Assembly (NCBI GenBank): GCA_001803415.1 | Contig: MHDC01000040.1 | Location: forward strand, 21,869 to 85,868 | From: Microgenomates group bacterium RBG_16_45_19 | GTDB taxonomy: Bacteria; Patescibacteriota; Microgenomatia; UBA1400; RBG-16-45-19 | Length of the DNA stretch: 64,000 bases | Direction: 5' to 3' | Shown here: positions 1-64,000 of the stretch, piece by piece | How positions within the stretch are numbered: the stretch's first letter is position 1 | Layout: every line of letters starts with the position of its first letter | Program-made: the position numbers and the translations under genes | The notes under the pieces: model-generated | What the model was told of the DNA's origin: nothing | Seen by the model: only the letters and a program-made list of their open reading frames with translations | Database searches by the model: none

Positions 1-1
1 C

Positions 2-697
2 GTTCAACCGGTTCCAGATTACTACCAGAAACTGACTCAATCACTTAAAGGCAAAACCATCGGTATTCCCACTGATCTTTATGGTGACGGTCTTGATGAG
101 CCAATTAAGACTGCTATTCTCAAGCAAAAAAAAGTATTTCAAGCCTTAGGTTTAAAATTGGTCGAACTTAAAATGCCCCTGCTTCGTTACGGTTTAGCCG
201 TTTACTATTTGATCGGTCTTAGTGAAACCAGTTCCAATCTAGCTCGTTATGACGGTCTCCGTTTTGGCCAAGATAGACACTTTTTTACCACGGAAACCAT
301 GAGACGAATTATGATTGGTACCTATGCTTTGTCCGCCGGTTATTATGACGCTTATTACCGTCAAGCTCAAAAAGGTCGGACTTTACTGATTCGTGAATAC
401 GACCAAGCCTTCACCCACTGCGATGTCTTGCTCATGCCAGTTAATCCTATCTCGCCCCCCAAATTTGGTGAACTGATTGCCGATCCCCTGACCAATATTA
501 TGGCTGATATCTATACGGTGACCCAAAACCCCGTTGGTCTTCCTTCCTTAGCTGTCCCTTGTGGCTTCACTCCAAACCAATTGCCAATTGGCCTGCAATT
601 AGTCGGTCAACTCTTTGCTGAAGATCTTTTATTAGCCATTGGCCACCAATACCAGCAAGTGACCACCTGGCACCTGCAAAAGCCCCAACTTCTATGA
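2..697 (+). CDS. gatA: Glutamyl-tRNA(Gln)/aspartyl-tRNA(Asn) amidotransferase subunit A, C-terminal part (5' end off-window)
   Basis: Frame 2 is open from the window edge (VQPVPDYYQKLTQSLKGKTIGIPTDLYGDGLD...) and runs into the listed 158..697 ORF. Amidase-family C-terminus (SETSSNLARYDGLRFG, SAGYYDAYYRQAQK, GLPSLAVPCG). The TGA overlaps the gatB ATG (ATGA, 694-697). Confidence 0.9.
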   Translation, partial: VQPVPDYYQKLTQSLKGKTIGIPTDLYGDGLDEPIKTAILKQKKVFQALGLKLVELKMPLLRYGLAVYYLIGLSETSSNLARYDGLRFGQDRHFFTTETMRRIMIGTYALSAGYYDAYYRQAQKGRTLLIREYDQAFTHCDVLLMPVNPISPPKFGELIADPLTNIMADIYTVTQNPVGLPSLAVPCGFTPNQLPIGLQLVGQLFAEDLLLAIGHQYQQVTTWHLQKPQLL

Positions 698-2055
698 AAA
701 CCTATCTTCCTATCATCGGCCTGGAAATCCATGTTGAGCTGAGAACTAAATCCAAAATGTTTTGCGGCTGTCCCGCCGATCATTTTGGCAAAGAGCCTAA
801 TACCCAAACTTGTCCGGTCTGCTTAGGCTTACCCGGAGCCCTACCCGTCCCCAATCAGCAAGCCATCATCTGGACTTTAATGATTGGTCAAGCTTTTAAC
901 GCCACTCTCAATCTTGAGTCTAAATTTGACCGCAAACATTATTTTTACCCCGATTTACCCAAAGGCTATCAAATCAGCCAGTACGATGAGCCGCTCTGTA
1001 GTGGGGGAGTGGTAACTTTGCCTGAAGGTGTCATTTCCCTAACCCGGATCCACTTGGAAGAAGATACCGGTAAACTTCAACATACTACTTTGAATGGTCA
1101 ACCGGTCAGCCTGGTCGATTTTAACCGCTCCGGCGTCCCCTTAGTCGAAATCGTCTCCGAACCCCAAATTCACTCGGCTGCCACCGCTAAGACTTATGCT
1201 CAGACCATCAGGCAAATCATCCACTTTTTGGGTGTCTCCGACTGCGATATGGAGAAAGGCTCCATGCGCCTTGAGGCTAATATCAGCTTGATGTCCATAA
1301 ATCCCGGATCTAAACCTCAGACAGATCCGGGATTTATTAGGTTGCCCCAGTATAAAGTTGAAGTCAAAAACATCAATTCCTTCCGTTTTTTAGAAAAGGC
1401 GATAAACGCCGAAATCCAACGCCAAACCGCTATTTTAGACCGCGGTCAACTGCCCCGACAGGAAACTCGAGGCTTTACCGAAGTTACCGGCACTACCAAA
1501 TCTCAGCGTTCTAAAGAAGCAGCCAAAGACTACCGCTATTTCCCGGAACCGGATATTCCGCCGCTTAAATTTACTCCCAGTCAATTCAAAACACTTATTC
1601 CCCAGTTACCCCTGATGCCTCAAGCGTACCTCGACCTTTTTATCAAGACATATGACCTTCGACCGGATTATGCCCAGACTTTAACCGCCTCGCCTAAACT
1701 GGCCGCGAAGTCTCTGGCCGCTTTCATATTAGCTCAAAAACAAGGTCTTGATCCCGCGGCTTTAGCCAACCTGATGATTAACCAAAAAGCGATCACGGTC
1801 AAATTGTCGCCTTCAGCCTTGGTCAACTTGCTTCAATCTAAAATCAAAACATCTCAGCCACAGTCTAAGACTACCACCTTAATGCCCTTAGTTCGTGAAG
1901 TCCTTAAGCAAAATCCGGATTTGGTTACCAAATATCACCAAGGCAAAGTTAGCGTCATTGGGGCTTTGATTGGTGCCGTTAAAAAACTAAGTCCCTCTCC
2001 GGTCGATCCCCAGACAGTACAACAGTTGCTAACTCAAGCCTTGGCCCAAAAATGA
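694..2055 (+). CDS. gatB: Glutamyl-tRNA(Gln)/aspartyl-tRNA(Asn) amidotransferase subunit B
   Basis: 453 aa. Motifs GLEIHVEL, Cys cluster CGCP...CPVCLGLPGALP, HLEEDTGK, NRSGVPLVEIVSEP, YRYFPEPDIPP. Translationally coupled to gatA. Confidence 0.95.
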   Translation: MKTYLPIIGLEIHVELRTKSKMFCGCPADHFGKEPNTQTCPVCLGLPGALPVPNQQAIIWTLMIGQAFNATLNLESKFDRKHYFYPDLPKGYQISQYDEPLCSGGVVTLPEGVISLTRIHLEEDTGKLQHTTLNGQPVSLVDFNRSGVPLVEIVSEPQIHSAATAKTYAQTIRQIIHFLGVSDCDMEKGSMRLEANISLMSINPGSKPQTDPGFIRLPQYKVEVKNINSFRFLEKAINAEIQRQTAILDRGQLPRQETRGFTEVTGTTKSQRSKEAAKDYRYFPEPDIPPLKFTPSQFKTLIPQLPLMPQAYLDLFIKTYDLRPDYAQTLTASPKLAAKSLAAFILAQKQGLDPAALANLMINQKAITVKLSPSALVNLLQSKIKTSQPQSKTTTLMPLVREVLKQNPDLVTKYHQGKVSVIGALIGAVKKLSPSPVDPQTVQQLLTQALAQK

Positions 2056-2082
2056 TTAAATGGCTTTATACTGATTCTTATT

Positions 2083-5000
2083 ATGCCAGATTTTGTTCAT
2101 CTCCACGTTCATTCGGAATACTCTCTCTTGGATGGCTTGGCTAAAATCCCTAAATTAGTCGAACGGGTTAAAGCCCATGGCCAATCAGCCGTGGCTTTAA
2201 CCGACCATGGCGCCATGTATGGCTGCGTCCATTTTTACAATGCCTGTCAAGAAGCTGGCCTTAAACCGATCATTGGGGTGGAAACTTATTTTGCCGAAGT
2301 CTCTCGTTTTAATAAACAATCCCGGCCGGGAGCCGATCAATTCCATTTGCTTCTCTTGGCCAAAAATGATCAGGGTTACCATAACCTCCTCAAACTTATT
2401 TCCTTGGCTCATTTGGAGGGTTTTTCCTACAAAGCCCGCATCGATTGGGAGAGTTTGAGCCAATATCACGACGGTCTTATCGCTACCACTGGTTGTGCCT
2501 CTGGTCTAATCCCCAAAAAATTACGTGATCACCGAGATGAGGAAGCCATAAAATGGATCAAACAGTTTCAAACTCTGTTCGGTTCTGATTTCTACGTCGA
2601 AATCCAGTCTCACCCCTCCCTCCCGGAAATTGAACCGTTGCGGGACCAAATGGTTGACTTGGCTAAACGCTACGGTTTGCCTCTTGTGGCTACCAATGAC
2701 GTCCATTACGTCGATGCGACTGACGCTTCCGCCCAAGACGCTCTCTTAGCCATCCAAACCAGAAAAACTCTTAATGATCCCAATCGGTTGTCTATGCTCG
2801 CTTCTCCTGATTACTACCTCAAAAGTAGTGCCGAAATGGTCGAAGCCTTAGCCGCCTATCCCGAAGCCTTAGCCAATACCCTCAAAATTGCCGACCAGTG
2901 TCAAGTCAGCTTACCCATCGGCAAAATGATTTTCCCGGAATATCCGCTTCAATCCGGGGCTACTCCTGAGAGTACTTTGCATCAGATTACTCATACTCGA
3001 CTGGCCGATCGTTTTCCTCAAGCCTCGACGGCCATTCTCGACCGTTTAAACTACGAACTCGATGTCATCTGTCAAAAAGGCTATGCCTCTTACTTCTTAA
3101 TCGTTCAAGATTTTGTAAACTGGGCTAAAGCCCAAGGCATCCGGGTTGGGCCGGGTCGGGGTTCGGCTGCCGGCTCGCTCGTCTCTTATGTCTTAAGGAT
3201 TACTTCAATTGACCCGCTCCAACATAATTTGCCCTTTGAACGCTTTATGAATCCCCAGCGGCCGTCACCGCCCGATATTGATATTGATATTGCTGATGTA
3301 CACCGGGATGAAGTCATCCGTTACGTGGCTAATAAATACGGTGAAGACCACGTGGCTCAAATCATCACCTTCGGCACCATGGAAGCCCGGGGTGCCATTC
3401 GGGATATCGGTCGGGTTATGGGCTTACCTTATGCTGAGCCCGATAAGATCGCTAAATTAATCCCCTTGGGTTACACCATTGACGAAGCCTTGTCTTCTAC
3501 TCTGGAACTTCAAGAATATTACCGCCAACCCAATTACCGGCGTTTGTTGGAACTGGCCAAAAAAGTTGAAGGTAACGCCCGTCATGCCTCCACCCATGCC
3601 GCTGGGGTGGTCATTGCCGATAAACCCTTGACCGAATATACCCCAATTCAGCGGGAAAGCCGGGGCGGTAAAATTGTCACTCAATACGATATGTACGCTT
3701 TGGATTTAAATATTAACGAAAACGCGATCGGCTTGTTAAAAATGGACTTTTTAGGTCTTAGGAATCTCTCTATCTTAGGCCAAGCCGTAGACTATGTGGC
3801 TCAGGCTCATCAGCACACCGTCGATCTCTCCAACCTCCCCCTGGATGATCCCGATGTCTTTGCCCTTTTATCTAAAGGTGAAACCACTGGTATTTTCCAG
3901 CTCGAATCGCCGGGAATGCGCCGGGTGGCCCAAAAATTAAAACCCAGCCGCTTTTCGGACATCACCGCCATGGTCGCTTTGTATCGTCCCGGTCCGATGC
4001 AACTGATTGACGATTTTATCGCCGGTAAAAATGACGCCGCCAAAATCCATTATCCCCATAAAGATCTCAAACCGGTGTTGGAGGAAACCTACGGCATTCC
4101 CGTTTATCAGGAACAAGTACTCCAAATTGCCCATGTCTTTGCCGGCTATAGTCTGAGTGAAGCTGACATTTTACGGCGGGCAATCGGTAAAAAGAAAAAG
4201 TCGATTTTAGACAAAGAGAAAAAGCGCTTTATCCAAGGATCACAAGCCAACGGTTACACCGTCAAGGATGCTGAAAAAATTTGGGGTTTTATTGAAAAAT
4301 TTGCCGGTTATGGGTTCAATAAAGCCCATTCCGCCTCTTACGCCATGATCGCCTACCAAACGGCCTATCTCAAAGCTAAATATCCGGTCGAGTACATGAC
4401 AGCGCTGCTCTCCGTCGAATCCGCTTCGCACTCCGCGGCCAAAGATGATAAGGTCAACCAGGGGATTGAAGAGTGTCACCGCATGGGCATCGTGGTGCTG
4501 CCCCCAGATATTAATGCTTCTCGAGCTAATTTTACTATCGAAGCTCATCCACCGTTGTTAGAACACAAGGCTATTCGTTATGGTTTGGGTGCCATCAAAA
4601 ACGTCGGTACCAGTGCCATTACTTCGATTATTGAGACCAAAGCTACTCACGGTCCCTTCACTTCCCTCACTGATTTTCTTGAAGCCGTTGATAGTCAAAA
4701 GGTAAACAAAAAGGTTTTAGAAAGTCTCGTCAAAGTTGGTTGTTTTGATCGCTTTAAAACCCGACGGGCTATCCTCGAAGCTCTTGACCAATTGCGTCAA
4801 CAGGTCCTCTTGAGTCACAAAGCGCGCCACCAGGACCAGACTGGTCTATTTACTACCGAAGCGATTGGCACCGACACCTTTGTCAACCTGCCCGAATTTC
4901 CACTCAACGTTTTAAGCCAATATGAAATCGAGTTGTTGGGGACCTCTCTCAATCAAGCCGGCAAAGTCGACTTAACCAGCCTCATCACCCAACAGGGTGC

Positions 5001-5505
5001 TACCCCTTTAAGTCAAATTGATGAATCTCTGATTGGTCAAACATTAACCGTCATCGGCCGGATCAAAACCGTCCGTCAAATTACCACTAAAAACAGTCAT
5101 CTTCCTATGGCCTTTGTCACTCTAGGCGACAACGGTCAGGCCTTAGATTTAGTTTTCTTCCCCAAAAGTTATCAGCAGGCTGCGTCCAGTCTGATCGCGG
5201 ACAACTTGCTCGTGGCCAAAGGCACTCTCGACCAGCGTACGGATCGACTCTCTCTCATCGTTTCCGGTTTTGAAGCGGTGACCGATACCACCGCCCCGGC
5301 CGCCAATACCTTAAACCTACCCCGGGATACTTCTCCGGCTACCCTGAAACAACTTGGACAGCTCCTAAAACAGCATCCCGGTCCAGATCAGCTCGTCATT
5401 CAAATTGTCAGCGGCAGTCGGCCGCAAACCTTAAAACTGCCCTATACCGTTGATTTTTCTCCATCCGTGAAGGACCAAATCGCCAGCCTCCTCCAATCCA
5501 GCTAA
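2083..5505 (+). CDS. dnaE: DNA polymerase III alpha subunit
   Basis: 1140 aa. PHP motif FVHLHVHSEYSLLDG, polymerase core GPGRGSAAGSLVSYVLRIT and PPDIDIDI, LKMDFLGLRNL, GIFQLES, C-terminal OB-fold-like region. Confidence 0.95.
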   Translation: MPDFVHLHVHSEYSLLDGLAKIPKLVERVKAHGQSAVALTDHGAMYGCVHFYNACQEAGLKPIIGVETYFAEVSRFNKQSRPGADQFHLLLLAKNDQGYHNLLKLISLAHLEGFSYKARIDWESLSQYHDGLIATTGCASGLIPKKLRDHRDEEAIKWIKQFQTLFGSDFYVEIQSHPSLPEIEPLRDQMVDLAKRYGLPLVATNDVHYVDATDASAQDALLAIQTRKTLNDPNRLSMLASPDYYLKSSAEMVEALAAYPEALANTLKIADQCQVSLPIGKMIFPEYPLQSGATPESTLHQITHTRLADRFPQASTAILDRLNYELDVICQKGYASYFLIVQDFVNWAKAQGIRVGPGRGSAAGSLVSYVLRITSIDPLQHNLPFERFMNPQRPSPPDIDIDIADVHRDEVIRYVANKYGEDHVAQIITFGTMEARGAIRDIGRVMGLPYAEPDKIAKLIPLGYTIDEALSSTLELQEYYRQPNYRRLLELAKKVEGNARHASTHAAGVVIADKPLTEYTPIQRESRGGKIVTQYDMYALDLNINENAIGLLKMDFLGLRNLSILGQAVDYVAQAHQHTVDLSNLPLDDPDVFALLSKGETTGIFQLESPGMRRVAQKLKPSRFSDITAMVALYRPGPMQLIDDFIAGKNDAAKIHYPHKDLKPVLEETYGIPVYQEQVLQIAHVFAGYSLSEADILRRAIGKKKKSILDKEKKRFIQGSQANGYTVKDAEKIWGFIEKFAGYGFNKAHSASYAMIAYQTAYLKAKYPVEYMTALLSVESASHSAAKDDKVNQGIEECHRMGIVVLPPDINASRANFTIEAHPPLLEHKAIRYGLGAIKNVGTSAITSIIETKATHGPFTSLTDFLEAVDSQKVNKKVLESLVKVGCFDRFKTRRAILEALDQLRQQVLLSHKARHQDQTGLFTTEAIGTDTFVNLPEFPLNVLSQYEIELLGTSLNQAGKVDLTSLITQQGATPLSQIDESLIGQTLTVIGRIKTVRQITTKNSHLPMAFVTLGDNGQALDLVFFPKSYQQAASSLIADNLLVAKGTLDQRTDRLSLIVSGFEAVTDTTAPAANTLNLPRDTSPATLKQLGQLLKQHPGPDQLVIQIVSGSRPQTLKLPYTVDFSPSVKDQIASLLQSS

Positions 5506-5519
5506 TGTTACAATAACCT

Positions 5520-7202
5520 ATGCCATTAAGGACCAAATATATCTTCGTTTCTGGTGGGGTTCTCTCCGGGGTGGGTAAGGGTACCGTCACTGCCTCATTA
5601 GCCTTGCTCCTTAAAAGCCATGGTTATCGGGTGACTGTCGTTAAATGCGAAAATTACCTAAATTTGGATGCCGGTCTGATCAATCCCATTGAACATGGTG
5701 ATCCCTTTTTATGTGAGGATGGTGCCGAGACCGATATGGACATCGGTACCTACGAAAAATTCTTAAACCAAAATTTAGGTTTGGACAATTTCATCACCAT
5801 GGGTCAAATTTATCATCAAGTAATTAATCAGGAACGTAACTTTTTCTATCGGGGTGAGGATGTCGAGGCGATTCCTCATGTCACTGATGAAATTATCCGC
5901 CGCATCCACGTCGCCGCCGACAAGGATGAGGCAGAAATCTGTGTGGTTGAGTTGGGTGGTACTGCTGGCGAATACCAAAATGCCCTTTATTATGAAGCCG
6001 CTCGACTCATGACTGCGGTCAATCAGACCACCGTTATCCATGTTCATGTCAGCTATTTACCCACGCCACCTCACTTGGGTGAACCCAAGACTAAGCCAAC
6101 TCAATTATCGGTAAAAACTTTAAACTCTATGGGTATCCAACCCAACTTCATCGTGGCTCGTTCGACTGCCCGTCTAGATCAACGTCGTCGGCAACGTTTT
6201 TCCTTATTTTGTTCCGTTACCCCTTCTCACATTATCGATGCTCCCGACCTGTCCAGCGTTTATGAACTACCCCTAATCCTGGCTGACCAAAACTTTGACC
6301 AACTCTTACTTAAAGATATGGGTTTACGTGCCAAACCCAGACAAATGTCTGCCTGGAAAAGTTTGGTTAAAAAAATCCAATCACCCAAAAAAGGTCAGGT
6401 TAAAATCGCTATTGTCGGTAAATACTTTGCCACGGGCGCTTACCATTTGCGGGACGCCTACGCCGCCCTTTATGATGCCCTTGACCATGCTACTCTCTTT
6501 CACGATTTAACTCTGGAAGTCATCGGCCTGGACAGTCATAAAGAGACTGACCTTCCGGCTCAACTAAAAGTCGCTGACGGCATTATTGTGCCCATCGGTT
6601 GGGGTCCCCGGGGTGTCCCCGGTAAACTGGCCGCCATTCAATACGCCCGTGAGCACCAAGTCCCTTATTTAGGCTTGTGCTTTGGCATGCAGCTAGCGGT
6701 GGTGGAATTCGCCCGCCACTTGTTAAATCTCAAAACCGCCCATTCTACCGAAATTGATCCCCATACCCAAGATCCCGTCATCCACAGTATTCCCTTTGAT
6801 CCCAAATACCAACGGATTAAGGGCGACGGTACCAGCATGCGTCTTGGAAGTTATGACTGTCTGGTCAAACCTAAAACCTTAACTTACCAAATTTACGCCA
6901 AACACCACGGCTTTATTAATCCGGCTAAAGGCTTGGTGGCCGAACGTCATCGCCACCGTTATGAAGTCAATAACACTTATCGCCAAACCTTAGCCACGGC
7001 CGGTTTAGTCTTTTCCGGCGTCAGTCCCGACAACTTTTTTGTCGAAATGATCGAATTACCTCCCAAAATCCACCCCTTCTTTATTGGCACTCAAGGTCAC
7101 CCGGAATATAAATCCCGTCCCTTAAAGCCCCATCCTTTATTCTTGGAATTCATCCGGGCCGCTTATCTTCATCACCATCAAGGCCGGCTTGCCAAGACTT
7201 AA
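5520..7202 (+). CDS. pyrG: CTP synthase
   Basis: 560 aa. N-terminal KYIFVSGGVLSGVGKG. Glutamine amidotransferase half with YLGLCFGMQ, HRHRYEVN, GTQGHPE. Confidence 0.95.
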   Translation: MPLRTKYIFVSGGVLSGVGKGTVTASLALLLKSHGYRVTVVKCENYLNLDAGLINPIEHGDPFLCEDGAETDMDIGTYEKFLNQNLGLDNFITMGQIYHQVINQERNFFYRGEDVEAIPHVTDEIIRRIHVAADKDEAEICVVELGGTAGEYQNALYYEAARLMTAVNQTTVIHVHVSYLPTPPHLGEPKTKPTQLSVKTLNSMGIQPNFIVARSTARLDQRRRQRFSLFCSVTPSHIIDAPDLSSVYELPLILADQNFDQLLLKDMGLRAKPRQMSAWKSLVKKIQSPKKGQVKIAIVGKYFATGAYHLRDAYAALYDALDHATLFHDLTLEVIGLDSHKETDLPAQLKVADGIIVPIGWGPRGVPGKLAAIQYAREHQVPYLGLCFGMQLAVVEFARHLLNLKTAHSTEIDPHTQDPVIHSIPFDPKYQRIKGDGTSMRLGSYDCLVKPKTLTYQIYAKHHGFINPAKGLVAERHRHRYEVNNTYRQTLATAGLVFSGVSPDNFFVEMIELPPKIHPFFIGTQGHPEYKSRPLKPHPLFLEFIRAAYLHHHQGRLAKT

Positions 7203-7235
7203 GGGCCTTGTTACAATACCCCGGATCCAAATTTT

Positions 7236-7598
7236 ATGGCTAATTCTTTCACTCATCAAACCCATGCCTATCATGTCGGGGATCATGTCGCCGTCTACCA
7301 AAAGATTGAGGAAGAAGGTAAATTAAGAACTCAAGTCTTTGATGGGGTCATCATTGCCATTAAGGGTAGGGGAGCCGGCCAAACTTTTACCGTTCGTAAA
7401 ATTGCGGCGGGTAACATTGGTGTCGAAAGGATCATACCGGTTCACTCACCTCGTTTAGACAAACTGGTTATTAAGAGTCACGGTTCGGTTCGTCGCGCCA
7501 AGTTGTACTATTTGCGCTCCCGGAGCGGCCGCCTGGCCCTAAGAGTCAAGGAAAAAAAGACCACTACCACTCCACCCAAATCCAAGTCCAAAGCTTGA
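7236..7598 (+). CDS. rplS: 50S ribosomal protein L19
   Basis: 120 aa. FDGVIIAIKGRGAGQTFTVRKI, GVERIIPVHSP, RRAKLYYLR; short Lys/Thr-rich tail. Confidence 0.9.
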   Translation: MANSFTHQTHAYHVGDHVAVYQKIEEEGKLRTQVFDGVIIAIKGRGAGQTFTVRKIAAGNIGVERIIPVHSPRLDKLVIKSHGSVRRAKLYYLRSRSGRLALRVKEKKTTTTPPKSKSKA

Positions 7599-7624
7599 TC
7601 TTCACCTCCGGATAAGGCTATAAT
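7595..7624 (+). promoter_or_regulatory. Candidate sigma70-type promoter for the tRNA pair
   Basis: TTGATC (7595-7600), 18-nt spacer, TATAAT (7619-7624). The tRNA-Lys 5' end lies 16 nt downstream. Confidence 0.4.
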
Positions 7625-7640
7625 TCCCCTGATATTTCTT

Positions 7641-7712
7641 GGGCCCGTAGCTCAGCGGTAGAGCGACAGCCTTTTAAGCTGTGCGTCGAAGGTTCGATCC
7701 CTTCCGGGCTCA
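7641..7712 (+). tRNA. tRNA-Lys (anticodon UUU)
   Basis: 72-nt cloverleaf folded by hand. Acceptor GGGCCCG/CGGGCTC (one G-U), D arm GCTC-AGCGGTA-GAGC, anticodon stem ACAGC/GCTGT with loop CT-TTT-AA, T arm GAAGG-TTCGATC-CCTTC. No encoded CCA. Confidence 0.9.
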
Positions 7713-7719
7713 CCCACTT

Positions 7720-7794
7720 GGCCCCATCGTCTAGTGGTTAGGACAACGGGTTTTCATCCCGTAAACCAGGGTCCGACTCCCTGTGGGGTCACCA
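7720..7794 (+). tRNA. tRNA-Glu (anticodon UUC), CCA encoded
   Basis: Acceptor GGCCCCA/TGGGGTC, D arm GTCT-AGTGGTTA-GGAC, anticodon stem ACGGG/CCCGT with loop TT-TTC-AT, T arm CAGGG-TCCGACT-CCCTG. Discriminator A, then CCA at 7792-7794. Confidence 0.9.
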
Positions 7795-7863
7795 ATAGGG
7801 GATTGATTTATAAGCATACTTTCCCTGCTGGAAATTTGGTTTAAGTCCCATTAAGCTGGATTA

Positions 7864-8541
7864 ATGAATCGGTTTCAAGCTCATTGGGGTGAGTACTTGG
7901 GCGATGCCGTCTACGGCGCCCTGGATGGCACGGTCACCACTTTTGCCGTCATGGCTGGTGCCGCCGGCGCCCATCTCTCCACCCCTGTAATCATGATTAT
8001 GGGTTTAGCCAACCTCTTTGCCGACGGCTTTTCCATGGCCGTGGGCAATTATCTCGCTCAAAAAAGTTATAACCAATTTATCGACCGGGAACTAAACGAT
8101 TCTCTGGCTCAGATTAAAGCGGACGACGACCAAATTAGTCATATGATTAGTCGGTCTTATCGTCGCCAAGGCTTTTCCGGCCATACCTTGCGCCATATAC
8201 TGCACGATCTGCGTCGTCACCCGAAAATCTATGCTCAGGAAGCCCTAACCGCCCAAAAACTGGCAACTCAACCCCGCCACCCGGTGACTAGTAGTCTGGT
8301 AACCTTTATTGCCTTTGTCCTGATCGGTCTCATGCCCATCTTACCGATCCTCCTTATCCCTCAGCTTAATTTCTGGTCTACTTTCGGTTTTATCGCCCTG
8401 GTATTATTCCTGGTCGGTTCGCTCCGTTCCTACATTTCTTTGGTTACCTGGTACCGCGGTGGTTTAGAAATCATGCTGGCCGGTCTTGGTGCTTCCCTGA
8501 TCGCCTTCACCATCGGCTCAATCCTCAGTCAACTGGTTTAA
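7864..8541 (+). CDS. VIT1/CCC1-family (Fe/Mn) transporter
   Basis: 225 aa. DGTVTTFAVMAGAAGA and LANLFADGFSMAVGNYL at the N-terminus, a helical cytosolic insert, then three C-terminal TM helices. This is the typical VIT-family layout. Confidence 0.75.
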   Translation: MNRFQAHWGEYLGDAVYGALDGTVTTFAVMAGAAGAHLSTPVIMIMGLANLFADGFSMAVGNYLAQKSYNQFIDRELNDSLAQIKADDDQISHMISRSYRRQGFSGHTLRHILHDLRRHPKIYAQEALTAQKLATQPRHPVTSSLVTFIAFVLIGLMPILPILLIPQLNFWSTFGFIALVLFLVGSLRSYISLVTWYRGGLEIMLAGLGASLIAFTIGSILSQLV

Positions 8542-8570
8542 TTTCCCCCTGCCTCAGGTATAATTGAGCC

Positions 8571-10397
8571 ATGGCAACATCGGTCAAGACGGAACTGCTT
8601 GAAACCATCAAACTGGCTTTAACCCAACTCAAACTTAAACCGGTTGAGTTTTCCTTGGAACACCCGGCCAATGAAGCTCATGGCGATTACGCCGCTAATA
8701 TCGCTTTTGTACTTTATCCTCAAGTTGAAGACCAATGGTCAAATCCGCTTCAATTAGCCGAAGCTATTGTTGCTGCCATTAAATTAAAGGTCAGTCATCA
8801 ATCATCATCCATCATCGATTCTGTCTCTGTTGCCGGTCCTGGATTTATTAATTTTAGCCTCAAACCCGAGCATTTCCTTGACTACCTTAATCAGCTCATT
8901 AACTCAAAACAGATTCCTTTGACCACGGATCCTTTCATTAAGCAGCGTATCTGTGTCGAATATACCGACCCCAATCCTTTTAAAGAACTACATCTCGGCC
9001 ACCTATATTCCAACATTATTGGTGAAACCATGGCCCGCCTCTACGAAGCGGTTGGGGCTAAAGTCTGGCGGGCCGATTATTACGGTGACGTCGGCCAGCA
9101 CGTGGCTAAAGCCATTTGGGGCATGCAGCAATTATTAACTCAAACTCATACCACTTTGCCCAATTTAGCCAAAAAATCACTGTTAGAAAGGCAAAAATTC
9201 TTGGGTCAAAGCTATGCTTATGGTGTCAAACAGTTCGAGTCCGACCCTGAAGTTAAAGCCACCATTAATCGCCTCAATCCCTTGATCTATGCCATCGCTC
9301 AAGCTCTCCATCAAGCCAATGGTTGGCAGCCGGTGGTTGAGTATGAAGTCCATGTACCCCAGTCGGATTTTAATCGCGGTGAAATCAGGTCACTTTATCA
9401 ATCTGGTTTGGCTTGGAGTTTAGAGTATTTTGAATCGCTCTATCAATTCCTAGGTACCAAGTTTGACGGTTATTATCCCGAAAGTTTGATGGGGGAGTAC
9501 GGTTACCGTTTAGTCCAACACGGACTCAAACAAGGCGTTTTTACCAAAAGTCAGGGAGCCATCATTTTCCCGGGTGAGAAACATGGCACCCATACCCGGG
9601 TTTTTATTAACAAACTTAATTTGCCTACTTACGAAGCCAAAGAATTAGGCTTAGCACCGGCCAAATACCAAGACTTCCCCTATGACCAATCGCTGATTGT
9701 CACCGGGACCGAAATTAAAGACTACTTCAAGGTGGTCTTAACCGCTATGAAACTGGTTAGTCCTGATTTAGGTCATATAACCACCGTTTTATCTCACGGT
9801 ATGGTCAAACTCCCTCAGGGTAAAATGTCCTCTCGCTCGGGTAATGTTGTTACCGTCCAGGGTTTAATCGCTGAGGCCTCTGCCTATGCCCGCACTCTTT
9901 TTTCCGCCGAGACTCATTTGCCTGCCAAAGCCATGGATCAGATTGCTCAGGCTGTAGGTCTGGCCTCGATTCGTTACGCCTTTCTCAAAGGTGATGTCAC
10001 CACCGATGTTATTTTTGACTTTAAACAATCGATCAGTTTCGAGGGTAACTCCGGACCCTATCTCCAGTATACTTATGCTCGCTGCGCTTCGGTTCTATCA
10101 AAATCCCCATTAAAAATTAAAAACTTTAAATTAAAAATGGGAGCGTTAAATCCGGAAGAGTTGGCATTACTCCGCTGGTTTTACCGCTATCCTGAAGTGG
10201 TTGCCGCTGCTGCTCAAAACCTAACCCCGCACCTGCTATGTACCTACCTATATGAGTTAGCTCATCGGTTTAACCTCTTTTACCACCACCATTTAATTAT
10301 AGGTTCGGATTTCCGTCTGGGGCTGACCACCGCCACCGCCAAGATCTTAAAATCCGGTCTTGAGCTTTTGGGTATCGAGGCACCCGAAAAAATGTAA
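8571..10397 (+). CDS. argS: Arginine--tRNA ligase
   Basis: 608 aa. HIGH-type motif ELHLGHLYSN, KMSKS-like GKMSSRSG, DALR-type anticodon-binding C-terminus ending in M, as is typical for ArgRS. Confidence 0.9.
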   Translation: MATSVKTELLETIKLALTQLKLKPVEFSLEHPANEAHGDYAANIAFVLYPQVEDQWSNPLQLAEAIVAAIKLKVSHQSSSIIDSVSVAGPGFINFSLKPEHFLDYLNQLINSKQIPLTTDPFIKQRICVEYTDPNPFKELHLGHLYSNIIGETMARLYEAVGAKVWRADYYGDVGQHVAKAIWGMQQLLTQTHTTLPNLAKKSLLERQKFLGQSYAYGVKQFESDPEVKATINRLNPLIYAIAQALHQANGWQPVVEYEVHVPQSDFNRGEIRSLYQSGLAWSLEYFESLYQFLGTKFDGYYPESLMGEYGYRLVQHGLKQGVFTKSQGAIIFPGEKHGTHTRVFINKLNLPTYEAKELGLAPAKYQDFPYDQSLIVTGTEIKDYFKVVLTAMKLVSPDLGHITTVLSHGMVKLPQGKMSSRSGNVVTVQGLIAEASAYARTLFSAETHLPAKAMDQIAQAVGLASIRYAFLKGDVTTDVIFDFKQSISFEGNSGPYLQYTYARCASVLSKSPLKIKNFKLKMGALNPEELALLRWFYRYPEVVAAAAQNLTPHLLCTYLYELAHRFNLFYHHHLIIGSDFRLGLTTATAKILKSGLELLGIEAPEKM

Positions 10398-10407
10398 TAT
10401 TTGCCTT

Positions 10408-10436
10408 TTGACTTTCAAATTGCCTCAAGATACAAT
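10408..10436 (+). promoter_or_regulatory. Promoter of the canonical atp operon
   Basis: TTGACT (10408-10413), 17 nt, TACAAT (10431-10436). It lies only 8 nt upstream of the atpB ATG and there is no Shine-Dalgarno sequence. Confidence 0.6.
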
Positions 10437-10444
10437 CCATCTGC

Positions 10445-11260
10445 ATGGCTTTACACATCTCTATCGCCGCTGAAACGCTCTTTCATTTGGGCCCGGTCGC
10501 CATCACTAATTCTATTTTTACTAGTTGGCTTGTCTCGATTCTGATCATTTTAGTGGCCTTGAAATTCCATTATTCGACTAAAAGCGAAACCAAGCCGACT
10601 GGCTTACAAAACTTATTGGAAATGATTGTTGAGGCTTTTGAAAATCTCTGTAACTCTATTACTCAAAGCCGATTAAAAACGGCCGTCATTATCCCTATCC
10701 CTTTTGCCGCTTTTTGCTGGATTCTCCTCAACAACTGGTTTGGCTTACTGCCCGGAGTCGGCACTTTAGGTCTCACCGAGCCAACCGAACCACCCCAAGC
10801 TGCCTCACCTTTTTCGGTTTATGCCAAGGAAACTGAAGGCACTTCAGCCGAATCAGCTACCACTAAATTTGTGCCCATCTTTCGTGCCGGTACTGCCGAT
10901 CTTAACACCACTTTGGCTTTAGCTCTTGTTTCCGTCGGCGCCACCCAAGTCATCGGCGTTAAATTTGTTGGTCGTAGCTATTGGACTAAATTCTTTAATC
11001 TTAAAGGTATTTTTTCCTTTGTTGGTTTACTCGAATTCGTCTCCGAACTCAGTAAAATTGTCTCTTTTGCCTTCCGTCTTTTTGGCAACATTTTTGCCGG
11101 TGAAGTTCTTCTAACAGTTATTATGTTCCTGGTGCCTATCCTCGTCCCGGTCCCGTTTATCGGTCTGGAGTTTTTCGTCGGTATTATCCAGGCATTAGTT
11201 TTTGCCATGCTGACTATAGTCTTTATGAATATCGCTTCCGCCCATCAGGGGGAGCACTAA
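10445..11260 (+). CDS. atpB: F1Fo ATP synthase subunit a
   Basis: 271 aa polytopic protein. a-subunit signature helix FRLFGNIFAGE carries the essential Arg. First gene of the atpBEFHAGDC order. Confidence 0.9.
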   Translation: MALHISIAAETLFHLGPVAITNSIFTSWLVSILIILVALKFHYSTKSETKPTGLQNLLEMIVEAFENLCNSITQSRLKTAVIIPIPFAAFCWILLNNWFGLLPGVGTLGLTEPTEPPQAASPFSVYAKETEGTSAESATTKFVPIFRAGTADLNTTLALALVSVGATQVIGVKFVGRSYWTKFFNLKGIFSFVGLLEFVSELSKIVSFAFRLFGNIFAGEVLLTVIMFLVPILVPVPFIGLEFFVGIIQALVFAMLTIVFMNIASAHQGEH

Positions 11261-11286
11261 ATTATCGTTATAGAAAGGTGTCGTAA

Positions 11287-11526
<240 letters not shown>

Positions 11527-11541
11527 AAAAGGGAACCACTT

Positions 11542-12033
11542 ATGGAAATCGAATGGACTCAAATATTAATCCAAATGGTCAATTTTGGTTTGATTGTTGT
11601 TGTCCTGACTAAGTTGGTTTATAAACCAATTGTCAAAATCCTCAGCCAACGGACCGATCGTATCGCCTCGAGTCAATTGGACGCCGACAAAACCCGTCAA
11701 CAAAACCAAACCACCAGTCAAGCCGCTCAAGCCGAATTGCTTAAAGCCAAACAAACGGCTGAACAAATTATTCGTGAAGCTCAAAAAGAAGCCCGAGCCG
11801 ATGCCGCCAAAATCTTAGCTGAGGCTAAAATCCAAGCTAAAAAACAAACCGAAACCGAGCGTCAGCAGTCTCAGGCTGAAATGAAAGCGGAAAAAAAGTC
11901 GGTTCTGGGAAAATTAGCTACCTTGGTGACCCAAACCACCGCTCAGGTCCTACAAAACGCCTTATCATCGAAGGAACAACACCAAATTATTGCCTCGCAA
12001 CTCAAAATCATCAAAGGAGTCCGCTTTGACTAA
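11542..12033 (+). CDS. atpF: F1Fo ATP synthase subunit b
   Basis: 163 aa. A single N-terminal TM helix, then a long Ala/Lys/Gln/Glu-rich helix. Confidence 0.85.
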   Translation: MEIEWTQILIQMVNFGLIVVVLTKLVYKPIVKILSQRTDRIASSQLDADKTRQQNQTTSQAAQAELLKAKQTAEQIIREAQKEARADAAKILAEAKIQAKKQTETERQQSQAEMKAEKKSVLGKLATLVTQTTAQVLQNALSSKEQHQIIASQLKIIKGVRFD

Positions 12034-12280
12034 AACCAAACCGGCGACTGCTCCAGTTTTCGTGACTGTGGCCTCGGCTGTGCCCCTGACGCCGGCCGAA
12101 CTGGCCACTCTCGCCGACCTCTTAAGCCGTCAATTAGGGTCCATTACCCTTAAACCGATCGTTAAACCTCAACTGGTGGCCGGCCTGACGCTCACCGTGA
12201 CCGATCGGACGCTCGATTTATCCATCAAACATCGTTTGGAATTACTCCAACATCAACTTGCTCCTCATGCCCAGTCCTAA
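12026..12280 (+). CDS. atpH: F1Fo ATP synthase subunit delta (OSCP), C-terminal-domain-only form
   Basis: Matches only the OSCP C-terminal domain ([12 protein letters not shown]...[25 protein letters not shown]). Likely TTG start at 12026, preceded by AAAGGAG (12013-12019) and overlapping the atpF stop. The ORF-track start at 11990 is also possible. Confidence 0.7.
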
Positions 12281-13787
12281 ACTAATTGACCAGCTGACTC
12301 AGTCGCTTAAAGTCGCTCCTTCAAAACCGACTTTTACTCAAGCCGGTACCATCATTCGTGTCGGTGACGGCATTGCCCTGATTTCCGGCCTGTCCGAAGC
12401 TCGGATGAGTGAACTTTTACTCTTTCCTGGTGGGGTTCGTGGCTTGGTTTTAAACTTGAATCAAGACTCTATTGGCGTGGTCATTTTGGGTAGCGACCTT
12501 CACCTCAAAGCCGGTGACTCGGTTTGGCACACTGACCAACAGTTATCCATACCCGCATCGAAACAGCTGCTTGGTCGGGTCATCACCCCCTTGGGTGATC
12601 CTTTGGATGGCGGTGATCCGATTGTTCCGGATCAAATTATGCCGCTTGAACGTTTGGCTCCCGGAGTCATTGATCGCCAACCGGTCTCGGAGCCTCTCCA
12701 GACCGGTATCAAAGCCATCGATAGCATGATCCCGATCGGCCAGGGTCAGCGCGAGTTGATTATCGGTGACCGTTCTACCGGTAAATCGGCTATTGTCCTC
12801 ACCACCATGATTAACCAACAAGCCGAAAACGTTATTTGCATCTACGTCGCCATCGGCCAAAAGCGCTCATTCGTCGCCCAAACCATCGACACCCTTAAAC
12901 GCTTTAATGCTATGCCTTATTCGATTATTGTCTCGGCTTCGGCTTCCGATCCGGCCCCCTTACAATATCTGGCTCCTTATGCCGGTTGCGCCATCGGTGA
13001 ATACTTTGCTCAAAAAGGTCTTCACGCTTTGGTTATCTACGATGATCTCTCTAAACATGCCTGGGCTTACCGGGAAATGTCGCTCCTTCTTAGACGACCG
13101 TCCGGGCGGGAAGCCTATCCCGGTGACGTCTTTTACCTCCATTCGCGGCTGTTGGAACGGGCAGTCAAGTATTCCACCAAACAGGGTGGGGGTTCCCTGA
13201 CCGCTCTGCCTATAATTGAAACCCAAGCCGGTGACATCTCCGCTTATATCCCCACTAACGTTATTTCCATTACCGATGGTCAAATCTTTTTAGATACCGA
13301 TATGTTTAACGCCGGTCAGCGTCCGGCGGTTAATTTGGGTATCTCGGTTTCCCGCGTTGGTGGTGCTGCTCAAATCAAAGCTATGAAGCAGGTGGTCGGC
13401 TCTCTCAAAATTGATATGGCCCAATTCCGTGAACTAGCCGCCTTTGCTCAATTCTCCTCTGACCTCGATCCTCAGACTCGGTCTCAATTGGAACGCGGTC
13501 AACGGATTACCGAGATCTTAAAACAAGGCTGGGATGAACCAACTCCCGTCGAAGATCAAGTCGCCGTCTTCCACGCCGCTGCTACCGGTTTAATCGATCA
13601 AGTCCAAATCAATTTAGTCAAAACCTGGGAGACCAAGTACCTGGCCTTTCTCCACCATCATCATGCTGATCTGTTAAAAACTATTCACTCCCAAAAAACC
13701 CTTTCCCCGGCTCTGCTGACCGCCCTCAAACAAGCTTCCGACGCCTTCTTAAAGCAGAATCCCGAACTCTTAATCACTCCAGACTAA
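12267..13787 (+). CDS. atpA: F1 ATP synthase subunit alpha
   Basis: Walker [62 protein letters not shown] at 12267 (the track uses TTG 12258) overlaps the atpH end. Confidence 0.95.
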
Positions 13788-13790
13788 CCT

Positions 13791-16083
<2,293 letters not shown>

Positions 16084-16094
16084 CTGCTGACTTT

Positions 16095-16526
16095 ATGCAG
16101 CTCAAATTGGATATTATTACCCAAGAAAAGCATCTTCTTTCCGACACTGTTGACCAGATTACCGCTCCGGCCGCTACCGGTGAAGTCACCATTCTACCCA
16201 ATCATATCCCTCTATTTACTCGGCTAAATGACGGCATTATCCGCTACCGTAAGGGAACGACGGCCATCGAATATGCCGTTCTCGGTGGTTTTATGGATGT
16301 CGCCCCCGGTAGCCACGTCACCATTTTAGCCGACTCGGCTATCCGCTCAGCTGACATCAATCTAGCCAAAGCCGAAGCCGCCAAAGCCAAAGCCGAAGCC
16401 GCCCTCCAAAATAAACAATCCGAAGTCGAGTTCAAGCTCGCCGAAGCCGCCCTGCGTAAAGCCCTCTTGGAATTGAAAGCGGCCCGCCGTCATCATGGCT
16501 CTAACCCCTTACCGTCTGCTGCTTAA
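16095..16526 (+). CDS. atpC: F1 ATP synthase subunit epsilon (full length)
   Basis: 143 aa. N-terminal beta-sandwich (GEVTILPNHIPL) plus a C-terminal Ala/Lys/Glu-rich helical hairpin. Confidence 0.9.
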   Translation: MQLKLDIITQEKHLLSDTVDQITAPAATGEVTILPNHIPLFTRLNDGIIRYRKGTTAIEYAVLGGFMDVAPGSHVTILADSAIRSADINLAKAEAAKAKAEAALQNKQSEVEFKLAEAALRKALLELKAARRHHGSNPLPSAA

Positions 16527-16529
16527 ACT

Positions 16530-17231
16530 ATGTCTTCACTCCCTCCAGTAACCGTCATCCATGGTGATGCCCTACTTCAGAGTCGTCAATTCTTCCATCA
16601 GCTCTTCACCCAAACTCCGGCTCAGACAGAAACCGTCCGTTTTGAAGGTAAGGATCTGGATTTAACGGCGCTAGTTCAAGCTTGTCAGTCAACTAGTTTA
16701 ATTGCTTTAAACCGTCTCATCATCATTGAAAACCTCTTCCACCCATCGGCTAAAGCCAAACTGGCTACCACTAGCGCTTATTGCCGCGAATTAATCCAAG
16801 GGACCACCGCCTACCCGTTAGTTATTTACGAGCCGCGCTTGCTAACCCCAGCCCAACTCAAATTAGTCCAGGGTGCCTCAGTCAAGAGCTTTAAAACTCC
16901 TCCAGTTGTGTTTCAGTTTTTAGCCAACCTCGCTCCCCAAAAACAGGCTCAATTTATTCCGCTCTACCAACGCTCGCTCAAGAAGCAACCGGCTGAACTG
17001 CTCTTAGCCATGATCGCCCGCCAAATCCGGCTGTTGATTCAGCTGGCTGATCCTGATTTACACTTACCCCCCTGGCAAATGGCTAAGCTTTCGGCTCAAC
17101 GACGTCGCTTTACAGACGAACAATTGACCGCCTTCCATGACCAACTGGTTCTTCTCGACCGTCGCGCCAAACAAGGCCAAATCACTGGTTCGCTTGGTCA
17201 GGAATTGGCCATGCTTTTATTAAAGCTGTAG
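16530..17231 (+). CDS. holA: Possible DNA polymerase III delta subunit (short)
   Basis: 233 aa. Weak clamp-loader-delta-like pattern (VIHGDALL..., LIIIENLF block, helical C-terminal half). Short for HolA, so the assignment is tentative. Confidence 0.4.
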   Translation: MSSLPPVTVIHGDALLQSRQFFHQLFTQTPAQTETVRFEGKDLDLTALVQACQSTSLIALNRLIIIENLFHPSAKAKLATTSAYCRELIQGTTAYPLVIYEPRLLTPAQLKLVQGASVKSFKTPPVVFQFLANLAPQKQAQFIPLYQRSLKKQPAELLLAMIARQIRLLIQLADPDLHLPPWQMAKLSAQRRRFTDEQLTAFHDQLVLLDRRAKQGQITGSLGQELAMLLLKL

Positions 17232-17237
17232 TGTACC

Positions 17238-18668
17238 ATGATGAGGCGTATGCCTTTGGTAAAGCATATCAATCCTTATATTTTCCGCGGTTACGATTTA
17301 CGGGGTGAAGTCGACCAAGACTTGAACGACGATGTCATGTATACTCTCGGCCGGGCTTATGCCACTTTCCTCTGGGAACGAAGAATCTCTGAAGCTGCTG
17401 TCGGTCGAGATAATCGTCTCACTTCTGAAAATTATTCCAGGGCATTCATTCGTGGTTTAAACGAAGGTGGTATTAATACTCACGACATTGGCTTAAGTTT
17501 AAGTCAAATTGTTTACTACAGTACCTACTACTTTAGAACTAAAGGTAGCGTTATGGTGACTGCCTCCCACAATCCTAAAAATTATAATGGTTTAAAGTTG
17601 GGGACTGGTTATTCGGAAACTATGGTTTCTGAAGATATCCAATATTTTCATCAGTTAGTGACTAAAGGCCATTTCTCCGAAGGTAGCGGTACCAATGATT
17701 CCATCGATATTTTCCCAGACTATCTAAAACATTTACTAAAACATATCCACCTCAAGCGTTCCTGGAAAATTGTGGTAGACACCGGCAACACTACTTCCGG
17801 CCTTTTCTATCCAACCATATTTCGTGAAGCTGGTTGTCAAGTTGTCGAACAATATACCAACCTTGATGGTAATTTCCCCTTAGGCGCTCCCGATCCTACC
17901 AAAGAATCAGTCCTAAAAAGAGTCTCCAAAGGCGTTAAACAGGCACAAGCCGAAATCGGTTTTGCTTTTGACGCCGATGGTGACCGTATGGCCGTCGTTG
18001 ACGAAAACGGCTCGGTTTTATGGATGGATACAATTGTGGCTTTGCTCGCTAAAGATGTCTTAGACTTTTTACCTGGCTCTCCGATTGTCTATAACACTCT
18101 TTGCTCCCGCCAAGTTACCGAAGCCATTGAAAAAGCTGGTGGTAAACCGGTCATGTGGCTCACCGGCCACTCCTTTATCAAAGCCAAGGTCAGACTAGAA
18201 AATGCTCCTTTCGGCGGCGAACTATCTGGCCACATTTACATTACTGACAATTTTTACGGACATGATGATGGGGCTTATGCTTGTCTTCGTTTGATTTCTT
18301 ACCTCGAACGCACCCACCAAACTCTCTCCCAAGCCGCGGCTAAATTATCCCAATACCAATCTAGTCCGGAAATAAAATTTGGCTTAGCTGACGATCTTAA
18401 ATTTAAGTTCATTAAAAATACGATTACGCCTGAATTCAAGCAAACCTGGCCTAAGGCCAAATTTATTGATATCGATGGTATACGCTTTGATTTATCAAAT
18501 CAAATGGCCATCCTCCGCGCTTCTCAAAACGGTCCCTATATTACCTTAAAGTTTGAGCATAAAACCAAAGACGGTTATGAAATCTTAAAACGGCAGTTAA
18601 AAACCATCATGTCTAAGCACTCCGAAATCAACTGGTCCGAAGGTGTCAACACCCACGCTTTAGATTGA
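17238..18668 (+). CDS. Phosphomannomutase/phosphoglucomutase (alpha-D-phosphohexomutase family)
   Basis: 476 aa. IFRGYDLRG, active-site loop TASHNPKNYNGLK, metal loop FDADGDRM, GGELSGH. Confidence 0.9.
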   Translation: MMRRMPLVKHINPYIFRGYDLRGEVDQDLNDDVMYTLGRAYATFLWERRISEAAVGRDNRLTSENYSRAFIRGLNEGGINTHDIGLSLSQIVYYSTYYFRTKGSVMVTASHNPKNYNGLKLGTGYSETMVSEDIQYFHQLVTKGHFSEGSGTNDSIDIFPDYLKHLLKHIHLKRSWKIVVDTGNTTSGLFYPTIFREAGCQVVEQYTNLDGNFPLGAPDPTKESVLKRVSKGVKQAQAEIGFAFDADGDRMAVVDENGSVLWMDTIVALLAKDVLDFLPGSPIVYNTLCSRQVTEAIEKAGGKPVMWLTGHSFIKAKVRLENAPFGGELSGHIYITDNFYGHDDGAYACLRLISYLERTHQTLSQAAAKLSQYQSSPEIKFGLADDLKFKFIKNTITPEFKQTWPKAKFIDIDGIRFDLSNQMAILRASQNGPYITLKFEHKTKDGYEILKRQLKTIMSKHSEINWSEGVNTHALD

Positions 18669-18672
18669 ACCA

Positions 18673-19479
18673 ATGACCTCAGTTTTAGACCTCAAATCCG
18701 CTTTAAATTTCGCCCAAAACCTGGCTCAATCGGTCGGGGAAAAATTGTTAGCTATGCAAAATAATGTCTCGGTCGTGGCCTTTAAGGAACGTCAAGATAT
18801 GGTCACCACCGCCGACTATGCTGCCGAAAAACTGTACCTAAAAGCGATTCACCACCAGTATCCAGATCACTCCATTCACTCCGAAGAGCAGGGGAGTGAC
18901 CAAAAAAAATCTGATTACCAATGGATTATCGATCCCCTCGACGGCACCAAGGAATACCTCCGTGGTATCCCTTTATGGAATACTAACTTGACCCTGGAAT
19001 TACATCGCCGGCCGATATTATCAGTTATCTATAAACCGGATTTAAAAGTTCTCTTTGCCGCAACCAAAGTCGTGGGTGTTCTAGAAAATGGCCGGCAGAC
19101 TAAGTTATCCACGATCAAAAGTCTGTCTCAATCGCATATCTATGCTTATCTACCTAGTCAAGCTTCGGTCTTTCAACCACTGGCTAAACCATGGCAAAAA
19201 ATGGCTCAGCTTTCCCAACAGACTTACCGCCTCAGGGGTAGCTCAGAAGAAGTAGTTTCGATTGCTTGGGTGGCTATCGGTAAAATCGAAGCCGCGGTCA
19301 ATTTCTGCCGTTTTCCCCAGTGGTATGATTTTGCTTCTGGTCTAGTTTGTGCCCAAACCGCTGGCTGTCGGGTTACTGACCTCAATAACCAACCAATTGA
19401 TTCCCGAGGTCAATATCAAGGGTATATTATTTCTAATGGTCTAATCCACCAAGCTATTATTGATTCTATTACTGCTTGA
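18673..19479 (+). CDS. Inositol monophosphatase family protein
   Basis: 268 aa. HSEEQG, WIIDPLDGTKEYLRG, C-terminal WYDFASG block. Confidence 0.8.
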   Translation: MTSVLDLKSALNFAQNLAQSVGEKLLAMQNNVSVVAFKERQDMVTTADYAAEKLYLKAIHHQYPDHSIHSEEQGSDQKKSDYQWIIDPLDGTKEYLRGIPLWNTNLTLELHRRPILSVIYKPDLKVLFAATKVVGVLENGRQTKLSTIKSLSQSHIYAYLPSQASVFQPLAKPWQKMAQLSQQTYRLRGSSEEVVSIAWVAIGKIEAAVNFCRFPQWYDFASGLVCAQTAGCRVTDLNNQPIDSRGQYQGYIISNGLIHQAIIDSITA

Positions 19480-19487
19480 GTCTGTCT

Positions 19488-20135
19488 ATGCCGCCAAAAC
19501 TAATCATCTACGATCTGGATAATACTTTGGTTATGACCCGGCCGGCGGCTAAGATTGGCTACCAGCAAGCCATTTACTTTATCGCCAAAAAGCACGGTCT
19601 TTACCGAGATCGGAATAAACTCTACCACCACTGGAAACGTCTAGTTCATAGCCTAAAGGTCGATCCCAAACCCTATAAACGTCGCTTTGCTTTCAGCCTG
19701 GGTCTCCTGTTGGATAAACACCAACTACCTCACACCCATCTTAACCAAGCCCTGCATTTGTATGAAAAAACGCTTCTGACTCACATTCGCACTGCCAAAG
19801 GCGCTAAAGAACTACTGTCCTCTTGTCATGATGCCAGCCTTAAACAGGTGGTCACCACCGGTTCTGACGCTGTCGAAGCCGTCCACAAACTCAAGGCCGT
19901 CTCCCTTTATTCCTTAATCGACCTGCTGATTACTGCTTTTGACATTGGCTCGATGAAGCCCCATTCCGATTATTACCTGAAACCGATGGCTCATTTTAAA
20001 GTTTCTCCCAACCAGACGGTTGTCATCGGCGACCATCAAGCCGAAGACATCGCCCCCGCCCTCAAGCTGGGCTTGACTGTTTACCGGGTCACGCCTCAAA
20101 GCCACCTCATGGAATTTCAAAAACACCTGTTTTAA
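19488..20135 (+). CDS. HAD-superfamily hydrolase
   Basis: IIYDLDNTL (DxD nucleophile motif), VVTTGS (motif II), VVIGDHQAEDI (motif IV). ATG at 19488; the track start is TTG 19476. Confidence 0.75.
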   Translation: MPPKLIIYDLDNTLVMTRPAAKIGYQQAIYFIAKKHGLYRDRNKLYHHWKRLVHSLKVDPKPYKRRFAFSLGLLLDKHQLPHTHLNQALHLYEKTLLTHIRTAKGAKELLSSCHDASLKQVVTTGSDAVEAVHKLKAVSLYSLIDLLITAFDIGSMKPHSDYYLKPMAHFKVSPNQTVVIGDHQAEDIAPALKLGLTVYRVTPQSHLMEFQKHLF

Positions 20136-20156
20136 GTTAAACTTAAGTTATCCTTT

Positions 20157-21239
20157 ATGGATTCATTCGATCAAACCCTTTTAGATGATCCTACCCGCCT
20201 CGCCGCTATCGACACCAGTCAAGTCCTCGCCTCGATCGTGGCTTTACCTGAACAATGCCTGGATGCCGCCGCTCAAATTCAAAACCTTAATTTTCCTGAT
20301 CCTTATCGGTCGGTTAAGCGGGTTCTCATCGCCGGCATGGGCGGTTCCAACTTAGGTGGCCGGATCATCGAAGCCGTTTTTGCCGACGAACTGACCCTAC
20401 CCATGGTCCGTCTCCATGATTACCACCTGCCTGCCTGGGCCGATGCCCAAACCCTAATTATCTGTTCTTCCTATTCGGGCACTACCGAAGAAACTCTTTC
20501 GGTCGCCGCCGAGGCCATCCAACGTCAGTTACTTTGGACCGCCATCGGTACCGGTGCCGATTTGATAGCCTTAGCCCAGGCTCAGGCCGTCCCTTATTAC
20601 CAAATTCAACCAACTCACAACCCTTCCGATCAACCCCGCCTGGCCTTGGGTTATTCCCTGATTGGCCAACTCCTGATCCTGGCCAAACTGGGTTTAATCA
20701 ACCTCCCGGCCTCAGCCATTGACCACTTGGTTGCCGCTATGAAATTGGTAGTCAGTCAAAATCAACTGTCCGTTCCCTTGAATTCTAATCCTGCCAAACA
20801 ATTGGCCGTATCTTTGTATGGTCGTTTGCCAGTGCTTATCAGCTCCGGTCATTTAATCGGCACTACCCACAGTTTAAAAAATCAATTTAATGAAAACGCT
20901 AAAACCTTTGCCGCCTGTTTCGATCTGCCCGAGCTTAACCATCATCTCATGGAAGGTTTAGTCCATCCCTCGACCAATCCTCAAAACTTAGCCTTTATCA
21001 GTTTTCTTTCCTCCCTCTATTCCGAGCGGATCAGCCGCCGCTTCAGCTTGACTCAAGAGGTGATTACTCAAAACCACCTTCCGGTTTACCCTTATGCCGT
21101 TCCCGGCGACACCGAGCTAACCCAAGCCTTTACCGGTCTCCAATTCGGGTCATTCGTGATCTTCTATTTAGGCATGCTTTACCAGCAGGATCCGGCGCCG
21201 ATTCCCTGGGTTGATTACTTTAAAGCCAAATTGGCTTGA
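20157..21239 (+). CDS. Bifunctional phosphoglucose/phosphomannose isomerase-like SIS-domain protein
   Basis: 360 aa. GMGGSNLGG and CSSYSGTTEET SIS motifs. Size and layout match the PGI/PMI family. Confidence 0.75.
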   Translation: MDSFDQTLLDDPTRLAAIDTSQVLASIVALPEQCLDAAAQIQNLNFPDPYRSVKRVLIAGMGGSNLGGRIIEAVFADELTLPMVRLHDYHLPAWADAQTLIICSSYSGTTEETLSVAAEAIQRQLLWTAIGTGADLIALAQAQAVPYYQIQPTHNPSDQPRLALGYSLIGQLLILAKLGLINLPASAIDHLVAAMKLVVSQNQLSVPLNSNPAKQLAVSLYGRLPVLISSGHLIGTTHSLKNQFNENAKTFAACFDLPELNHHLMEGLVHPSTNPQNLAFISFLSSLYSERISRRFSLTQEVITQNHLPVYPYAVPGDTELTQAFTGLQFGSFVIFYLGMLYQQDPAPIPWVDYFKAKLA

Positions 21240-21261
21240 AAACCATCACTGTCTTTTTCTC

Positions 21262-21290
21262 TTGATAAACGGCTGGTTAAAACTTACAAT
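21262..21290 (+). promoter_or_regulatory. Promoter upstream of the PpsA-like gene
   Basis: TTGATA (21262-21267), 17 nt, TACAAT (21285-21290). It predicts a roughly 48-nt structured leader. Confidence 0.55.
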
Positions 21291-21344
21291 GAAACTTAGC
21301 GCCGCCCCTTTTGATCGGCGCCTATTGTAATGGGAAAATAGGCC

Positions 21345-23432
21345 ATGCCCGACCTGCCCGCCTTTGTTCCTTTAGCTGACCTACTGCACCAGGATAATCT
21401 TTACTGGGATCGTTTCAGTCGCGGCCGTTTGACTGCCCTGCGCTTAGGTTTAGCCACCCCTCGGACTCTGGTAGTGACTGCGGCGGCTTTTCGCCACTTT
21501 ACCGAAGCGACTCACATCGCTGGCCAAATTACCAGTCAACTACGTCTGCTCGACCCTTCTGATCCCCAGGCTGTGGCGGCTCTTAGCCGTCGGTTACAAC
21601 CGCTGATCCTTGATACCCCGCTACCCCGGCCATTATTCACCCAGTTGTCACAGGTTTATCGCCATTATTTACGGCACAGTCCGGTTGCTCTGGTCACTGA
21701 TCCGCTCCGATCTCCGCCGCGATCCGGTCCCTTGGTTTACCGGGGTGACAGCTGGCTGGCCACTCAAATCAAGCAGGCGTGGTCTGCCTGGTATACCCCT
21801 GATCACCTGCATCAGACTTTACTGGCTTCTTCCTGGTTACCGCTGCCCCCAGCTACCCTGCTGACCGCCTATCCTCAAATCGAATGGTGCGGGATTTTAA
21901 CTACCGCTCAGCCCTGGCGGGAGCAAAAGCAGTTAGCTGAAGCGACGCTGGTTTACGGGGCTTCATTTGGTGCCAAGCCCAATCATTTACTCCCTCATCG
22001 TTATCTAATCGATCGCCCCTCACAGAAACTGCTCAGTGCTCAACTCTTACCTCAAACTCAAGCCTATCAGCTCGACCGTTCTGGCTGCCTCAAACTCACC
22101 CCGCTACCCCACCGCCTTTCCCTCCGCTTGAACGAGGCTCAAATTAGCACTTTAGCTCAGGCGGCCCACGTCTTCCACCATCATTGTCTTTTACCCCAAG
22201 TCATTACTTTTACTTTAAACGGTCACCAGTTGCTGATTTGGTCAGTTACTCCCCTCGAACCTGTTCCCGACCCGGTCTCGCCTCGCCTAGCTGTAACCGC
22301 CAATCTGGAGTTGCTGGCCTCGGGTACACCCATCTCTCCAGGGATCGTTTCCGGACCTCTAAAACTCCTATCGAGACCAACTTTATCCAGTCTGGTGCCA
22401 CCGGGCACGATCGTTTTCCTCAAAGATTTACCGCCCCGACTCTGGCCGATTATCCGACCGGCGGCGGGTTTACTCACCACTGATTTAAATCCCTTATCTC
22501 ACAGCGCCATCTTGGCCCGCGAATTAGGTTTACCGACTATCTCCCAAATTGCCTCTAAAAGTTTACGTCGTTATCAGGGTCAAATTGTCACCCTTGATGG
22601 TCAGCGAGGTAAACTTTATCGGGGTGGTCTCACCTCAAGTCTGGCTGTGTCCCCTCCACAAGCACCGGTTTCACCCCGCTCTTTTCGTCTGGCTACCAAG
22701 ATTCTGCTCTCGACTCAAGCTTTTTCTACCCCTGAGCTTTTAACCGCCGCTGGCCTTTGGGTCAACCGTCATTCTTTCCTTAAGTCACCCCCGAATCTCG
22801 ACCACGCTTTGGCCAGTTTGGGTGAACGACCCCTTTTTTACCAACTTCAAGTTTCACCTGACCCTGACCTTCATCAAGAAATTGCTATCCTTTTAACCGC
22901 TCACCAACATTTTCCCACTGTCCCGGTGACCGTCGTTTTAACCGCAGTTCACAGTCTGTTTGAGCTCACCCAAGCCAAAAAAAGCTTAGCTGCTTTAGGT
23001 TGGACACGCCAACCTCACCGCCATCTCGGTTTAAGCTTAGACACCCCGGCGGTCGTTTTAGACGCTGACCGTTACGCTCGCCAAGGTCTGGACTGCCTCA
23101 GTTTTAACGCCGATCAACTTTTACCCCATTTGTTTGGGGCTGATCCGGCTAACCCCGTTCCTAATCCTGCCTGGCAAAACGAAACCGATGCCGTCGTCAC
23201 TCTCCTTGAGTACTTCCTTAAACTCAGCCATGAACTCAACCTGCCCACTTATGCTTTAGGTTATGTTTTTGGTCAAGCCTTTCACTACCTCCAGGTCCTC
23301 GTCGCCGGTGGTATCACTGGCATTGTCACCACTCCGCCACTGCTTGACGCCTTAACCAGCCGTCTTTATCAAGCCGAACACCGTTATCTCCGCCAATCCC
23401 ACCCACCATTAGCCATAAGCCATAAGCCATAA
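21345..23432 (+). CDS. PEP synthase / pyruvate,phosphate dikinase-like protein with degenerate nucleotide-binding motifs
   Basis: 695 aa, colinear with PpsA. N-terminal segment aligns to the ppsA at 62657 (VVTAAAFRHFTEAT vs CVTAPAYYQFLEAT), but GGKGANLGEM is replaced by DRFSRGRLTAL. The swivel-domain His is kept (LSHSAILARELGLPTI). C-terminal block LDCLSFNADQLLPHLFGAD resembles the PEP-utilizer TIM-barrel motif. Confidence 0.6.
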   Translation: MPDLPAFVPLADLLHQDNLYWDRFSRGRLTALRLGLATPRTLVVTAAAFRHFTEATHIAGQITSQLRLLDPSDPQAVAALSRRLQPLILDTPLPRPLFTQLSQVYRHYLRHSPVALVTDPLRSPPRSGPLVYRGDSWLATQIKQAWSAWYTPDHLHQTLLASSWLPLPPATLLTAYPQIEWCGILTTAQPWREQKQLAEATLVYGASFGAKPNHLLPHRYLIDRPSQKLLSAQLLPQTQAYQLDRSGCLKLTPLPHRLSLRLNEAQISTLAQAAHVFHHHCLLPQVITFTLNGHQLLIWSVTPLEPVPDPVSPRLAVTANLELLASGTPISPGIVSGPLKLLSRPTLSSLVPPGTIVFLKDLPPRLWPIIRPAAGLLTTDLNPLSHSAILARELGLPTISQIASKSLRRYQGQIVTLDGQRGKLYRGGLTSSLAVSPPQAPVSPRSFRLATKILLSTQAFSTPELLTAAGLWVNRHSFLKSPPNLDHALASLGERPLFYQLQVSPDPDLHQEIAILLTAHQHFPTVPVTVVLTAVHSLFELTQAKKSLAALGWTRQPHRHLGLSLDTPAVVLDADRYARQGLDCLSFNADQLLPHLFGADPANPVPNPAWQNETDAVVTLLEYFLKLSHELNLPTYALGYVFGQAFHYLQVLVAGGITGIVTTPPLLDALTSRLYQAEHRYLRQSHPPLAISHKP

Positions 23433-23438
23433 GCCATC
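23411..23438 (+). repeat. Tandem heptanucleotide repeat (AGCCATA x3 + AGCCATC)
   Basis: Read directly: agccata agccata agccata agccatc. It spans the last codons and TAA stop (23430-23432) of the PpsA-like gene and ends 4 nt before the eno ATG. Confidence 0.95.
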
Positions 23439-23442
23439 TTAT

Positions 23443-24714
23443 ATGCCCGTTATCAAAGCCATCCAAGCCCGAGAAATCCTTGATTGCCGGGGGGTCCCGA
23501 CCATCGAAGCCAACCTCTGGTTAGACAATGGCATCAGTGTCACCACCGCCGTCCCTACCAGTATCTATACCGGCAAACATGAAGCCATGGAACTCAGGGA
23601 TGGCGACCCCCTCCGCTACGCTGGTTTAGGGGTGATTAAGGCCGTTAACCTTATTAACACCACCATCGCCCAGCATTTAATTGGCCGGGATCCTTCCCAG
23701 CAAGGTGACATTGACCGCTTGCTGATTCAATTGGACGGCACTCCCGACAAACATCAATTTGGGGCCAATACCATGCTGGCTGTCTCCCAAGCCGTCTGCA
23801 AAGCCGGAGCCGCCATGTACCATCTCCCCGTCTACGCCTATTTAGCCCACAAGTATCGCTTGGTTTATGGCGCTTTAACCATTCCCACCCCCGCTTTCAA
23901 CGTCATCAACGGCGGTAAACACGGCGCCGGCAATCTTGATTTCCAGGAGTTTCTCTTAGTGCCTTCCAGCCGTTTTCGCTTTGACCAAGGTTTACAAATC
24001 GGGGTCGAAATTTTTTACGAACTGGAACGTCAATTGATCAATAAAAACGCCATCCACTCGGTCGGGGTTGAAGGCGGCTTTGCCCCCAACCTCTTTACTA
24101 ACCTAGATGCCCTCGAGATCATTATTCAGACCATTCAAAACACCAATCACCAGTACGGCCACGACGTTTTCTTAGGCTTGGACGTGGCCGCCAGCACTTT
24201 TCAGAAAGGCTCTAAGTACGCCATCAAAGACCGCTCTCAGCCTTTTTCCGGAAAGGAATTCGTCAGTTATTATCAGGACCTCAACGACGACTATCATATT
24301 TTCTCTTTAGAAGATCCTTTTGGTGATGACGATTGGCGCAGTTGGATCGACTTGACCATGGAGATGGGCCAAAAGGTCTTAATTATCGGCGACGATTTGA
24401 TCACCTCCAATAAAGAACGTTTAATTAAAGCCATTCGGGACAAAGCTTGTACCGCGGTTTTGGTCAAACCTAACCAAATCGGGACCATTACCGAATCGGT
24501 TGAAGTCGTTAAGATCGCCAAAGATGCCCACTTCACCGTCATGGCTTCCTGCCGCTCCGGGGAAACTACCGATACTTTCATCGCTGATTTCGCCGTTGGT
24601 GTCGGCGCCGAGTATGCCAAATTTGGCGCTCCTAGCCGTGGCGAACGTATCATCAAATATAATCGCCTGCTGCGTATTGAGGCTGAGCTTAATCCCCAAA
24701 CTCAAGGAGCTTGA
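23443..24714 (+). CDS. eno: Enolase
   Basis: 423 aa. IKAIQAREILDCRGVPTIEA, VLVKPNQIGTITE, SCRSGETTDTFIADFAV, YNRLLRIE. Confidence 0.97.
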   Translation: MPVIKAIQAREILDCRGVPTIEANLWLDNGISVTTAVPTSIYTGKHEAMELRDGDPLRYAGLGVIKAVNLINTTIAQHLIGRDPSQQGDIDRLLIQLDGTPDKHQFGANTMLAVSQAVCKAGAAMYHLPVYAYLAHKYRLVYGALTIPTPAFNVINGGKHGAGNLDFQEFLLVPSSRFRFDQGLQIGVEIFYELERQLINKNAIHSVGVEGGFAPNLFTNLDALEIIIQTIQNTNHQYGHDVFLGLDVAASTFQKGSKYAIKDRSQPFSGKEFVSYYQDLNDDYHIFSLEDPFGDDDWRSWIDLTMEMGQKVLIIGDDLITSNKERLIKAIRDKACTAVLVKPNQIGTITESVEVVKIAKDAHFTVMASCRSGETTDTFIADFAVGVGAEYAKFGAPSRGERIIKYNRLLRIEAELNPQTQGA

Positions 24715-24721
24715 AACCATT

Positions 24722-26365
24722 ATGTCTCGTCCCAAACCGGTAGTTTTGGCCATCCTCGATGGTTGGGGCCTGGCAGCCGCGAATCCCGGTAATGCCATTG
24801 CTTTAGCCAACACCCCTACCTTAGATCTACTTACGGCCAGTTACCCCCACACTCAGTTGGAAGCCGCTGGTGAGGCTGTCGGTTTACCCGGTGGTGAAGA
24901 CGGTAACACCGAAACCGGTCATTTGAATCTGGGTGCCGGCCAAATTGTTTATCAAGACTTACCCCGAATTAACCAAGCCATCGCCGAAGGTCGGTTTGAC
25001 CACAACCCCCAGTTTCTGGCGGCCTTGGCTCACACCCAACGGTTTAAAAGTCGCTTGCATTTGATTGGCTTAATCGGCTCTGGTGGGGTCCATAGTTCGT
25101 TGAACCATCTTTATGCCTTAATCCACTGGTGCGTTACTCACCGCTTGAACAATGTCGTTCTCCACCTAATCACCGACGGTCGTGATTCACCGCCCACTTC
25201 AGCCATCAACTTTCTTACCCCCATTAAGACCAAACTCAAAGAAACTTCCATTGGGGTGATCGGCACCATTATTGGTCGCTATTACGCCATGGATCGCGAT
25301 CATCACTGGGACCGAACGGCTATCGCCTATCAAGCTTTAACTCAAGGATTGGGTCGACCGGCTCACAAGCCAGAAGCAGCCATCCTCGCTTCCTACCAAC
25401 AGCAAATTACGGATGAATTTATTCAGCCGATAATTTTAGTTGACCAACAACAGCAGCCTTTAGGTTTAATCCGCGACCATGACGCTGTCATCTTTTATAA
25501 TTTCCGCATTGACCGGCCACGTCAATTGACCAAAGCTTTTGTCTTGCCCGATTTAAACTATGCCTTAACTCAGCCGGAAGGTTTTGACCCCTATGCCATC
25601 AAGTATTACAAATCCCACCTGCCGCCCCGGCCTGCCATCGGTGAGCGAGTTTTTGAACGCCGGGTCTACTTAAAAAATTTGGCTTTTGTAACCATGACTG
25701 AATATGAGAAAGGCTTGCCTGTCGCCGTCGCTTTCCCGCCCCAGACCGTTGATATGCCCCTCGGGCGGGTGGTGGCCGAAATGGGCTTAAGACAGTTGCG
25801 TTTAGCCGAAACCGAAAAAGAACGCTTTGTCACCTATTATTTTAACGGCCAACGAGAGGATCCTTTCCCGGGTGAAGATCGGATTATTATTCCCTCACCC
25901 CCGGTGGCCACCTATGATCAAAAGCCGGAAATGTCCTCAATTGCCTTGACCCAGACCTTAATTGAACGAGTCCATGCCGCCATGTATGACCTGATCGTCG
26001 TTAACTATGCCAATCCGGATATGGTTGGTCATACCGGCAATCTCCAGGCTGCCATCAAAGCCTGTGAGATAACCGACACTAACCTGATGCGCTTAACCGA
26101 CGTCGTTATGGCTATTGGCGGCGTCGTCTTGATCACCGCTGACCACGGCAATGTCGAAGAAATGATTAACTTGGAAACTAACGCTGTCGATACCGAACAT
26201 TCCAATAACCCCGTCCCTCTCCTCATTGTCGGCAATCGCTATCAAAATCAACTCGCGGCGCTGCCGCCGGGTATCTTGGCCGACGTGGCACCTACTATCC
26301 TCCAGGTGATGGAACTCCCTCAACCCTCCACTATGTCCGGCCAATCTCGGCTCAAATCCCTATGA
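24722..26365 (+). CDS. gpmI: 2,3-bisphosphoglycerate-independent phosphoglycerate mutase
   Basis: Start at ATG 24722 (MSRPKPVVLAILDGWG). The track's 24500 start is an out-of-frame read through the eno 3' end. Motifs GNTETGHLNLGAG, ITDGRDSPP, NYANPDMVGHTG, TADHGN. Confidence 0.93.
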   Translation: MSRPKPVVLAILDGWGLAAANPGNAIALANTPTLDLLTASYPHTQLEAAGEAVGLPGGEDGNTETGHLNLGAGQIVYQDLPRINQAIAEGRFDHNPQFLAALAHTQRFKSRLHLIGLIGSGGVHSSLNHLYALIHWCVTHRLNNVVLHLITDGRDSPPTSAINFLTPIKTKLKETSIGVIGTIIGRYYAMDRDHHWDRTAIAYQALTQGLGRPAHKPEAAILASYQQQITDEFIQPIILVDQQQQPLGLIRDHDAVIFYNFRIDRPRQLTKAFVLPDLNYALTQPEGFDPYAIKYYKSHLPPRPAIGERVFERRVYLKNLAFVTMTEYEKGLPVAVAFPPQTVDMPLGRVVAEMGLRQLRLAETEKERFVTYYFNGQREDPFPGEDRIIIPSPPVATYDQKPEMSSIALTQTLIERVHAAMYDLIVVNYANPDMVGHTGNLQAAIKACEITDTNLMRLTDVVMAIGGVVLITADHGNVEEMINLETNAVDTEHSNNPVPLLIVGNRYQNQLAALPPGILADVAPTILQVMELPQPSTMSGQSRLKSL

Positions 26366-28410
26366 AACCAACCTTAACCAGTCTCTATCAACCCCGCTCC
26401 GTTGCTATTATCGGAGCTTCCCGTTCACCCCAAAAAGTCGGCCACCAACTCCTCAAAAATTTATTAGCGGACGGCTTCTCCGGCCCGGTTTATCCCGTTA
26501 ATCCCCAAGCCCACCGCCTGCTTGACTTACCCTGCTATCCCACCGTTACCGCCCTGCCTCGGGTCCCTGATTTGGCGGTCATCGCCACTCCGGCACCGCT
26601 GGTTTTACCCATCTTGACCGAAGCCACCGCCATCGGTATCCCTTCGGCCGTGATTATTTCCGCCGGCTTTGCCGAAGCCAATCTCGCCGGTCAAACCCGC
26701 CAACGTGAGTTAGTCACTTTTCTTAAAACCGCTGCCATTAACGTCCTCGGGCCCAATAGCTTGGGCGTGCTAAATCCCGACCATCACTTAAATGCCGCTT
26801 TCGGCCCACCCTTACCGCCGTCCGGTCCGGTTTGGTTAATTTCCCAGTCGGGTGCCTTAATTACCAGCGTCTTTGACTGGGCTAAGGCCACCGGAGTCGG
26901 CTTTACTGCCGCCTTTTCCTTAGGCAATCGCGTCGACGTCAACGAGAATCACCTCCTGAGCTTAGCTGCCCGCGACCACCGGACTCGAGTTATTGCCGTT
27001 TATTTGGAGTCTTTGTCCCAACCCACCACCTTTTTTGCCCAGGCCTCAACTATCACCCCGCATAAACCGATTATTCTCCTCAAGGGGGGTCAATCACCCC
27101 AAGGCTATCAAGCCTCGGCTTCCCATACCGCCGCTTTAGCCTCTAATCCGGTCCTCCTTCAAGCTTTCGCTCAACAGACTCAGGTGATCTTGGCCGATAC
27201 CATCGAAACCTGGTTAAGTGGTATCCATTTAGCCACTCTTTACCCCAAAATTAAGGGTCTGAACTTGGGACTGGTCACTAATGCTGGTGGTCCAGCCGTG
27301 GTCGCTGCCGACCACGCTGCCACCCAGCATTTGTCATTACCGTCTTTTTCCAGTCAAACTGTTCGTCGGCTGCACCGCTTGGGTGTGACTGTGGTTCATA
27401 ATCCCCTGGACGTTTTGGGTGATGCTCCTCCGTCTTTAATTGCTGAAGCCACCAAAATTGGTTTAGCCGATCCCGCCATTGACCAACTCTTAACCATCAT
27501 CACTCCGCAAACCATGACTCAACCGATACGCACCGCTCGGCTGTTAAGTCAACTTAAAGTTAAAAAACCGTTCCTAGTGAGTTTTATGGGTGGTACTCAA
27601 ATGGCTGGCGCCATCAGTCTCTGCCGCCGCCAAAAATTACCCCATTTTGACTACCCCCACGATGCCCTTAAGGCATTGTCGGTTCTAGCCCATTATCACC
27701 AAGGCCGATCGCTCACCCTGCCCTTTCCCTCACCTCATGGGTCCCACTTAAGCCCAGCCAAACGCCCCCCCTTGCCTCATGAACCGGCCGCGCTCAACCT
27801 GGAAACCGCCTTTTCCCTCCTTCAAGCCTATGGTTTTATTCTCCCCAAATATCGGCTTATCGACCATCTTGAGGCCCTACCTGAAACCTTAAATCTGGTC
27901 GGTCGACCGGCGGTCATGAAGAGTGCCGCCCTGGCTCTAGCTCATAAGCGGGCGGTGGGGGCCATCGCTTTAGATTTAATGACAACCTCTCACGCCCGCC
28001 AAGCTTTTCGCCGCTTAAGTAAATTTCACCCTCAAGTCTTAGTCCAGCAAACCATTCATGCCCCCTTGGAGTTACTCTTGGGTGCTCGTCGTGATCCCGA
28101 TTTTGGTCCTTTTGTCGTTGTCGGTTTGGGTGGTTCCTATGCCAATCAGTTCCCCAACCGTACCTACCTTTTTAGCCCGGTGTCCGTCATGGCCGTCAGG
28201 CGCATTTTGGCTTCGTCCGCGCTCATGCCTTTTTTTCGTCAAGCCCACTTAAATCTTAACCATTTAGTCCAGGCTATCCTCAAACTCCAAACCTTGCTCC
28301 TGGATTACCCCGCCATTGCCGACTTGGAAATCAATCCCCTGATGGGGACACCGGCTAAATTATATGCTGTCGATGTTAAATTAAATTTAACCTTGTCTGA
28401 GGCTGTTTAA
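26362..28410 (+). CDS. Acetyl-CoA synthetase (ADP-forming), fused alpha/beta domains
   Basis: 682 aa. CoA-binding N-terminus SVAIIGASRSPQKVGHQLLKNL, GPNSLGV, ISQSGAL, phospho-His loop SASHTAALAS, C-terminal ATP-grasp-like half. Confidence 0.85.
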   Translation: MKPTLTSLYQPRSVAIIGASRSPQKVGHQLLKNLLADGFSGPVYPVNPQAHRLLDLPCYPTVTALPRVPDLAVIATPAPLVLPILTEATAIGIPSAVIISAGFAEANLAGQTRQRELVTFLKTAAINVLGPNSLGVLNPDHHLNAAFGPPLPPSGPVWLISQSGALITSVFDWAKATGVGFTAAFSLGNRVDVNENHLLSLAARDHRTRVIAVYLESLSQPTTFFAQASTITPHKPIILLKGGQSPQGYQASASHTAALASNPVLLQAFAQQTQVILADTIETWLSGIHLATLYPKIKGLNLGLVTNAGGPAVVAADHAATQHLSLPSFSSQTVRRLHRLGVTVVHNPLDVLGDAPPSLIAEATKIGLADPAIDQLLTIITPQTMTQPIRTARLLSQLKVKKPFLVSFMGGTQMAGAISLCRRQKLPHFDYPHDALKALSVLAHYHQGRSLTLPFPSPHGSHLSPAKRPPLPHEPAALNLETAFSLLQAYGFILPKYRLIDHLEALPETLNLVGRPAVMKSAALALAHKRAVGAIALDLMTTSHARQAFRRLSKFHPQVLVQQTIHAPLELLLGARRDPDFGPFVVVGLGGSYANQFPNRTYLFSPVSVMAVRRILASSALMPFFRQAHLNLNHLVQAILKLQTLLLDYPAIADLEINPLMGTPAKLYAVDVKLNLTLSEAV

Positions 28411-28429
28411 CTTGGATACAATAAAGGCT

Positions 28430-30163
28430 ATGTCTCAATCGACCCTCAATTGGAAAATCGTCGGTGCTGCCGGTGAGGGGATTAAATCGACCGGGATGAT
28501 GTTTTCCAAAACCTTACTTCGGTCCGGTTTTTACGCTTTTGATTATACCGAATACCCGTCTTTGATTCGCGGCGGTCATAATACTTATCAAGTCTATGCC
28601 TCCGGCCAACCGGTTTACTCTCAAGTCTTACCCCTCGACTTGTTTATCTCCCTTAACCCTGACGGTCTCAAGTTGCATACCGAGGAATTAACGCCGACTT
28701 CAGTCACTCTCTTTGATGGAGTTGATTTAAAGCTGGACCCAAGGGACCTGAAACTACCCGGTCAAGTTTTTTCGGTGCCTTTGACTCAATTAGCCCGGGA
28801 TGGCGGCGGCGAACGGGTCATGGCCAACAATGTCGCCTTGGGTATCTCGCTCCAATTGCTTCACTTAGATTTAACCATTTTAAACCAAGTCATTGCCGAC
28901 ACTTTCGCTGGTAAAAACCAGGCGGTGGTCAGCCTCAATCAAAAAGCCGCCGCTTTAGGCTACCAATACGCCGCCGAGCATTTATCGCCTTTAGCCATCA
29001 ACTTAATCAAAGCCCCTCAGCCACCGCGTCATAGCCTCACCGGCAACGAAGCCATCGCCTTAGGCTTAATTGCCGGCGGTCTTAAAGCCTATTTGGCCTA
29101 TCCCATGACTCCCTCGTCTTCGATTCTGCATAGCCTGGCCGACTGGCAGGCCAAAGCCAATCTCTTGGTTAAACACGCTGAAGACGAAATTGGAGTTATC
29201 AATATGGCCTTGGGTATGAGTTACGCTGGCATTCGGGCCGCCGTCGGTACTTCCGGTGGGGGTTTCTGCTACATGACGGAAGCCTTGGGTTTGGCCGGCA
29301 TCGCCGAACTCCCCCTGGTTATTATTGAAGCCCAACGTCCCGGGCCAGCCTTGGGTATGCCCACCTGGACCGCTCAAGCCGACCTCTTGTTCGCCATTAA
29401 CGCCGCTCAGGATGAATTTCCCCGGATCGTTTTAGCTCCCGGAGACGTCACTGAAGCCTTTACCTTGGCTAAGCTCAGCTTAACCTTGGCCGAAGAATAT
29501 CAGCTGCCGGTCATTCTCCTCTCTGACAAACATTTGTCCGAAAGCGCTATGTGGGCTACCCTCCCGGCTGGCCCCTTTTCTCACCCTCAAACTTCAATCG
29601 ATCACCAACCGCAACTATCAGATCAGGGCTTTTTCCCTCGCTACCAACCCACACCGACTGGGATCTCTCTCAGAACTATTCCGGGGATACCCCACGGTCA
29701 ATACCTGGCTAACTCCTATGAACACGATCAACATGGCCTGGCCACTGAAACCGCCGCTGTCCGTCAAGTTCAAATGCACAAACGCCAAACTAAACTCAAT
29801 CAGATTCTGTCTCACCTGCCCCAGCAGTTTTACGACGGCTCGGAACACCCACAGCTGACGCTCATCGGTTTCGGTTCCACCAAAACTGTCCTTCAAGCCG
29901 CCGCCCAAACTTTAAAGACCAAAGGCCATGACGTGGCCGTCTTCAATCTCTCTTGGCTCTGGCCATTCCCCAGTGATCAGGTCAACCAAGTCTTTAGCCA
30001 AAGTCAAAATACTCTCATCTTTGAAGGTAACTACACTCAGCAACTGGCTCGCCTTATCCGTCAGCAAACCGGCCTTAAGCCCACTCATCAAGTATCAAAA
30101 TATGACGGCCGTCCCTTTTACCCGCATGAAGTGGTCCAAGCCGCCGAGGAGTTACTCTCATGA
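28430..30163 (+). CDS. 2-oxoacid:ferredoxin oxidoreductase, fused gamma-alpha subunit
   Basis: Gamma-like N-terminus (KIVGAAGEGIKSTGMMF...YPSLIRGGHNTYQV) followed by an alpha-like domain (LTGNEAIALGLIAGGLKAYLAYPMTPSSSIL). ATG 28430 sits 7 nt after TACAAT (28417-28422); the track start is TTG 28412. Confidence 0.85.
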   Translation: MSQSTLNWKIVGAAGEGIKSTGMMFSKTLLRSGFYAFDYTEYPSLIRGGHNTYQVYASGQPVYSQVLPLDLFISLNPDGLKLHTEELTPTSVTLFDGVDLKLDPRDLKLPGQVFSVPLTQLARDGGGERVMANNVALGISLQLLHLDLTILNQVIADTFAGKNQAVVSLNQKAAALGYQYAAEHLSPLAINLIKAPQPPRHSLTGNEAIALGLIAGGLKAYLAYPMTPSSSILHSLADWQAKANLLVKHAEDEIGVINMALGMSYAGIRAAVGTSGGGFCYMTEALGLAGIAELPLVIIEAQRPGPALGMPTWTAQADLLFAINAAQDEFPRIVLAPGDVTEAFTLAKLSLTLAEEYQLPVILLSDKHLSESAMWATLPAGPFSHPQTSIDHQPQLSDQGFFPRYQPTPTGISLRTIPGIPHGQYLANSYEHDQHGLATETAAVRQVQMHKRQTKLNQILSHLPQQFYDGSEHPQLTLIGFGSTKTVLQAAAQTLKTKGHDVAVFNLSWLWPFPSDQVNQVFSQSQNTLIFEGNYTQQLARLIRQQTGLKPTHQVSKYDGRPFYPHEVVQAAEELLS

Positions 30164-31032
30164 CTGATAACCTTTTCAACGATCCCCAGTCCTTAAATAC
30201 CCTTTATCGGCCGACTTGGTGCCCTGGTTGTGGCAATTTTTCGATCTGGTCCTCAATCAAATCGGCACTCACCCAACTCGGCTTACCCCCGGAGCAGTTA
30301 GTCATCGTTTACGACGTTGGCTGTTCCGGTAATATGGCCGATTTCCTTAAAGTCTACGGCTTTCATGCTCTTCATGGTCGGGCAATCCCGCCAGCTGTCG
30401 GCATCAAATTAGCTAACTCTGACCTTAAAGTTTTGGTGGTTATTGGTGACGGTGGCGGTTATGGCGAAGGCTTGACTCACTTTTTGAATGAAATGCGCGG
30501 TAATCACGATATTACCGTCTTGGTCCATAATAACCACCGCTACTCCTTGACTACCGGCCAGATGAGTCCGACCACTCCCAAAGGCACACCCACCAAATCC
30601 ACTCCTTTTGGTGCTATTGAACAGTCACTTAATCCGGTGGCTTTGGCTTTGGTCAACCATGCTACTTTTATCGCCCGGGAATTCGCCGTCAACGCGGCCG
30701 CTTTAACCGCCCGTTTGGTCGAAGCTATCAACCATCCCGGTTTTGCCGTCATCGATGTTTTGCAACCGTGCTTAGTCTTTAATCCCCAAATGGACACTCG
30801 TTGGTATCTGGACCATTTGGTGGCTTTAACCGATGAGGCTCACGATCCCCATAATCGCTCCCTAGCCTTAACTCAAGCCTTACGTCCCGACAAAATTGCC
30901 GTCGGTCTGTTCTGGCAAGACTCGCAACCCCAAGCCTATCACCAGGAAGACATCACTTTAAAAAATGGGCCCTTAGTCAGACACAGCCTCGACCATATCG
31001 ACCTGACCCCTTTGTTGGTTCCCTTTGCTTAA
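30160..31032 (+). CDS. 2-oxoacid:ferredoxin oxidoreductase beta subunit (TPP-binding)
   Basis: 290 aa. WCPGCGNFSI, GCSGN, VIGDGGGYGEG. 4-nt overlap with the alpha-subunit gene. Confidence 0.9.
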   Translation: MTDNLFNDPQSLNTLYRPTWCPGCGNFSIWSSIKSALTQLGLPPEQLVIVYDVGCSGNMADFLKVYGFHALHGRAIPPAVGIKLANSDLKVLVVIGDGGGYGEGLTHFLNEMRGNHDITVLVHNNHRYSLTTGQMSPTTPKGTPTKSTPFGAIEQSLNPVALALVNHATFIAREFAVNAAALTARLVEAINHPGFAVIDVLQPCLVFNPQMDTRWYLDHLVALTDEAHDPHNRSLALTQALRPDKIAVGLFWQDSQPQAYHQEDITLKNGPLVRHSLDHIDLTPLLVPFA

Positions 31033-31048
31033 AACTTGGTGATTGCCT

Positions 31049-31663
31049 ATGTTTAATTTTCTCCTGCATTTGGACCAACACCTTTATGCCCTCACCACCG
31101 CTTATGGTGGCTTAACTTACCTGATTCTCTTCCTCATTATCTTTGCCGAAACTGGACTAGTTTTCTTTCCTTTCTTACCCGGTGATTCACTCCTGTTTGC
31201 CGCCGGCGCCGTGGCTGCCTTAGGTGGTCTTAACCTTTTTGTCCTCCTGGTGGTGCTGACTTCGGCCGCCGTCCTAGGGGATACGGTTAATTATTGGATT
31301 GGCCATTATTTTGGCGAGCGCCTGATCCAACACCGTCGTTCCCCCCTTAAACCAGAGTCATTAGCCAAAACCCATCGTTTCTTTCAAAAACACGGCCAGA
31401 AAACTATCATCTTGGCTCGTTTTGTCCCGTTGGTCCGGACTTTCGCTCCCTTTATCGCCGGCCTCGGTACCATGGACTACCGCCCCTTTTTGATTTATAA
31501 CCTGATTGGTGGCGTCGCTTGGGTTAGCCTGTTTACCTTAACCGGTTACTTTTTTGGCAACCTGGCCATCGTTAAAAGTAATTTCTCCCTGATTATAATC
31601 ACCATCATTTTCATTTCCCTGCTGCCTATGGCCTACGAAGCCTGGCGGTCTCGTTTTAGTTAA
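31049..31663 (+). CDS. DedA/SNARE-associated family membrane protein
   Basis: FAETGLVFFPFLPGDSLLFAAG, ARFVPLVRTFAPFIAG. About 5 TM helices. Confidence 0.85.
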   Translation: MFNFLLHLDQHLYALTTAYGGLTYLILFLIIFAETGLVFFPFLPGDSLLFAAGAVAALGGLNLFVLLVVLTSAAVLGDTVNYWIGHYFGERLIQHRRSPLKPESLAKTHRFFQKHGQKTIILARFVPLVRTFAPFIAGLGTMDYRPFLIYNLIGGVAWVSLFTLTGYFFGNLAIVKSNFSLIIITIIFISLLPMAYEAWRSRFS

Positions 31664-32276
31664 CGTATTTTCTGACCACTCCCACTACTCGACCCTGAAT
31701 TCTCACTCGGGTAGCAAAGATCGGCGCCATGGCTGAATTGGCCGGTTCCAAGCGGACGCGGGTGGCTTCCTTAAAAAAGCGCTTCAACGTTGCCAAACCA
31801 TTATCCAGTAAAGCCACCACAATATCGCCATTATTCACCTGACTCTGCTCCTCCACCACCACGTAGTCACCGTCTAAGATGCCTTCTTCAATCATGGAAT
31901 CACCTTTGACCTGTAACACGTAAGATCGTTTCTGGCCACTGATCATTGCTGGTGAGACTTGAAACGTAGCGTTGGGATCGGTATGGGGTTCGATCGGCTG
32001 ACCGGCCGCAATAAACCCTAACACTGGCAAAGTAATCCCGGCTAAACTCCGATCCAAGCTGTCATCGGTAATTTCCAACCCCCGGACTGAGCCTTCATAC
32101 TTTTTAATCACCCCTTTGCGGTCCAAGGCCTGTAAGTGTTCGTGGACGGTGGCCAAACTGGAGACACCGATGGCATCGGCAATTTCCTGTAGAGTAGGGG
32201 AGTAACCGTTTTTCTGGATGTACTGGGTAATAAATTCAACAATTTGACGCTGACGTCTATATAAGGTGACTGGCAT
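31656..32276 (-). CDS. lexA: LexA repressor
   Basis: Winged-helix N-terminus (GYSPTLQEIADAIGVSSLATVHEHLQALDRKGVIKK), AAG cleavage site (FIAAGQP), S24 peptidase GDSMIEEGILDGD. Start ATG at 32276, preceded by AGGAGG; the track start at 32321 is less likely. Confidence 0.93.
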   Translation of the reverse strand: MPVTLYRRQRQIVEFITQYIQKNGYSPTLQEIADAIGVSSLATVHEHLQALDRKGVIKKYEGSVRGLEITDDSLDRSLAGITLPVLGFIAAGQPIEPHTDPNATFQVSPAMISGQKRSYVLQVKGDSMIEEGILDGDYVVVEEQSQVNNGDIVVALLDNGLATLKRFFKEATRVRLEPANSAMAPIFATRVRIQGRVVGVVRKYVN

Positions 32277-32287
32277 AATCCTCCTGT

Positions 32288-32302
32288 TTCGATAATACTT
32301 CG
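32288..32302. promoter_or_regulatory. Candidate LexA operator (TTCG-N7-TTCG) overlapping the lexA -10 box
   Basis: TTCGataatacTTCG. The same 4-N7-4 direct repeat recurs in the uvrA promoter at 34440-34454. Hypothesis only. Confidence 0.3.
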
Positions 32303-32321
32303 CCCGAAATAAACCCGTCAA
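32292..32321 (-). promoter_or_regulatory. Candidate lexA promoter
   Basis: On the minus strand: TTGACG (32321-32316), 18 nt, TATTAT (32297-32292), then cgaaacAGGAGGatt-ATG. Confidence 0.5.
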
Positions 32322-32353
32322 CTAGCACATTCTGGATCAAGTATAATTAGGCC

Positions 32354-34429
32354 ATGCCCCTCAAACTCAAAGCCCCCTTTTCTCCCCAGGGCGACCAACC
32401 TCAAGCCATCGACCAACTCAGCCGCTGGATCTTGAAAGGGCAGCCCCAGCAAACGCTGTTGGGGGTCACTGGCTCTGGCAAGACCTTTACTCTGGCTAAC
32501 GTCATTGCCAGGGTTCAACGGCAAACTTTGGTCATTTCCCATAACAAAACCTTAGCCGCTCAACTCTATCAAGAATTTAGAGACTTTTTTCCCGATAACG
32601 CCGTCTCTTATTTCGTCTCCTACTATGATTATTACCAACCGGAGTCTTACCTGCCGGCCACTGATACCTATATCGAAAAAGAGACTGACATTAACGATGA
32701 AATCGATAAATTACGCCTCTCAGCCACGGCCAATCTCCTCTCTCGACCTGACGTCATCGTCGTCGCCAGTGTTTCTTGTCTCTATAACTTAGGTTCACCT
32801 TTAAATTATAGTCAAAATTTTTTAGAATTAGTCCCTGGCCAGTTGATTGACCGCACCACCGTCGTCAACCGTTTAGTCGACATGCAATACCGCCGCTCCG
32901 ATTATGATTTAAAACGAGGTACCTTCCGTCAGTTAGGCGACCAATTAACCGTCTGGCCGGCCCATCAATCTCAGGCTTTAAAATTAACCTTCCTTGATGA
33001 TCAATTGGAAACGATTACTCCGATCGATCCCTTGACCGCCGCCCGCATTACCCCCGCTAGTCCCACTCCGGGCAACCTCCGCTTTGTCATTTTTCCGGCC
33101 AAACACTATCAGACTTCCGCCGCTGATCATCCGGCTGTATTCCGGCAAATTAGACAAGATTTGGCCGACCGCTTACGAGCTCTCAAAGCTCAAGGCCAAA
33201 CCCTCGCCGCCTACCGCTTAAGCCAACGGGTTAAGTATGACCTGGACATGATGGCCGAGTTGGGCTATGTCAATGGGATTGAAAACTATTCCCGTTACTT
33301 TGATGGTCGCCGCCCCGGTCAACCACCATCTACTCTTCTTGACTACTTTGCCCTCAACCAGAAACGCTTTTACTCCGTCGATGAACCTTACCTCACTCTT
33401 ATTGATGAATCACACATCACCCTGCCGCAAATCCGCAGTATGGCAGCCGGTGATCGTGCCCGGAAGCAGACCTTAATCGATTTCGGTTTTCGCTTGCCTT
33501 CGGCTCTGGACAACCGACCCTTAACTTATGCCGAATTCAGTCAACGCACCCCCCAGCTTATTTACGCCTCGGCTACTCCCGCCCCGGTGGAACTTAACCT
33601 GTCCCAGGGCTATATTGCCGAACAATTATTGCGCCCGACCGGTTTAATCGATCCCGACATTGAAGTTCGACCCTCGGCCGGTCAAATCGCCAATTTAGTC
33701 TCTGAAATCCTCCGCCAATGCTGCCGGGGCGAACGGGTGTTAGTGGCCACCTTAACCAAGCGCCAAGCCGAAGCCTTGGCTGAATATCTCAACCAGCCAG
33801 ATCATTTCCAGGATGCCACCCGATTACCCAAAGTCAATTATTTACACGCCGACATCGCTACCCTAGATCGGCAGGAAATCCTGGATGACCTGCGCCATGG
33901 CACTTACGATGTCATCGTTGGCATTAACCTCTTACGCGAAGGCCTCGATCTTCCCGAAGTTTCTCTAGTCGCCATTCTCGATGCCGATAAAGAGGGCTTT
34001 TTGCGCTCAACCACCTCTTTAATCCAAATGATGGGTCGGGCTGCCCGCCACCAACATGGTCACGTGATCATGTATGCCGATCACCAAACCGCCTCGATCT
34101 CCCAAGCCATTGCCGAAGTCAACCGCCGCCGCCGTTATCAGAAAGCCTATAATAAGAAACACCACCTCCAGCCTCGGGGTATCGCCAAACCCATTCGTCG
34201 CCGGCTTCTCAAACGACCGGTGGTCACTCCCACTCTCCCTCAAGAGTTACAGTCCTATGGTTGGACCAGCCTCAAGGACATCGAGCCGGACCAACTCACT
34301 CCCCAAGATCGCCGCCAGCTAACTAGTCGTTTTAAAAAACTGATGAATCAAGCTGCTCGCGACTGGCAGTTTGAACAGGCGGCTCGCTACCGGGATCTGA
34401 TCCACCAATTAACCCCAACCGCGACTTAA
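32354..34429 (+). CDS. uvrB: Excinuclease ABC subunit B
   Basis: 691 aa. GVTGSGKTFT Walker A, YYDYYQPE beta-hairpin region, helicase motifs (LIDESH, QMMGRAARH), C-terminal UVR motif (FEQAARYRDLI). Confidence 0.97.
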   Translation: MPLKLKAPFSPQGDQPQAIDQLSRWILKGQPQQTLLGVTGSGKTFTLANVIARVQRQTLVISHNKTLAAQLYQEFRDFFPDNAVSYFVSYYDYYQPESYLPATDTYIEKETDINDEIDKLRLSATANLLSRPDVIVVASVSCLYNLGSPLNYSQNFLELVPGQLIDRTTVVNRLVDMQYRRSDYDLKRGTFRQLGDQLTVWPAHQSQALKLTFLDDQLETITPIDPLTAARITPASPTPGNLRFVIFPAKHYQTSAADHPAVFRQIRQDLADRLRALKAQGQTLAAYRLSQRVKYDLDMMAELGYVNGIENYSRYFDGRRPGQPPSTLLDYFALNQKRFYSVDEPYLTLIDESHITLPQIRSMAAGDRARKQTLIDFGFRLPSALDNRPLTYAEFSQRTPQLIYASATPAPVELNLSQGYIAEQLLRPTGLIDPDIEVRPSAGQIANLVSEILRQCCRGERVLVATLTKRQAEALAEYLNQPDHFQDATRLPKVNYLHADIATLDRQEILDDLRHGTYDVIVGINLLREGLDLPEVSLVAILDADKEGFLRSTTSLIQMMGRAARHQHGHVIMYADHQTASISQAIAEVNRRRRYQKAYNKKHHLQPRGIAKPIRRRLLKRPVVTPTLPQELQSYGWTSLKDIEPDQLTPQDRRQLTSRFKKLMNQAARDWQFEQAARYRDLIHQLTPTAT

Positions 34430-34439
34430 GCCTTGCCTA

Positions 34440-34454
34440 TTCGCTTTTCCTTCG
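34440..34454. promoter_or_regulatory. Candidate LexA operator (TTCG-N7-TTCG) abutting the uvrA -10 box
   Basis: TTCGcttttccTTCG, followed 2 nt later by TATGAT (34457-34462) and the uvrA ATG at 34474. Confidence 0.3.
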
Positions 34455-34473
34455 TGTATGATTAAGGGTCCTT

Positions 34474-37400
34474 ATGTCCCCAACTTCTGTCAGTCCCTTA
34501 ACTCATCTCCTGATTCGGGGGGCTAAACAACATAACCTAAAAAACGTTAGCCTCAACTTACCCAAAAATCAGTTGGTGGTTTTTACCGGTTTGTCCGGAT
34601 CGGGTAAAAGTTCGTTGGCTTTCGATACAATTTATGCCGAGGGACAACGTCGTTACGTTGAAAGTTTATCCAGTTATGCCCGTCAATTCTTAGGTATTAT
34701 GCCTAAACCTGAAGTCGAGTCCATCGACGGTTTGGCTCCGGCCATTTCCATTGATCAAAAAACGACTTCGCATAATCCCCGGTCGACCGTTGGCACCATT
34801 ACCGAGATCTACGACTATCTCAGGTTGCTTTACGCTCGTATTGGCCAAGCTCACTGCCCCCGCTGCCTTAAGGCCTTAACCCCTCAAACCACCGACCAAA
34901 TTACCACCGCTATCACTCAGCTGATCGTTGCTTCAGCCACCACCGCCGTTCCCAGCCGCTGGCTAATTTTAAGCCCGGTTATCCGCGACCAACCCGGTGA
35001 CTTTAACCACTTGTTTACCAGTTTACACCGTCAAGGTTATCAACATTTGCGACTGGATGGTCGCCTCCATTCCCTGGACCAGGATCTCCTCTTGCTTAAA
35101 ACCAACCGCCATACTATTGAAGTCGTCCTTGATCGCCTGACTTATAGTCCCAAAGTTAAACCGGCCTCCGCCACCTTGACCGCCCGCTTAAGCCAAGTGG
35201 TTGAGTCGGCCTTAAGCTTATCTCAAGGCTATATTATCGCTGCTCAAGTCCACGACCCGGCTCTCACCTTCCCAGCGGATCCGCACCAATATACCGATCA
35301 CCTCTATAGCCAACTCTTAACCTGCCCCGATTGTCGTTTAGATTTTCCCGAACTCGAACCGGCCCTCTTTTCCTTTAATACGCCACAAGGAGCTTGCCCG
35401 ACTTGTCATGGTCTAGGTACTCTCTTAAAAATTGATCCGCAAAAATTAATTGCTCCGGAATTAACTTTGACTGAAGGTGCCTTGATCCCCCTGGCTAGGG
35501 CTCTCACTTCGGATTCTTGGTATGCCCGTAAATTACAGGTGGTGACCACCGCTTCTGACCAGGTTTCGACTAGTCCCTTCTTGGAGTTGCCTCAACCCTT
35601 GCGTCAGGAAATTCTTTATGGTTCCCGCCGTTGGTATCGGGTGTCCGGCTCCAGCCGCTCCGGCCGAAACTTAAGTTACACCTTCCAGTGGGAAGGAGTG
35701 GTTAACGAACTGGAGCGACGCTACCGGGAAACTAAATCCGACTTTATTCGGGCGGAAATTGGCCGGTTTATGACCAAACACACCTGTCCCACCTGTCAGG
35801 GTGCCCGGCTCAAACCCGAAAGCCTCCTGGTCACGATCAACCATTTAAATTTGCATCAGCTCACCAGTTTATCCTTAGCTGAAGCCTTGACCTTTTTTAA
35901 AACTCTTGATCACCAATTAACTTCCCCGACTGCCACCCAATTTACCCCCGCCCAAAAAGCCGTCAGTCTTAATGTCGCTCAAGCCATTTTAAAGCGCTGT
36001 CAATTTTTACTCGCCGTTGGTTTAGACTACTTAACTTTAAACCGGGAGGCGGCCAGTTTAGCCGGCGGTGAAGCCCAACGGATCCGCCTGGCTTCCCAAA
36101 TCGGCTCCGGTCTCACTGGCGTCCTTTATGTCATGGACGAACCCACCATCGGTCTCCACCCCCGCGACAATCACCGTTTGATTCAAACTCTCCTTAAGCT
36201 TCGTGATTTAGGCAATACCTTAATTGTCGTCGAACACGATCGGGAAATTATGAAGGCGGCTGATTATCTGGTGGACTTTGGCCCGAAAGCCGGCGATCAC
36301 GGTGGCCAGATTGTGGCTCAAGGCACTTTAAATGATCTAAAAGAGCAACCGCTCTCTCTTACCGGCCAATATCTCTCCCAACGTCGCCAAATCTCTCCGA
36401 GTCGTCTTAAAACCGCCGCTGCCCATCTCAAGCACCGTTTAACTTTACCTTTAATAGTCGCTCCTTCCCCGGCCGCCACTTTAACCTTAACCGGGGCAAC
36501 CCAAAATAACCTTAAACAATTAACCGTTGCCTTTCCCCTGGGTCAATTAATTGCCGTTTCTGGCGTCTCCGGTTCCGGTAAAAGTTCCCTGATTCACGAT
36601 ACCCTTTATCCAGCCTTAAAACAGGCATTGACCGCTACTCCTATTGAAACACCCAATTTCACCCATCTCGAAGGCTTCGAATCGATTACCAAAGTCGCTT
36701 TAATTGATCAAAGCCCGATTGGTCGGACCCCAAGGAGTAATCCGGTCACCTACACCAAAGCTTTTGACCATATTCGCCAACTCTTTACCCAAACCCGAAC
36801 CGCCCGCACCAAAGGCTTTAAAGCCGGTCGGTTTAGTTTTAATGTCAAGGGCGGTCGCTGCGAAGCTTGTCAGGGTGGGGGAGTCATTAAAATCACTATG
36901 CAATTTCTGCCTGACATTTATGTCACTTGCGATAGTTGTCACGGGCTACGATACAATCGGGACACTCTGGCCGTTTTGTACCGCGGTCTCTCCATTGCCG
37001 AGGTCCTCAATCTCTCCGTCGACCAAGCCTTAAACCATTTCTCCGCCCACCCTAAGTTAGTTCATATTCTTGCCACCCTTCAGGCGGTTGGCCTCGGTTA
37101 TCTTAAGCTGGGTCAAACCGCCCCTACCCTTTCCGGTGGCGAAGCTCAACGGGTCAAATTATCCCGTGAGCTCAGCCAGACCAGTGCCGGTCACACTGTT
37201 TATCTCCTGGACGAACCCACCACCGGTCTGCACTTTGAGGATGTCTTTAATTTAATGGTGATTCTCAAGGAGTTGGTCTCCGCCAATAATACCGTCATCA
37301 TCATTGAACATAACCTGGACGTTTTGGCCAACGCCGATTGGCTGATTGATTTAGGCCCGGAAGGTGGTGCTGGTGGTGGTCGGCTGATCGCGGCTGGTCC

Positions 37401-37476
37401 GCCGGCCGTGATTTCTAAGGATCCCCAATCTTACACCGGTCGCTTCTTACACCACCGACCTATACAAGACCCTTAA
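34474..37476 (+). CDS. uvrA: Excinuclease ABC subunit A
   Basis: 1000 aa. Two ABC modules (GLSGSGKSSLAFDT; GVSGSGKSSLIHDT), LSGGEAQR twice, zinc modules (CPRC..., CPTCHGLG, CEACQGGG...CDSCHG). Confidence 0.97.
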   Translation: MSPTSVSPLTHLLIRGAKQHNLKNVSLNLPKNQLVVFTGLSGSGKSSLAFDTIYAEGQRRYVESLSSYARQFLGIMPKPEVESIDGLAPAISIDQKTTSHNPRSTVGTITEIYDYLRLLYARIGQAHCPRCLKALTPQTTDQITTAITQLIVASATTAVPSRWLILSPVIRDQPGDFNHLFTSLHRQGYQHLRLDGRLHSLDQDLLLLKTNRHTIEVVLDRLTYSPKVKPASATLTARLSQVVESALSLSQGYIIAAQVHDPALTFPADPHQYTDHLYSQLLTCPDCRLDFPELEPALFSFNTPQGACPTCHGLGTLLKIDPQKLIAPELTLTEGALIPLARALTSDSWYARKLQVVTTASDQVSTSPFLELPQPLRQEILYGSRRWYRVSGSSRSGRNLSYTFQWEGVVNELERRYRETKSDFIRAEIGRFMTKHTCPTCQGARLKPESLLVTINHLNLHQLTSLSLAEALTFFKTLDHQLTSPTATQFTPAQKAVSLNVAQAILKRCQFLLAVGLDYLTLNREAASLAGGEAQRIRLASQIGSGLTGVLYVMDEPTIGLHPRDNHRLIQTLLKLRDLGNTLIVVEHDREIMKAADYLVDFGPKAGDHGGQIVAQGTLNDLKEQPLSLTGQYLSQRRQISPSRLKTAAAHLKHRLTLPLIVAPSPAATLTLTGATQNNLKQLTVAFPLGQLIAVSGVSGSGKSSLIHDTLYPALKQALTATPIETPNFTHLEGFESITKVALIDQSPIGRTPRSNPVTYTKAFDHIRQLFTQTRTARTKGFKAGRFSFNVKGGRCEACQGGGVIKITMQFLPDIYVTCDSCHGLRYNRDTLAVLYRGLSIAEVLNLSVDQALNHFSAHPKLVHILATLQAVGLGYLKLGQTAPTLSGGEAQRVKLSRELSQTSAGHTVYLLDEPTTGLHFEDVFNLMVILKELVSANNTVIIIEHNLDVLANADWLIDLGPEGGAGGGRLIAAGPPAVISKDPQSYTGRFLHHRPIQDP

Positions 37477-37495
37477 GCTTTGATAAGTTAAGGAC

Positions 37496-39373
37496 ATGCT
37501 TCGTCTCATCTTGGTTGTTCCGGTTTTATTTACCTTTTGTCTATGGATCAGTCCTCAGTCAATTTTGGCCCAAACCGCTTTCCAAAGCCGGGTTAAAACT
37601 ACCTATACCGTTGACTTAACTGGTCTGACTCAAGTTCATCAAATTTATACCATCACCAATCTCACCGCTTCGGCCTATGCCGCCCACTATTCTCTGGATA
37701 TTGCTTCCCCCACCGTTAACCGCCCAGAGGCTTATTCCCTAAGCGGCGAGGCCATTGTCATCGAAGCCCTGAACCAACCGTCCGGCACCAGCCTTACCCT
37801 CACCTTCCCGGAAAAAACTGTCGGCAAAGGTAAAGAATTGACCTTTAGCTTAACCTATTTCGATCCCTCTTTGTCTCAAAAAATTGGTTCCGCTTTACAT
37901 CTGACTCTGCCCGGTTTTACCCCGGACTCGGCCGTCCAAGTCGACACCACTACCCTCATGATCCCCTTAGAATTCGGGGCTCCCGTCAGCCTCAGCCCTG
38001 ATCCGGATCAAGTCCAAAGTGACCCGGCCTATACCAAATTAATTTATTTTTCTACCGACCGGCTGGCGGCTGGACTCAAGGCTCTTTTTGGCGACAAACA
38101 AACCTACCAGGTTGCTTTAAATTATCAGCTCATCAATGCCACCATTACCCCAGTCGATACCCAAATCACCCTGCCGCCGGATACCCCTAACCAACGGGTT
38201 TATCTGGAACATTTAACTCCAGACCCGGTCGCCCTCCACGCCGATGCCGACGGTAACTGGTTAGCTACTTATCACTTAGACCCCAGAGCCGAACTATTGG
38301 TCGATTATCTCAGCACCGTCGTTATCTACGGCTCGGTCCAACCTGACCCTCACCCCCGACCGGCTGGCCAGGCTTATCTGGCCTCCGACCGCTTCTGGCC
38401 AGTCGATGATCCTAAACTGCTTGAGTTGGCTAATCACTTACAGACTCCGACCGCCATCTACCAATACTTGGTCACTCAACCTCAGGCTGCCGACTCAAAC
38501 TTAGCCAAACTCGTCAAACGCTCCGGGTCGGCTCCGGTTTCCGCCCAAAGCGATCTTACTTCCCTGGACTATGCCGACGCTTTTATCACTCTGGCTCGGG
38601 CGGCCGGCATCCCTGCCCGGCTGCATCGCGGTTACGGCATCTTGACTCAGCCACTGACCCCATCTCAAGCCGGCCTTGGTCCGGCTTTCCATGCTTGGGC
38701 TGATTATTATGATCAGGTCACCGCCCAGTGGCGTCCGGTTGACCCTACCTGGGGTCAGACCGCCGCTGCCGCCTACTTTAATCAATTAGATCTAAATCAC
38801 CTCACTTTAAGACTTCATGGCGTCAATCCTGAACCGTCTTACCTCAATCAGATTCCTGGACCGGATCCAGCTTTAACGGACATTAACGTTTCCGTCACCG
38901 AGCGCTACCCCCCCAAGACCACTCACTTAACCACCGCGGTCACCCTGCCGTTAACTACTCGCCTCGGCTTAACTCATTGGCTGACTTTGACCTTGGTTAA
39001 TGCCTCCAATTACACTTTATATGACATTCCTTTAACCGTCTCGGTCTCGAACCGGGACTTAGTTCACCCACCCTCTCAGACTTTACCCGCGCTCATTCCT
39101 TCTCAAACCGCCAACCTTAAGTTACAATTCAAACCCAGCTGGCCTCAACCAACATCAATCATCATGGTCAACGCTTATGGCCAAACCGACACCCACCTTC
39201 TCCACTACTATACCCGCTATGTCAGCTCCGGCCTTCTCCTGGGAGGCGCCGTTATCCTGGCCGGTCTCGCCTTCAGCCTTGCCCGACCGGCCTGGCGTTT
39301 ATTGTTTCCTCGATCATCACCGCCGTCCACTCTACCTCGGCAAAGCCAAAAACCTCCGTCAACGTCTCAGTAA
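37496..39373 (+). CDS. Secreted/membrane-anchored transglutaminase-like domain protein
   Basis: 625 aa. N-terminal signal/TM (LILVVPVLFTFCLWISPQSILA) and a beta-rich N-terminal half. Transglutaminase-like core LDYADAFITLARAAGIPARLHRGY...FHAWADYYD...WRPVDPTW. C-terminal TM helix (LLLGGAVILAGLAFSLA). The last ~50 codons overlap uvrC. Confidence 0.65.
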   Translation: MLRLILVVPVLFTFCLWISPQSILAQTAFQSRVKTTYTVDLTGLTQVHQIYTITNLTASAYAAHYSLDIASPTVNRPEAYSLSGEAIVIEALNQPSGTSLTLTFPEKTVGKGKELTFSLTYFDPSLSQKIGSALHLTLPGFTPDSAVQVDTTTLMIPLEFGAPVSLSPDPDQVQSDPAYTKLIYFSTDRLAAGLKALFGDKQTYQVALNYQLINATITPVDTQITLPPDTPNQRVYLEHLTPDPVALHADADGNWLATYHLDPRAELLVDYLSTVVIYGSVQPDPHPRPAGQAYLASDRFWPVDDPKLLELANHLQTPTAIYQYLVTQPQAADSNLAKLVKRSGSAPVSAQSDLTSLDYADAFITLARAAGIPARLHRGYGILTQPLTPSQAGLGPAFHAWADYYDQVTAQWRPVDPTWGQTAAAAYFNQLDLNHLTLRLHGVNPEPSYLNQIPGPDPALTDINVSVTERYPPKTTHLTTAVTLPLTTRLGLTHWLTLTLVNASNYTLYDIPLTVSVSNRDLVHPPSQTLPALIPSQTANLKLQFKPSWPQPTSIIMVNAYGQTDTHLLHYYTRYVSSGLLLGGAVILAGLAFSLARPAWRLLFPRSSPPSTLPRQSQKPPSTSQ

Positions 39374-40529
39374 TTATCGGGTGCTTCCCGGGCTACTTTC
39401 CAAAACCAGGGCCATGCTCACTCAAGCCACCAGTTTGCGCTTGCTTTGTCTTTCGTCCGAATTAGCCGCCTTACTGGTTGAAGCCCAGTTAGTCAAGCAC
39501 TACCAACCACCCTACAACCAACAACTCAAAGATGATAAATCACCCCTCTACCTCTGTGTCACGGCCGAAACTTACCCTCGGTTGTTAACTTTACGCCGCC
39601 CTCAGCTACCGCTTTATCCCAACAGTCAGCTTTTTGGTCCGTTTTTGTCCGCCACCGAATTAAAACGCCTTCTCACTCAAGCTCGAGCGGTTTTTCCCTA
39701 TTGCCAGCTTAGCCCCCGGCAAAAACAATTAAACCGCCCCTGTTTTTATACCCACCTCAACTTATGCCCCGGTGCTTGTTGTGGCCGGATTACGCCAGCC
39801 GCCTATGGCCGCCTGATCCGGCAACTCTTAAATTTTCTTCAGGGTAACCCGTCCCAGACTCAACGTTACTTGACTCGGGCACTTCATCACGCTATCAAGT
39901 CATTAGACTTTGAAACCGCCCAAACCTTAAAAAAACGCCTCGAACGTCTCCTTTCCTTTGAAACCTCCTGGCACTTGTCCCGGGTTACCTCTCTGCCGGT
40001 TTTCGATCGGGAACTTAGTCGTCATCAACTGCAAAACATACCCCCCCTGCTCCACCAAGCCGGTTTAACCATTAGCCTTAAACAACTTGAGCGCTTGGAA
40101 ATGTATGACGTCGCCCACCTGCAGGGTCAAGCCGCTACCGGTGCCATGGTGGTGGCTCTTTCCGGCCAGTTATCTCCTCAAGCCTACCGTCACTTTACCC
40201 TTAAAGGTCCGGTCACTCAAAACGATCCTTTAATGCTGTCAGAAATTTTGCAGCGACGCTTTCGTCACCATGATTGGCCAACTCCAGGTTTAGTCATCGT
40301 CGATGGTGGTCATCATCAGCTGACCGCCGTCGCCCCCCTGCTGCCGCCTGGCGTGGCTCTGATCGGCTTAGCCAAACACCCTGATCATTTAGTCGTTCTT
40401 AAGCCCACCGGCAGCCGTCGTCTGACTTTAATTCCGGGTACCCCCGCCGCTAATCTGCTCCTTACCCTCCGTGATGAAGCCCACCGCTTCGCCCGCCGGC
40501 TCCACCACCACCACACCCGCCTGGTCTAA
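39219..40529 (+). CDS. uvrC: Excinuclease ABC subunit C, short form without a C-terminal (HhH)2 domain
   Basis: GIY-YIG (PGVYCFLDHHRRPLYLGKAKNLRQRL), Cys cluster (CFYTHLNLCPGACCG), UVR motif (FETAQTLKKRLERL), endonuclease domain (VIVDGGHHQL, LRDEAHRFA). Start is uncertain: ATG 39219 lies 7 nt after TACTAT (39206-39211); alternatives are ATG 39177 and TTG 39279. Confidence 0.85.
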   Translation: MSAPAFSWEAPLSWPVSPSALPDRPGVYCFLDHHRRPLYLGKAKNLRQRLSNYRVLPGLLSKTRAMLTQATSLRLLCLSSELAALLVEAQLVKHYQPPYNQQLKDDKSPLYLCVTAETYPRLLTLRRPQLPLYPNSQLFGPFLSATELKRLLTQARAVFPYCQLSPRQKQLNRPCFYTHLNLCPGACCGRITPAAYGRLIRQLLNFLQGNPSQTQRYLTRALHHAIKSLDFETAQTLKKRLERLLSFETSWHLSRVTSLPVFDRELSRHQLQNIPPLLHQAGLTISLKQLERLEMYDVAHLQGQAATGAMVVALSGQLSPQAYRHFTLKGPVTQNDPLMLSEILQRRFRHHDWPTPGLVIVDGGHHQLTAVAPLLPPGVALIGLAKHPDHLVVLKPTGSRRLTLIPGTPAANLLLTLRDEAHRFARRLHHHHTRLV

Positions 40530-40582
40530 AGTCCCACTATGCCTATATAAATTTAAAAATTCTCACCAGAGGGTAATCAAGC

Positions 40583-42433
40583 TTAAATCATTTTGAGGTA
40601 CTCATCTTGAATCAGGTCGTCATAGAACAGATGTAATTTTGTTAAGGCACTTCTTTTGCGTTGGTCTAATTGATTGCCAGTCCACCTATATTTTCTCTTG
40701 AGCTCAGCATCCAATTGGGTAATTTCTACTCCCCTAAGTAAACCTATATTGATAAACTTCATTATCTCCCGTTCCTCAGGTGTCAGTGTCGCTAACGATT
40801 CGTACCAAGCTACTTGCTGACCCCCTCCAAGAGCTAATTGTCTATTGGCCGCTTCCAGCGCCATTTGCAGCTCTCGAATCTGATTTTCATAGTCGTGTGG
40901 TGCTCGCGGAATGTTATAAGTATGGTCTTCTCTTTCGGACGGAGGTTGGATTGACCTTAACTTTGTGGGTAAATTGTTTTCTTCTTCAATCTCTTCAGGA
41001 TGGGCTTCTTCATTAGGTATTTGAAAGACGTCGTCTCTGCCCGCCTCCTCCTCAACGGTCTTAATTGGAGCTAAATCATCCAAATACGAAGTCAATAGTT
41101 CAGCCTCATTTAACCCGCCTTCTGAAGCAACTTCATCGATTACTAAAGATGGCTTTGGTTGATAGCTCATCTTTCCCTTAACATAGACAACTTTACCTCC
41201 TAAAATTCCCGACAATATGTCGAGGTCGCAGGGATTGCTTATCAATAGATCAATTAATTCACTATTCCCCTCAATTATTGCTAAAGCTTGGGAAACAACC
41301 CTCACCTGATCAGTATTTAAATTATGCTTTTTGATAATCGAGACCATAAGTTGCTGTAATCGAAAATTATTGGGCAATTCTTCAACCATGGCAAAAAACT
41401 TAACTGGGTTAAATACCCCGTCGCCAATGTGACCTCCACCCTGAGAAGTACGGACTTGCCCGATAATTTCAGAAAAGGAATTTTCCGCGCACCGAATTTG
41501 TTGATAAAGCGACCCCACATCACTGTTCCACAGCATAGCTTTCTGTTTTGCCCATTGGATGGTTGCTTGGGATGTCTCTGGAGTTAGACCTAAGTTTTTA
41601 CCCGGTTGTTTGGTTGAAGATGAAGTAACGGCTAAATTTAAGATTTGTGACAACTGCAATCCTTGTTGACTCCATGGAGATACCTGGTATGAACGGAACA
41701 TGAAAGTAATCATGCGCGGGAATTTAACCGCCTTTGCCGACCGGGCAGCCGCTCGAACACGTTCATCAAATAATTCTTCATCAGTCATCCCAAAAGCTAA
41801 TCTGGCTTCGATAAATTGCGCGCCGATTTGCCGCAGCGCATCGGTTCGGTGATAGCCGTCCACAATATCAAAGACAATAAGCCCACCAACATTACGTGGT
41901 CGAACCCAAATATTTACCTATTGTCCTGTAGACAGTTGATCCTTCAGAATATCCCGGTGATCTTCATCCACAATGCTGTCTTCAGAAACAATGTCTTTTA
42001 TCGGAATATCCCTGACTGAATGATCAATCAGGGCACCTTTTTGGCCCAGAAACAGTAATTGCCAATCTGTGGCCGTATTTAAATCAAAGTTTTGATTATC
42101 ATGAATTACCACCACGTTTGCAGTCGTTTGGCCACACAGCTTGAGGGCAAAAACAATAGCTGGTTTTTGTAGCAACTCTAAATGTAGAGCTTGGCTGTCG
42201 TCATTAACTTCCTTGACGACCAGCGCATGAGGAACAAATATACCGTTATTAATTGTTTGTGCCAGCTGCTTAATCATGGCCTGGTCATATTCCTTGGGGA
42301 ATCTTTGTTTAAGCTGCTGCGTCATTAACAGACAATCGATCGGCACCTTTTCAACTGTCAAACTGAGCCCTTCCCGCTCTGAAAGGTACTCTGACACGCT
42401 CTCGTTTTGTTCAAGCTCTAACATAATCACCAT
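40583..42433 (-). pseudogene. ParB/Srx-fold domain protein with C-terminal sigma70-region-4-like HTH, interrupted by one in-frame TAG
   Basis: ORFs 41918..42433 and 40583..41863 share one frame and are separated only by TAG (minus-strand codon at 41920-41918). Reading through gives ...DILKDQLSTGQ*VNIWVRPRNVGGLIVFDIVDGYHRTDAL..., a contiguous ParB N-terminal-type domain with the DGxHR motif. C-terminal LTPEEREIMKF...RKRSALTKL resembles a sigma70 r4/LuxR HTH. About 38-40% GC against about 50% in the flanks. Confidence 0.6.
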
Positions 42434-42684
42434 TCAGGCAAGCATGGGTAAAATAAGCATATATCGTAATATATGAATCAAATCAGAACAATCAGTAACT
42501 TAACCATACTAGATATTATCACAACACTATCTGGAGAGAGTTATTGGAAAAAAGCAAGAAAGTTCGTGTTAGCGTTGAATAGGGTATCAGTTAGAATACG
42601 AGCCTGTCTGGAAATAGTTGCTTTGTGGTTTGATCTAATCCCGAGGTGAATTGATCACAGTCCTCCCGGGGTGAAAAGCAAAAT

Positions 42685-42714
42685 TTGGACGGAACATTAG
42701 AGACCCGTTATACT
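42685..42714 (+). promoter_or_regulatory. Promoter of the DUF360-like gene
   Basis: TTGGAC (42685-42690), 18 nt, TATACT (42709-42714), then 6 nt to GTG 42721. The track's TTG start at 42685 coincides with the -35 box. Confidence 0.5.
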
Positions 42715-42720
42715 AAACTG

Positions 42721-43104
42721 GTGAAACCTTTCCTCAAGCAAATTCTCATTACCCTCTTGGCTTTATGGTTGGTGGCCTCCCTGACTCAAAGCCTGGTGGC
42801 CGAGCCACCCTTCCCCACCTTACCCATCGCCGCTTTCTGGTTAACTATATTCCACACCCTGGTCAAACCCTTTCTTAAAATCCTCATTTTACCTTTAAAC
42901 GTGGTCACTCTCGGTCTGATTGGCTGGCTGGTCAACCTCGGCCTGCTTTACCTGGTCACGCTCTTAGTCCCCGGTTTGGCTCTCGTCCCCTTCAATCTGA
43001 CTCTGGGTGAGCTTTCCCTCTATTTTTCACCTTTGATAGCTGCTTTTCTGACTGCCTTACTCATTGAGCTCACCCGCCGCTTTTTTCACTGGCTTTTGAC
43101 TTAA
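42721..43104 (+). CDS. Small 4-TM membrane protein, DUF360 / phage-holin-4-like family
   Basis: LVKPFLKILILPLNVVTLGLIGWLVNLGLLYLV matches, from memory, the conserved core of PF04020-type proteins. Start GTG 42721 is preferred over TTG 42685. Confidence 0.5.
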   Translation: MKPFLKQILITLLALWLVASLTQSLVAEPPFPTLPIAAFWLTIFHTLVKPFLKILILPLNVVTLGLIGWLVNLGLLYLVTLLVPGLALVPFNLTLGELSLYFSPLIAAFLTALLIELTRRFFHWLLT

Positions 43105-43134
43105 GCCATTAGCCCCATATGATACAATCTATCC

Positions 43135-43335
43135 ATGTGGCTTAATTTTATCCAAATGGGTCTCGGTCTCTTGATTATCGTCCTGGTCATGCTTCAAAGC
43201 CAGGGTGGCGGTTTGGGGACCACTTTTGGTGGTTTGGCCACCTACCATACCAAACGTGGTTTAGAAAAAGGCATGTTTTTTACCACCATTGTCTGCGTCA
43301 GTCTATTCGGTTTGTTGTCTATTATTAGCTTGTGA
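43135..43335 (+). CDS. secG: Preprotein translocase subunit SecG
   Basis: 66 aa, two TM helices with the LQSQGGGLGTTFGG loop. TACAAT (43123-43128) lies 6 nt upstream of the ATG. Confidence 0.8.
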   Translation: MWLNFIQMGLGLLIIVLVMLQSQGGGLGTTFGGLATYHTKRGLEKGMFFTTIVCVSLFGLLSIISL

Positions 43336-44702
43336 AACTCCTCCGTCGCTGGTACTGGCTCAGTTCTGGTTTCTTAAAAAAATACCGTCTGGGTATATTT
43401 ATCAGCCTGCTTATCGGCGTTAGCGCTTTCTTAGCCAGTTTACGCCTGGTACCGATCATGTCCTTTAAACCGACTTATCACCTCGGACGGGTGGCCCGTC
43501 TCCAGGTCAATCAACTTCCCTTGGACATACAGTATCTCCTAAGCACAGGTCTAACTAAAATCGAGGCCAACGGTCAAGTCTCATTATCGGCCGCTCAATC
43601 GATGGATGTCTCTCCCGACGGTAAGACTTACACTTTCACTTTGAAACCCGGTTTGACTTGGTCCGACGGCACCCTAGTCAACACGGCCGATTTGGAACTT
43701 AAACCCAGTGACGTGACGGTGGAAACGCCGACAGCCAGCACCATCATCTTCACCCTCAAGGAACCGTTCGCTCCCTTTCCCTCGGTGGTCAGTCAACCCT
43801 TACTTAAAAAAGTCACTACCGGTCGGCTCTGGCCTCGTTCCCGTCTTATCGGCCTCTATCAGCCCGTGATTACCGATATCCAAACCAAACAGTCATTTGT
43901 CGACCAAGTCCGCCTGGAATTCACCGACAAAACTTACGTCTATCACTTTTATCCCACCGAAGCTGATAGTCTCACCGCCTTCAAATTAGGCCAAGTTGAT
44001 GCCATTACCTCTCTGACCAGACCCTATCTCACCGATTGGTCGTCGGTCGTTATCGATCAAACCCCTCAACCTAACCGTTACGTCGCCCTTTTTTTCAACA
44101 CCGCCCGACCTGAGCTCCAGGATAAAACTGTCAGACAAATGCTCAATTACGCCACCCCCAAAGATTTCACCACCGAACGGGTGATCAGCCCCATTGCCAG
44201 ATCCTCCTGGGTTTATAATCCACAAGTTAAACCCTATCCCTACCAACCTCAAACCGCTAAAGATTTACTCTCTAAATTGCAAACCAGTCAACCCGGATAC
44301 CAGCCCCAATTCACTCTAACCACCACCCCGGCTTACGCCCAAACGGCTCAAGCCATCGCCGCCGCCTGGGCTGATATAGGTCTAGTAGTCGACCTAAAAA
44401 TTGTCCCTTTTCCGGATCCGACCGATTACCAGATTATGCTTATCGGTCAACAAATTCCTGACGACCCTGATCAATACGCTCTCTGGCATTCCACTCAAGG
44501 TACCAATATCAGCCGCTATCAAAATCCCAAAATTGATAAACTCCTCGAAGACGGCCGCAAGGAACTCAATCCCCAAAAACGTCAAGAAATCTACCAAGAA
44601 TTCCAACGCTTCCTGGTTGAAGACAGCCCGGCTGTTTTCCTCTATACCCTGCCTAACTTCAATCTCAGCCGCTCTGCCCCATCCCACCGTTTGCCCAGTT
44701 AA
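43332..44702 (+). CDS. ABC-transporter family-5 (peptide/nickel type) solute-binding protein, membrane-anchored, orphan
   Basis: 456 aa. N-terminal TM anchor. YTFTLKPGLTWSDGTLVNTADL and later blocks are typical of SBP_bac_5. No permease or ATPase genes nearby. GTG start overlaps the secG stop. Confidence 0.65.
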   Translation: MKLLRRWYWLSSGFLKKYRLGIFISLLIGVSAFLASLRLVPIMSFKPTYHLGRVARLQVNQLPLDIQYLLSTGLTKIEANGQVSLSAAQSMDVSPDGKTYTFTLKPGLTWSDGTLVNTADLELKPSDVTVETPTASTIIFTLKEPFAPFPSVVSQPLLKKVTTGRLWPRSRLIGLYQPVITDIQTKQSFVDQVRLEFTDKTYVYHFYPTEADSLTAFKLGQVDAITSLTRPYLTDWSSVVIDQTPQPNRYVALFFNTARPELQDKTVRQMLNYATPKDFTTERVISPIARSSWVYNPQVKPYPYQPQTAKDLLSKLQTSQPGYQPQFTLTTTPAYAQTAQAIAAAWADIGLVVDLKIVPFPDPTDYQIMLIGQQIPDDPDQYALWHSTQGTNISRYQNPKIDKLLEDGRKELNPQKRQEIYQEFQRFLVEDSPAVFLYTLPNFNLSRSAPSHRLPS

Positions 44703-46702
44703 GGCATCAACCGTTTCAGGGCTTCATTCTCCGGCGCTAACAAGATCGCTCGACTGAGCCAAAAGCGGTCAGCCTCGATTTGACTCTCCTGAGATAGTTG
44801 GAGTTGATCTAAATATTGAGTTAGCGACGGTGGCGTGTAAGCGGCGTAAGTGTTGTGGGCTTGGTAGGCCCAATTTGCGATGGCTAACGACTCGGTCAAA
44901 GCCGTTCCTGTGGCCGTCGTTGGTGCCAGGGTCAAAGCCTGCTGCCGTAGTTGTTCGGCCGCTGCCGGGTAGCCTAACCTAGCCCAATAATAAGCCAGCT
45001 GGGCTAGAATCTCTGCCTGTTGAGCTCGGAAACCTTGCCACCACGGGTGTAACCGGTCTTGGCTGACGACTGCTGGTGTTTGATAACCAAATTTGGTTAA
45101 CGGTTCGGGCATCGTCCGGCCGATTGCCAAGGTATAACCGTAGGGAGCCGCATAAAAAGGATTCCCTTCGACTCCTAAAAAGCTAAGTAGGGCCGCACTG
45201 GGATCATACAGAAAGATCGGTTGATTTAAGTCCGACCAAACCGACATGATTCGCTCTAAAGCTTCGGTCTCGGTCGTTAATTTGGCAAATGGCAGCTTAA
45301 TCTGATTTGGTGGCAGCGCCGTCAACTCAAATCTTAACGGTCGCACCTGGATATCTGGCCTTAAACCCAAGACCAACTGTTGATAGAGTAGCGCAAATAT
45401 CAAATCACCATCAACCAATAAATGACTATTCAAGGGTAGGGAATTAAGCACCGCTTGCGCCTGACCGGCCATCACCTCGGGTTGACTTAAGTGGCTCTGG
45501 TTTAACCGCCAACCGGACCACCCACTCATCATTAAACCGGCGACCAAACCCCACCCCAGCCAATTTTGTTTCAGTCTCAACAATTGATCCCAGCCCCAAC
45601 TGGTCATCAACACTAGGGGCAGCGCGGCGGCATACTGCATTCGCCAGCGTAAGGCTAAGCCCCACCAATAAGCCACTTCGTTTGCCGCAGGCCAGGTAGG
45701 AAATCTAAGGTATAGGGCCACCGCCAAACCAGCCAGGCCAAAACTCACTCCCAACCACCAAAAGACTCGGCGTTCCCGTTTAAATAAACTGAATAAGCCC
45801 AATATCGCCAGCCCCAAACCTAAGCCATGGCTCTCTTGCATCCAACCTTTAGCCCAGACTACCGCCGACTGGGTTAACTGCCGACCATCAAACTTGTTGA
45901 CATCCAGCTCAATGGCCGACCCTTGACTGGTATAACTTAAGCGACGATAAAACTTTAAGACCCCACTAACGCTTGGCTCCACCGGCCAGCTATAATCAGC
46001 CTCGTTTCTCGGCCAAATTCCATACAGACTAAACGATAAGCCAAACATTAACCCCAGGCCGATTAAAGCCCTGATCACCCATGGTTTTTGAGATAATCGC
46101 TTGGCTCGTGTCACTTGCCAGCCAAAGATCCAGCTCGGCAAGATCAAGGTCACCGTTAAGGGATGATAAAACAACGCCGCCCCCCCAAACATTCCCGCCC
46201 CCAAGCCATACCACCGCTGTTTATCCATCCGGGTCACCGCCTCCACTAAGCTCCACCAAGCTAAAAGACAGAAACTTTGGGCCAAAGGAAATACCTCCAA
46301 GACTCGCGCATTTAGCCAAGTAGTTTGCCATAAACCAAATCCTACCGCACTTAAACCGGCTGCGGCTAACCAGCGCTTTCGACCCCTTTTGCCAAAACGT
46401 GTCCCGATGGTGTAGCTTAACCCCATTACCAAGCCCACATTCAGGGCACTGATACCACTGTTAAACCGGTTGGCGGCTAAAGCCACTTGAGGTCCCTGAA
46501 ATCCATGAAGCCAGGGATAAAGTAAACTGACCAGATAGGGATAACCGGGGGGGTGAGCCAAACCGCCAAAATAGGCGGCCATGGTTAAATCGTCCGAATC
46601 GGCATAATTCACCGGTCCTTTAAAGGCAAAATAACCATAAAGGCCAAAGAAGCCTAAGCCAATTACCAAGCCGACTAACCTTAATCCTTTCATCAGCCTC
46701 AA
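44699..46702 (-). CDS. DUF2723/TMEM260-like GT-C-fold membrane glycosyltransferase-like protein with C-terminal TPR region (paralog A)
   Basis: 667 aa, more than 10 TM helices. First-loop acidic motif plus signature YADSDDLTMAAYFGGLAHPPGYPYLVSLLY. Soluble C-terminal helical-repeat tail (AQLAYYWARLGYPAAAEQLRQQALTLAP). Confidence 0.7.
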   Translation of the reverse strand: MRLMKGLRLVGLVIGLGFFGLYGYFAFKGPVNYADSDDLTMAAYFGGLAHPPGYPYLVSLLYPWLHGFQGPQVALAANRFNSGISALNVGLVMGLSYTIGTRFGKRGRKRWLAAAGLSAVGFGLWQTTWLNARVLEVFPLAQSFCLLAWWSLVEAVTRMDKQRWYGLGAGMFGGAALFYHPLTVTLILPSWIFGWQVTRAKRLSQKPWVIRALIGLGLMFGLSFSLYGIWPRNEADYSWPVEPSVSGVLKFYRRLSYTSQGSAIELDVNKFDGRQLTQSAVVWAKGWMQESHGLGLGLAILGLFSLFKRERRVFWWLGVSFGLAGLAVALYLRFPTWPAANEVAYWWGLALRWRMQYAAALPLVLMTSWGWDQLLRLKQNWLGWGLVAGLMMSGWSGWRLNQSHLSQPEVMAGQAQAVLNSLPLNSHLLVDGDLIFALLYQQLVLGLRPDIQVRPLRFELTALPPNQIKLPFAKLTTETEALERIMSVWSDLNQPIFLYDPSAALLSFLGVEGNPFYAAPYGYTLAIGRTMPEPLTKFGYQTPAVVSQDRLHPWWQGFRAQQAEILAQLAYYWARLGYPAAAEQLRQQALTLAPTTATGTALTESLAIANWAYQAHNTYAAYTPPSLTQYLDQLQLSQESQIEADRFWLSRAILLAPENEALKRLMP

Positions 46703-47337
46703 TCAACCTTTAGTGGGTGGATAATCTGGGGTAAATCACCTAACGGGGTAAACAAGATTTCTTTAACATCAGTCCCCTCAATTAAACTGATGCTGGCGTT
46801 GAAAGCTGCTTGCTCACCCGGCTTTAACACTTGACTGTTATTCACCGATAAAGCGGCTTTCGGGACAATAATATCGCCGTCTTTCATGATCGACACCGCC
46901 AACAGAGTCGGCAAACCACTACTGACGGCTTTATTGGTCAAAGTGGCATCGACCATAAATTTTCTGGCTGTTGGTTCAGCTAAATTTATTGATAATCTGG
47001 GATAGCTCAAATCCAGCCTATACCCATCATAATCATACATACCCCCTTTGCCGTAATTAACCGCGGTTTCGTCGGGATTTACCGTGGGTTCTGGCTGTTC
47101 AGGACTCGGTTTGGCTAAATCAGTCTCTGACGCTTGTTCACCCAAGACCACTCCGGGCAGGGCTGATTGGGTTAACTGGGCTAAGATGGCTACCGCCTCT
47201 TCCGTCGGCGGCGTCGGTATCAACGAACCGGCTAATAATCGACTCAAGGCAAAAAAGCTGACCACCACCACTAATAACAGCACCACGCCGCTAAACAACA
47301 GTTCTTCCCTAAACTGTGACAAATCCGCCGTTTTCAT
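46699..47337 (-). CDS. Membrane-anchored hypothetical protein with extracytoplasmic beta-rich domain
   Basis: 212 aa. One TM helix (LLFSGVVLLLVVVVSFFAL), a Pro/Glu/Thr linker, then a beta-sandwich-like segment (KFMVDATLTNKAV...VLKPGEQAAFNASISL). ATGA overlaps with both neighbours. Confidence 0.5.
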   Translation of the reverse strand: MKTADLSQFREELLFSGVVLLLVVVVSFFALSRLLAGSLIPTPPTEEAVAILAQLTQSALPGVVLGEQASETDLAKPSPEQPEPTVNPDETAVNYGKGGMYDYDGYRLDLSYPRLSINLAEPTARKFMVDATLTNKAVSSGLPTLLAVSIMKDGDIIVPKAALSVNNSQVLKPGEQAAFNASISLIEGTDVKEILFTPLGDLPQIIHPLKVD

Positions 47338-47870
47338 TTTCGTTTAGCCCGGCTGTTTGAGCGCTTAAATATGGGCGCCACCCAATCAATCCGGTCTGTC
47401 TCCAACCTCAATTGTTCTTCCCATGGTACTTTGGCCAACCCCACAAACACCGGGTCGTTCATGACTGTCCCTGGAAGTTGTTTTTGCCAACGCTTCAAGT
47501 GCCATTCCACTCGCTCCAACATTAAACTCAAAGCCGCCAAGGTTCGCTCCAATCGTTTCCAGGCTTCGGCCGGTGGTTGATCAGCCGCGATCACCTTCAG
47601 GTAGGCGTTTAATTCCGCCTCACTCCTTAAGGCAAATCCTAGCCAACTCTCCAAATATAAGGGTAAATGGACGAGTTGCGCCCAACTGAGTCGGGCGGCC
47701 TGCTGCCGCTCGGCCGGTTGCTCGTCTAAACTCTGATACCATTTGAGCCAAAATCGCTGTCCCGGGCCGCTCTCCAGACTGCGTTTCAGTCTTTTGAGAT
47801 GTTGCTCTAAGGTCTGCTGATATTGTTGGCGCAGCTGTTCACTGGCCGATAAACTTTTCTGCATCTTCAT
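47334..47870 (-). CDS. Hypothetical helical cytoplasmic protein
   Basis: 178 aa, Gln/Leu/Arg/Glu-rich, no TM segment, no recognisable motif. First gene of the minus-strand trio 47870-44699, divergent from the ATPase-like operon. Confidence 0.45.
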   Translation of the reverse strand: MKMQKSLSASEQLRQQYQQTLEQHLKRLKRSLESGPGQRFWLKWYQSLDEQPAERQQAARLSWAQLVHLPLYLESWLGFALRSEAELNAYLKVIAADQPPAEAWKRLERTLAALSLMLERVEWHLKRWQKQLPGTVMNDPVFVGLAKVPWEEQLRLETDRIDWVAPIFKRSNSRAKRK

Positions 47871-47910
47871 CCTTGGCTCTCAGGTTGTTACTATATAAAT
47901 GTAGTTTACC

Positions 47911-49881
47911 GTGAATATGCGCTACTTAAAATGCTTTATCAGCCTTACTATACTCGTTCTGGTTTTTCTTGGCAAAACCACCCCGGCTTCGGCCCAAACT
48001 TTAACCTCTTTTACCTTTGACAATTTTGCCTCCGGCAGCAACAAAACTGCCGGTTTACCCTTCAACCTCACCATCACCGCCCGAGATGAAAATGGTGACG
48101 TTTTAACCACCTTCACCGAGACCACCAACCTGACTGACACCACCGGCACTATCTATCCCACCCAAACTCAAAACTTTACCGCTGGCATTTGGTCAGGTCA
48201 AGCCGCCATCTCCGAAGCTCAGAGTAATGTGGTCATTACCGTTAGCTCCGGTTCAGTCGATGACAACTCCGCCAGCTTTATTGTTGATCCCGATAGCCGG
48301 ATCAAATTCTTGGCGGTTATTGCCGGCAACAACCAAACCGGTCAGGTTTATACCCAACTCTCCACCGCCTTTCAAGTCCGCTCCATCGACCCTTACGGCA
48401 ATCCCTTGACCAATTTAGGGGTGAACTTCGCCATTACCAGTGCGCCGCCTAACGCCACCGGTCAAAGTTTAACTAATTACTCGACTACCACCAATAGCTC
48501 CGGTAACGCCACCACCCTCCTAACCCTGGGTCGTAAAACCGGAACTTATATCGTCTCGGCCGCTCTCACCACCGGTGTGGCTACCAGTGTCCCCTTCTTT
48601 GCCACGGCCACTGCCGGTCCGTTAATCTCTCTAGGCTTAAGCCCCGCGGTTGCCGTCGTTCCGGCTGGAGGCTACTTTCCTTTCACCGTCATTGGCTATG
48701 ACAGCTTTAATAACCAAACCAGCGACCCCTCGGTCACTTGGTCGGTTCAAAACGGTGGCGGCACGATTGACAGTATCGGTGTCTTTTACGCTGGCTCTAC
48801 CCTTGGCACCTACATGAACACAGTCAAAGTTCAAACTACTACCATCGGCACCACCGCTACCGTCGCCATCGTTTCGGCTGCGGGTGAAAGCGGTACTGCC
48901 ACCTATAGCGGTGTGCCTCAACCGACACCCTTACCTACTTTAACCCCGGTCCCCACCCCAACTATGGGCCCCGGGGTGCTCTACGACGTTCAAGTCGATC
49001 CCTCAGTCATCTCCGCTCTCACTAACGCCCGCATTCCCATTATCGCCGAAGGTGTCGATATTTTTGGCAATCAGGTTACCGGTGTTAGTTACACCTTCCA
49101 GACCACCGGTGACTTAGGTACCATTGTCCAAACTGGTCCCACCACCGCCATTCTCCAAACTGGCCCCTCCGGCCTAGGTACCGTTACCGTCACCGCTCAA
49201 CAAGGAGCCATCATTCGGACTGCCAATATTGCCGGCAGTATTGGTAACGGCTTGAATCGCCGTCTGGTCATCGAGGACATTCCCAGTCCCCAAAAAGTCG
49301 GCGTTCCCTTTACCATTTCCATTGCCGCCAAAGATACTCAAAACAACTTTGTCACCGATTATGACGGTCCGATTGTTTTGGCCGATACCACCGCCACCAT
49401 CAACCCTTCGGTGGTCCAACCTAATCAAAACGGTATCTGGTATATTCAAGCAGTTATTAACCTCGCCAATCCGGAAGTCACCATCACCGCCGCCGGTGAT
49501 GGCATGGTTGGTGTTTCCAATATCTTTGCGGTCGAGGGTGAGCCGGCTCAAATTCCCGGTTTGGCGGCTTTAGGTTATGGTGGGGGTGGCCTGGGGACTG
49601 TCCTTGGGGCTTCCATCTCAGCCCTCCTCGAAAAAATGCTTTTGACCGAGGACATCAATCGCTATGGGCTCTTTCGTTACCTTGGTGCCGGCTTTGCCGC
49701 TGGTTTGGGCATTTTAGGCGCTTCTATCGGTGGTGGTTTGATGGTTGCCCGGGGTTTAGAAGCCATCGGCCGCAACCCCTACGCTAAATCACGCCTCCAG
49801 CTCAATCTCTATGCCAGCGTCGCCGCTTTCGTCTTCGCCGCCACTTTGGCGGTTGTCGCCTGCTACCTCATCTTAGGTTAA
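47911..49881 (+). CDS. Secreted Ig-like-domain array fused to a C-terminal ATP synthase c-subunit-like hairpin
   Basis: 656 aa. Signal peptide with AxA site (FLGKTTPASA|QT). About five Ig-like modules, including a Big_1-like block NQTGQVYTQLSTAFQVRSIDPYGNPL...SSGNATTLLTLGRKTGTYIV and Big_2-like blocks, with a Pro/Thr linker (PQPTPLPTLTPVPTPT). Tail [67 protein letters not shown] aligns with this genome's AtpE ([46 protein letters not shown]...). Start GTG 47911 or ATG 47917. Confidence 0.8.
   Translation: MNMRYLKCFISLTILVLVFLGKTTPASAQTLTSFTFDNFASGSNKTAGLPFNLTITARDENGDVLTTFTETTNLTDTTGTIYPTQTQNFTAGIWSGQAAISEAQSNVVITVSSGSVDDNSASFIVDPDSRIKFLAVIAGNNQTGQVYTQLSTAFQVRSIDPYGNPLTNLGVNFAITSAPPNATGQSLTNYSTTTNSSGNATTLLTLGRKTGTYIVSAALTTGVATSVPFFATATAGPLISLGLSPAVAVVPAGGYFPFTVIGYDSFNNQTSDPSVTWSVQNGGGTIDSIGVFYAGSTLGTYMNTVKVQTTTIGTTATVAIVSAAGESGTATYSGVPQPTPLPTLTPVPTPTMGPGVLYDVQVDPSVISALTNARIPIIAEGVDIFGNQVTGVSYTFQTTGDLGTIVQTGPTTAILQTGPSGLGTVTVTAQQGAIIRTANIAGSIGNGLNRRLVIEDIPSPQKVGVPFTISIAAKDTQNNFVTDYDGPIVLADTTATINPSVVQPNQNGIWYIQAVINLANPEVTITAAGDGMVGVSNIFAVEGEPAQIPGLAALGYGGGGLGTVLGASISALLEKMLLTEDINRYGLFRYLGAGFAAGLGILGASIGGGLMVARGLEAIGRNPYAKSRLQLNLYASVAAFVFAATLAVVACYLILG
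49678..49878 (+). other. c-subunit-like helical hairpin domain lacking the ion-binding carboxylate
   Basis: Identical loop EAIGRNP. Counting 18 residues after the loop Pro gives Glu in AtpE but Val (GTC 49831-49833) here. Helix 2 has no Asp or Glu at all. Confidence 0.75.
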
Positions 49882-49951
49882 TCCGTTTGCCTTGCGTTCA
49901 CCGCTTTAGCTTGCTACAGTAGAGACAGATTATCAGTCACTCTATCTGCCC

Positions 49952-50470
49952 ATGGATTCTTGGATTGTTTATACTGGCCTAACCGTCGTTTACATCATTA
50001 TTTTGATCATCTATTTCTTCCGTCGCTCCCGTTCTCATGAACGTGAACTCCACCAATTTCTCCAGGTGGCCGAAGATCAACTCAAACACCGCCAAGCCGA
50101 AATCAATCAGGATGCCAAACAAAAAATTTCCAAAGCTTATTCCCTAGTCAAACAGGTCCATGATATCGCCGCCGCTTTTGAAAAACAGGCTCAAACCGAA
50201 TATGACCAAATCGTTGAGGATGCCAAAGTCGAAAGGCAAGAACTAATCGCCAAAACTAAAACTGACATTGCTGATCTGTTTAAACAGGCAGACCGGGAAA
50301 TTGCCGAATATAAAGCCGCCCGTTTTAAAGAAGTCGAACGCAACCTGGTTAAGCTGGTGATGGCGGTGACTCAAAAGGCTTTAGGTAAAAGCCTGTCCAC
50401 CTCTGACCACCGCCAACTGATCCTCAGCGCCCTGGATGAAGTCATTCAGAAACAAAGTCAAAGTCAATAA
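49952..50470 (+). CDS. ATP synthase b-subunit-like stator protein (second set)
   Basis: 172 aa. One N-terminal TM helix (IVYTGLTVVYIIILIIYFF), then a long charged helix with b-like periodicity (AEINQDAKQKISKAY...EYDQIVEDAKVERQELIAKTK). Confidence 0.7.
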   Translation: MDSWIVYTGLTVVYIIILIIYFFRRSRSHERELHQFLQVAEDQLKHRQAEINQDAKQKISKAYSLVKQVHDIAAAFEKQAQTEYDQIVEDAKVERQELIAKTKTDIADLFKQADREIAEYKAARFKEVERNLVKLVMAVTQKALGKSLSTSDHRQLILSALDEVIQKQSQSQ

Positions 50471-50473
50471 TTT

Positions 50474-51064
50474 ATGCCCGTTTCGCCGTCCAAACTGGCC
50501 CACCAATTTTTTGCCAGTCTTTACACCACTGCCGACGTCAAAGCCGTTTCCGATCAGCTCGAAGCCTTAAGTCAAAACCAGACTTTTAAGGTACACGCTC
50601 ATCGCATCGTTACCGATAGTCAATTAACCGATAATCAAAAAGGGACTCAGCTGCTCTACCTGCTCCGCCAAATCGATCAGCCGTTGCTTTACGATTTTTT
50701 TTCTGACCTCATCAGTGCTCACCATATATGGCTGTTTCATCATGATAAAATCGACTATTTTGACAAATTCGTTCAGGCTTTTCAGCAAGTCATTGATACC
50801 TGCCCGGTTTTCTACTTAACCACCGCCACCCCGCTGCACCCTAGCGATTATCCCGCCCTGATCCAAAAAATCAAAACCGGTCTTGGTCTGCGCGTCCTCC
50901 TCCAGACCAATGTTAATCCTGCCCTAATTGGCGGGGTCCAAGTTAAATTGGAAAATTATCTTTATGATGTCTCGATTCGTTCAAAACTGAATCAATTCCA
51001 AGCTCAATGGTTAAAGACTCTCGATGAATCCGACAGTTTGGTGGGGCACCACGATCCCGGTTAA
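50474..51064 (+). CDS. ATP synthase delta/OSCP-like protein, full length (second set)
   Basis: 196 aa. N-terminal helical domain (LAHQFFASLYTTAD...) and OSCP C-terminal signature (FYLTTATPLHPSDYPALIQKI...VNPALIGGVQVKLENYLYDVSIRSKLNQF). Confidence 0.7.
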   Translation: MPVSPSKLAHQFFASLYTTADVKAVSDQLEALSQNQTFKVHAHRIVTDSQLTDNQKGTQLLYLLRQIDQPLLYDFFSDLISAHHIWLFHHDKIDYFDKFVQAFQQVIDTCPVFYLTTATPLHPSDYPALIQKIKTGLGLRVLLQTNVNPALIGGVQVKLENYLYDVSIRSKLNQFQAQWLKTLDESDSLVGHHDPG

Positions 51065-51066
51065 CT

Positions 51067-52678
51067 ATGACCACGAACAGCCAAACCATCGAAGACGCTT
51101 TGTCCGGTCTGACCACGCCTCCGTCTGACTCCGATGCCACGACCACCCCGGCCGAAACCATTTCTTTTCCGGAAATTCTCGATTATGCCTTCCCTGAGGA
51201 ACCACCAGTCTCCCGTCTTACCCAAGTCGGTGAAGTCACTTACATCGGTGACGGTGTTTGTCAGGTTACCGGTCTTGATCAAGCCAAAATCGATGAAGTC
51301 ATTACCATCAAAACTGGCCGCGGTCAGATCCAAGCGATTATTTTCGGCATCACTCCGGACCGAGTCGAATCGGTTGTCTTAGGTGACTATACTAAAATCA
51401 AGCGAGGGGACGTCGCCCAGTCCTCCGGCAGTCGCTTAAAACTGCCGGTGGGTAAACCGCTCTTAGGTCGAGTTGTCAATCCCTTAGGTCAAGCTATGGA
51501 CAATCAGGGTCGGATTAAAGCCCTTGATTACCACCAATTAGAATTCACCTCCCCCGGAGTGGTTGACCGGGATCCGGTCACCATTCCCCTCCATACCGGG
51601 ATTATGGCCATCGACGCTACTATTCCTATCGGCCGCGGTCAGCGTGAATTGGTTATTGGTGATCGTAAAACCGGTAAAAGCCGAACCATGTTGGACATCA
51701 TCTCCAATCAAAAAAACAATGGTGTCTTTTGTATCTACGTTGGCATCGGTATTCAAGCCGCCAAAGCCAAAGCCACTTACGAACTGTTAAAAGCTCGTGA
51801 GGCCTTATCTTATACCACCATGGTCTTAGCCTTTTCTGATGATCCCCCCTCCCTTCAATATCTAGCCCCTTATGCTGGAGCTGCCTTGGGTGAATACTAT
51901 ATGTACTCTGGCCAACACGCCCTGGTTATCTACGATGACTTGACTAAACAAGCCAAAGCCTATCGCCAAGTCTCTCTCTTGTTAAAACGGTCCCCGGGTC
52001 GGGATGCTTACCCTGGGGATATTTTCTTCCTCCACTCACGCCTCTTGGAAAGAGCCGCCCAACTCAACCACCGTCTTGGTGGTGGTTCCTTAACCTCCTT
52101 ACCCATTGCCGAAACCCAGTCCGGTGATATTTCCGACTACATTATTACCAATCTGATGTCGATTACCGATGGTCACATCTTCCTCGACGCAGCCTTGATG
52201 CATGAAGGCATCATGCCGGCCATTAACTCCGGTGCTTCCGTTTCCCGTATCGGCGGCAAAGTCCAAACCAAGCTCTTGCAAAAGGTCGGTGAATTGGCCT
52301 CTCGGATTCTGGCTCGCTATGAAGAGGTCAAATCCTACGAAACCATCAATACCGAAATTTCAGCCGACACTGTCGCCGAAATCAATCGAGGGAAAAGGCT
52401 TAAGGAAATCTTCGCCCAAGATAGCGATACCCGTTTCACCTTAGCTGAAACAGTCGTTTTTCTGGCCTTGGCTACCTCACCCCAAATGGATCACTTGACT
52501 CTCGACCAGGTTAGGTTCTTCAAGAGTCATTTCCCTCAATTCCTCCGTCAGCAACTGACCACTGATGCCATCCACGCCTTACGCACCGAAACCACTTTAG
52601 CTGCCGTCGCCCCGATTCTTGATAGCCTGATCCAACGCTTTTGCCATGTCAATCAATTACCCCCACCAACCACTCCTT

Positions 52679-52692
<14 letters not shown>
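51067..52692 (+). CDS. F1-type ATPase alpha subunit paralog (second set)
   Basis: 541 aa. Walker [59 protein letters not shown]. About 30 aa of extra Thr/Pro/Asp-rich N-terminus relative to AtpA. Confidence 0.9.
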
Positions 52693-54980
<2,288 letters not shown>

Positions 54981-54982
54981 CT

Positions 54983-55252
54983 ATGCCAGACGAAGTCTTT
55001 AATTTGGTTATAGTTACCCCCGAAACCACTGTCTACGAAGGCCAAGTGGCCAAACTGATTGCCCCCGGCATCTATCAAGACATTGCCATTCTCCCTAACC
55101 ATACTCCGCTTTACGCTCAACTCATCAAAGGCCAGATCCGTTTGACTGATTCGACCGGTCAGGTGGAAACGTTTACCATTGACGGCGGCATCATCAGAGT
55201 CAAACACAATCACGTTTCCGTTATTGTCGGTTTCCACGGTCACTCACCTTAA
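54983..55252 (+). CDS. F1-type ATPase epsilon subunit paralog, beta-sandwich only (second set)
   Basis: 89 aa. LVIVTPETTVYEGQVAKLIAPGIYQDIAILPNHTPL aligns with the AtpC N-domain. The protein ends right after the sandwich, with no C-terminal helical hairpin. Confidence 0.8.
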   Translation: MPDEVFNLVIVTPETTVYEGQVAKLIAPGIYQDIAILPNHTPLYAQLIKGQIRLTDSTGQVETFTIDGGIIRVKHNHVSVIVGFHGHSP

Positions 55253-57276
55253 AAATCAACATAGATCTGGTTCAATCCCCACGGCAGCTCCGCCACTCCT
55301 TGAAGCCTCGATACCGCTTCACCAGCCGTTACCTTACTTGGGTCCAAAGCTAAGCTCAGCCGATATTCCCGTTTGGCTAAAGCTGGCCAACCGGCTGTCT
55401 CTAAAACCTGACCTAAGTTAAATCGGAAGTTAGCCATTCTGGGCTCTAACATCACCGCCCACCAGGCATTTCGCAACCGGCAGGCCGTTGCTTGGTCACC
55501 GGTACACCGCTCCATCGCCTTTATCAGACTTAGACCACCTTGACAAATGCCTGACCCATCTTCACTGGTCGTCTGTTGTTCATACCAGGCTTGACGCCAA
55601 CGCTGGACTAAATTCTCGCCTGGAAATAAAGCCTCGGTTACCTCAGGCATAGAGCTAACTTCTAGAAGACAGTCTAACCGTTGCCAAATATTTCCACTTT
55701 GAGGCAGAAACACACCTTGCCCCAAGCCTAGGAAATCACGATAATAAGGCGTTAACTCGGCCACATAGCTTGGCCTTCCATTCTCTCTAGCCCAGCTGAT
55801 CGCCTCCCCAATCCGAAACGGATTATCCGGGTACCCAATTACGCCAACCTCAGTCCCGGAGACTAAATAAGGACTAGCCGTCACCACCCTTAGATCCTGA
55901 CGTTCCTCTAAAACTTCATTGACATACCATAAACTGAAACAGGTCGCATCCCCTAAACAAATCACCACGGACTCCGGTGGTAGCTGGTCAATAGCCGTCT
56001 TCATCACCGGCCACCACTGGCTCTGGGTAACTTGTCTAATCTGCTCTAAATTACCCGGAAAAATCGCCAGCCACCACATAACGGACAATCCCAATAAAAC
56101 TATCCCCCAGCTTGATCGCTGGCGATTGGCGAGGCTAATAGTATAGGCCGCCCAAAAACCCAGCCACATTAAACCTGGGACATACATCCTGAGGTTAATT
56201 AACCGATCGCCTAAATTAGTTAACTCACTCCCGTCGGTTAGACTCACTGCCAAATAACCACCCACCCCCAAGGTCAATGTCAAAGTCAAAACCAGTAAGC
56301 CCATAAACCAAGTTTTTGGCCAGGTTTTGGCCCCTAAAACCAAGCCCACCAAGGCTAAACCGATGGCTCCCCAGCTCAAATTTTCGACCACCTCGCTAAA
56401 AAAATATCGATAGGCTAAACTCCAAAACTCTTTAAACTTAACCGCCGTCACATAGGTGGTTTGATTGAGGCCGGTCTCGACTCTCAAACCGCCGTAGATA
56501 TCCCGGAAAAAATAAGCCCCCAAGCCTTTGATCCCCGGTGCCCTTAACCAGTGCCAATCCATCGGCGCGGCGGTTAACCAATCCAGCCACCACCATTGAG
56601 CCAAAATCACTAGCAACCAGAGGCCTAAGGCTCGAACCGGAGTCGAGATTTGTCCCTGGCGCCACCATTGTTTGACCAACGGCCCCATCAAAATGACTAA
56701 CCCCGGCACCCACCACCAGCTTAACTGATGATGCATCACCATTAAACCTAAAGTTAAGGCTAAACCATACCAATTCCCGGCCTCTTTCGGTTTGAGGTAC
56801 AACTGACCGATAAACACTAAACTTCCTAAAGCCAATAATAAAGACCAACCCACCACTTCCATGACCACCCCCTGTAACCAAATGGGCACCATACTAAAAA
56901 CCATGATCGTTCCCCAAGCCACCGCCAAGTGATTCATTATTGGTAAACCGGCTTTACCCCCTCGGCTTAATTTAAGACTTTGGTTAAACACCATCCAAAA
57001 ACCGCAACCAGCCAAGGCCATCATTAAGGCTGCTAAGAGATTGACTTGATGCACCGGAGCTAGGGGTAGGGGCAAATGGCTGGTTAAAAAAATTAATCCC
57101 ACCAAGACTGGATAACCCGGTGGATGAGCCGCTTTTAAACCGTAGCCGGCCGCCATCAATTCATCGGCATCAGTTAAACCAGTTGGCGTTGTCGCCGCCG
57201 TCAGAGCATACCAACCAAAGAGCCAAACGAACACTAATCCACCCCAAAAAACCTGATGCCGGTAAAAGCGCTTCAT
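55249..57276 (-). CDS. DUF2723/TMEM260-like GT-C-fold membrane glycosyltransferase-like protein with C-terminal TPR region (paralog B)
   Basis: 675 aa, polytopic. LTDADELMAAGYGLKAAHPPGYPVLVGLIFL, the same signature as paralog A. TPR-like tail (RFNLGQVLETAGWPALAKREYRLSLALDP). Its stop overlaps the epsilon-like stop in TTAA (55249-55252). Confidence 0.7.
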   Translation of the reverse strand: MKRFYRHQVFWGGLVFVWLFGWYALTAATTPTGLTDADELMAAGYGLKAAHPPGYPVLVGLIFLTSHLPLPLAPVHQVNLLAALMMALAGCGFWMVFNQSLKLSRGGKAGLPIMNHLAVAWGTIMVFSMVPIWLQGVVMEVVGWSLLLALGSLVFIGQLYLKPKEAGNWYGLALTLGLMVMHHQLSWWWVPGLVILMGPLVKQWWRQGQISTPVRALGLWLLVILAQWWWLDWLTAAPMDWHWLRAPGIKGLGAYFFRDIYGGLRVETGLNQTTYVTAVKFKEFWSLAYRYFFSEVVENLSWGAIGLALVGLVLGAKTWPKTWFMGLLVLTLTLTLGVGGYLAVSLTDGSELTNLGDRLINLRMYVPGLMWLGFWAAYTISLANRQRSSWGIVLLGLSVMWWLAIFPGNLEQIRQVTQSQWWPVMKTAIDQLPPESVVICLGDATCFSLWYVNEVLEERQDLRVVTASPYLVSGTEVGVIGYPDNPFRIGEAISWARENGRPSYVAELTPYYRDFLGLGQGVFLPQSGNIWQRLDCLLEVSSMPEVTEALFPGENLVQRWRQAWYEQQTTSEDGSGICQGGLSLIKAMERCTGDQATACRLRNAWWAVMLEPRMANFRFNLGQVLETAGWPALAKREYRLSLALDPSKVTAGEAVSRLQGVAELPWGLNQIYVDF

Positions 57277-57278
57277 GC

Positions 57279-59477
57279 CTACTCCTGGGCAGGCTGGTGG
57301 TAATAATGCTCCAGACTTAAGGCGATTATTTTGGCTTTATTACGATTGACTACGGCCGGCAACGGTAAACTTAAACCGGTAAACGGTTCACTGGTTAAAC
57401 CGTCAATGGCTAACTTGAGCAGCAATTCATACTTGCCTAAAGCCACCATTTCCGCGGCCGTCACCTTACCCCCAAATTCCTTCTCTAGTAAGGCGGCATC
57501 CCGGGCACCGACGACAAAAGCCATGGTTGAACCGACATTGCCGAAAATGGCTTTTTGGATCTCTTCATCCACCTGACCGATATATTGGTTGGCCAACACC
57601 AAATTGAGACGGTATTTTCGAGCTTCCGATAAAATCTTAATAAATGAATGAGTCGCAAAATTTTGAAACTCGTCCACATAGAGGTAGAAATCCTGCCGCT
57701 GCTCTTCGGGTAAGTGTACTCGCCTCATCGCTGTCAACTGGATCTTGGTAATAAACATCGCCCCCAGCAATGCAGTGGTATCCTCGCCCAGTTTTCCTTG
57801 AGCCAAGTTTAACAGCAGGATCTTTTTCTGATTCATGACCGTTTCCAAGGAAAAGGTTGACTTCCGACTACCCACGATTTGTCTAATCCGTCTGGAAGAA
57901 ATAAACTGGCCCACTTTATTTAAAATGGGGGAAATGGCTTCAACTCTCAGCCTATCATTCATCCGGGCAAACTCATCTTCCCAAAAGGCTGCGATCACCG
58001 GATCCTTCCCCTTTATTTTCGCTACCACTCTTTGGCGGAAGGCCTCGTTGGTCAACAGTTTCACGATATCCGCAAACGTGGCTTCCTCATAATATAGCAA
58101 GGTCAATATGGCGTTGCGTAATATATATTCCAGTCTCGGTCCCCAAGAATGGGCATATAATTTATAAAACACCGAAATGATGCCTGAAGCCACCACGTCG
58201 GTATGATCTTGGCCTTCGGCATCAAACAGATTCAAGGCAAAAGCTTTTTCCTCACTTAAAGTCGGATCCAGATAAACCACGTCATTTAACCGACGTTTGG
58301 GAATATATTCCAAGATCATCTGGGATAAATCCCCGTGGGGATCAATCACCGCCACCCCCTCACCGTGTCTGATATCATTGATAGCCATGTTAGCGATCAG
58401 AGTCGATTTCCCTGCGCCAGTTTTGCCGATCAGGTACAAATGTTTCCGCCGGTCATCTCTTTTGATCCCAAAATTTACTCGTTGGTTATGCCATTCGGTC
58501 TGTCCAAAAAAATTAATCTCGGCTTTTACCATTACTTCCATTCCCGGCAGATTCACCGGTAAATTATCCGGGGCTTCAGTCAACATGGTCCGGCCCCAAT
58601 CAATGGCCTTGATCCCGGCCAACTTTTCATCGGGTAAATGCCATAAAGACGCCGTCTCATGCAAATTTAGGATCAAACCTTTTTGAGTCCGGCTCAACCG
58701 TCTTTGGCCGACAGCTCGCCACCAGCGTCGCTTATACCAAGTACTCACTCTTGACCAAGTCAAACTGTTACCTTCTGCCAAAGAGTAAACACCATATAAC
58801 CCCGCTATCTCAGCCAAGTTGGCTTGCGCTTGCTCTCCCGTAGCGGCGGTGCTTAATAACCTGAGCTGTCCAGCCAATAGTGGTGCCGCTAATTTCTCCT
58901 GATACAAACGACTGTAAGGACTAGCTGTTTCAGTCCCACGGTCATTAAGTTGGCGCATCGCCCCGCGAATCACCCGTTCTAATTTACCTTGGGGTGGCAC
59001 TTTAACTACCAGCTGAATGCCGACACTCTCCCCAGCTTTTAATTTAGCCAAATAACCTAAAATCGTGGCTAACGGTGGCAATTCCTTGGTTTCCCGGTAG
59101 GTTTTTAAGGGTAGGGGATAGACTTGCTGCAAATTTAAATAGCCGCCGACGCTGACTCCCGATCGGTACAATCGGTCTAAGGGGTCAGTCTCGACCTGAC
59201 TGATCAAGGTTCTGGGGTAATAACTGGTGATTTGGGTCCCTAAATATTTCACCACCGCTTGAGGAGCCGTCAGATAAAACTGACTTTTTTGGTCTATCGA
59301 AAAGATTTCCAGCGCTAGTTCCGGAGCCTTTTGACCCCAAAGTCGCTGCCACCGGCTGCGTCGCCCTAAAGCCAGAAAAGCGCCTAAAACTCCCGTCATT
59401 ACTTCAGGTGAAATGATTCGGGTCTTGTCCGGTTGGCACCTGATACTCACCAGAGTCATATATTTTTCAGTATACAC
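57279..59477 (-). CDS. TraD/VirD4/FtsK-HerA-superfamily P-loop ATPase (type IV coupling-protein-like), orphan
   Basis: About 726-732 aa. Walker A LIGKTGAGKST, Walker B FYLYVDEFQNFAT, and RKYRLNLVLANQY typical of TraD/VirD4-like ATPases. 2-nt gap to the downstream DUF2723 gene. Start GTG 59477, or ATG 59459 lying 9 nt after TATACT on the minus strand. Confidence 0.7.
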   Translation of the reverse strand: MYTEKYMTLVSIRCQPDKTRIISPEVMTGVLGAFLALGRRSRWQRLWGQKAPELALEIFSIDQKSQFYLTAPQAVVKYLGTQITSYYPRTLISQVETDPLDRLYRSGVSVGGYLNLQQVYPLPLKTYRETKELPPLATILGYLAKLKAGESVGIQLVVKVPPQGKLERVIRGAMRQLNDRGTETASPYSRLYQEKLAAPLLAGQLRLLSTAATGEQAQANLAEIAGLYGVYSLAEGNSLTWSRVSTWYKRRWWRAVGQRRLSRTQKGLILNLHETASLWHLPDEKLAGIKAIDWGRTMLTEAPDNLPVNLPGMEVMVKAEINFFGQTEWHNQRVNFGIKRDDRRKHLYLIGKTGAGKSTLIANMAINDIRHGEGVAVIDPHGDLSQMILEYIPKRRLNDVVYLDPTLSEEKAFALNLFDAEGQDHTDVVASGIISVFYKLYAHSWGPRLEYILRNAILTLLYYEEATFADIVKLLTNEAFRQRVVAKIKGKDPVIAAFWEDEFARMNDRLRVEAISPILNKVGQFISSRRIRQIVGSRKSTFSLETVMNQKKILLLNLAQGKLGEDTTALLGAMFITKIQLTAMRRVHLPEEQRQDFYLYVDEFQNFATHSFIKILSEARKYRLNLVLANQYIGQVDEEIQKAIFGNVGSTMAFVVGARDAALLEKEFGGKVTAAEMVALGKYELLLKLAIDGLTSEPFTGLSLPLPAVVNRNKAKIIALSLEHYYHQPAQE

Positions 59478-59548
59478 CTCAGCGATTGATCAATAAAAAT
59501 TGTATTCAAAAACTTAAAAAGTTGGCAATACCTCTGGAGAATGCCCTC

Positions 59549-59578
59549 TTGACAGCCGGAGCTTAACCTGCCTAAGAT
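59549..59578 (+). promoter_or_regulatory. Strong promoter of surface-protein gene 1
   Basis: TTGACA (59549-59554), 18 nt, TAAGAT (59573-59578). Followed by the best Shine-Dalgarno sequence in the window, AAGGAGGAGGTG (59616-59627), 4 nt before the ATG at 59632. Confidence 0.55.
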
Positions 59579-59631
59579 AGACTAAGTTAAGAAAATGTTA
59601 AGAAATCACCTTACAAAGGAGGAGGTGAAAT

Positions 59632-60741
59632 ATGATTAAGTTACTGCCCAAACTAATCGGGAGCTTTGTCTCCATTTTCGGTCTAGCTTTATTGGTCTCA
59701 CCGGTATTTGCCGGGACTTTGACTAATATCAGCGTCGACTTAAGTAATCCAGAACAAGGTGAGAATACCTATCATACCGTTTCCTTTAAAACCGACACCG
59801 CCGCCAGTTTAAAGTATATTACCATGGACTATTGTAAAACTCCCTCCGGTAACTGCGTCGCTCCCACTAACTTGGATACTTTAAGTGCCGACAAGGGGAC
59901 TCTAACCGGTTTCACCGACAGCGGCAACTGGACTTTAGATGTGGCCGACGATGATAATCCGGCCTTGGAACACTCGACTGGTACCGAGTCGGTCTCTGCG
60001 GATACCCAGTTGACCATTGAGATGCAGGACGTTGACAACAACAGTATTGCCGGCGGAGCCGCTGACTGTTTAAACGATGGTGAATCGTCCAGCGACACTT
60101 GTTATATCCGCTTTACTACCAAAAATGGATCGGATGCCCAAGTTGATATTGGCACCGGTTCTTATACCGTGGTAACCGGCGTCACCGTCACTGCTACTGT
60201 TGATCCGAGCTTTACCTTTGTGGTGTCCGGTCAAAATACGGGTGCAGTCAATAACGGTATCACCGCCTCGGTCAATTCCACCTACAACACTTTACCCTTC
60301 GGTAACTTGTCGGTCGGTACCCCTAAGTACGCTGCTCATAAATTAAACGTCACCACCAACACTCAAAACGGCTACTATATCTACATGCGGATGGATAACC
60401 AGATGACTGGTGTCTACTCTTCCAATAACATCGACCCCTTCGGGGCACCCTCAGCTGCTTGGAATAATCCAGTGGCTTGGGTTGAACCTACTGGGGCTAC
60501 TCCCAATGACAACACCGGTTGGATCGGGGCCAACACTACCGATACCGACGTTCCCAACTGGGCTAGCGCTTCCGAGCTCTTCGGACCGGTTAATGCTACC
60601 GATAACGCGGTCATGACCAAAGCTACCGCTGACAATGGTACTTACTCGGTTTATGTTACCTACGCCCTTGAGTCTAACGTTTTTCAACCCGCCGATACCT
60701 ACACTGGGACGGTGCTCTATACCGCCACACCCACCTACTAA
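59632..60741 (+). CDS. Secreted Thr/Asn/Asp-rich surface protein 1 (shares a C-terminal domain with 60828..62597)
   Basis: 369 aa. Signal peptide (LALLVSPVFA|GT). The roughly 190-aa C-terminal domain is clearly homologous to that of the next gene (NGIT.S..ST.NTLPF..L..GTPKYAAH, NNIDPF, NDNTGWIGANT, Y..YALE.NV.QP.D.Y.G..LY...PTY). No TM anchor and no LPXTG motif. Confidence 0.7.
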   Translation: MIKLLPKLIGSFVSIFGLALLVSPVFAGTLTNISVDLSNPEQGENTYHTVSFKTDTAASLKYITMDYCKTPSGNCVAPTNLDTLSADKGTLTGFTDSGNWTLDVADDDNPALEHSTGTESVSADTQLTIEMQDVDNNSIAGGAADCLNDGESSSDTCYIRFTTKNGSDAQVDIGTGSYTVVTGVTVTATVDPSFTFVVSGQNTGAVNNGITASVNSTYNTLPFGNLSVGTPKYAAHKLNVTTNTQNGYYIYMRMDNQMTGVYSSNNIDPFGAPSAAWNNPVAWVEPTGATPNDNTGWIGANTTDTDVPNWASASELFGPVNATDNAVMTKATADNGTYSVYVTYALESNVFQPADTYTGTVLYTATPTY

Positions 60742-60764
60742 ACTTAGCCTCATCTAACCCACCA

Positions 60765-60788
60765 ACGCCCCGGAATCGGGGCGTTTTT
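60765..60788 (+). terminator. Rho-independent terminator
   Basis: ACGCCCCG-GAAT-CGGGGCGT, a perfect 8-bp GC-rich stem with a 4-nt loop, followed by TTTT. It begins 24 nt after the stop codon. Confidence 0.85.
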
Positions 60789-60791
60789 GTC

Positions 60792-60821
60792 TTGGCAAAA
60801 TTTACTCAACTTGACTATAAT
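60792..60821 (+). promoter_or_regulatory. Promoter of surface-protein gene 2
   Basis: TTGGCA (60792-60797), 18 nt, TATAAT (60816-60821), 6 nt before ATG 60828. Confidence 0.55.
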
Positions 60822-60827
60822 TAGTCT

Positions 60828-62597
60828 ATGCTTGGCCGTCTGCTCCTCTTACTTATCTGTCTATTCCTCTGCCTTTACCGACCAACTTTAGTCCGAGCCG
60901 ATTTTACCGCCAAGCTCTCCCAGCAAATTAACCTTATTGATCAAGAATATTCCACCGACGGCAGTACCCAACCCACCGACAATGGCCTGGGTTTAATTTT
61001 CTGGGATGACGACCGTTACACTACTCCGACCGTTTATTTTGAAGCCATTATTCGCTGTGACGCCTGCTCCGGCGGCAACAATCAGGTGACGGCGGCACTC
61101 TATACCGTCGGTGGTGCCGCTGTCTCTGGCGCTGACGTCTCTTATGATCAATCCGGTTATACCCGAGTCCGTACCGCTTCGGCCGTTTCCCTAACCGACG
61201 ATCAAGAATATACCGTCCGCTTAAGTCGCGATGCCGATACCGGTACGGCCTATATCAAGACCGCCCGCCTAATCATCAACCAGAACAGCACCAACCTCAC
61301 CGCCACCCAGACTCAAGTGGAAATCGGTAATGCCGACACCACCACCGCCACCAGTTATGAAATTATGACCGCCCCTAAAATCTTCCGCTTCGACGACGAC
61401 GTTTACGACCCCCTAACCGCCGTTTACTTTGAAGCCACCTTAGTTGGATCAGACGGCAGCGCCACTGCCTATGCCTCGCTCTCCGCCGCCAGCGACTGTG
61501 CCAGCACCGTCACCGATTCTGAAGTCTCGGTCACCGGCACTACTTGGGATCGAGTCAGAACCAATGATCTAAAAGCCAACCTCAGCGATGACACTGACTA
61601 CTGGGTCTGTCTCAAAACTACCAGCGGTGATACCGGCTCGATGGCTACCGCTAAATTAGCTATCAACCAGTCTGATACCGACGGCTTGATGCGGGTTCAA
61701 CTATATCACCACTTTAATCAAACCTTGGCCACCGACGCCGACACCACCTATACCAGCCAGGACTATCCCAATGAATACGATCCCTCCCTTTTTGAGGCCG
61801 ATGAGTTGGCGGTTTACCTGGAACTTAGCCTTAGTACCTCAGCCGGTACCGGTTATGGCCGCCTCTATAATGTCAGCGATAACACTGCCCTTACCAGTAC
61901 CGAACTCACCTCCGATACTCCCGGCTTCACCCGTGTCCGGTCGTCAAGTCCCATCAATACCTCACTTCCGGCCGAAGCTAAAGACTTGGATCTCCAGCTT
62001 AAAAATTCGGCTACCAATACTACCAGCGCCACCACTGGTTGGTTAATTCTCGATGTCATCCGTTACCCCGACCCGGAGTTGAGTTTTGCTTGGACCGGCG
62101 TCGCCGCCTCTCAGACTCATAACGGCATTACTACTTCAATTGAGAGTACTATTTCCACTTTACCCTTTGACCTGCTCGCCCCCGGGACTCCCAAATATGC
62201 CGCCCATGCCTTAACCGCCGCCACTAACGCCGCTTCCGGCTATGCGGTCACTCTCAAGTTAACCAATTATCTTCAAGGTAATTATCCGGCTAATAACATC
62301 GACCCTTTCTCCGCCACCTGGTCCAGCCCGCAAACCTGGTCGTCACCCACTGGCACCACCGCTAACGATAATACTGGTTGGATTGGAGCCAATACCTCAG
62401 ACACCCGCCTGCCGGCATGGAGTGACGCCGCCGCCAAGTTCGCTGGCTTGGGTGGGTCCGAATACACCGTCATGGCGGCTTCGGGTGTTGACAGCGGTAC
62501 CACTATCTATGTCTCTTATGCTCTAGAAGTCAATGTGGTCCAGCCCCCAGACGAGTATTCTGGCAGTCTTCTCTATAACCTCCTCCCGACTTACTAG
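60828..62597 (+). CDS. Secreted surface protein 2: three tandem ~130-aa modules plus the shared C-terminal domain
   Basis: 589 aa. Signal peptide (LYRPTLVRA|DF). Three internal repeats, then a C-terminal domain homologous to protein 1. Confidence 0.7.
   Translation: MLGRLLLLLICLFLCLYRPTLVRADFTAKLSQQINLIDQEYSTDGSTQPTDNGLGLIFWDDDRYTTPTVYFEAIIRCDACSGGNNQVTAALYTVGGAAVSGADVSYDQSGYTRVRTASAVSLTDDQEYTVRLSRDADTGTAYIKTARLIINQNSTNLTATQTQVEIGNADTTTATSYEIMTAPKIFRFDDDVYDPLTAVYFEATLVGSDGSATAYASLSAASDCASTVTDSEVSVTGTTWDRVRTNDLKANLSDDTDYWVCLKTTSGDTGSMATAKLAINQSDTDGLMRVQLYHHFNQTLATDADTTYTSQDYPNEYDPSLFEADELAVYLELSLSTSAGTGYGRLYNVSDNTALTSTELTSDTPGFTRVRSSSPINTSLPAEAKDLDLQLKNSATNTTSATTGWLILDVIRYPDPELSFAWTGVAASQTHNGITTSIESTISTLPFDLLAPGTPKYAAHALTAATNAASGYAVTLKLTNYLQGNYPANNIDPFSATWSSPQTWSSPTGTTANDNTGWIGANTSDTRLPAWSDAAAKFAGLGGSEYTVMAASGVDSGTTIYVSYALEVNVVQPPDEYSGSLLYNLLPTY
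60903..62063 (+). repeat. Three tandem protein-level repeats (~130 aa each) within surface protein 2
   Basis: Recurrent landmarks are TVYFEAII / AVYFEATL / AVYLELSL, then YTRVRT / WDRVRT / FTRVRS, then ARLIINQ / AKLAINQ / GWLILDV. Approximate units are aa 26-152, 153-282 and 283-412. Confidence 0.7.
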
Positions 62598-62656
62598 CTT
62601 TTGAACTAGACAGGCTGAGCCACACTTGTTATTCTAAATGAGTAAAGGACCTGCCC

Positions 62657-64000
62657 ATGAGTCACTCACCGCCGCTTATTGCCTGGTTTAAAGATATCAG
62701 TAAGTCAGATTTACCTCTGGTTGGCGGTAAAGGCGCCAACTTAGGCGAAATGTTCTCGGCTCATATTCCCGTGCCTGATGGATTTTGTGTCACCGCGCCG
62801 GCCTATTACCAATTCCTCGAAGCCACCCAACTTCAAACTAAAATTAGAGCCATCCTTAAAGATTTAGACGTCAACCAAAATACCGCCCTCTTTACCGCCA
62901 GTCGTCGCATTAAACAGCTAATTGTCCAGGCGCCCATGCCTGAGGCTATCCAGGCTGCCATTATCGACCATTACCACCAATTCCCTCACCCCAATGAAGC
63001 AGTTGCCGTTCGTTCCTCGGCTACGGCTGAAGATTTACCTGATGCCTCCTTTGCCGGCCAGCAAGCTACCTATCTCAACATTCAAGGTGACGAGGCGGTC
63101 GTCAAGGCTGTCCAAAAATGTTGGGCTTCCCTATTTGAGGCTCGGGCTATTTTTTATCGCCAGGAAAAGGGCTTCAATCATTTTAAGGTCGGCATCGCCG
63201 TCCCCATCCAACGGATGGTTCAATCAGACGTTTCCGGGGTCATGTTTACCGTCAATCCGGTCAACAACGACCCCTTTATTATCATTGTCGAATCCGTGTA
63301 CGGCCTGGGTGAAATGATTGTTCAGGGCTCGGCTACGCCCGACCACTTTGAAGTCGATCGCCAAAAATGGACTATCCGCCACAAAGAAATCAGCCGCCAA
63401 ACGGCCCAGCTTACCCGAGTTTCCGGTCTGACCAAAGTCCGCCCGGTCCCGGTCAATAAGCAGTCTCGTCAAAAAGTTAGTGATGAGGTTATTCTCAAGG
63501 TCGCTAAACTCGGCCAGAAACTTCAAGATCATTACCACTTTCCCCAAGATATTGAATGGGCTTACGAAAACGGCGAAGTTTACATCGTCCAAACTCGGCC
63601 GATCACTACTATGACGGCGGTGGGCAAGAAGACCGACCAGGTCATTGGGGAAATTGCCGAAATCGTCGGCCTCCCCCCTAAAGCGCTGCTGTCTGGTTCA
63701 CCAGCTAGTCCGGGCATTGTCACCGGGGTTGTCAAAATTATCAAAGATCCTAAAGATAACGATTTGGTTGAGAAAGGTGACATTCTGGTTGCCCCCATGA
63801 CCACGCCGGATTTCGTCCCGGCCATGAAACGGGCGGTGGCGATTGTCACTGACCAGGGCGGCCAGACTTCCCATGCCGCCATTGTCTCTCGAGAACTGGG
63901 TGTCCCTTGTGTCGTCGGCACTCAAAACGCCACCAAAAAACTAAAAAATCACCAACTGATCACTGTTGATGCCAGTGCCGGGGTCGTTTATCCTGGTCGC
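62657..64000 (+). CDS. ppsA: Phosphoenolpyruvate synthase (pyruvate, water dikinase), N-terminal 448 codons; 3' end off-window
   Basis: Not in the ORF track because it has no stop in the window. I translated frame 2 from ATG 62657 to 64000 with no stop codon. GGKGANLGEM, VAVRSSATAEDLPDASFAGQQ, DIEWAYENGEVYIVQTRPIT, phospho-His loop GGQTSHAAIVSRELGVPCVVG. Confidence 0.93.
   Translation, partial: MSHSPPLIAWFKDISKSDLPLVGGKGANLGEMFSAHIPVPDGFCVTAPAYYQFLEATQLQTKIRAILKDLDVNQNTALFTASRRIKQLIVQAPMPEAIQAAIIDHYHQFPHPNEAVAVRSSATAEDLPDASFAGQQATYLNIQGDEAVVKAVQKCWASLFEARAIFYRQEKGFNHFKVGIAVPIQRMVQSDVSGVMFTVNPVNNDPFIIIVESVYGLGEMIVQGSATPDHFEVDRQKWTIRHKEISRQTAQLTRVSGLTKVRPVPVNKQSRQKVSDEVILKVAKLGQKLQDHYHFPQDIEWAYENGEVYIVQTRPITTMTAVGKKTDQVIGEIAEIVGLPPKALLSGSPASPGIVTGVVKIIKDPKDNDLVEKGDILVAPMTTPDFVPAMKRAVAIVTDQGGQTSHAAIVSRELGVPCVVGTQNATKKLKNHQLITVDASAGVVYPGR

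What the first reader, a model, noticed from the sequence alone, without database searches (positions are those of the whole stretch)
40583..42433. ParB-like gene split by a single in-frame TAG inside its conserved domain
The two minus-strand ORFs share one frame and are separated only by TAG (codon at 41920-41918). The translation across it (...HRDILKDQLSTGQ*VNIWVRPRNVGGLIVFDIVDGYHRTDALRQIG...) is a continuous ParB/Srx-type N-terminal domain, and the stop sits between its two conserved blocks. The options are (i) a fresh nonsense mutation giving a pseudogene, (ii) programmed read-through, or (iii) a gene from a mobile element or phage that reads TAG as sense. TAG does terminate well-conserved host genes here (the holA-like gene at 17229-17231 and the beta paralog at 54978-54980), so the host code is standard. 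The gene also fuses a degenerate ParB-like repeat, an acidic linker and a sigma70-r4-like HTH, which is an unusual architecture.
Basis: seen in the sequence. Interest (0 to 1): 0.55.

Follow-up and report, generated by a model that had tools for sequence, protein, structure and literature searches.

The report
Nonsense-interrupted tandem ParB-fold regulator gene
A single TAG stop really does cut a 616-codon gene for an uncharacterised DNA-binding regulator in a groundwater "Microgenomates" bacterium, and it is most likely an ordinary, recent C-to-T nonsense mutation in a dispensable gene, not recoding.

Summary
On the minus strand, a 171-codon ORF (42433-41921), one TAG (41920-41918) and 444 further open codons (41917-40586) lie in one frame. 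The same TAG is in a second assembly.

Seven homologues (46-58% identical, 613-647 aa) are each one uninterrupted protein. The stop aligns with a variable position (Q/L/L/E/E/E/K). The nearest homologue reads GGA CAA CAG GTC where the window reads GGA CAA TAG GTA, one C-to-T change.

TAG is a true terminator of holA and of an ATP-synthase paralogue here. No tRNA(CUA) lies in the window, no relative was found in viral contigs, and the local RNA fold is unremarkable. Residues downstream of the stop are as conserved as in intact homologues, so the lesion is recent or tolerated.

The stop lies in a loop of the second ParB/Srx domain.

One oddity remains. A 39%-identical relative in another Gottesmanbacteria genome has an in-frame TAA one codon upstream of the aligned position, also a lineage-specific singleton. 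Two further relatives carry other lesions.

Best reading: a young nonsense allele or pseudogene (about 0.6). A leaky stop or a functional split is possible (about 0.2).

The parts
40583..42433 (-). The whole interrupted gene: 171 codons, TAG, 444 codons, TAA. It is a homologue of single 613-647 aa proteins of Candidatus Gottesmanbacteria.
41918..42433 (-). Upstream ORF of 171 aa plus the TAG, annotated in NCBI as OGV95847.1. It encodes all of ParB/Srx-fold domain 1 plus the first strand and helix of domain 2.
41918..41920 (-). The in-frame TAG (codon 172). It aligns with Q/L/L/E/E/E/K in homologues, and the nearest homologue has CAG here. It lies in the loop between helix 157-167 and strand 175-182.
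40583..41917 (-). The same-frame open stretch after the stop (444 codons plus TAA). It has no further stop or frameshift, and its conserved residues are kept as well as in intact homologues (6 mismatches in 119 columns, against 3-13).
40583..41863 (-). Downstream ORF as annotated in NCBI (426 aa, OGV95846.1). It starts at the first canonical in-frame start, GTG 41863, which is Val191 of the DIVDGYHR motif. A product from here would lack strands 175-182 and 185-192 of domain 2.
42041..42382 (-). ParB/Srx-fold domain 1 (residues 18-131). It has no GERR or DGxHR motif; ELLHKP stands in that place.
   Evidence: Model of residues 1-134 (pLDDT 87.1), Foldseek to sulfiredoxin 1xw3 at E = 1.5e-5, also ParB, Noc, PadC and KorB. 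No sequence similarity to domain 2.
41744..42028 (-). ParB/Srx-fold domain 2 (residues 136-230). This is the domain interrupted by the TAG.
   Evidence: weak SerK match at residues 144-208
41846..41860 (-). DGYHR motif (residues 192-196). It stands where ParB has Box II (GERRxR). G193, H195 and R196 are invariant in 89 family members.
41201..41734 (-). Helical domain (residues 234-411). The Foldseek alignments to Noc and ParB run over about 250-270 columns, long enough to reach past domain 2 into the part equivalent to the central DNA-binding domain.
40913..41125 (-). Acidic linker (residues 437-507), mostly low-confidence and without predicted secondary structure: pLDDT is below 50 at 437-448 and 473-507.
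40586..40807 (-). C-terminal HTH of sigma70 region 4 / LuxR-GerE type (residues 543-616), preceded by a long helix at 512-535.
   Evidence: Family profile against PDB sequences: RpoE E = 0.0015, NarL and GerE about 0.002-0.003. Pfam Sigma70_r4 or r4_2 in 13 matches and GerE in 3 among 89 members.
42434..42684 (.). AT-rich (about 40% GC) intergenic region between this gene and the neighbouring gene on the opposite strand. It is the presumed promoter region.
   Evidence: no convincing consensus promoter

Best explanation
The gene is a lineage-specific accessory regulator. It has two tandem ParB/Srx-fold, NTP-binding-type domains, a helical domain, an acidic linker and a sigma70-r4/LuxR-type HTH. 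In the RBG_16_45_19 population it has suffered a recent single-base nonsense mutation, CAG (Gln) to TAG, at codon 172.

Under the standard code that this genome uses, translation ends there. The product is a 171-residue fragment: an intact domain 1 plus the first strand and helix of domain 2. The nucleotide-binding core (DGYHR), the helical domain and the HTH are lost, apart from whatever basal near-cognate read-through occurs; a Gln inserted there would restore the residue that the nearest homologue carries. The allele is therefore a null or strong hypomorph, a young pseudogene, possibly still segregating in the population.

Shown: the stop, its reproducibility, the intact homologues, the one-step relation to the nearest homologue's codon, TAG as a working terminator, the fold and the position of the stop in it.

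Inferred: the direction and recency of the mutation, the loss of function, and the role as a regulator.
For: 1. All seven close homologues are single ORFs of 613-647 aa covering 96-100% of the joined sequence.
2. The stop aligns with a variable column (Q/L/L/E/E/E/K) just after the invariant G170-Q171. The nearest homologue reads GGA CAA CAG GTC where the window reads GGA CAA TAG GTA, one C-to-T transition.
3. TAG terminates holA and an ATP-synthase paralogue in the same window. All three stop codons are in use, and no tRNA(CUA) lies in the 64 kb.
4. The stop is in an independent assembly that differs by one SNP, and in the NCBI record.
5. There is no second lesion in the 444 downstream codons. 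At columns invariant in the other seven proteins, the window mismatches 1/30 before and 6/119 after the stop, within the range of intact homologues (0-7 and 3-13). This means recency.
6. The family looks dispensable and mobile. Its context differs in every genome: beside uvrC here, next to a serine recombinase and a Rep gene in L001, between maf and a PEGA-domain gene in L002, after rpoD in L010 and L011. The gene's GC content is offset from its flanks in both directions.
7. Other members are also found damaged: L010 (TAA), L022 (TAA and TAG) and L013 (a frameshift in an A7 run).
8. A second ENA contig, L005, ends at exactly the base before the T of TAG. That is where a de Bruijn graph breaks at a SNP, so it hints at a T/C polymorphism (inference).
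Against: - The gene shows no decay at all downstream of the stop, which a tolerated or functional stop would also explain.
- A relative only 39% identical (L010, Gottesmanbacteria RIFOXYB1_FULL_47_11) has an in-frame TAA at the adjacent aligned codon, replacing the conserved Gln. It is reproduced in two samples. Under a random-nonsense model, a second stop within one codon of the first has a chance of only about 1-3%.
- No read data were available, so allele frequencies are unknown.
- No intact allele of this gene was found. The search was limited: an exact look-up of only the Gln-restored 616-aa sequence and one DNA pattern scan of the JGI metagenomes, which found nothing at all.
Confidence: 0.62

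Rival explanations
1. The stop is tolerated or used. The loop between helix 1 and strand 2 of the second ParB/Srx domain would be a permissive break point. The gene would then be expressed either as a leaky-stop pair (an abundant 171-aa N-fragment plus a little full-length protein by Gln-tRNA read-through) or as two polypeptides that reassemble. Either would serve as a throttle on a potentially harmful DNA-binding regulator.
For: - L010 carries an independent in-frame TAA at the adjacent aligned codon, with a GTG one codon later, and is otherwise intact.
- L013 has a frameshift in an A7 run about 17 codons upstream of the same site, with the downstream ORF starting at the conserved Met.
- There is no decay downstream of either stop.
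- Both stops replace Gln codons, so near-cognate read-through would restore the native residue (established knowledge of UAG/UAA misreading by tRNA-Gln).
- The chance of adjacency is about 1-3%.
Against: - Neither stop is conserved. The seven closest relatives of the window gene and the three closest full-length relatives of L010 are all intact.
- The GTG after the L010 stop is simply the ancestral Val codon, also GTG in L011.
- In the window there is no canonical in-frame start until GTG, 19 codons downstream, inside the fold.
- No significant RNA structure (z = -0.56) and no shared nucleotide motif surrounds the two stops.
- L013 was found by looking for truncations near this site, so it is a biased observation.
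- L022 carries stops at other positions, consistent with plain decay in this family.
Confidence: 0.2
2. Sequencing or assembly error: the true base is C (CAG) and the gene is intact.
For: - The genome is a metagenome-assembled one of modest coverage.
- The sister homologue L007 from the same sample series has N-gaps inside this gene.
- L005 breaks at exactly this base.
Against: The same TAG is in a separately assembled MEGAHIT contig from another ENA analysis that differs by a SNP elsewhere. Substitution errors in a consensus at about 19x Illumina coverage are rare; the coverage figure is inferred from the bin name RBG_16_45_19.
Confidence: 0.04
3. TAG is decoded as an amino acid here, through a suppressor tRNA, pyrrolysine, or a mobile element or phage that uses a TAG-sense code.
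For: The stop aligns with Gln in the nearest homologue, the residue used in known TAG-recoded phages. The gene's GC content (0.43) is below that of the rest of the window (0.49).
Against: - TAG terminates conserved host genes in the same window.
- There is only one in-frame TAG in 616 codons, and the gene ends with TAA.
- No tRNA(CUA) lies in the window.
- No relative was found in 2.9 million viral contigs.
- No integrase, repeats or phage genes flank the gene.
- The aligned column is variable, unlike pyrrolysine sites.
Confidence: 0.03

Closest known systems
Fusions of the ParB-CTPase (ParB/Srx) fold with Sigma70 domains, as surveyed in PMC12704722 (PNAS 2025)
   Same: An N-terminal ParB/Srx fold with a conserved Box II arginine (DGYHR, with G193, H195 and R196 invariant) and a C-terminal sigma70 region 4-type HTH. 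Presumed to be an NTP-dependent transcription regulator. The tested ParB-Sigma70 fusion bound ATP.
   Different: The Gottesmanbacteria subfamily has two ParB/Srx domains in tandem, the first lacking the motif, a large helical domain and a roughly 70-residue acidic linker. Pfam models barely detect either end in this protein. Whether it belongs to the same clade as the surveyed proteins was not tested. Nucleotide binding is untested.
Noc / ParB / KorB CTP-switch DNA clamps
   Same: These are the best structural matches over about 250-270 columns, covering the N-domain plus the following helical part: 7ng0 at E = 8e-6, also 6sdk, 7bnr, 6t1f and 8qa9.
   Different: - There is no GERRxR motif and no match above the Pfam ParB_N threshold.
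- No parA neighbour is visible in the gene maps of the window or of L001 and L002. A parS site was not looked for.
- The C-terminus is a sigma r4/LuxR HTH, not a ParB dimerisation domain.
- Sequence identity is only 13-16%.
Ordinary nonsense pseudogenes, or segregating null alleles, of accessory genes in bacterial populations
   Same: A single C-to-T change in a Gln codon, intact orthologues, a lineage-specific tip event, a gene with variable context, and other family members also damaged.
   Different: There is no secondary decay yet. A second family member has a stop at the adjacent codon.
Programmed stop-codon read-through or recoding (Sec, Pyl, viral leaky stops, TAG-recoded phages)
   Same: A single in-frame stop within a conserved domain, aligned to Gln.
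   Different: - The stop is not conserved.
- No recoding element or significant RNA structure was found.
- No suppressor tRNA lies in the window.
- The host uses TAG as a terminator.

Membership tests
ParB/Srx (ParB-CTPase) fold superfamily | The characteristic strand-helix-strand-strand-helix-strand-helix fold | tested here: met
   AlphaFold2 model with pLDDT 87.6. Foldseek against PDB: Noc 7ng0 at E = 8e-6, also ParB, PadC, Srx, KorB, SbnI and SerK. Domain 1 alone: Srx 1xw3 at E = 1.5e-5.
ParB/Srx (ParB-CTPase) fold superfamily | A Box II / P-motif with a conserved arginine (GERRxR, GCHR or DGxHR types) | tested here: met
   DGYHR at residues 192-196. G193, H195 and R196 are invariant in 89 family members. 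Domain 1 lacks the motif (ELLHKP).
ParB/Srx (ParB-CTPase) fold superfamily | Significant sequence match to the curated model (Pfam PF02195) | tested here: not met
   No hit at E up to 1 for the window protein. One of the 8 close members matches at E = 0.085, and 5 of 89 at E up to 0.01.
ParB/Srx (ParB-CTPase) fold superfamily | Nucleotide (CTP or ATP) binding | not testable with these tools
   Needs biochemistry such as DRaCALA or ITC.
Canonical ParB/Noc partition or occlusion proteins | A parA partner or ParA-binding motif, a parS-type site, and a ParB C-terminal dimerisation domain | tested here: not met
   The neighbours are uvrC and a membrane protein. The contexts of L001 and L002 also lack parA. 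The C-terminus is a sigma r4/LuxR-type HTH. A parS site was not looked for.
ParB-fold / Sigma70 fusion regulators (PMC12704722) | A ParB fold and a sigma70 region 4-type HTH in one polypeptide | tested here: met
   Met at family level only. Sigma70_r4 and r4_2 give 13 matches among 89 members, and the family profile hits RpoE, NarL and GerE at E about 0.002. The window protein itself has no significant Pfam hit.
Programmed stop-codon read-through / recoding site | The stop is conserved at the same codon in orthologues | tested here: not met
   All 7 close homologues have a sense codon there. L010 has a stop at the adjacent codon, but its own relatives are intact.
Programmed stop-codon read-through / recoding site | A stimulatory RNA element or a dedicated tRNA | tested here: inconclusive
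   The fold of 161 nt around the stop has z = -0.56. No tRNA(CUA) lies in the window. The rest of the genome could not be searched.
TAG-sense genetic code (host or mobile element) | TAG is not used as a terminator, and there are many in-frame TAGs | tested here: not met
   TAG ends holA, an ATP-synthase paralogue and two other ORFs. This gene has a single in-frame TAG. No viral relatives were found.
Nonsense pseudogene / null allele | Intact orthologues, with the stop one substitution away from the orthologous sense codon | tested here: met
   CAG in L001 against TAG in the window, within the identical context GGA CAA _AG GT.
Nonsense pseudogene / null allele | Relaxed constraint or additional lesions downstream | tested here: not met
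   There are no further stops or frameshifts. Conservation is equal to that of intact homologues. This is compatible only with a very recent event.
Naturally split (two-gene) form of the family | The downstream half has its own start at the break, and the split is shared by related genomes | tested here: not met
   In the window the first canonical in-frame start is GTG, 19 codons downstream, inside the fold. L010 has a GTG one codon after its TAA, but that is the ancestral Val codon and the split is unique to L010.

The most novel reading that the evidence does not exclude
The helix 1 / strand 2 loop of the catalytic ParB/Srx domain is a recurrently selected break point in this Patescibacteria-specific family of ParB-sigma-r4 regulators. 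Independent lineages (TAG here, TAA at the adjacent codon in L010, an A7 frameshift just upstream in L013) would have converged on leaky or split expression. That yields a standalone tandem-domain N-fragment plus a trace of full-length protein, a heritable and revertible throttle on a regulator.
Probability: 0.12. Interest if true: 0.6.

Novelty: new member of a known kind. Interest (0 to 1): 0.27.

Why it matters
If it is a plain nonsense allele, it matters only for annotation. The two "hypothetical proteins" OGV95847.1 and OGV95846.1 are halves of one gene and should be flagged as a pseudogene or interrupted CDS.

The work also defines a family specific to Patescibacteria/CPR genomes, at least 433 cluster representatives. 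These are ParB-fold plus sigma70-r4 proteins. A Gottesmanbacteria subfamily has two ParB/Srx domains in tandem, and in some genomes the gene sits directly after rpoD. The family is uncharacterised and may be a nucleotide-switched transcription factor in organisms whose regulation is poorly known.

If the adjacent-codon stops in two lineages were not a coincidence, this would be a rare bacterial case of convergent stop-codon-based control of expression. The present evidence does not support that.

Tried and rejected
- **Pfam and NCBIfam on the joined protein** gave no significant domain. A sequence profile of 8 members against PDB gave only coiled-coil noise. Structure prediction was needed.
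- **A search for an intact allele failed.** The Gln-restored full-length sequence is not in the 15-billion-protein collection (only this one of the possible restored sequences was looked up). A DNA pattern with NNN at the stop found nothing in JGI metagenomes. The 426-aa ORF was not found on other contigs.
- **A profile search with the 89-member alignment** in the search for homologous proteins returned only the same 7 proteins, so that search was wasted.
- **L020** looked like another disrupted copy. It is an error-ridden duplicate of L016, with 18 one-base gaps in 2.1 kb, and was discarded.
- **Several loci are not independent.** L018 and L025 are the same sequence as L010, L017 equals L007, and L014 and L015 equal L013.
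- **L007**, a 57%-identical homologue, has an N-run exactly over the site and is uninformative.
- **P0044 and P0117**, proteins that start near the break, are only contig-edge truncations.
- **dN/dS was not possible.** Close variants (P0011, P0088, L006) differ by at most one residue or one SNP, and the next relatives are about 58% identical.
- **No repeats, integrase or attachment-like sites** flank the gene in the window. Rfam finds only two tRNAs in the window. The promoter and terminator scans are at background.
- **Shine-Dalgarno arguments for re-initiation were dropped**, because most genes in this window have no SD.
- **hhalign of domain 1 against domain 2** found no similarity, so the duplication is supported only by structure.
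Full report
**1. The observation**

The minus strand of 40583-42433 reads ATG (42433), then 171 codons ending ...CTG TCT ACA GGA CAA, then TAG (41920-41918), then GTA AAT ATT TGG GTT ... for 444 more codons, then TAA (40585-40583), all in one frame.

Several measures set the gene apart or rule out local signals.
- The gene is 42.7% GC, against 49.4% for the rest of the window.
- ARAGORN finds only tRNA-Lys(UUU) and tRNA-Glu(UUC) in the 64 kb.
- Rfam finds nothing else.

Among the 46 long non-overlapping ORFs (at least 120 codons), stop usage is TAA 30, TGA 11, TAG 5, one of the TAGs being the stop studied here. TAG is a genuine terminator in this window.
- The holA product matches the DNA pol III delta C-terminal domain to position 119 of 121, at residue 229 of 233. 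An unrelated phosphoglucomutase gene follows 6 nt later.
- The ATP-synthase alpha/beta paralogue also ends in TAG.

**2. Is the TAG real?**

An exact look-up identifies the source as Microgenomates group bacterium RBG_16_45_19, on a contig of 89,818 nt. The deposited annotation calls two hypothetical proteins, OGV95847.1 (171 aa) and OGV95846.1 (426 aa, from GTG 41863).

Two ENA MEGAHIT contigs from other analyses carry the 171-aa ORF.
- L006 (ERZ4902948) runs through the site. It has the same TAG and differs from the window by one synonymous SNP.
- L005 (ERZ4902961) ends at exactly the base before the T of TAG. A de Bruijn unitig ends at that point when the next base is polymorphic. I therefore take it as a hint, not proof, of a T/C polymorphism in that sample.

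An assembly artefact is therefore unlikely.

**3. Homologues**

The joined sequence finds only seven proteins in 5.8 billion clusters. They are 613-647 aa long and 46-58% identical, cover 96-100% of the query, and each is a single ORF.

In the alignment the stop falls in a variable column (Q, L, L, E, E, E, K), immediately after the invariant G170-Q171 and before V-N/P-I-W/R-V-R. At the DNA level the nearest homologue (L001) reads GGA CAA CAG GTC AAC ATC TGG. The window reads GGA CAA TAG GTA AAT ATT TGG, which is one C-to-T transition. L002 and L009 have GAG at this codon, and L016 has AAA.

A scan of one genome per GTDB species finds the family only in Candidatus Gottesmanbacteria and other Patescibacteria MAGs. 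A scan of 2.9 million viral contigs finds none.

Gene contexts differ in every genome.
- uvrC and a membrane-protein gene flank it here.
- A serine recombinase and a Rep gene lie nearby in L001.
- It sits between maf and a PEGA-domain gene, with mreB next, in L002.
- It lies directly downstream of an rpoD-like sigma gene in L010 and L011.

The gene's GC content departs from its flanks in both directions: -0.067 in the window, +0.066 in L001, +0.07 in L007, -0.05 in L002. This looks like a dispensable gene that moves between genomes.

**4. State of the interrupted gene**

There is no second lesion in the 444 downstream codons. At columns where the other seven proteins are identical, the window differs at 1 of 30 before the stop and 6 of 119 after it. 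The same leave-one-out test on the intact homologues gives 0-7 and 3-13. The lesion is therefore either very young or not inactivating.

Other signals are absent or weak.
- The RNA fold of 161 nt around the stop is unremarkable (z = -0.56).
- Most genes in this window lack a Shine-Dalgarno sequence, so SD-based arguments carry no weight.
- The first canonical in-frame start after the TAG is GTG, 19 codons downstream, at V191 of DIVDGYHR.

**5. What the protein is**

Sequence models barely see it. The only matches are a weak SerK hit (E = 0.029) spanning residues 144-208 and no ParB_N hit.

An exhaustive profile search finds 433 cluster representatives at E up to 1e-3. Most are 430-560 aa and match only profile positions of about 138-401.

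With an 89-sequence alignment, AlphaFold2 gives a confident model (pLDDT 87.6, pTM 0.70).

| Residues | Element |
|---|---|
| 18-131 | Domain 1 |
| 136-230 | Domain 2: strand 136-144, helix 157-167, strands 175-182 and 185-192, helix 194-203, strand 207-214, helix 218-230 |
| 234-411 | Helical domain |
| 413-426 | Beta hairpin |
| 437-507 | Acidic linker, mostly low confidence (pLDDT below 50 at 437-448 and 473-507) |
| 512-535 | Long helix |
| 543-615 | Helical C-terminal domain |

Foldseek against PDB returns these matches:
- Noc (7ng0, E = 8e-6);
- ParB (6sdk, 7bnr, 6t1f), the pNOB8 ParB and PadC;
- sulfiredoxin, KorB, SbnI and SerK.

Residues 1-134 modelled alone (pLDDT 87.1) hit sulfiredoxin (1xw3, E = 1.5e-5), ParB, Noc, PadC and KorB. 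The N-terminal domain is therefore a second ParB/Srx fold, although hhalign detects no sequence similarity between the two domains.

G193, H195 and R196 of DGYHR, which stands where ParB has Box II, are invariant in the 89 sequences.

The C-terminal domain is of the sigma70 region 4 / LuxR type. The family profile hits RpoE (E = 0.0015) and NarL and GerE (about 0.002-0.003). Pfam Sigma70_r4 or r4_2 matches 13 times and GerE 3 times among the 89 members.

Fusions of the ParB-CTPase fold with Sigma70 domains were reported in a 2025 survey, and the tested fusion bound ATP (PMC12704722). The architecture class is therefore known. The tandem ParB/Srx arrangement is a variation on it.

The TAG (residue 172) lies in the loop between the first helix and the second strand of domain 2. 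The terminated product is domain 1 plus a stub of domain 2. It lacks DGYHR, the helical domain and the HTH.

**6. The one thing that does not fit neatly**

L010 (Gottesmanbacteria RIFOXYB1_FULL_47_11, 39% identical) reads ...ATG GGG AAG GGA TAA AAG GTG CGT ATC TGG..., that is G-stop-K-V-R-I-W-V-R-A-R. It has an in-frame TAA in place of the conserved Gln, one codon upstream of the window's stop in the alignment. The same sequence occurs in two JGI samples.

Apart from that stop the L010 gene is open, and its conservation gives no clear sign of decay. It mismatches 6 of 27 and 16 of 113 columns that are invariant in the other three full-length relatives, which is more than L011 (3/24, 6/103) or P0010 (6/27, 7/104), as expected of the most divergent of the three.

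In the window gene 223 of 616 codons are one step from a stop, 59 of them by transition. Two of those lie within one codon of the site. The chance that a second independent nonsense mutation lands adjacent is therefore about 1-3%.

Three points argue against a programmed feature.
- The nearest full-length relatives of L010 (565, 545 and 516 aa) are intact, so this split is also a tip singleton.
- The GTG after its stop is the ancestral valine codon, also GTG in L011.
- The two sites share no nucleotide motif.

Other members are damaged elsewhere.
- L022 has in-frame TAA and TAG at about profile positions 139 and 203, while its neighbours use the standard code.
- L013 (P0121) has a one-base deficit in an A-run, GAAAAAAAGCC, about 17 codons upstream of the GQ site. 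That splits it into a 94-aa and a 370-aa ORF. I found L013 by looking for truncations near this site, so it cannot be counted as unbiased evidence.

I read this as a family that is frequently caught decaying, with one suggestive positional coincidence.

**7. Verdict**

| Reading | Probability |
|---|---|
| Recent, lineage-specific CAG-to-TAG nonsense mutation; a null or hypomorphic allele of an accessory ParB-fold/sigma-r4 regulator, possibly still polymorphic | about 0.62 |
| Tolerated or exploited break: a leaky stop or a split protein | about 0.2 |
| Sequencing or assembly error | about 0.04 |
| TAG read as sense | about 0.03 |

The remainder is unassigned. The finding is real but ordinary, and the family itself is the more interesting by-product.

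Noticed in passing
L010:8451-8459 (same sequence as L018, L024 and L025): A 39%-identical relative in Gottesmanbacteria RIFOXYB1_FULL_47_11 has an in-frame TAA replacing the conserved Gln, one codon upstream of the position aligned with the window's TAG. AAG GTG follows it. The same sequence is present in two JGI samples. Its closest relatives are intact.
   Followed up: yes
L013:640-720 (same sequence as L014 and L015): A broader-family member (P0121) is split into 94-aa and 370-aa ORFs by a one-base deficit in an A7 run (GAAAAAAAGCC), about 17 codons upstream of the GQ site. It could be slippage-prone. The same sequence was found on contigs from ENA, JGI and Logan.
   Followed up: partly
L022:3998-4186: Another family member (33% identical) carries in-frame TAA and TAG within the ParB/Srx domain, while neighbouring ORFs use the standard code. 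It is probably a decaying pseudogene.
   Followed up: partly
L005:1193 (contig end), equivalent to window 41921: An independent MEGAHIT contig (ERZ4902961) terminates at exactly the base before the T of the TAG. That is what a SNP bubble in the assembly graph would produce, so the site may be polymorphic in that sample.
   Followed up: partly
L007:1858-2044, 3288-3465, 7646-7832, 10289-10466: A repeat of about 190 nt (88-92% identical) occurs four times in 18 kb of Gottesmanbacteria RBG_16_52_11, and two copies flank the homologous gene. That scaffold also has N-runs inside the gene, one of them exactly over the site of interest.
   Followed up: partly
L010:6789-7958 and L011:6724-7995: In the L010/L011 subclade the gene starts 6 nt after an rpoD-like primary sigma factor gene on the same strand. 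Together with the sigma-r4-like HTH, this hints at a role in transcription initiation. This adjacency is absent from the window, L001, L002 and L021.
   Followed up: partly
L001:8-2229: The nearest homologue (P0001) lies about 3.5 kb from a serine recombinase gene and a REP_ORF2-G2P rolling-circle Rep gene. It may therefore sit on or beside an integrated mobile element.
   Followed up: no
window, all gene starts: Most of the roughly 45 genes in the window have no recognisable Shine-Dalgarno sequence upstream. A clear exception is 59632, with AAGGAGGAGGTG.
   Followed up: no
window:57279-59477 (-): A protein like the TrwB/TraG type IV coupling protein or a HerA-type ATPase (732 aa, ending in TAG) lies next to a TMEM260-like O-mannosyltransferase homologue (55249-57276).
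   Followed up: no

What the first reader, a model, noticed from the sequence alone, without database searches (positions are those of the whole stretch)
49678..49881. The fused c-like hairpin has lost the ion-binding carboxylate
In AtpE the essential Glu lies 18 residues after the loop proline ([22 protein letters not shown]). The same count in the fusion (GRNP-YAKSRLQLNLYASVAAF-V) lands on Val, encoded by GTC at 49831-49833. Helix 2 (LQLNLYASVAAFVFAATLAVVACYLILG) contains no Asp or Glu, and helix 1 has none within the membrane span. With no a-subunit gene either, both halves of the ion pathway are missing. This argues against the alternative that this ring borrows the canonical a-subunit to translocate H+ or Na+.
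Basis: seen in the sequence. Interest (0 to 1): 0.85.

Follow-up and report, generated by a model that had tools for sequence, protein, structure and literature searches.

The report
Rotary ATPase rotor without ion site
A candidate-phyla-radiation bacterium has, next to its normal ATP synthase, a second complete F-type ATPase whose membrane-ring subunit lacks the acidic residue needed to carry protons or sodium, has no partner channel subunit, and is fused to a long cell-surface arm; it is therefore probably an ATP-driven machine that does mechanical work outside the cell, not a pump or a synthase.

Summary
The last 67 codons of the 656-codon gene at 47911-49881 encode a true F-type c-subunit hairpin. 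Gapless alignments to solved c-subunits place Val641 (GTC, 49831-49833) in the column of their essential Glu. Neither helix contains Asp or Glu.

This is the conserved state of a family, not a lesion. All 81 full-length orthologues (45-73% identity) lack any acidic residue in either helix. All 37 more distant fusion proteins with the same C-terminal hairpin (186-2672 aa) have I/L/V/A in that column. Short canonical c-subunits found in the same search have Glu or Asp.

The ring-packing glycines and the F1-docking loop (R621-N622-P623) are invariant. The loop is the most conserved part of the whole protein.

The gene heads a dedicated operon: b, delta, alpha, gamma, beta and a short epsilon. The catalytic motifs are intact and there is no a-subunit gene. 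This architecture recurs in at least seven independent contexts in Microgenomates, Gottesmanbacteria and Saccharimonadales. A canonical atpBEFHAGDC operon lies in the same window.

My best model, which is inferred, is an ATP-hydrolysing F1 that turns or twists a ring carrying extracellular Ig-like arms. I found no published description.

The parts
47911..49881 (+). Gene for the 656-aa fusion protein ('cfus'): signal peptide, five Ig-like domains, and a C-terminal c-subunit-like hairpin.
   Evidence: ORF. It is 100% identical to a hypothetical protein of Microgenomates group bacterium RBG_16_45_19 and has 85 full-length orthologues. Pfam hits are Big_1 and ATP-synt_C. The AF2 model has mean pLDDT 80.9.
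47911..47991 (+). Sec-type signal peptide (residues 1-27, ...TTPASA|QT). It puts the N-terminal domains outside the cell.
   Evidence: The model shows a helix at 3-21. The n/h/c regions were read from the sequence. The cleavage site is inferred.
47998..49536 (+). Extracellular arm: Ig-like domains at about 30-126, 130-234, 238-321, 372-444 and 450-542. A disordered T/P-rich linker (326-368) lies between domains 3 and 4.
   Evidence: AF2 secondary structure and pLDDT. Foldseek matches multi-Ig chains such as titin, S-layer SbsC/EA1 and invasin. Pfam Big_1 hit. Conservation rises towards the membrane, from 0.60 in Ig1 to 0.82 in Ig5.
49543..49650 (+). Gly-rich flexible linker (545-563) and a conserved amphipathic helix (564-580, GASISALLEKMLL) on the outer face, just before TM1.
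   Evidence: Low pLDDT at 553-577 and a helix at 565-579. G566 is invariant and S568 nearly invariant.
49660..49767 (+). Helix 1 of the hairpin (residues 584-619), with the c-ring packing glycine motif GAGFAAGLGILGASIGGG.
   Evidence: G594, G598, G600, G603, G607 and G608 are invariant in 81 sequences. It aligns without gaps to helix 1 of solved c-subunits.
49768..49785 (+). Cytoplasmic loop G620-R621-N622-P623-Y-A, equivalent to the R-Q/N-P loop of c-subunits that contacts gamma and epsilon.
   Evidence: G620, R621, N622, P623 and A625 are invariant. The loop region 615-626 is the most conserved part of the protein, at 0.93.
49786..49875 (+). Helix 2 of the hairpin (residues 626-655). It has no Asp or Glu. 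A variable lipid-facing stripe runs through 631, 635, 638, 642, 645, 649 and 652.
49831..49833 (+). Codon GTC for Val641, which occupies the column of the essential ion-binding Glu/Asp of c-subunits.
   Evidence: Sequence. Alignments to PDB c-subunits. The column is I43 V23 L14 M1 in orthologues. It is I/L/V/A in 37 of 37 distant fusions, against E in the canonical controls.
49952..50470 (+). b-like peripheral-stalk subunit (172 aa): one N-terminal TM helix plus a coiled coil.
   Evidence: Weak NCBIfam hits to F0F1 subunit B, all below cut-off. It lies next to cfus in 19 of 20 related loci (in L010 about 2.5 kb of extra ORFs intervene) and in the distant loci L030, L031 and L033.
50474..51064 (+). 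Full-length delta/OSCP subunit (196 aa).
   Evidence: Pfam OSCP, 54.9 bits, profile positions 18-170.
51067..52692 (+). Alpha subunit (541 aa) with a P-loop (GDRKTGKS) and arginine finger (SVSRIGG). It has an N-terminal extension of about 25 residues relative to alpha1.
   Evidence: Pfam. It scores 520.5 bits against NCBIfam atpA, cut-off 484. Motifs, and 42% identity to alpha1.
52646..53566 (+). Gamma subunit (306-aa ORF). The true start is probably Met12, near 52679.
   Evidence: Pfam ATP-synt, 145 bits. NCBIfam alignments start at residue 12.
53523..54980 (+). Beta subunit (485-aa ORF, start uncertain) with Walker A (GGAGVGKT), the catalytic GERTREG motif and Walker B.
   Evidence: It scores 605.8 bits against NCBIfam atpD, cut-off 462.9. 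Motifs, and 51% identity to beta1.
54983..55252 (+). Short epsilon (89 aa). It has only the beta-sandwich domain and lacks the C-terminal inhibitory helices.
   Evidence: It hits Pfam ATP-synt_DE_N only. The canonical epsilon (143 aa) also has PF00401. Epsilon is 89-105 aa in every fusion-type operon seen.
44699..46702 (-). TMEM260-like O-mannosyltransferase (GT-C type), upstream neighbour. It is possibly associated with the system, perhaps by glycosylating the arm.
   Evidence: Pfam PF11028, 43.6 bits. Copies recur next to orthologous operons, and one sits inside the operon in L001.
55249..57276 (-). Second TMEM260-like O-mannosyltransferase, downstream neighbour. Possibly associated.
   Evidence: Pfam PF11028, 39.5 bits. 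Synteny.
46699..47870 (-). Two divergently transcribed genes of unknown function: a 212-aa single-TM protein and a 178-aa helical protein. They are conserved upstream of cfus in the Microgenomates clade only.
   Evidence: tblastn synteny. No Pfam or NCBIfam family. No homologue was found next to the distant operons.

Best explanation
The hairpin is the ring-forming membrane subunit of a second, dedicated F-type ATPase. This enzyme has given up ion translocation.

Shown:
- It is a genuine c-subunit homologue with the normal topology. The N-terminus is outside (behind a signal peptide), the R-N-P loop is in the cytoplasm, and the C-terminus is outside.
- The ring-packing glycines and the F1-docking loop are invariant.
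- The ion-binding carboxylate is absent in every family member, and no a-subunit gene accompanies the operon.
- The accompanying alpha and beta have intact catalytic motifs, and epsilon lacks its inhibitory C-terminal domain.
- A canonical, carboxylate-bearing Fo (a and c subunits) is encoded elsewhere in the same window.

Inferred:
- The hairpins form a homo-oligomeric ring.
- Gamma2 and epsilon2 dock on its loops, and b2/delta2 hold alpha3beta3.
- ATP hydrolysis turns or torsionally loads the ring. The energy has no ion path to drive, so it is delivered as mechanical work to the n extracellular arms.
- The arms leave from helix 1, which is the inner helix of solved c-rings, through a conserved amphipathic helix and a Gly-rich linker.

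The extracellular domain varies widely across the family: Ig-like chains, NHL or Kelch giants up to 2672 aa, or small domains with a giant protein encoded beside the operon. The hairpin itself is constant. The system therefore looks like a generic ATP-powered base that moves or tensions surface adhesin-like structures in these episymbiotic bacteria.
For: - The carboxylate column is V641, from gapless alignments to solved c-subunits.
- 0 of 81 orthologues have D/E in either helix. All 37 distant fusions have I/L/V/A in the column, while canonical and multi-hairpin controls show E.
- Conservation by region is loop 0.93, TM1 0.82 and TM2 0.67, with a lipid-facing variable stripe in TM2.
- The glycine motif and R621-N622-P623 are invariant.
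- The operon cfus-b-delta-alpha-gamma-beta-epsilon has no room for another gene.
- The same architecture occurs in the orthologous loci L001 and L005-L022 and in the distant loci L028/L029, L030, L031, L033 and L034. L027 and L002 carry the b and delta genes after an inserted giant gene and a MacB-type ABC transporter.
- No a-subunit hit occurs in any fusion locus, although the controls are found.
- Catalytic motifs are intact, and alpha2 and beta2 pass the atpA and atpD cut-offs.
- Epsilon is short in all fusion operons.
- Fusion-operon beta subunits form their own clade in 100 of 100 NJ bootstraps, separate from canonical CPR beta.
- A canonical operon with an intact a-subunit and a Glu-bearing c-subunit lies in the same window.
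- Canonical beta and cfus orthologues appear on contigs of identical length in six more assemblies.
Against: - There is no experimental, expression or structural evidence. Ring formation and F1 docking are inferred from conserved motifs only.
- The link between the arms and the ring includes a low-confidence Gly-rich stretch (553-577). That would transmit torque poorly unless the n amphipathic helices bundle.
- No wall-anchored stator is identified. b2 has only one TM helix, so it is unclear what the motor pushes against.
- In one sub-clade (L003/L021, L020, L023) only cfus-b-delta are clustered, with no F1 genes within 10 kb. A dedicated F1 is therefore not shown to be universal.
- The beta of the short-fusion class (L028) does not join the fusion-operon clade in the NJ tree.
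- Rotating many long arms through a cell wall is physically awkward.
Confidence: 0.55

Rival explanations
1. Static scaffold or switch. The carboxylate-less ring is mainly an oligomeric membrane anchor that displays surface proteins. The F1 part does not rotate it continuously. Instead it drives limited conformational changes, assembly or regulation. This would resemble the mycoplasma F1-like X0 ATPases, which power surface systems (MIB-MIP antibody cleavage, gliding legs) by an unknown, possibly non-rotary coupling.
For: - The flexible Gly-rich linker and the absence of an identifiable stator anchor.
- The variable cargo on a constant anchor.
- Neighbouring MacB-type 'mechanotransmission' ABC transporters in Saccharimonadales loci.
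- A precedent for F1-like ATPases serving surface machinery (PMC12994834).
Against: - A complete rotary set is retained and conserved: gamma, epsilon, b, delta and a c-type ring with the docking loop.
- The loop is the most conserved part of the protein. That is hard to explain for a passive anchor.
Confidence: 0.25
2. Ion-translocating after all. The ring works with the canonical a-subunit (10445-11260) or uses non-carboxylate ligands to carry H+ or Na+.
For: - A canonical a-subunit gene exists in the same genome.
- N632 and Y634 are invariant polar residues in helix 2.
Against: - No acidic residue occurs in either helix in 81 of 81 orthologues and 37 of 37 distant fusions.
- The carboxylate column is a variable hydrophobic position.
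- N632 aligns with the polar N/T near the cytoplasmic end that canonical c-subunits also have, 9 residues before the site.
- No a gene travels with the operon in about 30 loci.
- All known F/V/A rings need the carboxylate (established knowledge).
Confidence: 0.03
3. Hybrid ring. One or a few fusion subunits are built into the canonical c-ring, as the carboxylate-poor c1 is in the Acetobacterium woodii ring. This would decorate the ordinary ATP synthase with surface arms.
For: - Helix 1 and the loop are about 50% identical to the canonical AtpE over 40 residues.
- Heteromeric rings exist (PDB 4bem).
- The sub-clade with only cfus-b-delta clustered might share the canonical F1.
Against: - Most operons encode their own alpha, gamma, beta and epsilon. 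These form a separate clade and are only 27-51% identical to the canonical set.
- A dedicated b and delta imply a separate stator.
Confidence: 0.07
4. Decaying duplicate or sequencing artefact. The loss of Glu is a recent inactivating change in a redundant paralogue.
For: None beyond the existence of a second, canonical operon.
Against: - There are 85 full-length orthologues with intact reading frames, and the tail has 73% mean column identity.
- The loss is shared across Microgenomates, Gottesmanbacteria and Saccharimonadales.
- GTC would need two base changes to become a Glu codon.
Confidence: 0.01

Closest known systems
Canonical F1Fo ATP synthase c-subunit (Pfam PF00137; e.g. Bacillus PS3 1wu0/6n2d, E. 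coli AtpE)
   Same: - A two-helix hairpin with the same topology.
- The GxGxGxG-type packing motif in helix 1.
- The R-(Q/N)-P cytoplasmic loop.
- It is encoded at the head of a b-delta-alpha-gamma-beta-epsilon gene string in F-type order.
   Different: - No Asp or Glu in helix 2 or helix 1.
- No a-subunit gene.
- An N-terminal signal peptide plus an extracellular domain of 180 to 2600 aa.
- The loop reads GRNP[YFLM]A[KR] instead of GRNPEA.
- It scores below all NCBIfam c-subunit cut-offs, 29.5 against at least 71 bits.
Mycoplasma Type 2 / Type 3 'F1-like X0' ATPases (M. mobile gliding motor; MIB-MIP-associated ATPase; PMC3369863, PMC12994834, PMC11864180)
   Same: - A second F1-type ATPase beside the genuine ATP synthase, in a small host-dependent bacterium.
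- No ion-translocating Fo.
- It is functionally tied to cell-surface proteins, and ATP hydrolysis is used for extracellular work.
   Different: - The mycoplasma clusters have no c-like ring. Their membrane partners are unrelated proteins, for example a 12-TM protein.
- Here alpha2 and beta2 score below the cut-offs of the MMOB1660/1670 and MSC_0618/0619 families, and pass the genuine atpA and atpD cut-offs instead.
- b and delta subunits are present here.
N-ATPase ('alternate F1F0', atpDCQRBEFAG)
   Same: A second F-type operon in genomes that also have a primary rotary ATPase.
   Different: - N-ATPases keep the a and c subunits with a Na+/H+ binding Glu, have AtpQ/AtpR, and use a different gene order.
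- The window proteins score far below the alt_F1F0 cut-offs.
c/K subunits with partly lost carboxylates (A. woodii c1, V-type proteolipids, multi-hairpin archaeal K subunits; 'non-catalytic' c/K flagged in ProAD, PMC11738941)
   Same: Individual hairpins in a rotor ring can lack the carboxylate. Q replaces E in 31 hairpins of the multi-hairpin hits.
   Different: - In those rings other hairpins keep the carboxylate, an a/I subunit is present, and the ring still translocates ions.
- Here every hairpin lacks it.
- ProAD reports 20 F/N enzymes with such c-subunits but gives no analysis.
Flagellar/T3SS export ATPase complex (FliI-FliJ-FliH)
   Same: An F1 homologue with gamma-like and b/delta-like partners, used for something other than ion transport. 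b2 has a weak FliH hit, E=0.0066.
   Different: FliI forms a homohexamer and docks on the FlhA export gate, not on a c-ring. Here there is a true alpha3beta3-type pair, gamma, epsilon, delta and a c-like ring.

Membership tests
ATP synthase subunit c (PF00137 / F-type proteolipid) | Significant sequence similarity to the family profile. | tested here: met
   The tail alone scores 26.3 bits against a cut-off of 24. Within the full-length protein it scores 21.2 bits, below the cut-off. phmmer gives E=2.5e-8 to the PS3 c-subunit across both helices. It falls below all NCBIfam equivalog cut-offs.
ATP synthase subunit c (PF00137 / F-type proteolipid) | A two-TM helical hairpin with a glycine-rich helix 1 and a cytoplasmic R-Q/N-P loop. 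| tested here: met
   AF2 helices at 584-619 and 626-655. All 46 Foldseek matches are c/K subunits. The glycines and R621-N622-P623 are invariant.
ATP synthase subunit c (PF00137 / F-type proteolipid) | An essential mid-membrane Asp or Glu that binds H+/Na+ (E. coli D61 column). | tested here: not met
   Val641 here. 0 of 81 orthologues and 0 of 37 distant fusions have D/E there or anywhere else in either helix.
ATP synthase subunit c (PF00137 / F-type proteolipid) | Assembly into a homo-oligomeric ring that contacts gamma/epsilon. | not testable with these tools
   Only monomer prediction is available. Ring formation is inferred from the conserved packing face and loop.
F-type (F1Fo) ion-translocating ATPase/synthase | An F1 sector (alpha, beta, gamma, delta, epsilon) with catalytic motifs. 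| tested here: met
   Pfam and NCBIfam hits. alpha2 and beta2 score above the atpA and atpD cut-offs. Walker A/B, GERTREG and the Arg finger are present.
F-type (F1Fo) ion-translocating ATPase/synthase | An Fo a-subunit with the essential Arg, encoded with the complex. | tested here: not met
   No ATP-synt_A gene lies in the operon or in about 30 related loci. Positive controls were found in the canonical operon and in L025/L026.
N-ATPase (alternate F1F0) | Gene order beta-epsilon-Q-R-a-c-b-alpha-gamma with AtpQ/AtpR. Membership of the alt_F1F0 NCBIfam models. | tested here: not met
   The order here is c-b-delta-alpha-gamma-beta-epsilon. alt_F1F0 scores are 467 against 750 (alpha) and 520 against 752 (beta).
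Mycoplasma Type 2/3 F1-like ATPases | Membership of the MMOB1660/1670 or MSC_0618/0619 families. A seven-gene cluster without b, delta or c. | tested here: not met
   Scores are below the cut-offs: 349/600, 420/850, 258/520 and 415/570. b, delta and a c-like subunit are present.

The most novel reading that the evidence does not exclude
This would be a previously unrecognised class of rotary ATPase, widespread in the candidate phyla radiation. In it, an F1 motor burns ATP to spin or wind a c-ring that has no ion path. The ring's subunits continue outside the cell as long adhesin-like arms. In effect it would be an ATP-driven transmembrane rotor or winch acting on the cell surface or on the host, a third use of the F-type machine beside ATP synthesis and ion pumping.
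Probability: 0.3. Interest if true: 0.95.

Novelty: new variant of a known kind. Interest (0 to 1): 0.86.

Why it matters
Every characterised F-, V- and A-type rotor ring couples rotation to ions through a membrane-embedded carboxylate and an a/I-subunit arginine. This is a conserved, multi-lineage family that keeps the whole rotary apparatus but deletes both halves of the ion path. It also attaches large extracellular domains to each ring subunit.

If the complex assembles as its motifs suggest, rotary ATPases can be used as ATP-driven mechanical transmissions across a membrane. That would give a concrete, testable candidate for how ultra-small, metabolically poor CPR episymbionts move, tension or remodel their surface and host-contact structures.

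It also bears on annotation. These proteins are currently labelled 'F0F1 ATP synthase subunit c', 'F-type H+-transporting ATPase subunit c' or 'hypothetical'. The second operon would be counted as a second proton ATPase in metabolic reconstructions of CPR genomes.

Finally, a ring that works with F1 without ion binding is relevant to proposals that rotary ATPases arose from non-ion-coupled translocases (my own knowledge of the Mulkidjanian/Koonin hypothesis; not tested here).

Tried and rejected
- Relocated carboxylate in helix 1: no D/E in positions 589-614 in any of 81 sequences.
A hydropathy scan of all loci found only TMEM260-like, SecDF, MacB/FtsX, holin-like and unassigned polytopic proteins, none inside the operons except a TMEM260-like gene in L001.
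- Extra small ORFs inside operon 2: intergenic gaps are at most 70 nt.
- The upstream 212-aa and 178-aa proteins as universal subunits: they are conserved only within the Microgenomates clade and match no family.
- Promoter and terminator scan of 47300-55600: counts were at chance level and uninformative.
- Foldseek of the full model: only generic multi-Ig chains.
- Multi-hairpin hits in the profile search (for example P0093, P0113): these are ordinary Glu-bearing K/c subunits and served as alignment controls.
- Literature: nine searches found no description of c-subunit fusions, carboxylate-less F-type rings or a-less F-type operons in CPR. ProAD only mentions 20 'non-catalytic' F/N c-subunits without detail, and its supplement names no taxa. 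The library is incomplete, so prior description cannot be excluded.
Full report
**1. What is in the window**

The window matches Microgenomates group bacterium RBG_16_45_19, a candidate-phyla-radiation (CPR) genome. It carries two F-type ATPase gene sets.

The first is a canonical atpBEFHAGDC operon at 10445-16526:
- the a-subunit (Pfam ATP-synt_A, 143 bits);
- a 78-aa c-subunit reading ...[26 protein letters not shown]... (ATP-synt_C, 67.8 bits);
- b, a short delta, alpha, gamma, beta, and a 143-aa epsilon with both of its domains.

The second runs from 47911 to 55252 on the + strand:
- a 656-aa protein (47911-49881);
- a 172-aa single-TM coiled-coil protein that is b-like;
- a full-length OSCP/delta;
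- alpha, gamma and beta;
- an 89-aa epsilon that has only the beta-sandwich domain.

Intergenic gaps in the second set are at most 70 nt, so no further gene fits inside it.

**2. Check of the observation**

Residue 641 is Val, encoded by GTC at 49831-49833. The loop GRNP starts at 49768. The count of 18 residues from the loop Pro to the Glu in AtpE, and to Val641 in the fusion, is correct.

The similarity is well beyond chance:
- The tail alone passes the Pfam ATP-synt_C gathering score, 26.3 against 24 bits.
- phmmer against all PDB sequences gives E=2.5e-8 to the Bacillus PS3 c-subunit.
- Gapless alignments cover both helices. The essential Glu of the PS3, Chloroflexus and B. pseudofirmus OF4 c-subunits falls on V641 in each.
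- An AlphaFold model of the tail is a helical hairpin. All 46 Foldseek matches in the PDB are rotary-ATPase c/K subunits. The best has rmsd 2.0 A and probability 0.97. E-values are weak for so short a domain.

Neither helix contains Asp or Glu. The only nearby acidic residue, E617, is the loop-proximal Glu that canonical c-subunits share.

**3. The loss is the conserved state of a family**

A search of 5.8 billion proteins found 85 full-length orthologues at 45-73% identity, all about 650 aa. In an alignment of 81 of them:
- None has D/E in helix 1 (589-614) or helix 2 (627-656).
- Column 641 is I43 V23 L14 M1, a variable hydrophobic position.
- The helix-1 glycines (G594, 598, 600, 603, 607, 608) and G620-R621-N622-P623 are invariant.

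By region, the cytoplasmic loop is the most conserved part of the whole protein (0.93). TM1 and the membrane-proximal Ig domain follow (0.82 each). TM2 scores 0.67, and the distal Ig domain is lowest at 0.60.

The variable TM2 positions are 631, 635, 638, 642, 645, 649 and 652. They form one helical stripe, as expected for a lipid-exposed face with no protein partner. Selection therefore keeps the features needed for ring packing and F1 docking, and ignores the ion site.

**4. The family is much wider than the orthologues**

A profile of the tail was searched against 1.84 billion representative proteins and gave 504 hits. Among the 150 best-scoring hits that were listed and examined:
- Single-hairpin proteins of at least 180 aa numbered 37, ranging from 186 to 2672 aa. 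All 37 have I, L, V or A at the carboxylate column.
- 36 of the short single-hairpin proteins, which are canonical c-subunits, have E or D.
- Multi-hairpin K/c subunits show E, or the known Q replacement.

Loss of the carboxylate is thus perfectly correlated with fusion to an N-terminal extracytoplasmic domain. The loop signature also changes, from GRNPEA to GRNP[YFLM]A[KR]. Named members come from Candidatus Beckwithbacteria, Gottesmanbacteria, Saccharimonadales and unclassified Patescibacteria.

**5. Genomic context**

In 20 loci from GTDB species representatives and metagenomes, cfus, b2 and delta2 always cluster together. They are directly contiguous in 19 of the 20; in L010 about 2.5 kb carrying other ORFs lies between cfus and b2. 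In most loci alpha2-gamma2-beta2-epsilon2 follow, sometimes rearranged.

Distant fusion classes show the same operon:

| Locus | Fusion size | Notes |
|---|---|---|
| L030 | 680 aa | same gene order |
| L031 | 697 aa | same gene order |
| L033 | 756 aa | a sortase gene lies upstream |
| L028/L029 | 264 aa | a giant gene follows epsilon |
| L034 (Gottesmanbacteria) | 283 aa | a giant gene follows epsilon |

In Saccharimonadales-type loci (L027, L002) the order is different. A giant fusion (more than 1000 to 2653 aa, with NHL/Big_1 domains) is followed by a second giant Kelch/fn3 protein, then a MacB-type ABC transporter, then the b-like and OSCP genes, where the contigs end.

Epsilon is 89-105 aa in every fusion operon.

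tblastn with the window's a-subunit and with E. coli a found a-subunit genes only in the window's canonical operon and in two control loci that carry ordinary c-subunits (L025, L026). No fusion locus gave a hit.

One sub-clade is an exception and remains unresolved. In L003/L021, L020 and L023, no F1 genes lie within 10 kb of cfus-b-delta.

**6. The F1 sector**

alpha2 and beta2 keep the P-loops, the catalytic GERTREG motif, Walker B and the arginine finger. They pass the NCBIfam atpA and atpD equivalog cut-offs. They fall below the cut-offs for N-ATPase and for the mycoplasma gliding and MSC_0618/0619 families.

Identity to the canonical set in the same genome is limited: alpha 42%, beta 51%, gamma 27%, epsilon 32%.

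Alpha and beta from the distant fusion operons L030, L031 and L033 score 110-180 bits higher against alpha2/beta2 than against alpha1/beta1. In an NJ tree rooted on alpha:
- fusion-operon betas, excluding the long-branch L028, are monophyletic in 100 of 100 bootstraps;
- canonical CPR betas are also monophyletic in 100 of 100.

The second F1 is therefore an old paralogous lineage inherited together with the fusion gene.

Canonical beta homologues and cfus orthologues sit on contigs of identical length in six further assemblies: 433,869, 291,653, 187,660, 152,604, 111,062 and 77,395 bp. This indicates that the two enzymes co-occur in those genomes as well. It is an inference from matching contig lengths.

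**7. Anatomy of the fusion protein**

From the AF2 model (mean pLDDT 80.9), the protein consists of:
- a signal peptide (3-21; probable cleavage after ASA at residue 27);
- three Ig-like domains;
- a disordered T/P-rich linker (326-368);
- two more Ig-like domains;
- a Gly-rich low-confidence stretch (553-577) that overlaps a conserved amphipathic helix (565-579);
- the hairpin.

The signal peptide plus two TM helices give an N-out, loop-in, C-out arrangement. The loop carries a net charge of +3. This is the topology of canonical c-subunits, so the RNP loop faces F1.

In solved c-rings helix 1 is the inner helix (established structures, for example 1yce and 2wie). The n arms would therefore emerge from the centre of the ring's outer face. 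This point is an inference.

**8. Mechanism**

The following is shown: a c-type hairpin without an ion site, no a-subunit, a complete and catalytically competent-looking F1 with stalk subunits, an epsilon without its inhibitory domain, and a separate canonical Fo with a and a Glu-bearing c in the same window. These facts exclude ion translocation by a homomeric ring.

The rest is inferred. The hairpins form a ring. F1 docks on its loops and hydrolyses ATP. The torque is delivered to the extracellular arms as rotation, winding or a conformational stroke. I give the full model a confidence of 0.55. The "no ion translocation, separate complex" core is much more secure, at about 0.9.

Three weak points remain: the flexible linker, the absence of an identified stator anchor, and the sub-clade without adjacent F1 genes. 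The main rival is a non-rotary scaffold or switch, like the mycoplasma F1-like X0 systems, whose coupling is also unknown (PMC12994834).

**9. Comparison with known systems, and novelty**

By homology the tail is a c-subunit, but it fails that family's defining functional feature. By parts the operon is F-type, but it fails the a-subunit criterion. It is neither an N-ATPase nor a mycoplasma Type 2/3 cluster.

The nearest functional analogy is the mycoplasma F1-like ATPases that serve surface machinery. Those have no c-ring.

ProAD noted 20 F/N ATPases with 'non-catalytic' c-subunits, without analysis. Nine full-text searches found no description of this family. The library is incomplete, so this does not prove the family is undescribed.

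I class it as a new variant of a known kind: an F-type rotary ATPase. There is a substantial chance that its function is categorically new.

Noticed in passing
window 44699-46702 (-) and 55249-57276 (-); L001 6720-8765, 13156-15048, 19374-21317; L019 361-7163: TMEM260-like (PF11028, GT-C) O-mannosyltransferase genes flank the second ATPase operon. They recur at orthologous loci in one to three copies, and one lies between delta2 and alpha2 in L001. Eukaryotic TMEM260 O-mannosylates Ig-like IPT domains (my own knowledge). These enzymes may therefore glycosylate the Ig-like arm or its T/P-rich linker.
   Followed up: partly
P0098-P0125, P0131-P0230; loci L002, L027, L028, L030, L031, L033, L034: The carboxylate-less hairpin with the loop EAIGRNP[YFLM]A[KR] is a widespread C-terminal module on extracellular proteins of 186-2672 aa (Ig-like, NHL, Kelch-associated). 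Short-fusion operons (L028, L034) have a giant gene (at least 2681 aa in L034) directly after epsilon. Saccharimonadales loci insert a giant Kelch/fn3 protein and a MacB-type ABC transporter between the fusion gene and the b/delta genes.
   Followed up: partly
window 11990-12280 (+): The delta subunit of the canonical operon is only 96 aa. It matches only the C-terminal part of the OSCP profile (positions 103-172 of 172), so it lacks the N-terminal domain that normally binds the alpha N-termini. The second operon's delta is full length (196 aa, profile 18-170).
   Followed up: no
window 46699-47337 (-) and 47334-47870 (-): Two divergently transcribed genes match no family: a 212-aa single-TM protein with an extracellular domain, and a 178-aa helical cytoplasmic protein. 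They are conserved immediately upstream of the fusion gene throughout the Microgenomates clade but not in the distant operons.
   Followed up: partly
window 57279-59477 (-); L001, L005, L007, L008, L010: A TrwB/VirD4/HerA-like coupling-type ATPase (731 aa) is a conserved downstream neighbour of the operon, at 56-78% identity in related loci. A functional link is unknown and may only reflect synteny.
   Followed up: no
L003/L021, L020, L023: In the most divergent (Beckwithbacteria-like) orthologue clade, only cfus-b-delta are clustered. No alpha, gamma, beta or epsilon genes lie within 10 kb. Either the F1 genes are elsewhere or this clade shares the canonical F1.
   Followed up: no
L005, L008-L011, L013-L017, L019, L021, L022, L024 (record titles): Many TPA metagenome-assembled genomes that carry this CPR-type operon are titled 'uncultured Pseudomonadales' or 'Gammaproteobacteria'. 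This is almost certainly a taxonomic mislabel in the records.
   Followed up: no
L033 6417-7028; L030 17750-18898; L033 14793-15986: A sortase gene sits directly upstream of the 756-aa fusion gene in L033. Secreted proteins of about 390 aa with no family match follow epsilon in both L030 and L033. These are possibly further surface components.
   Followed up: no
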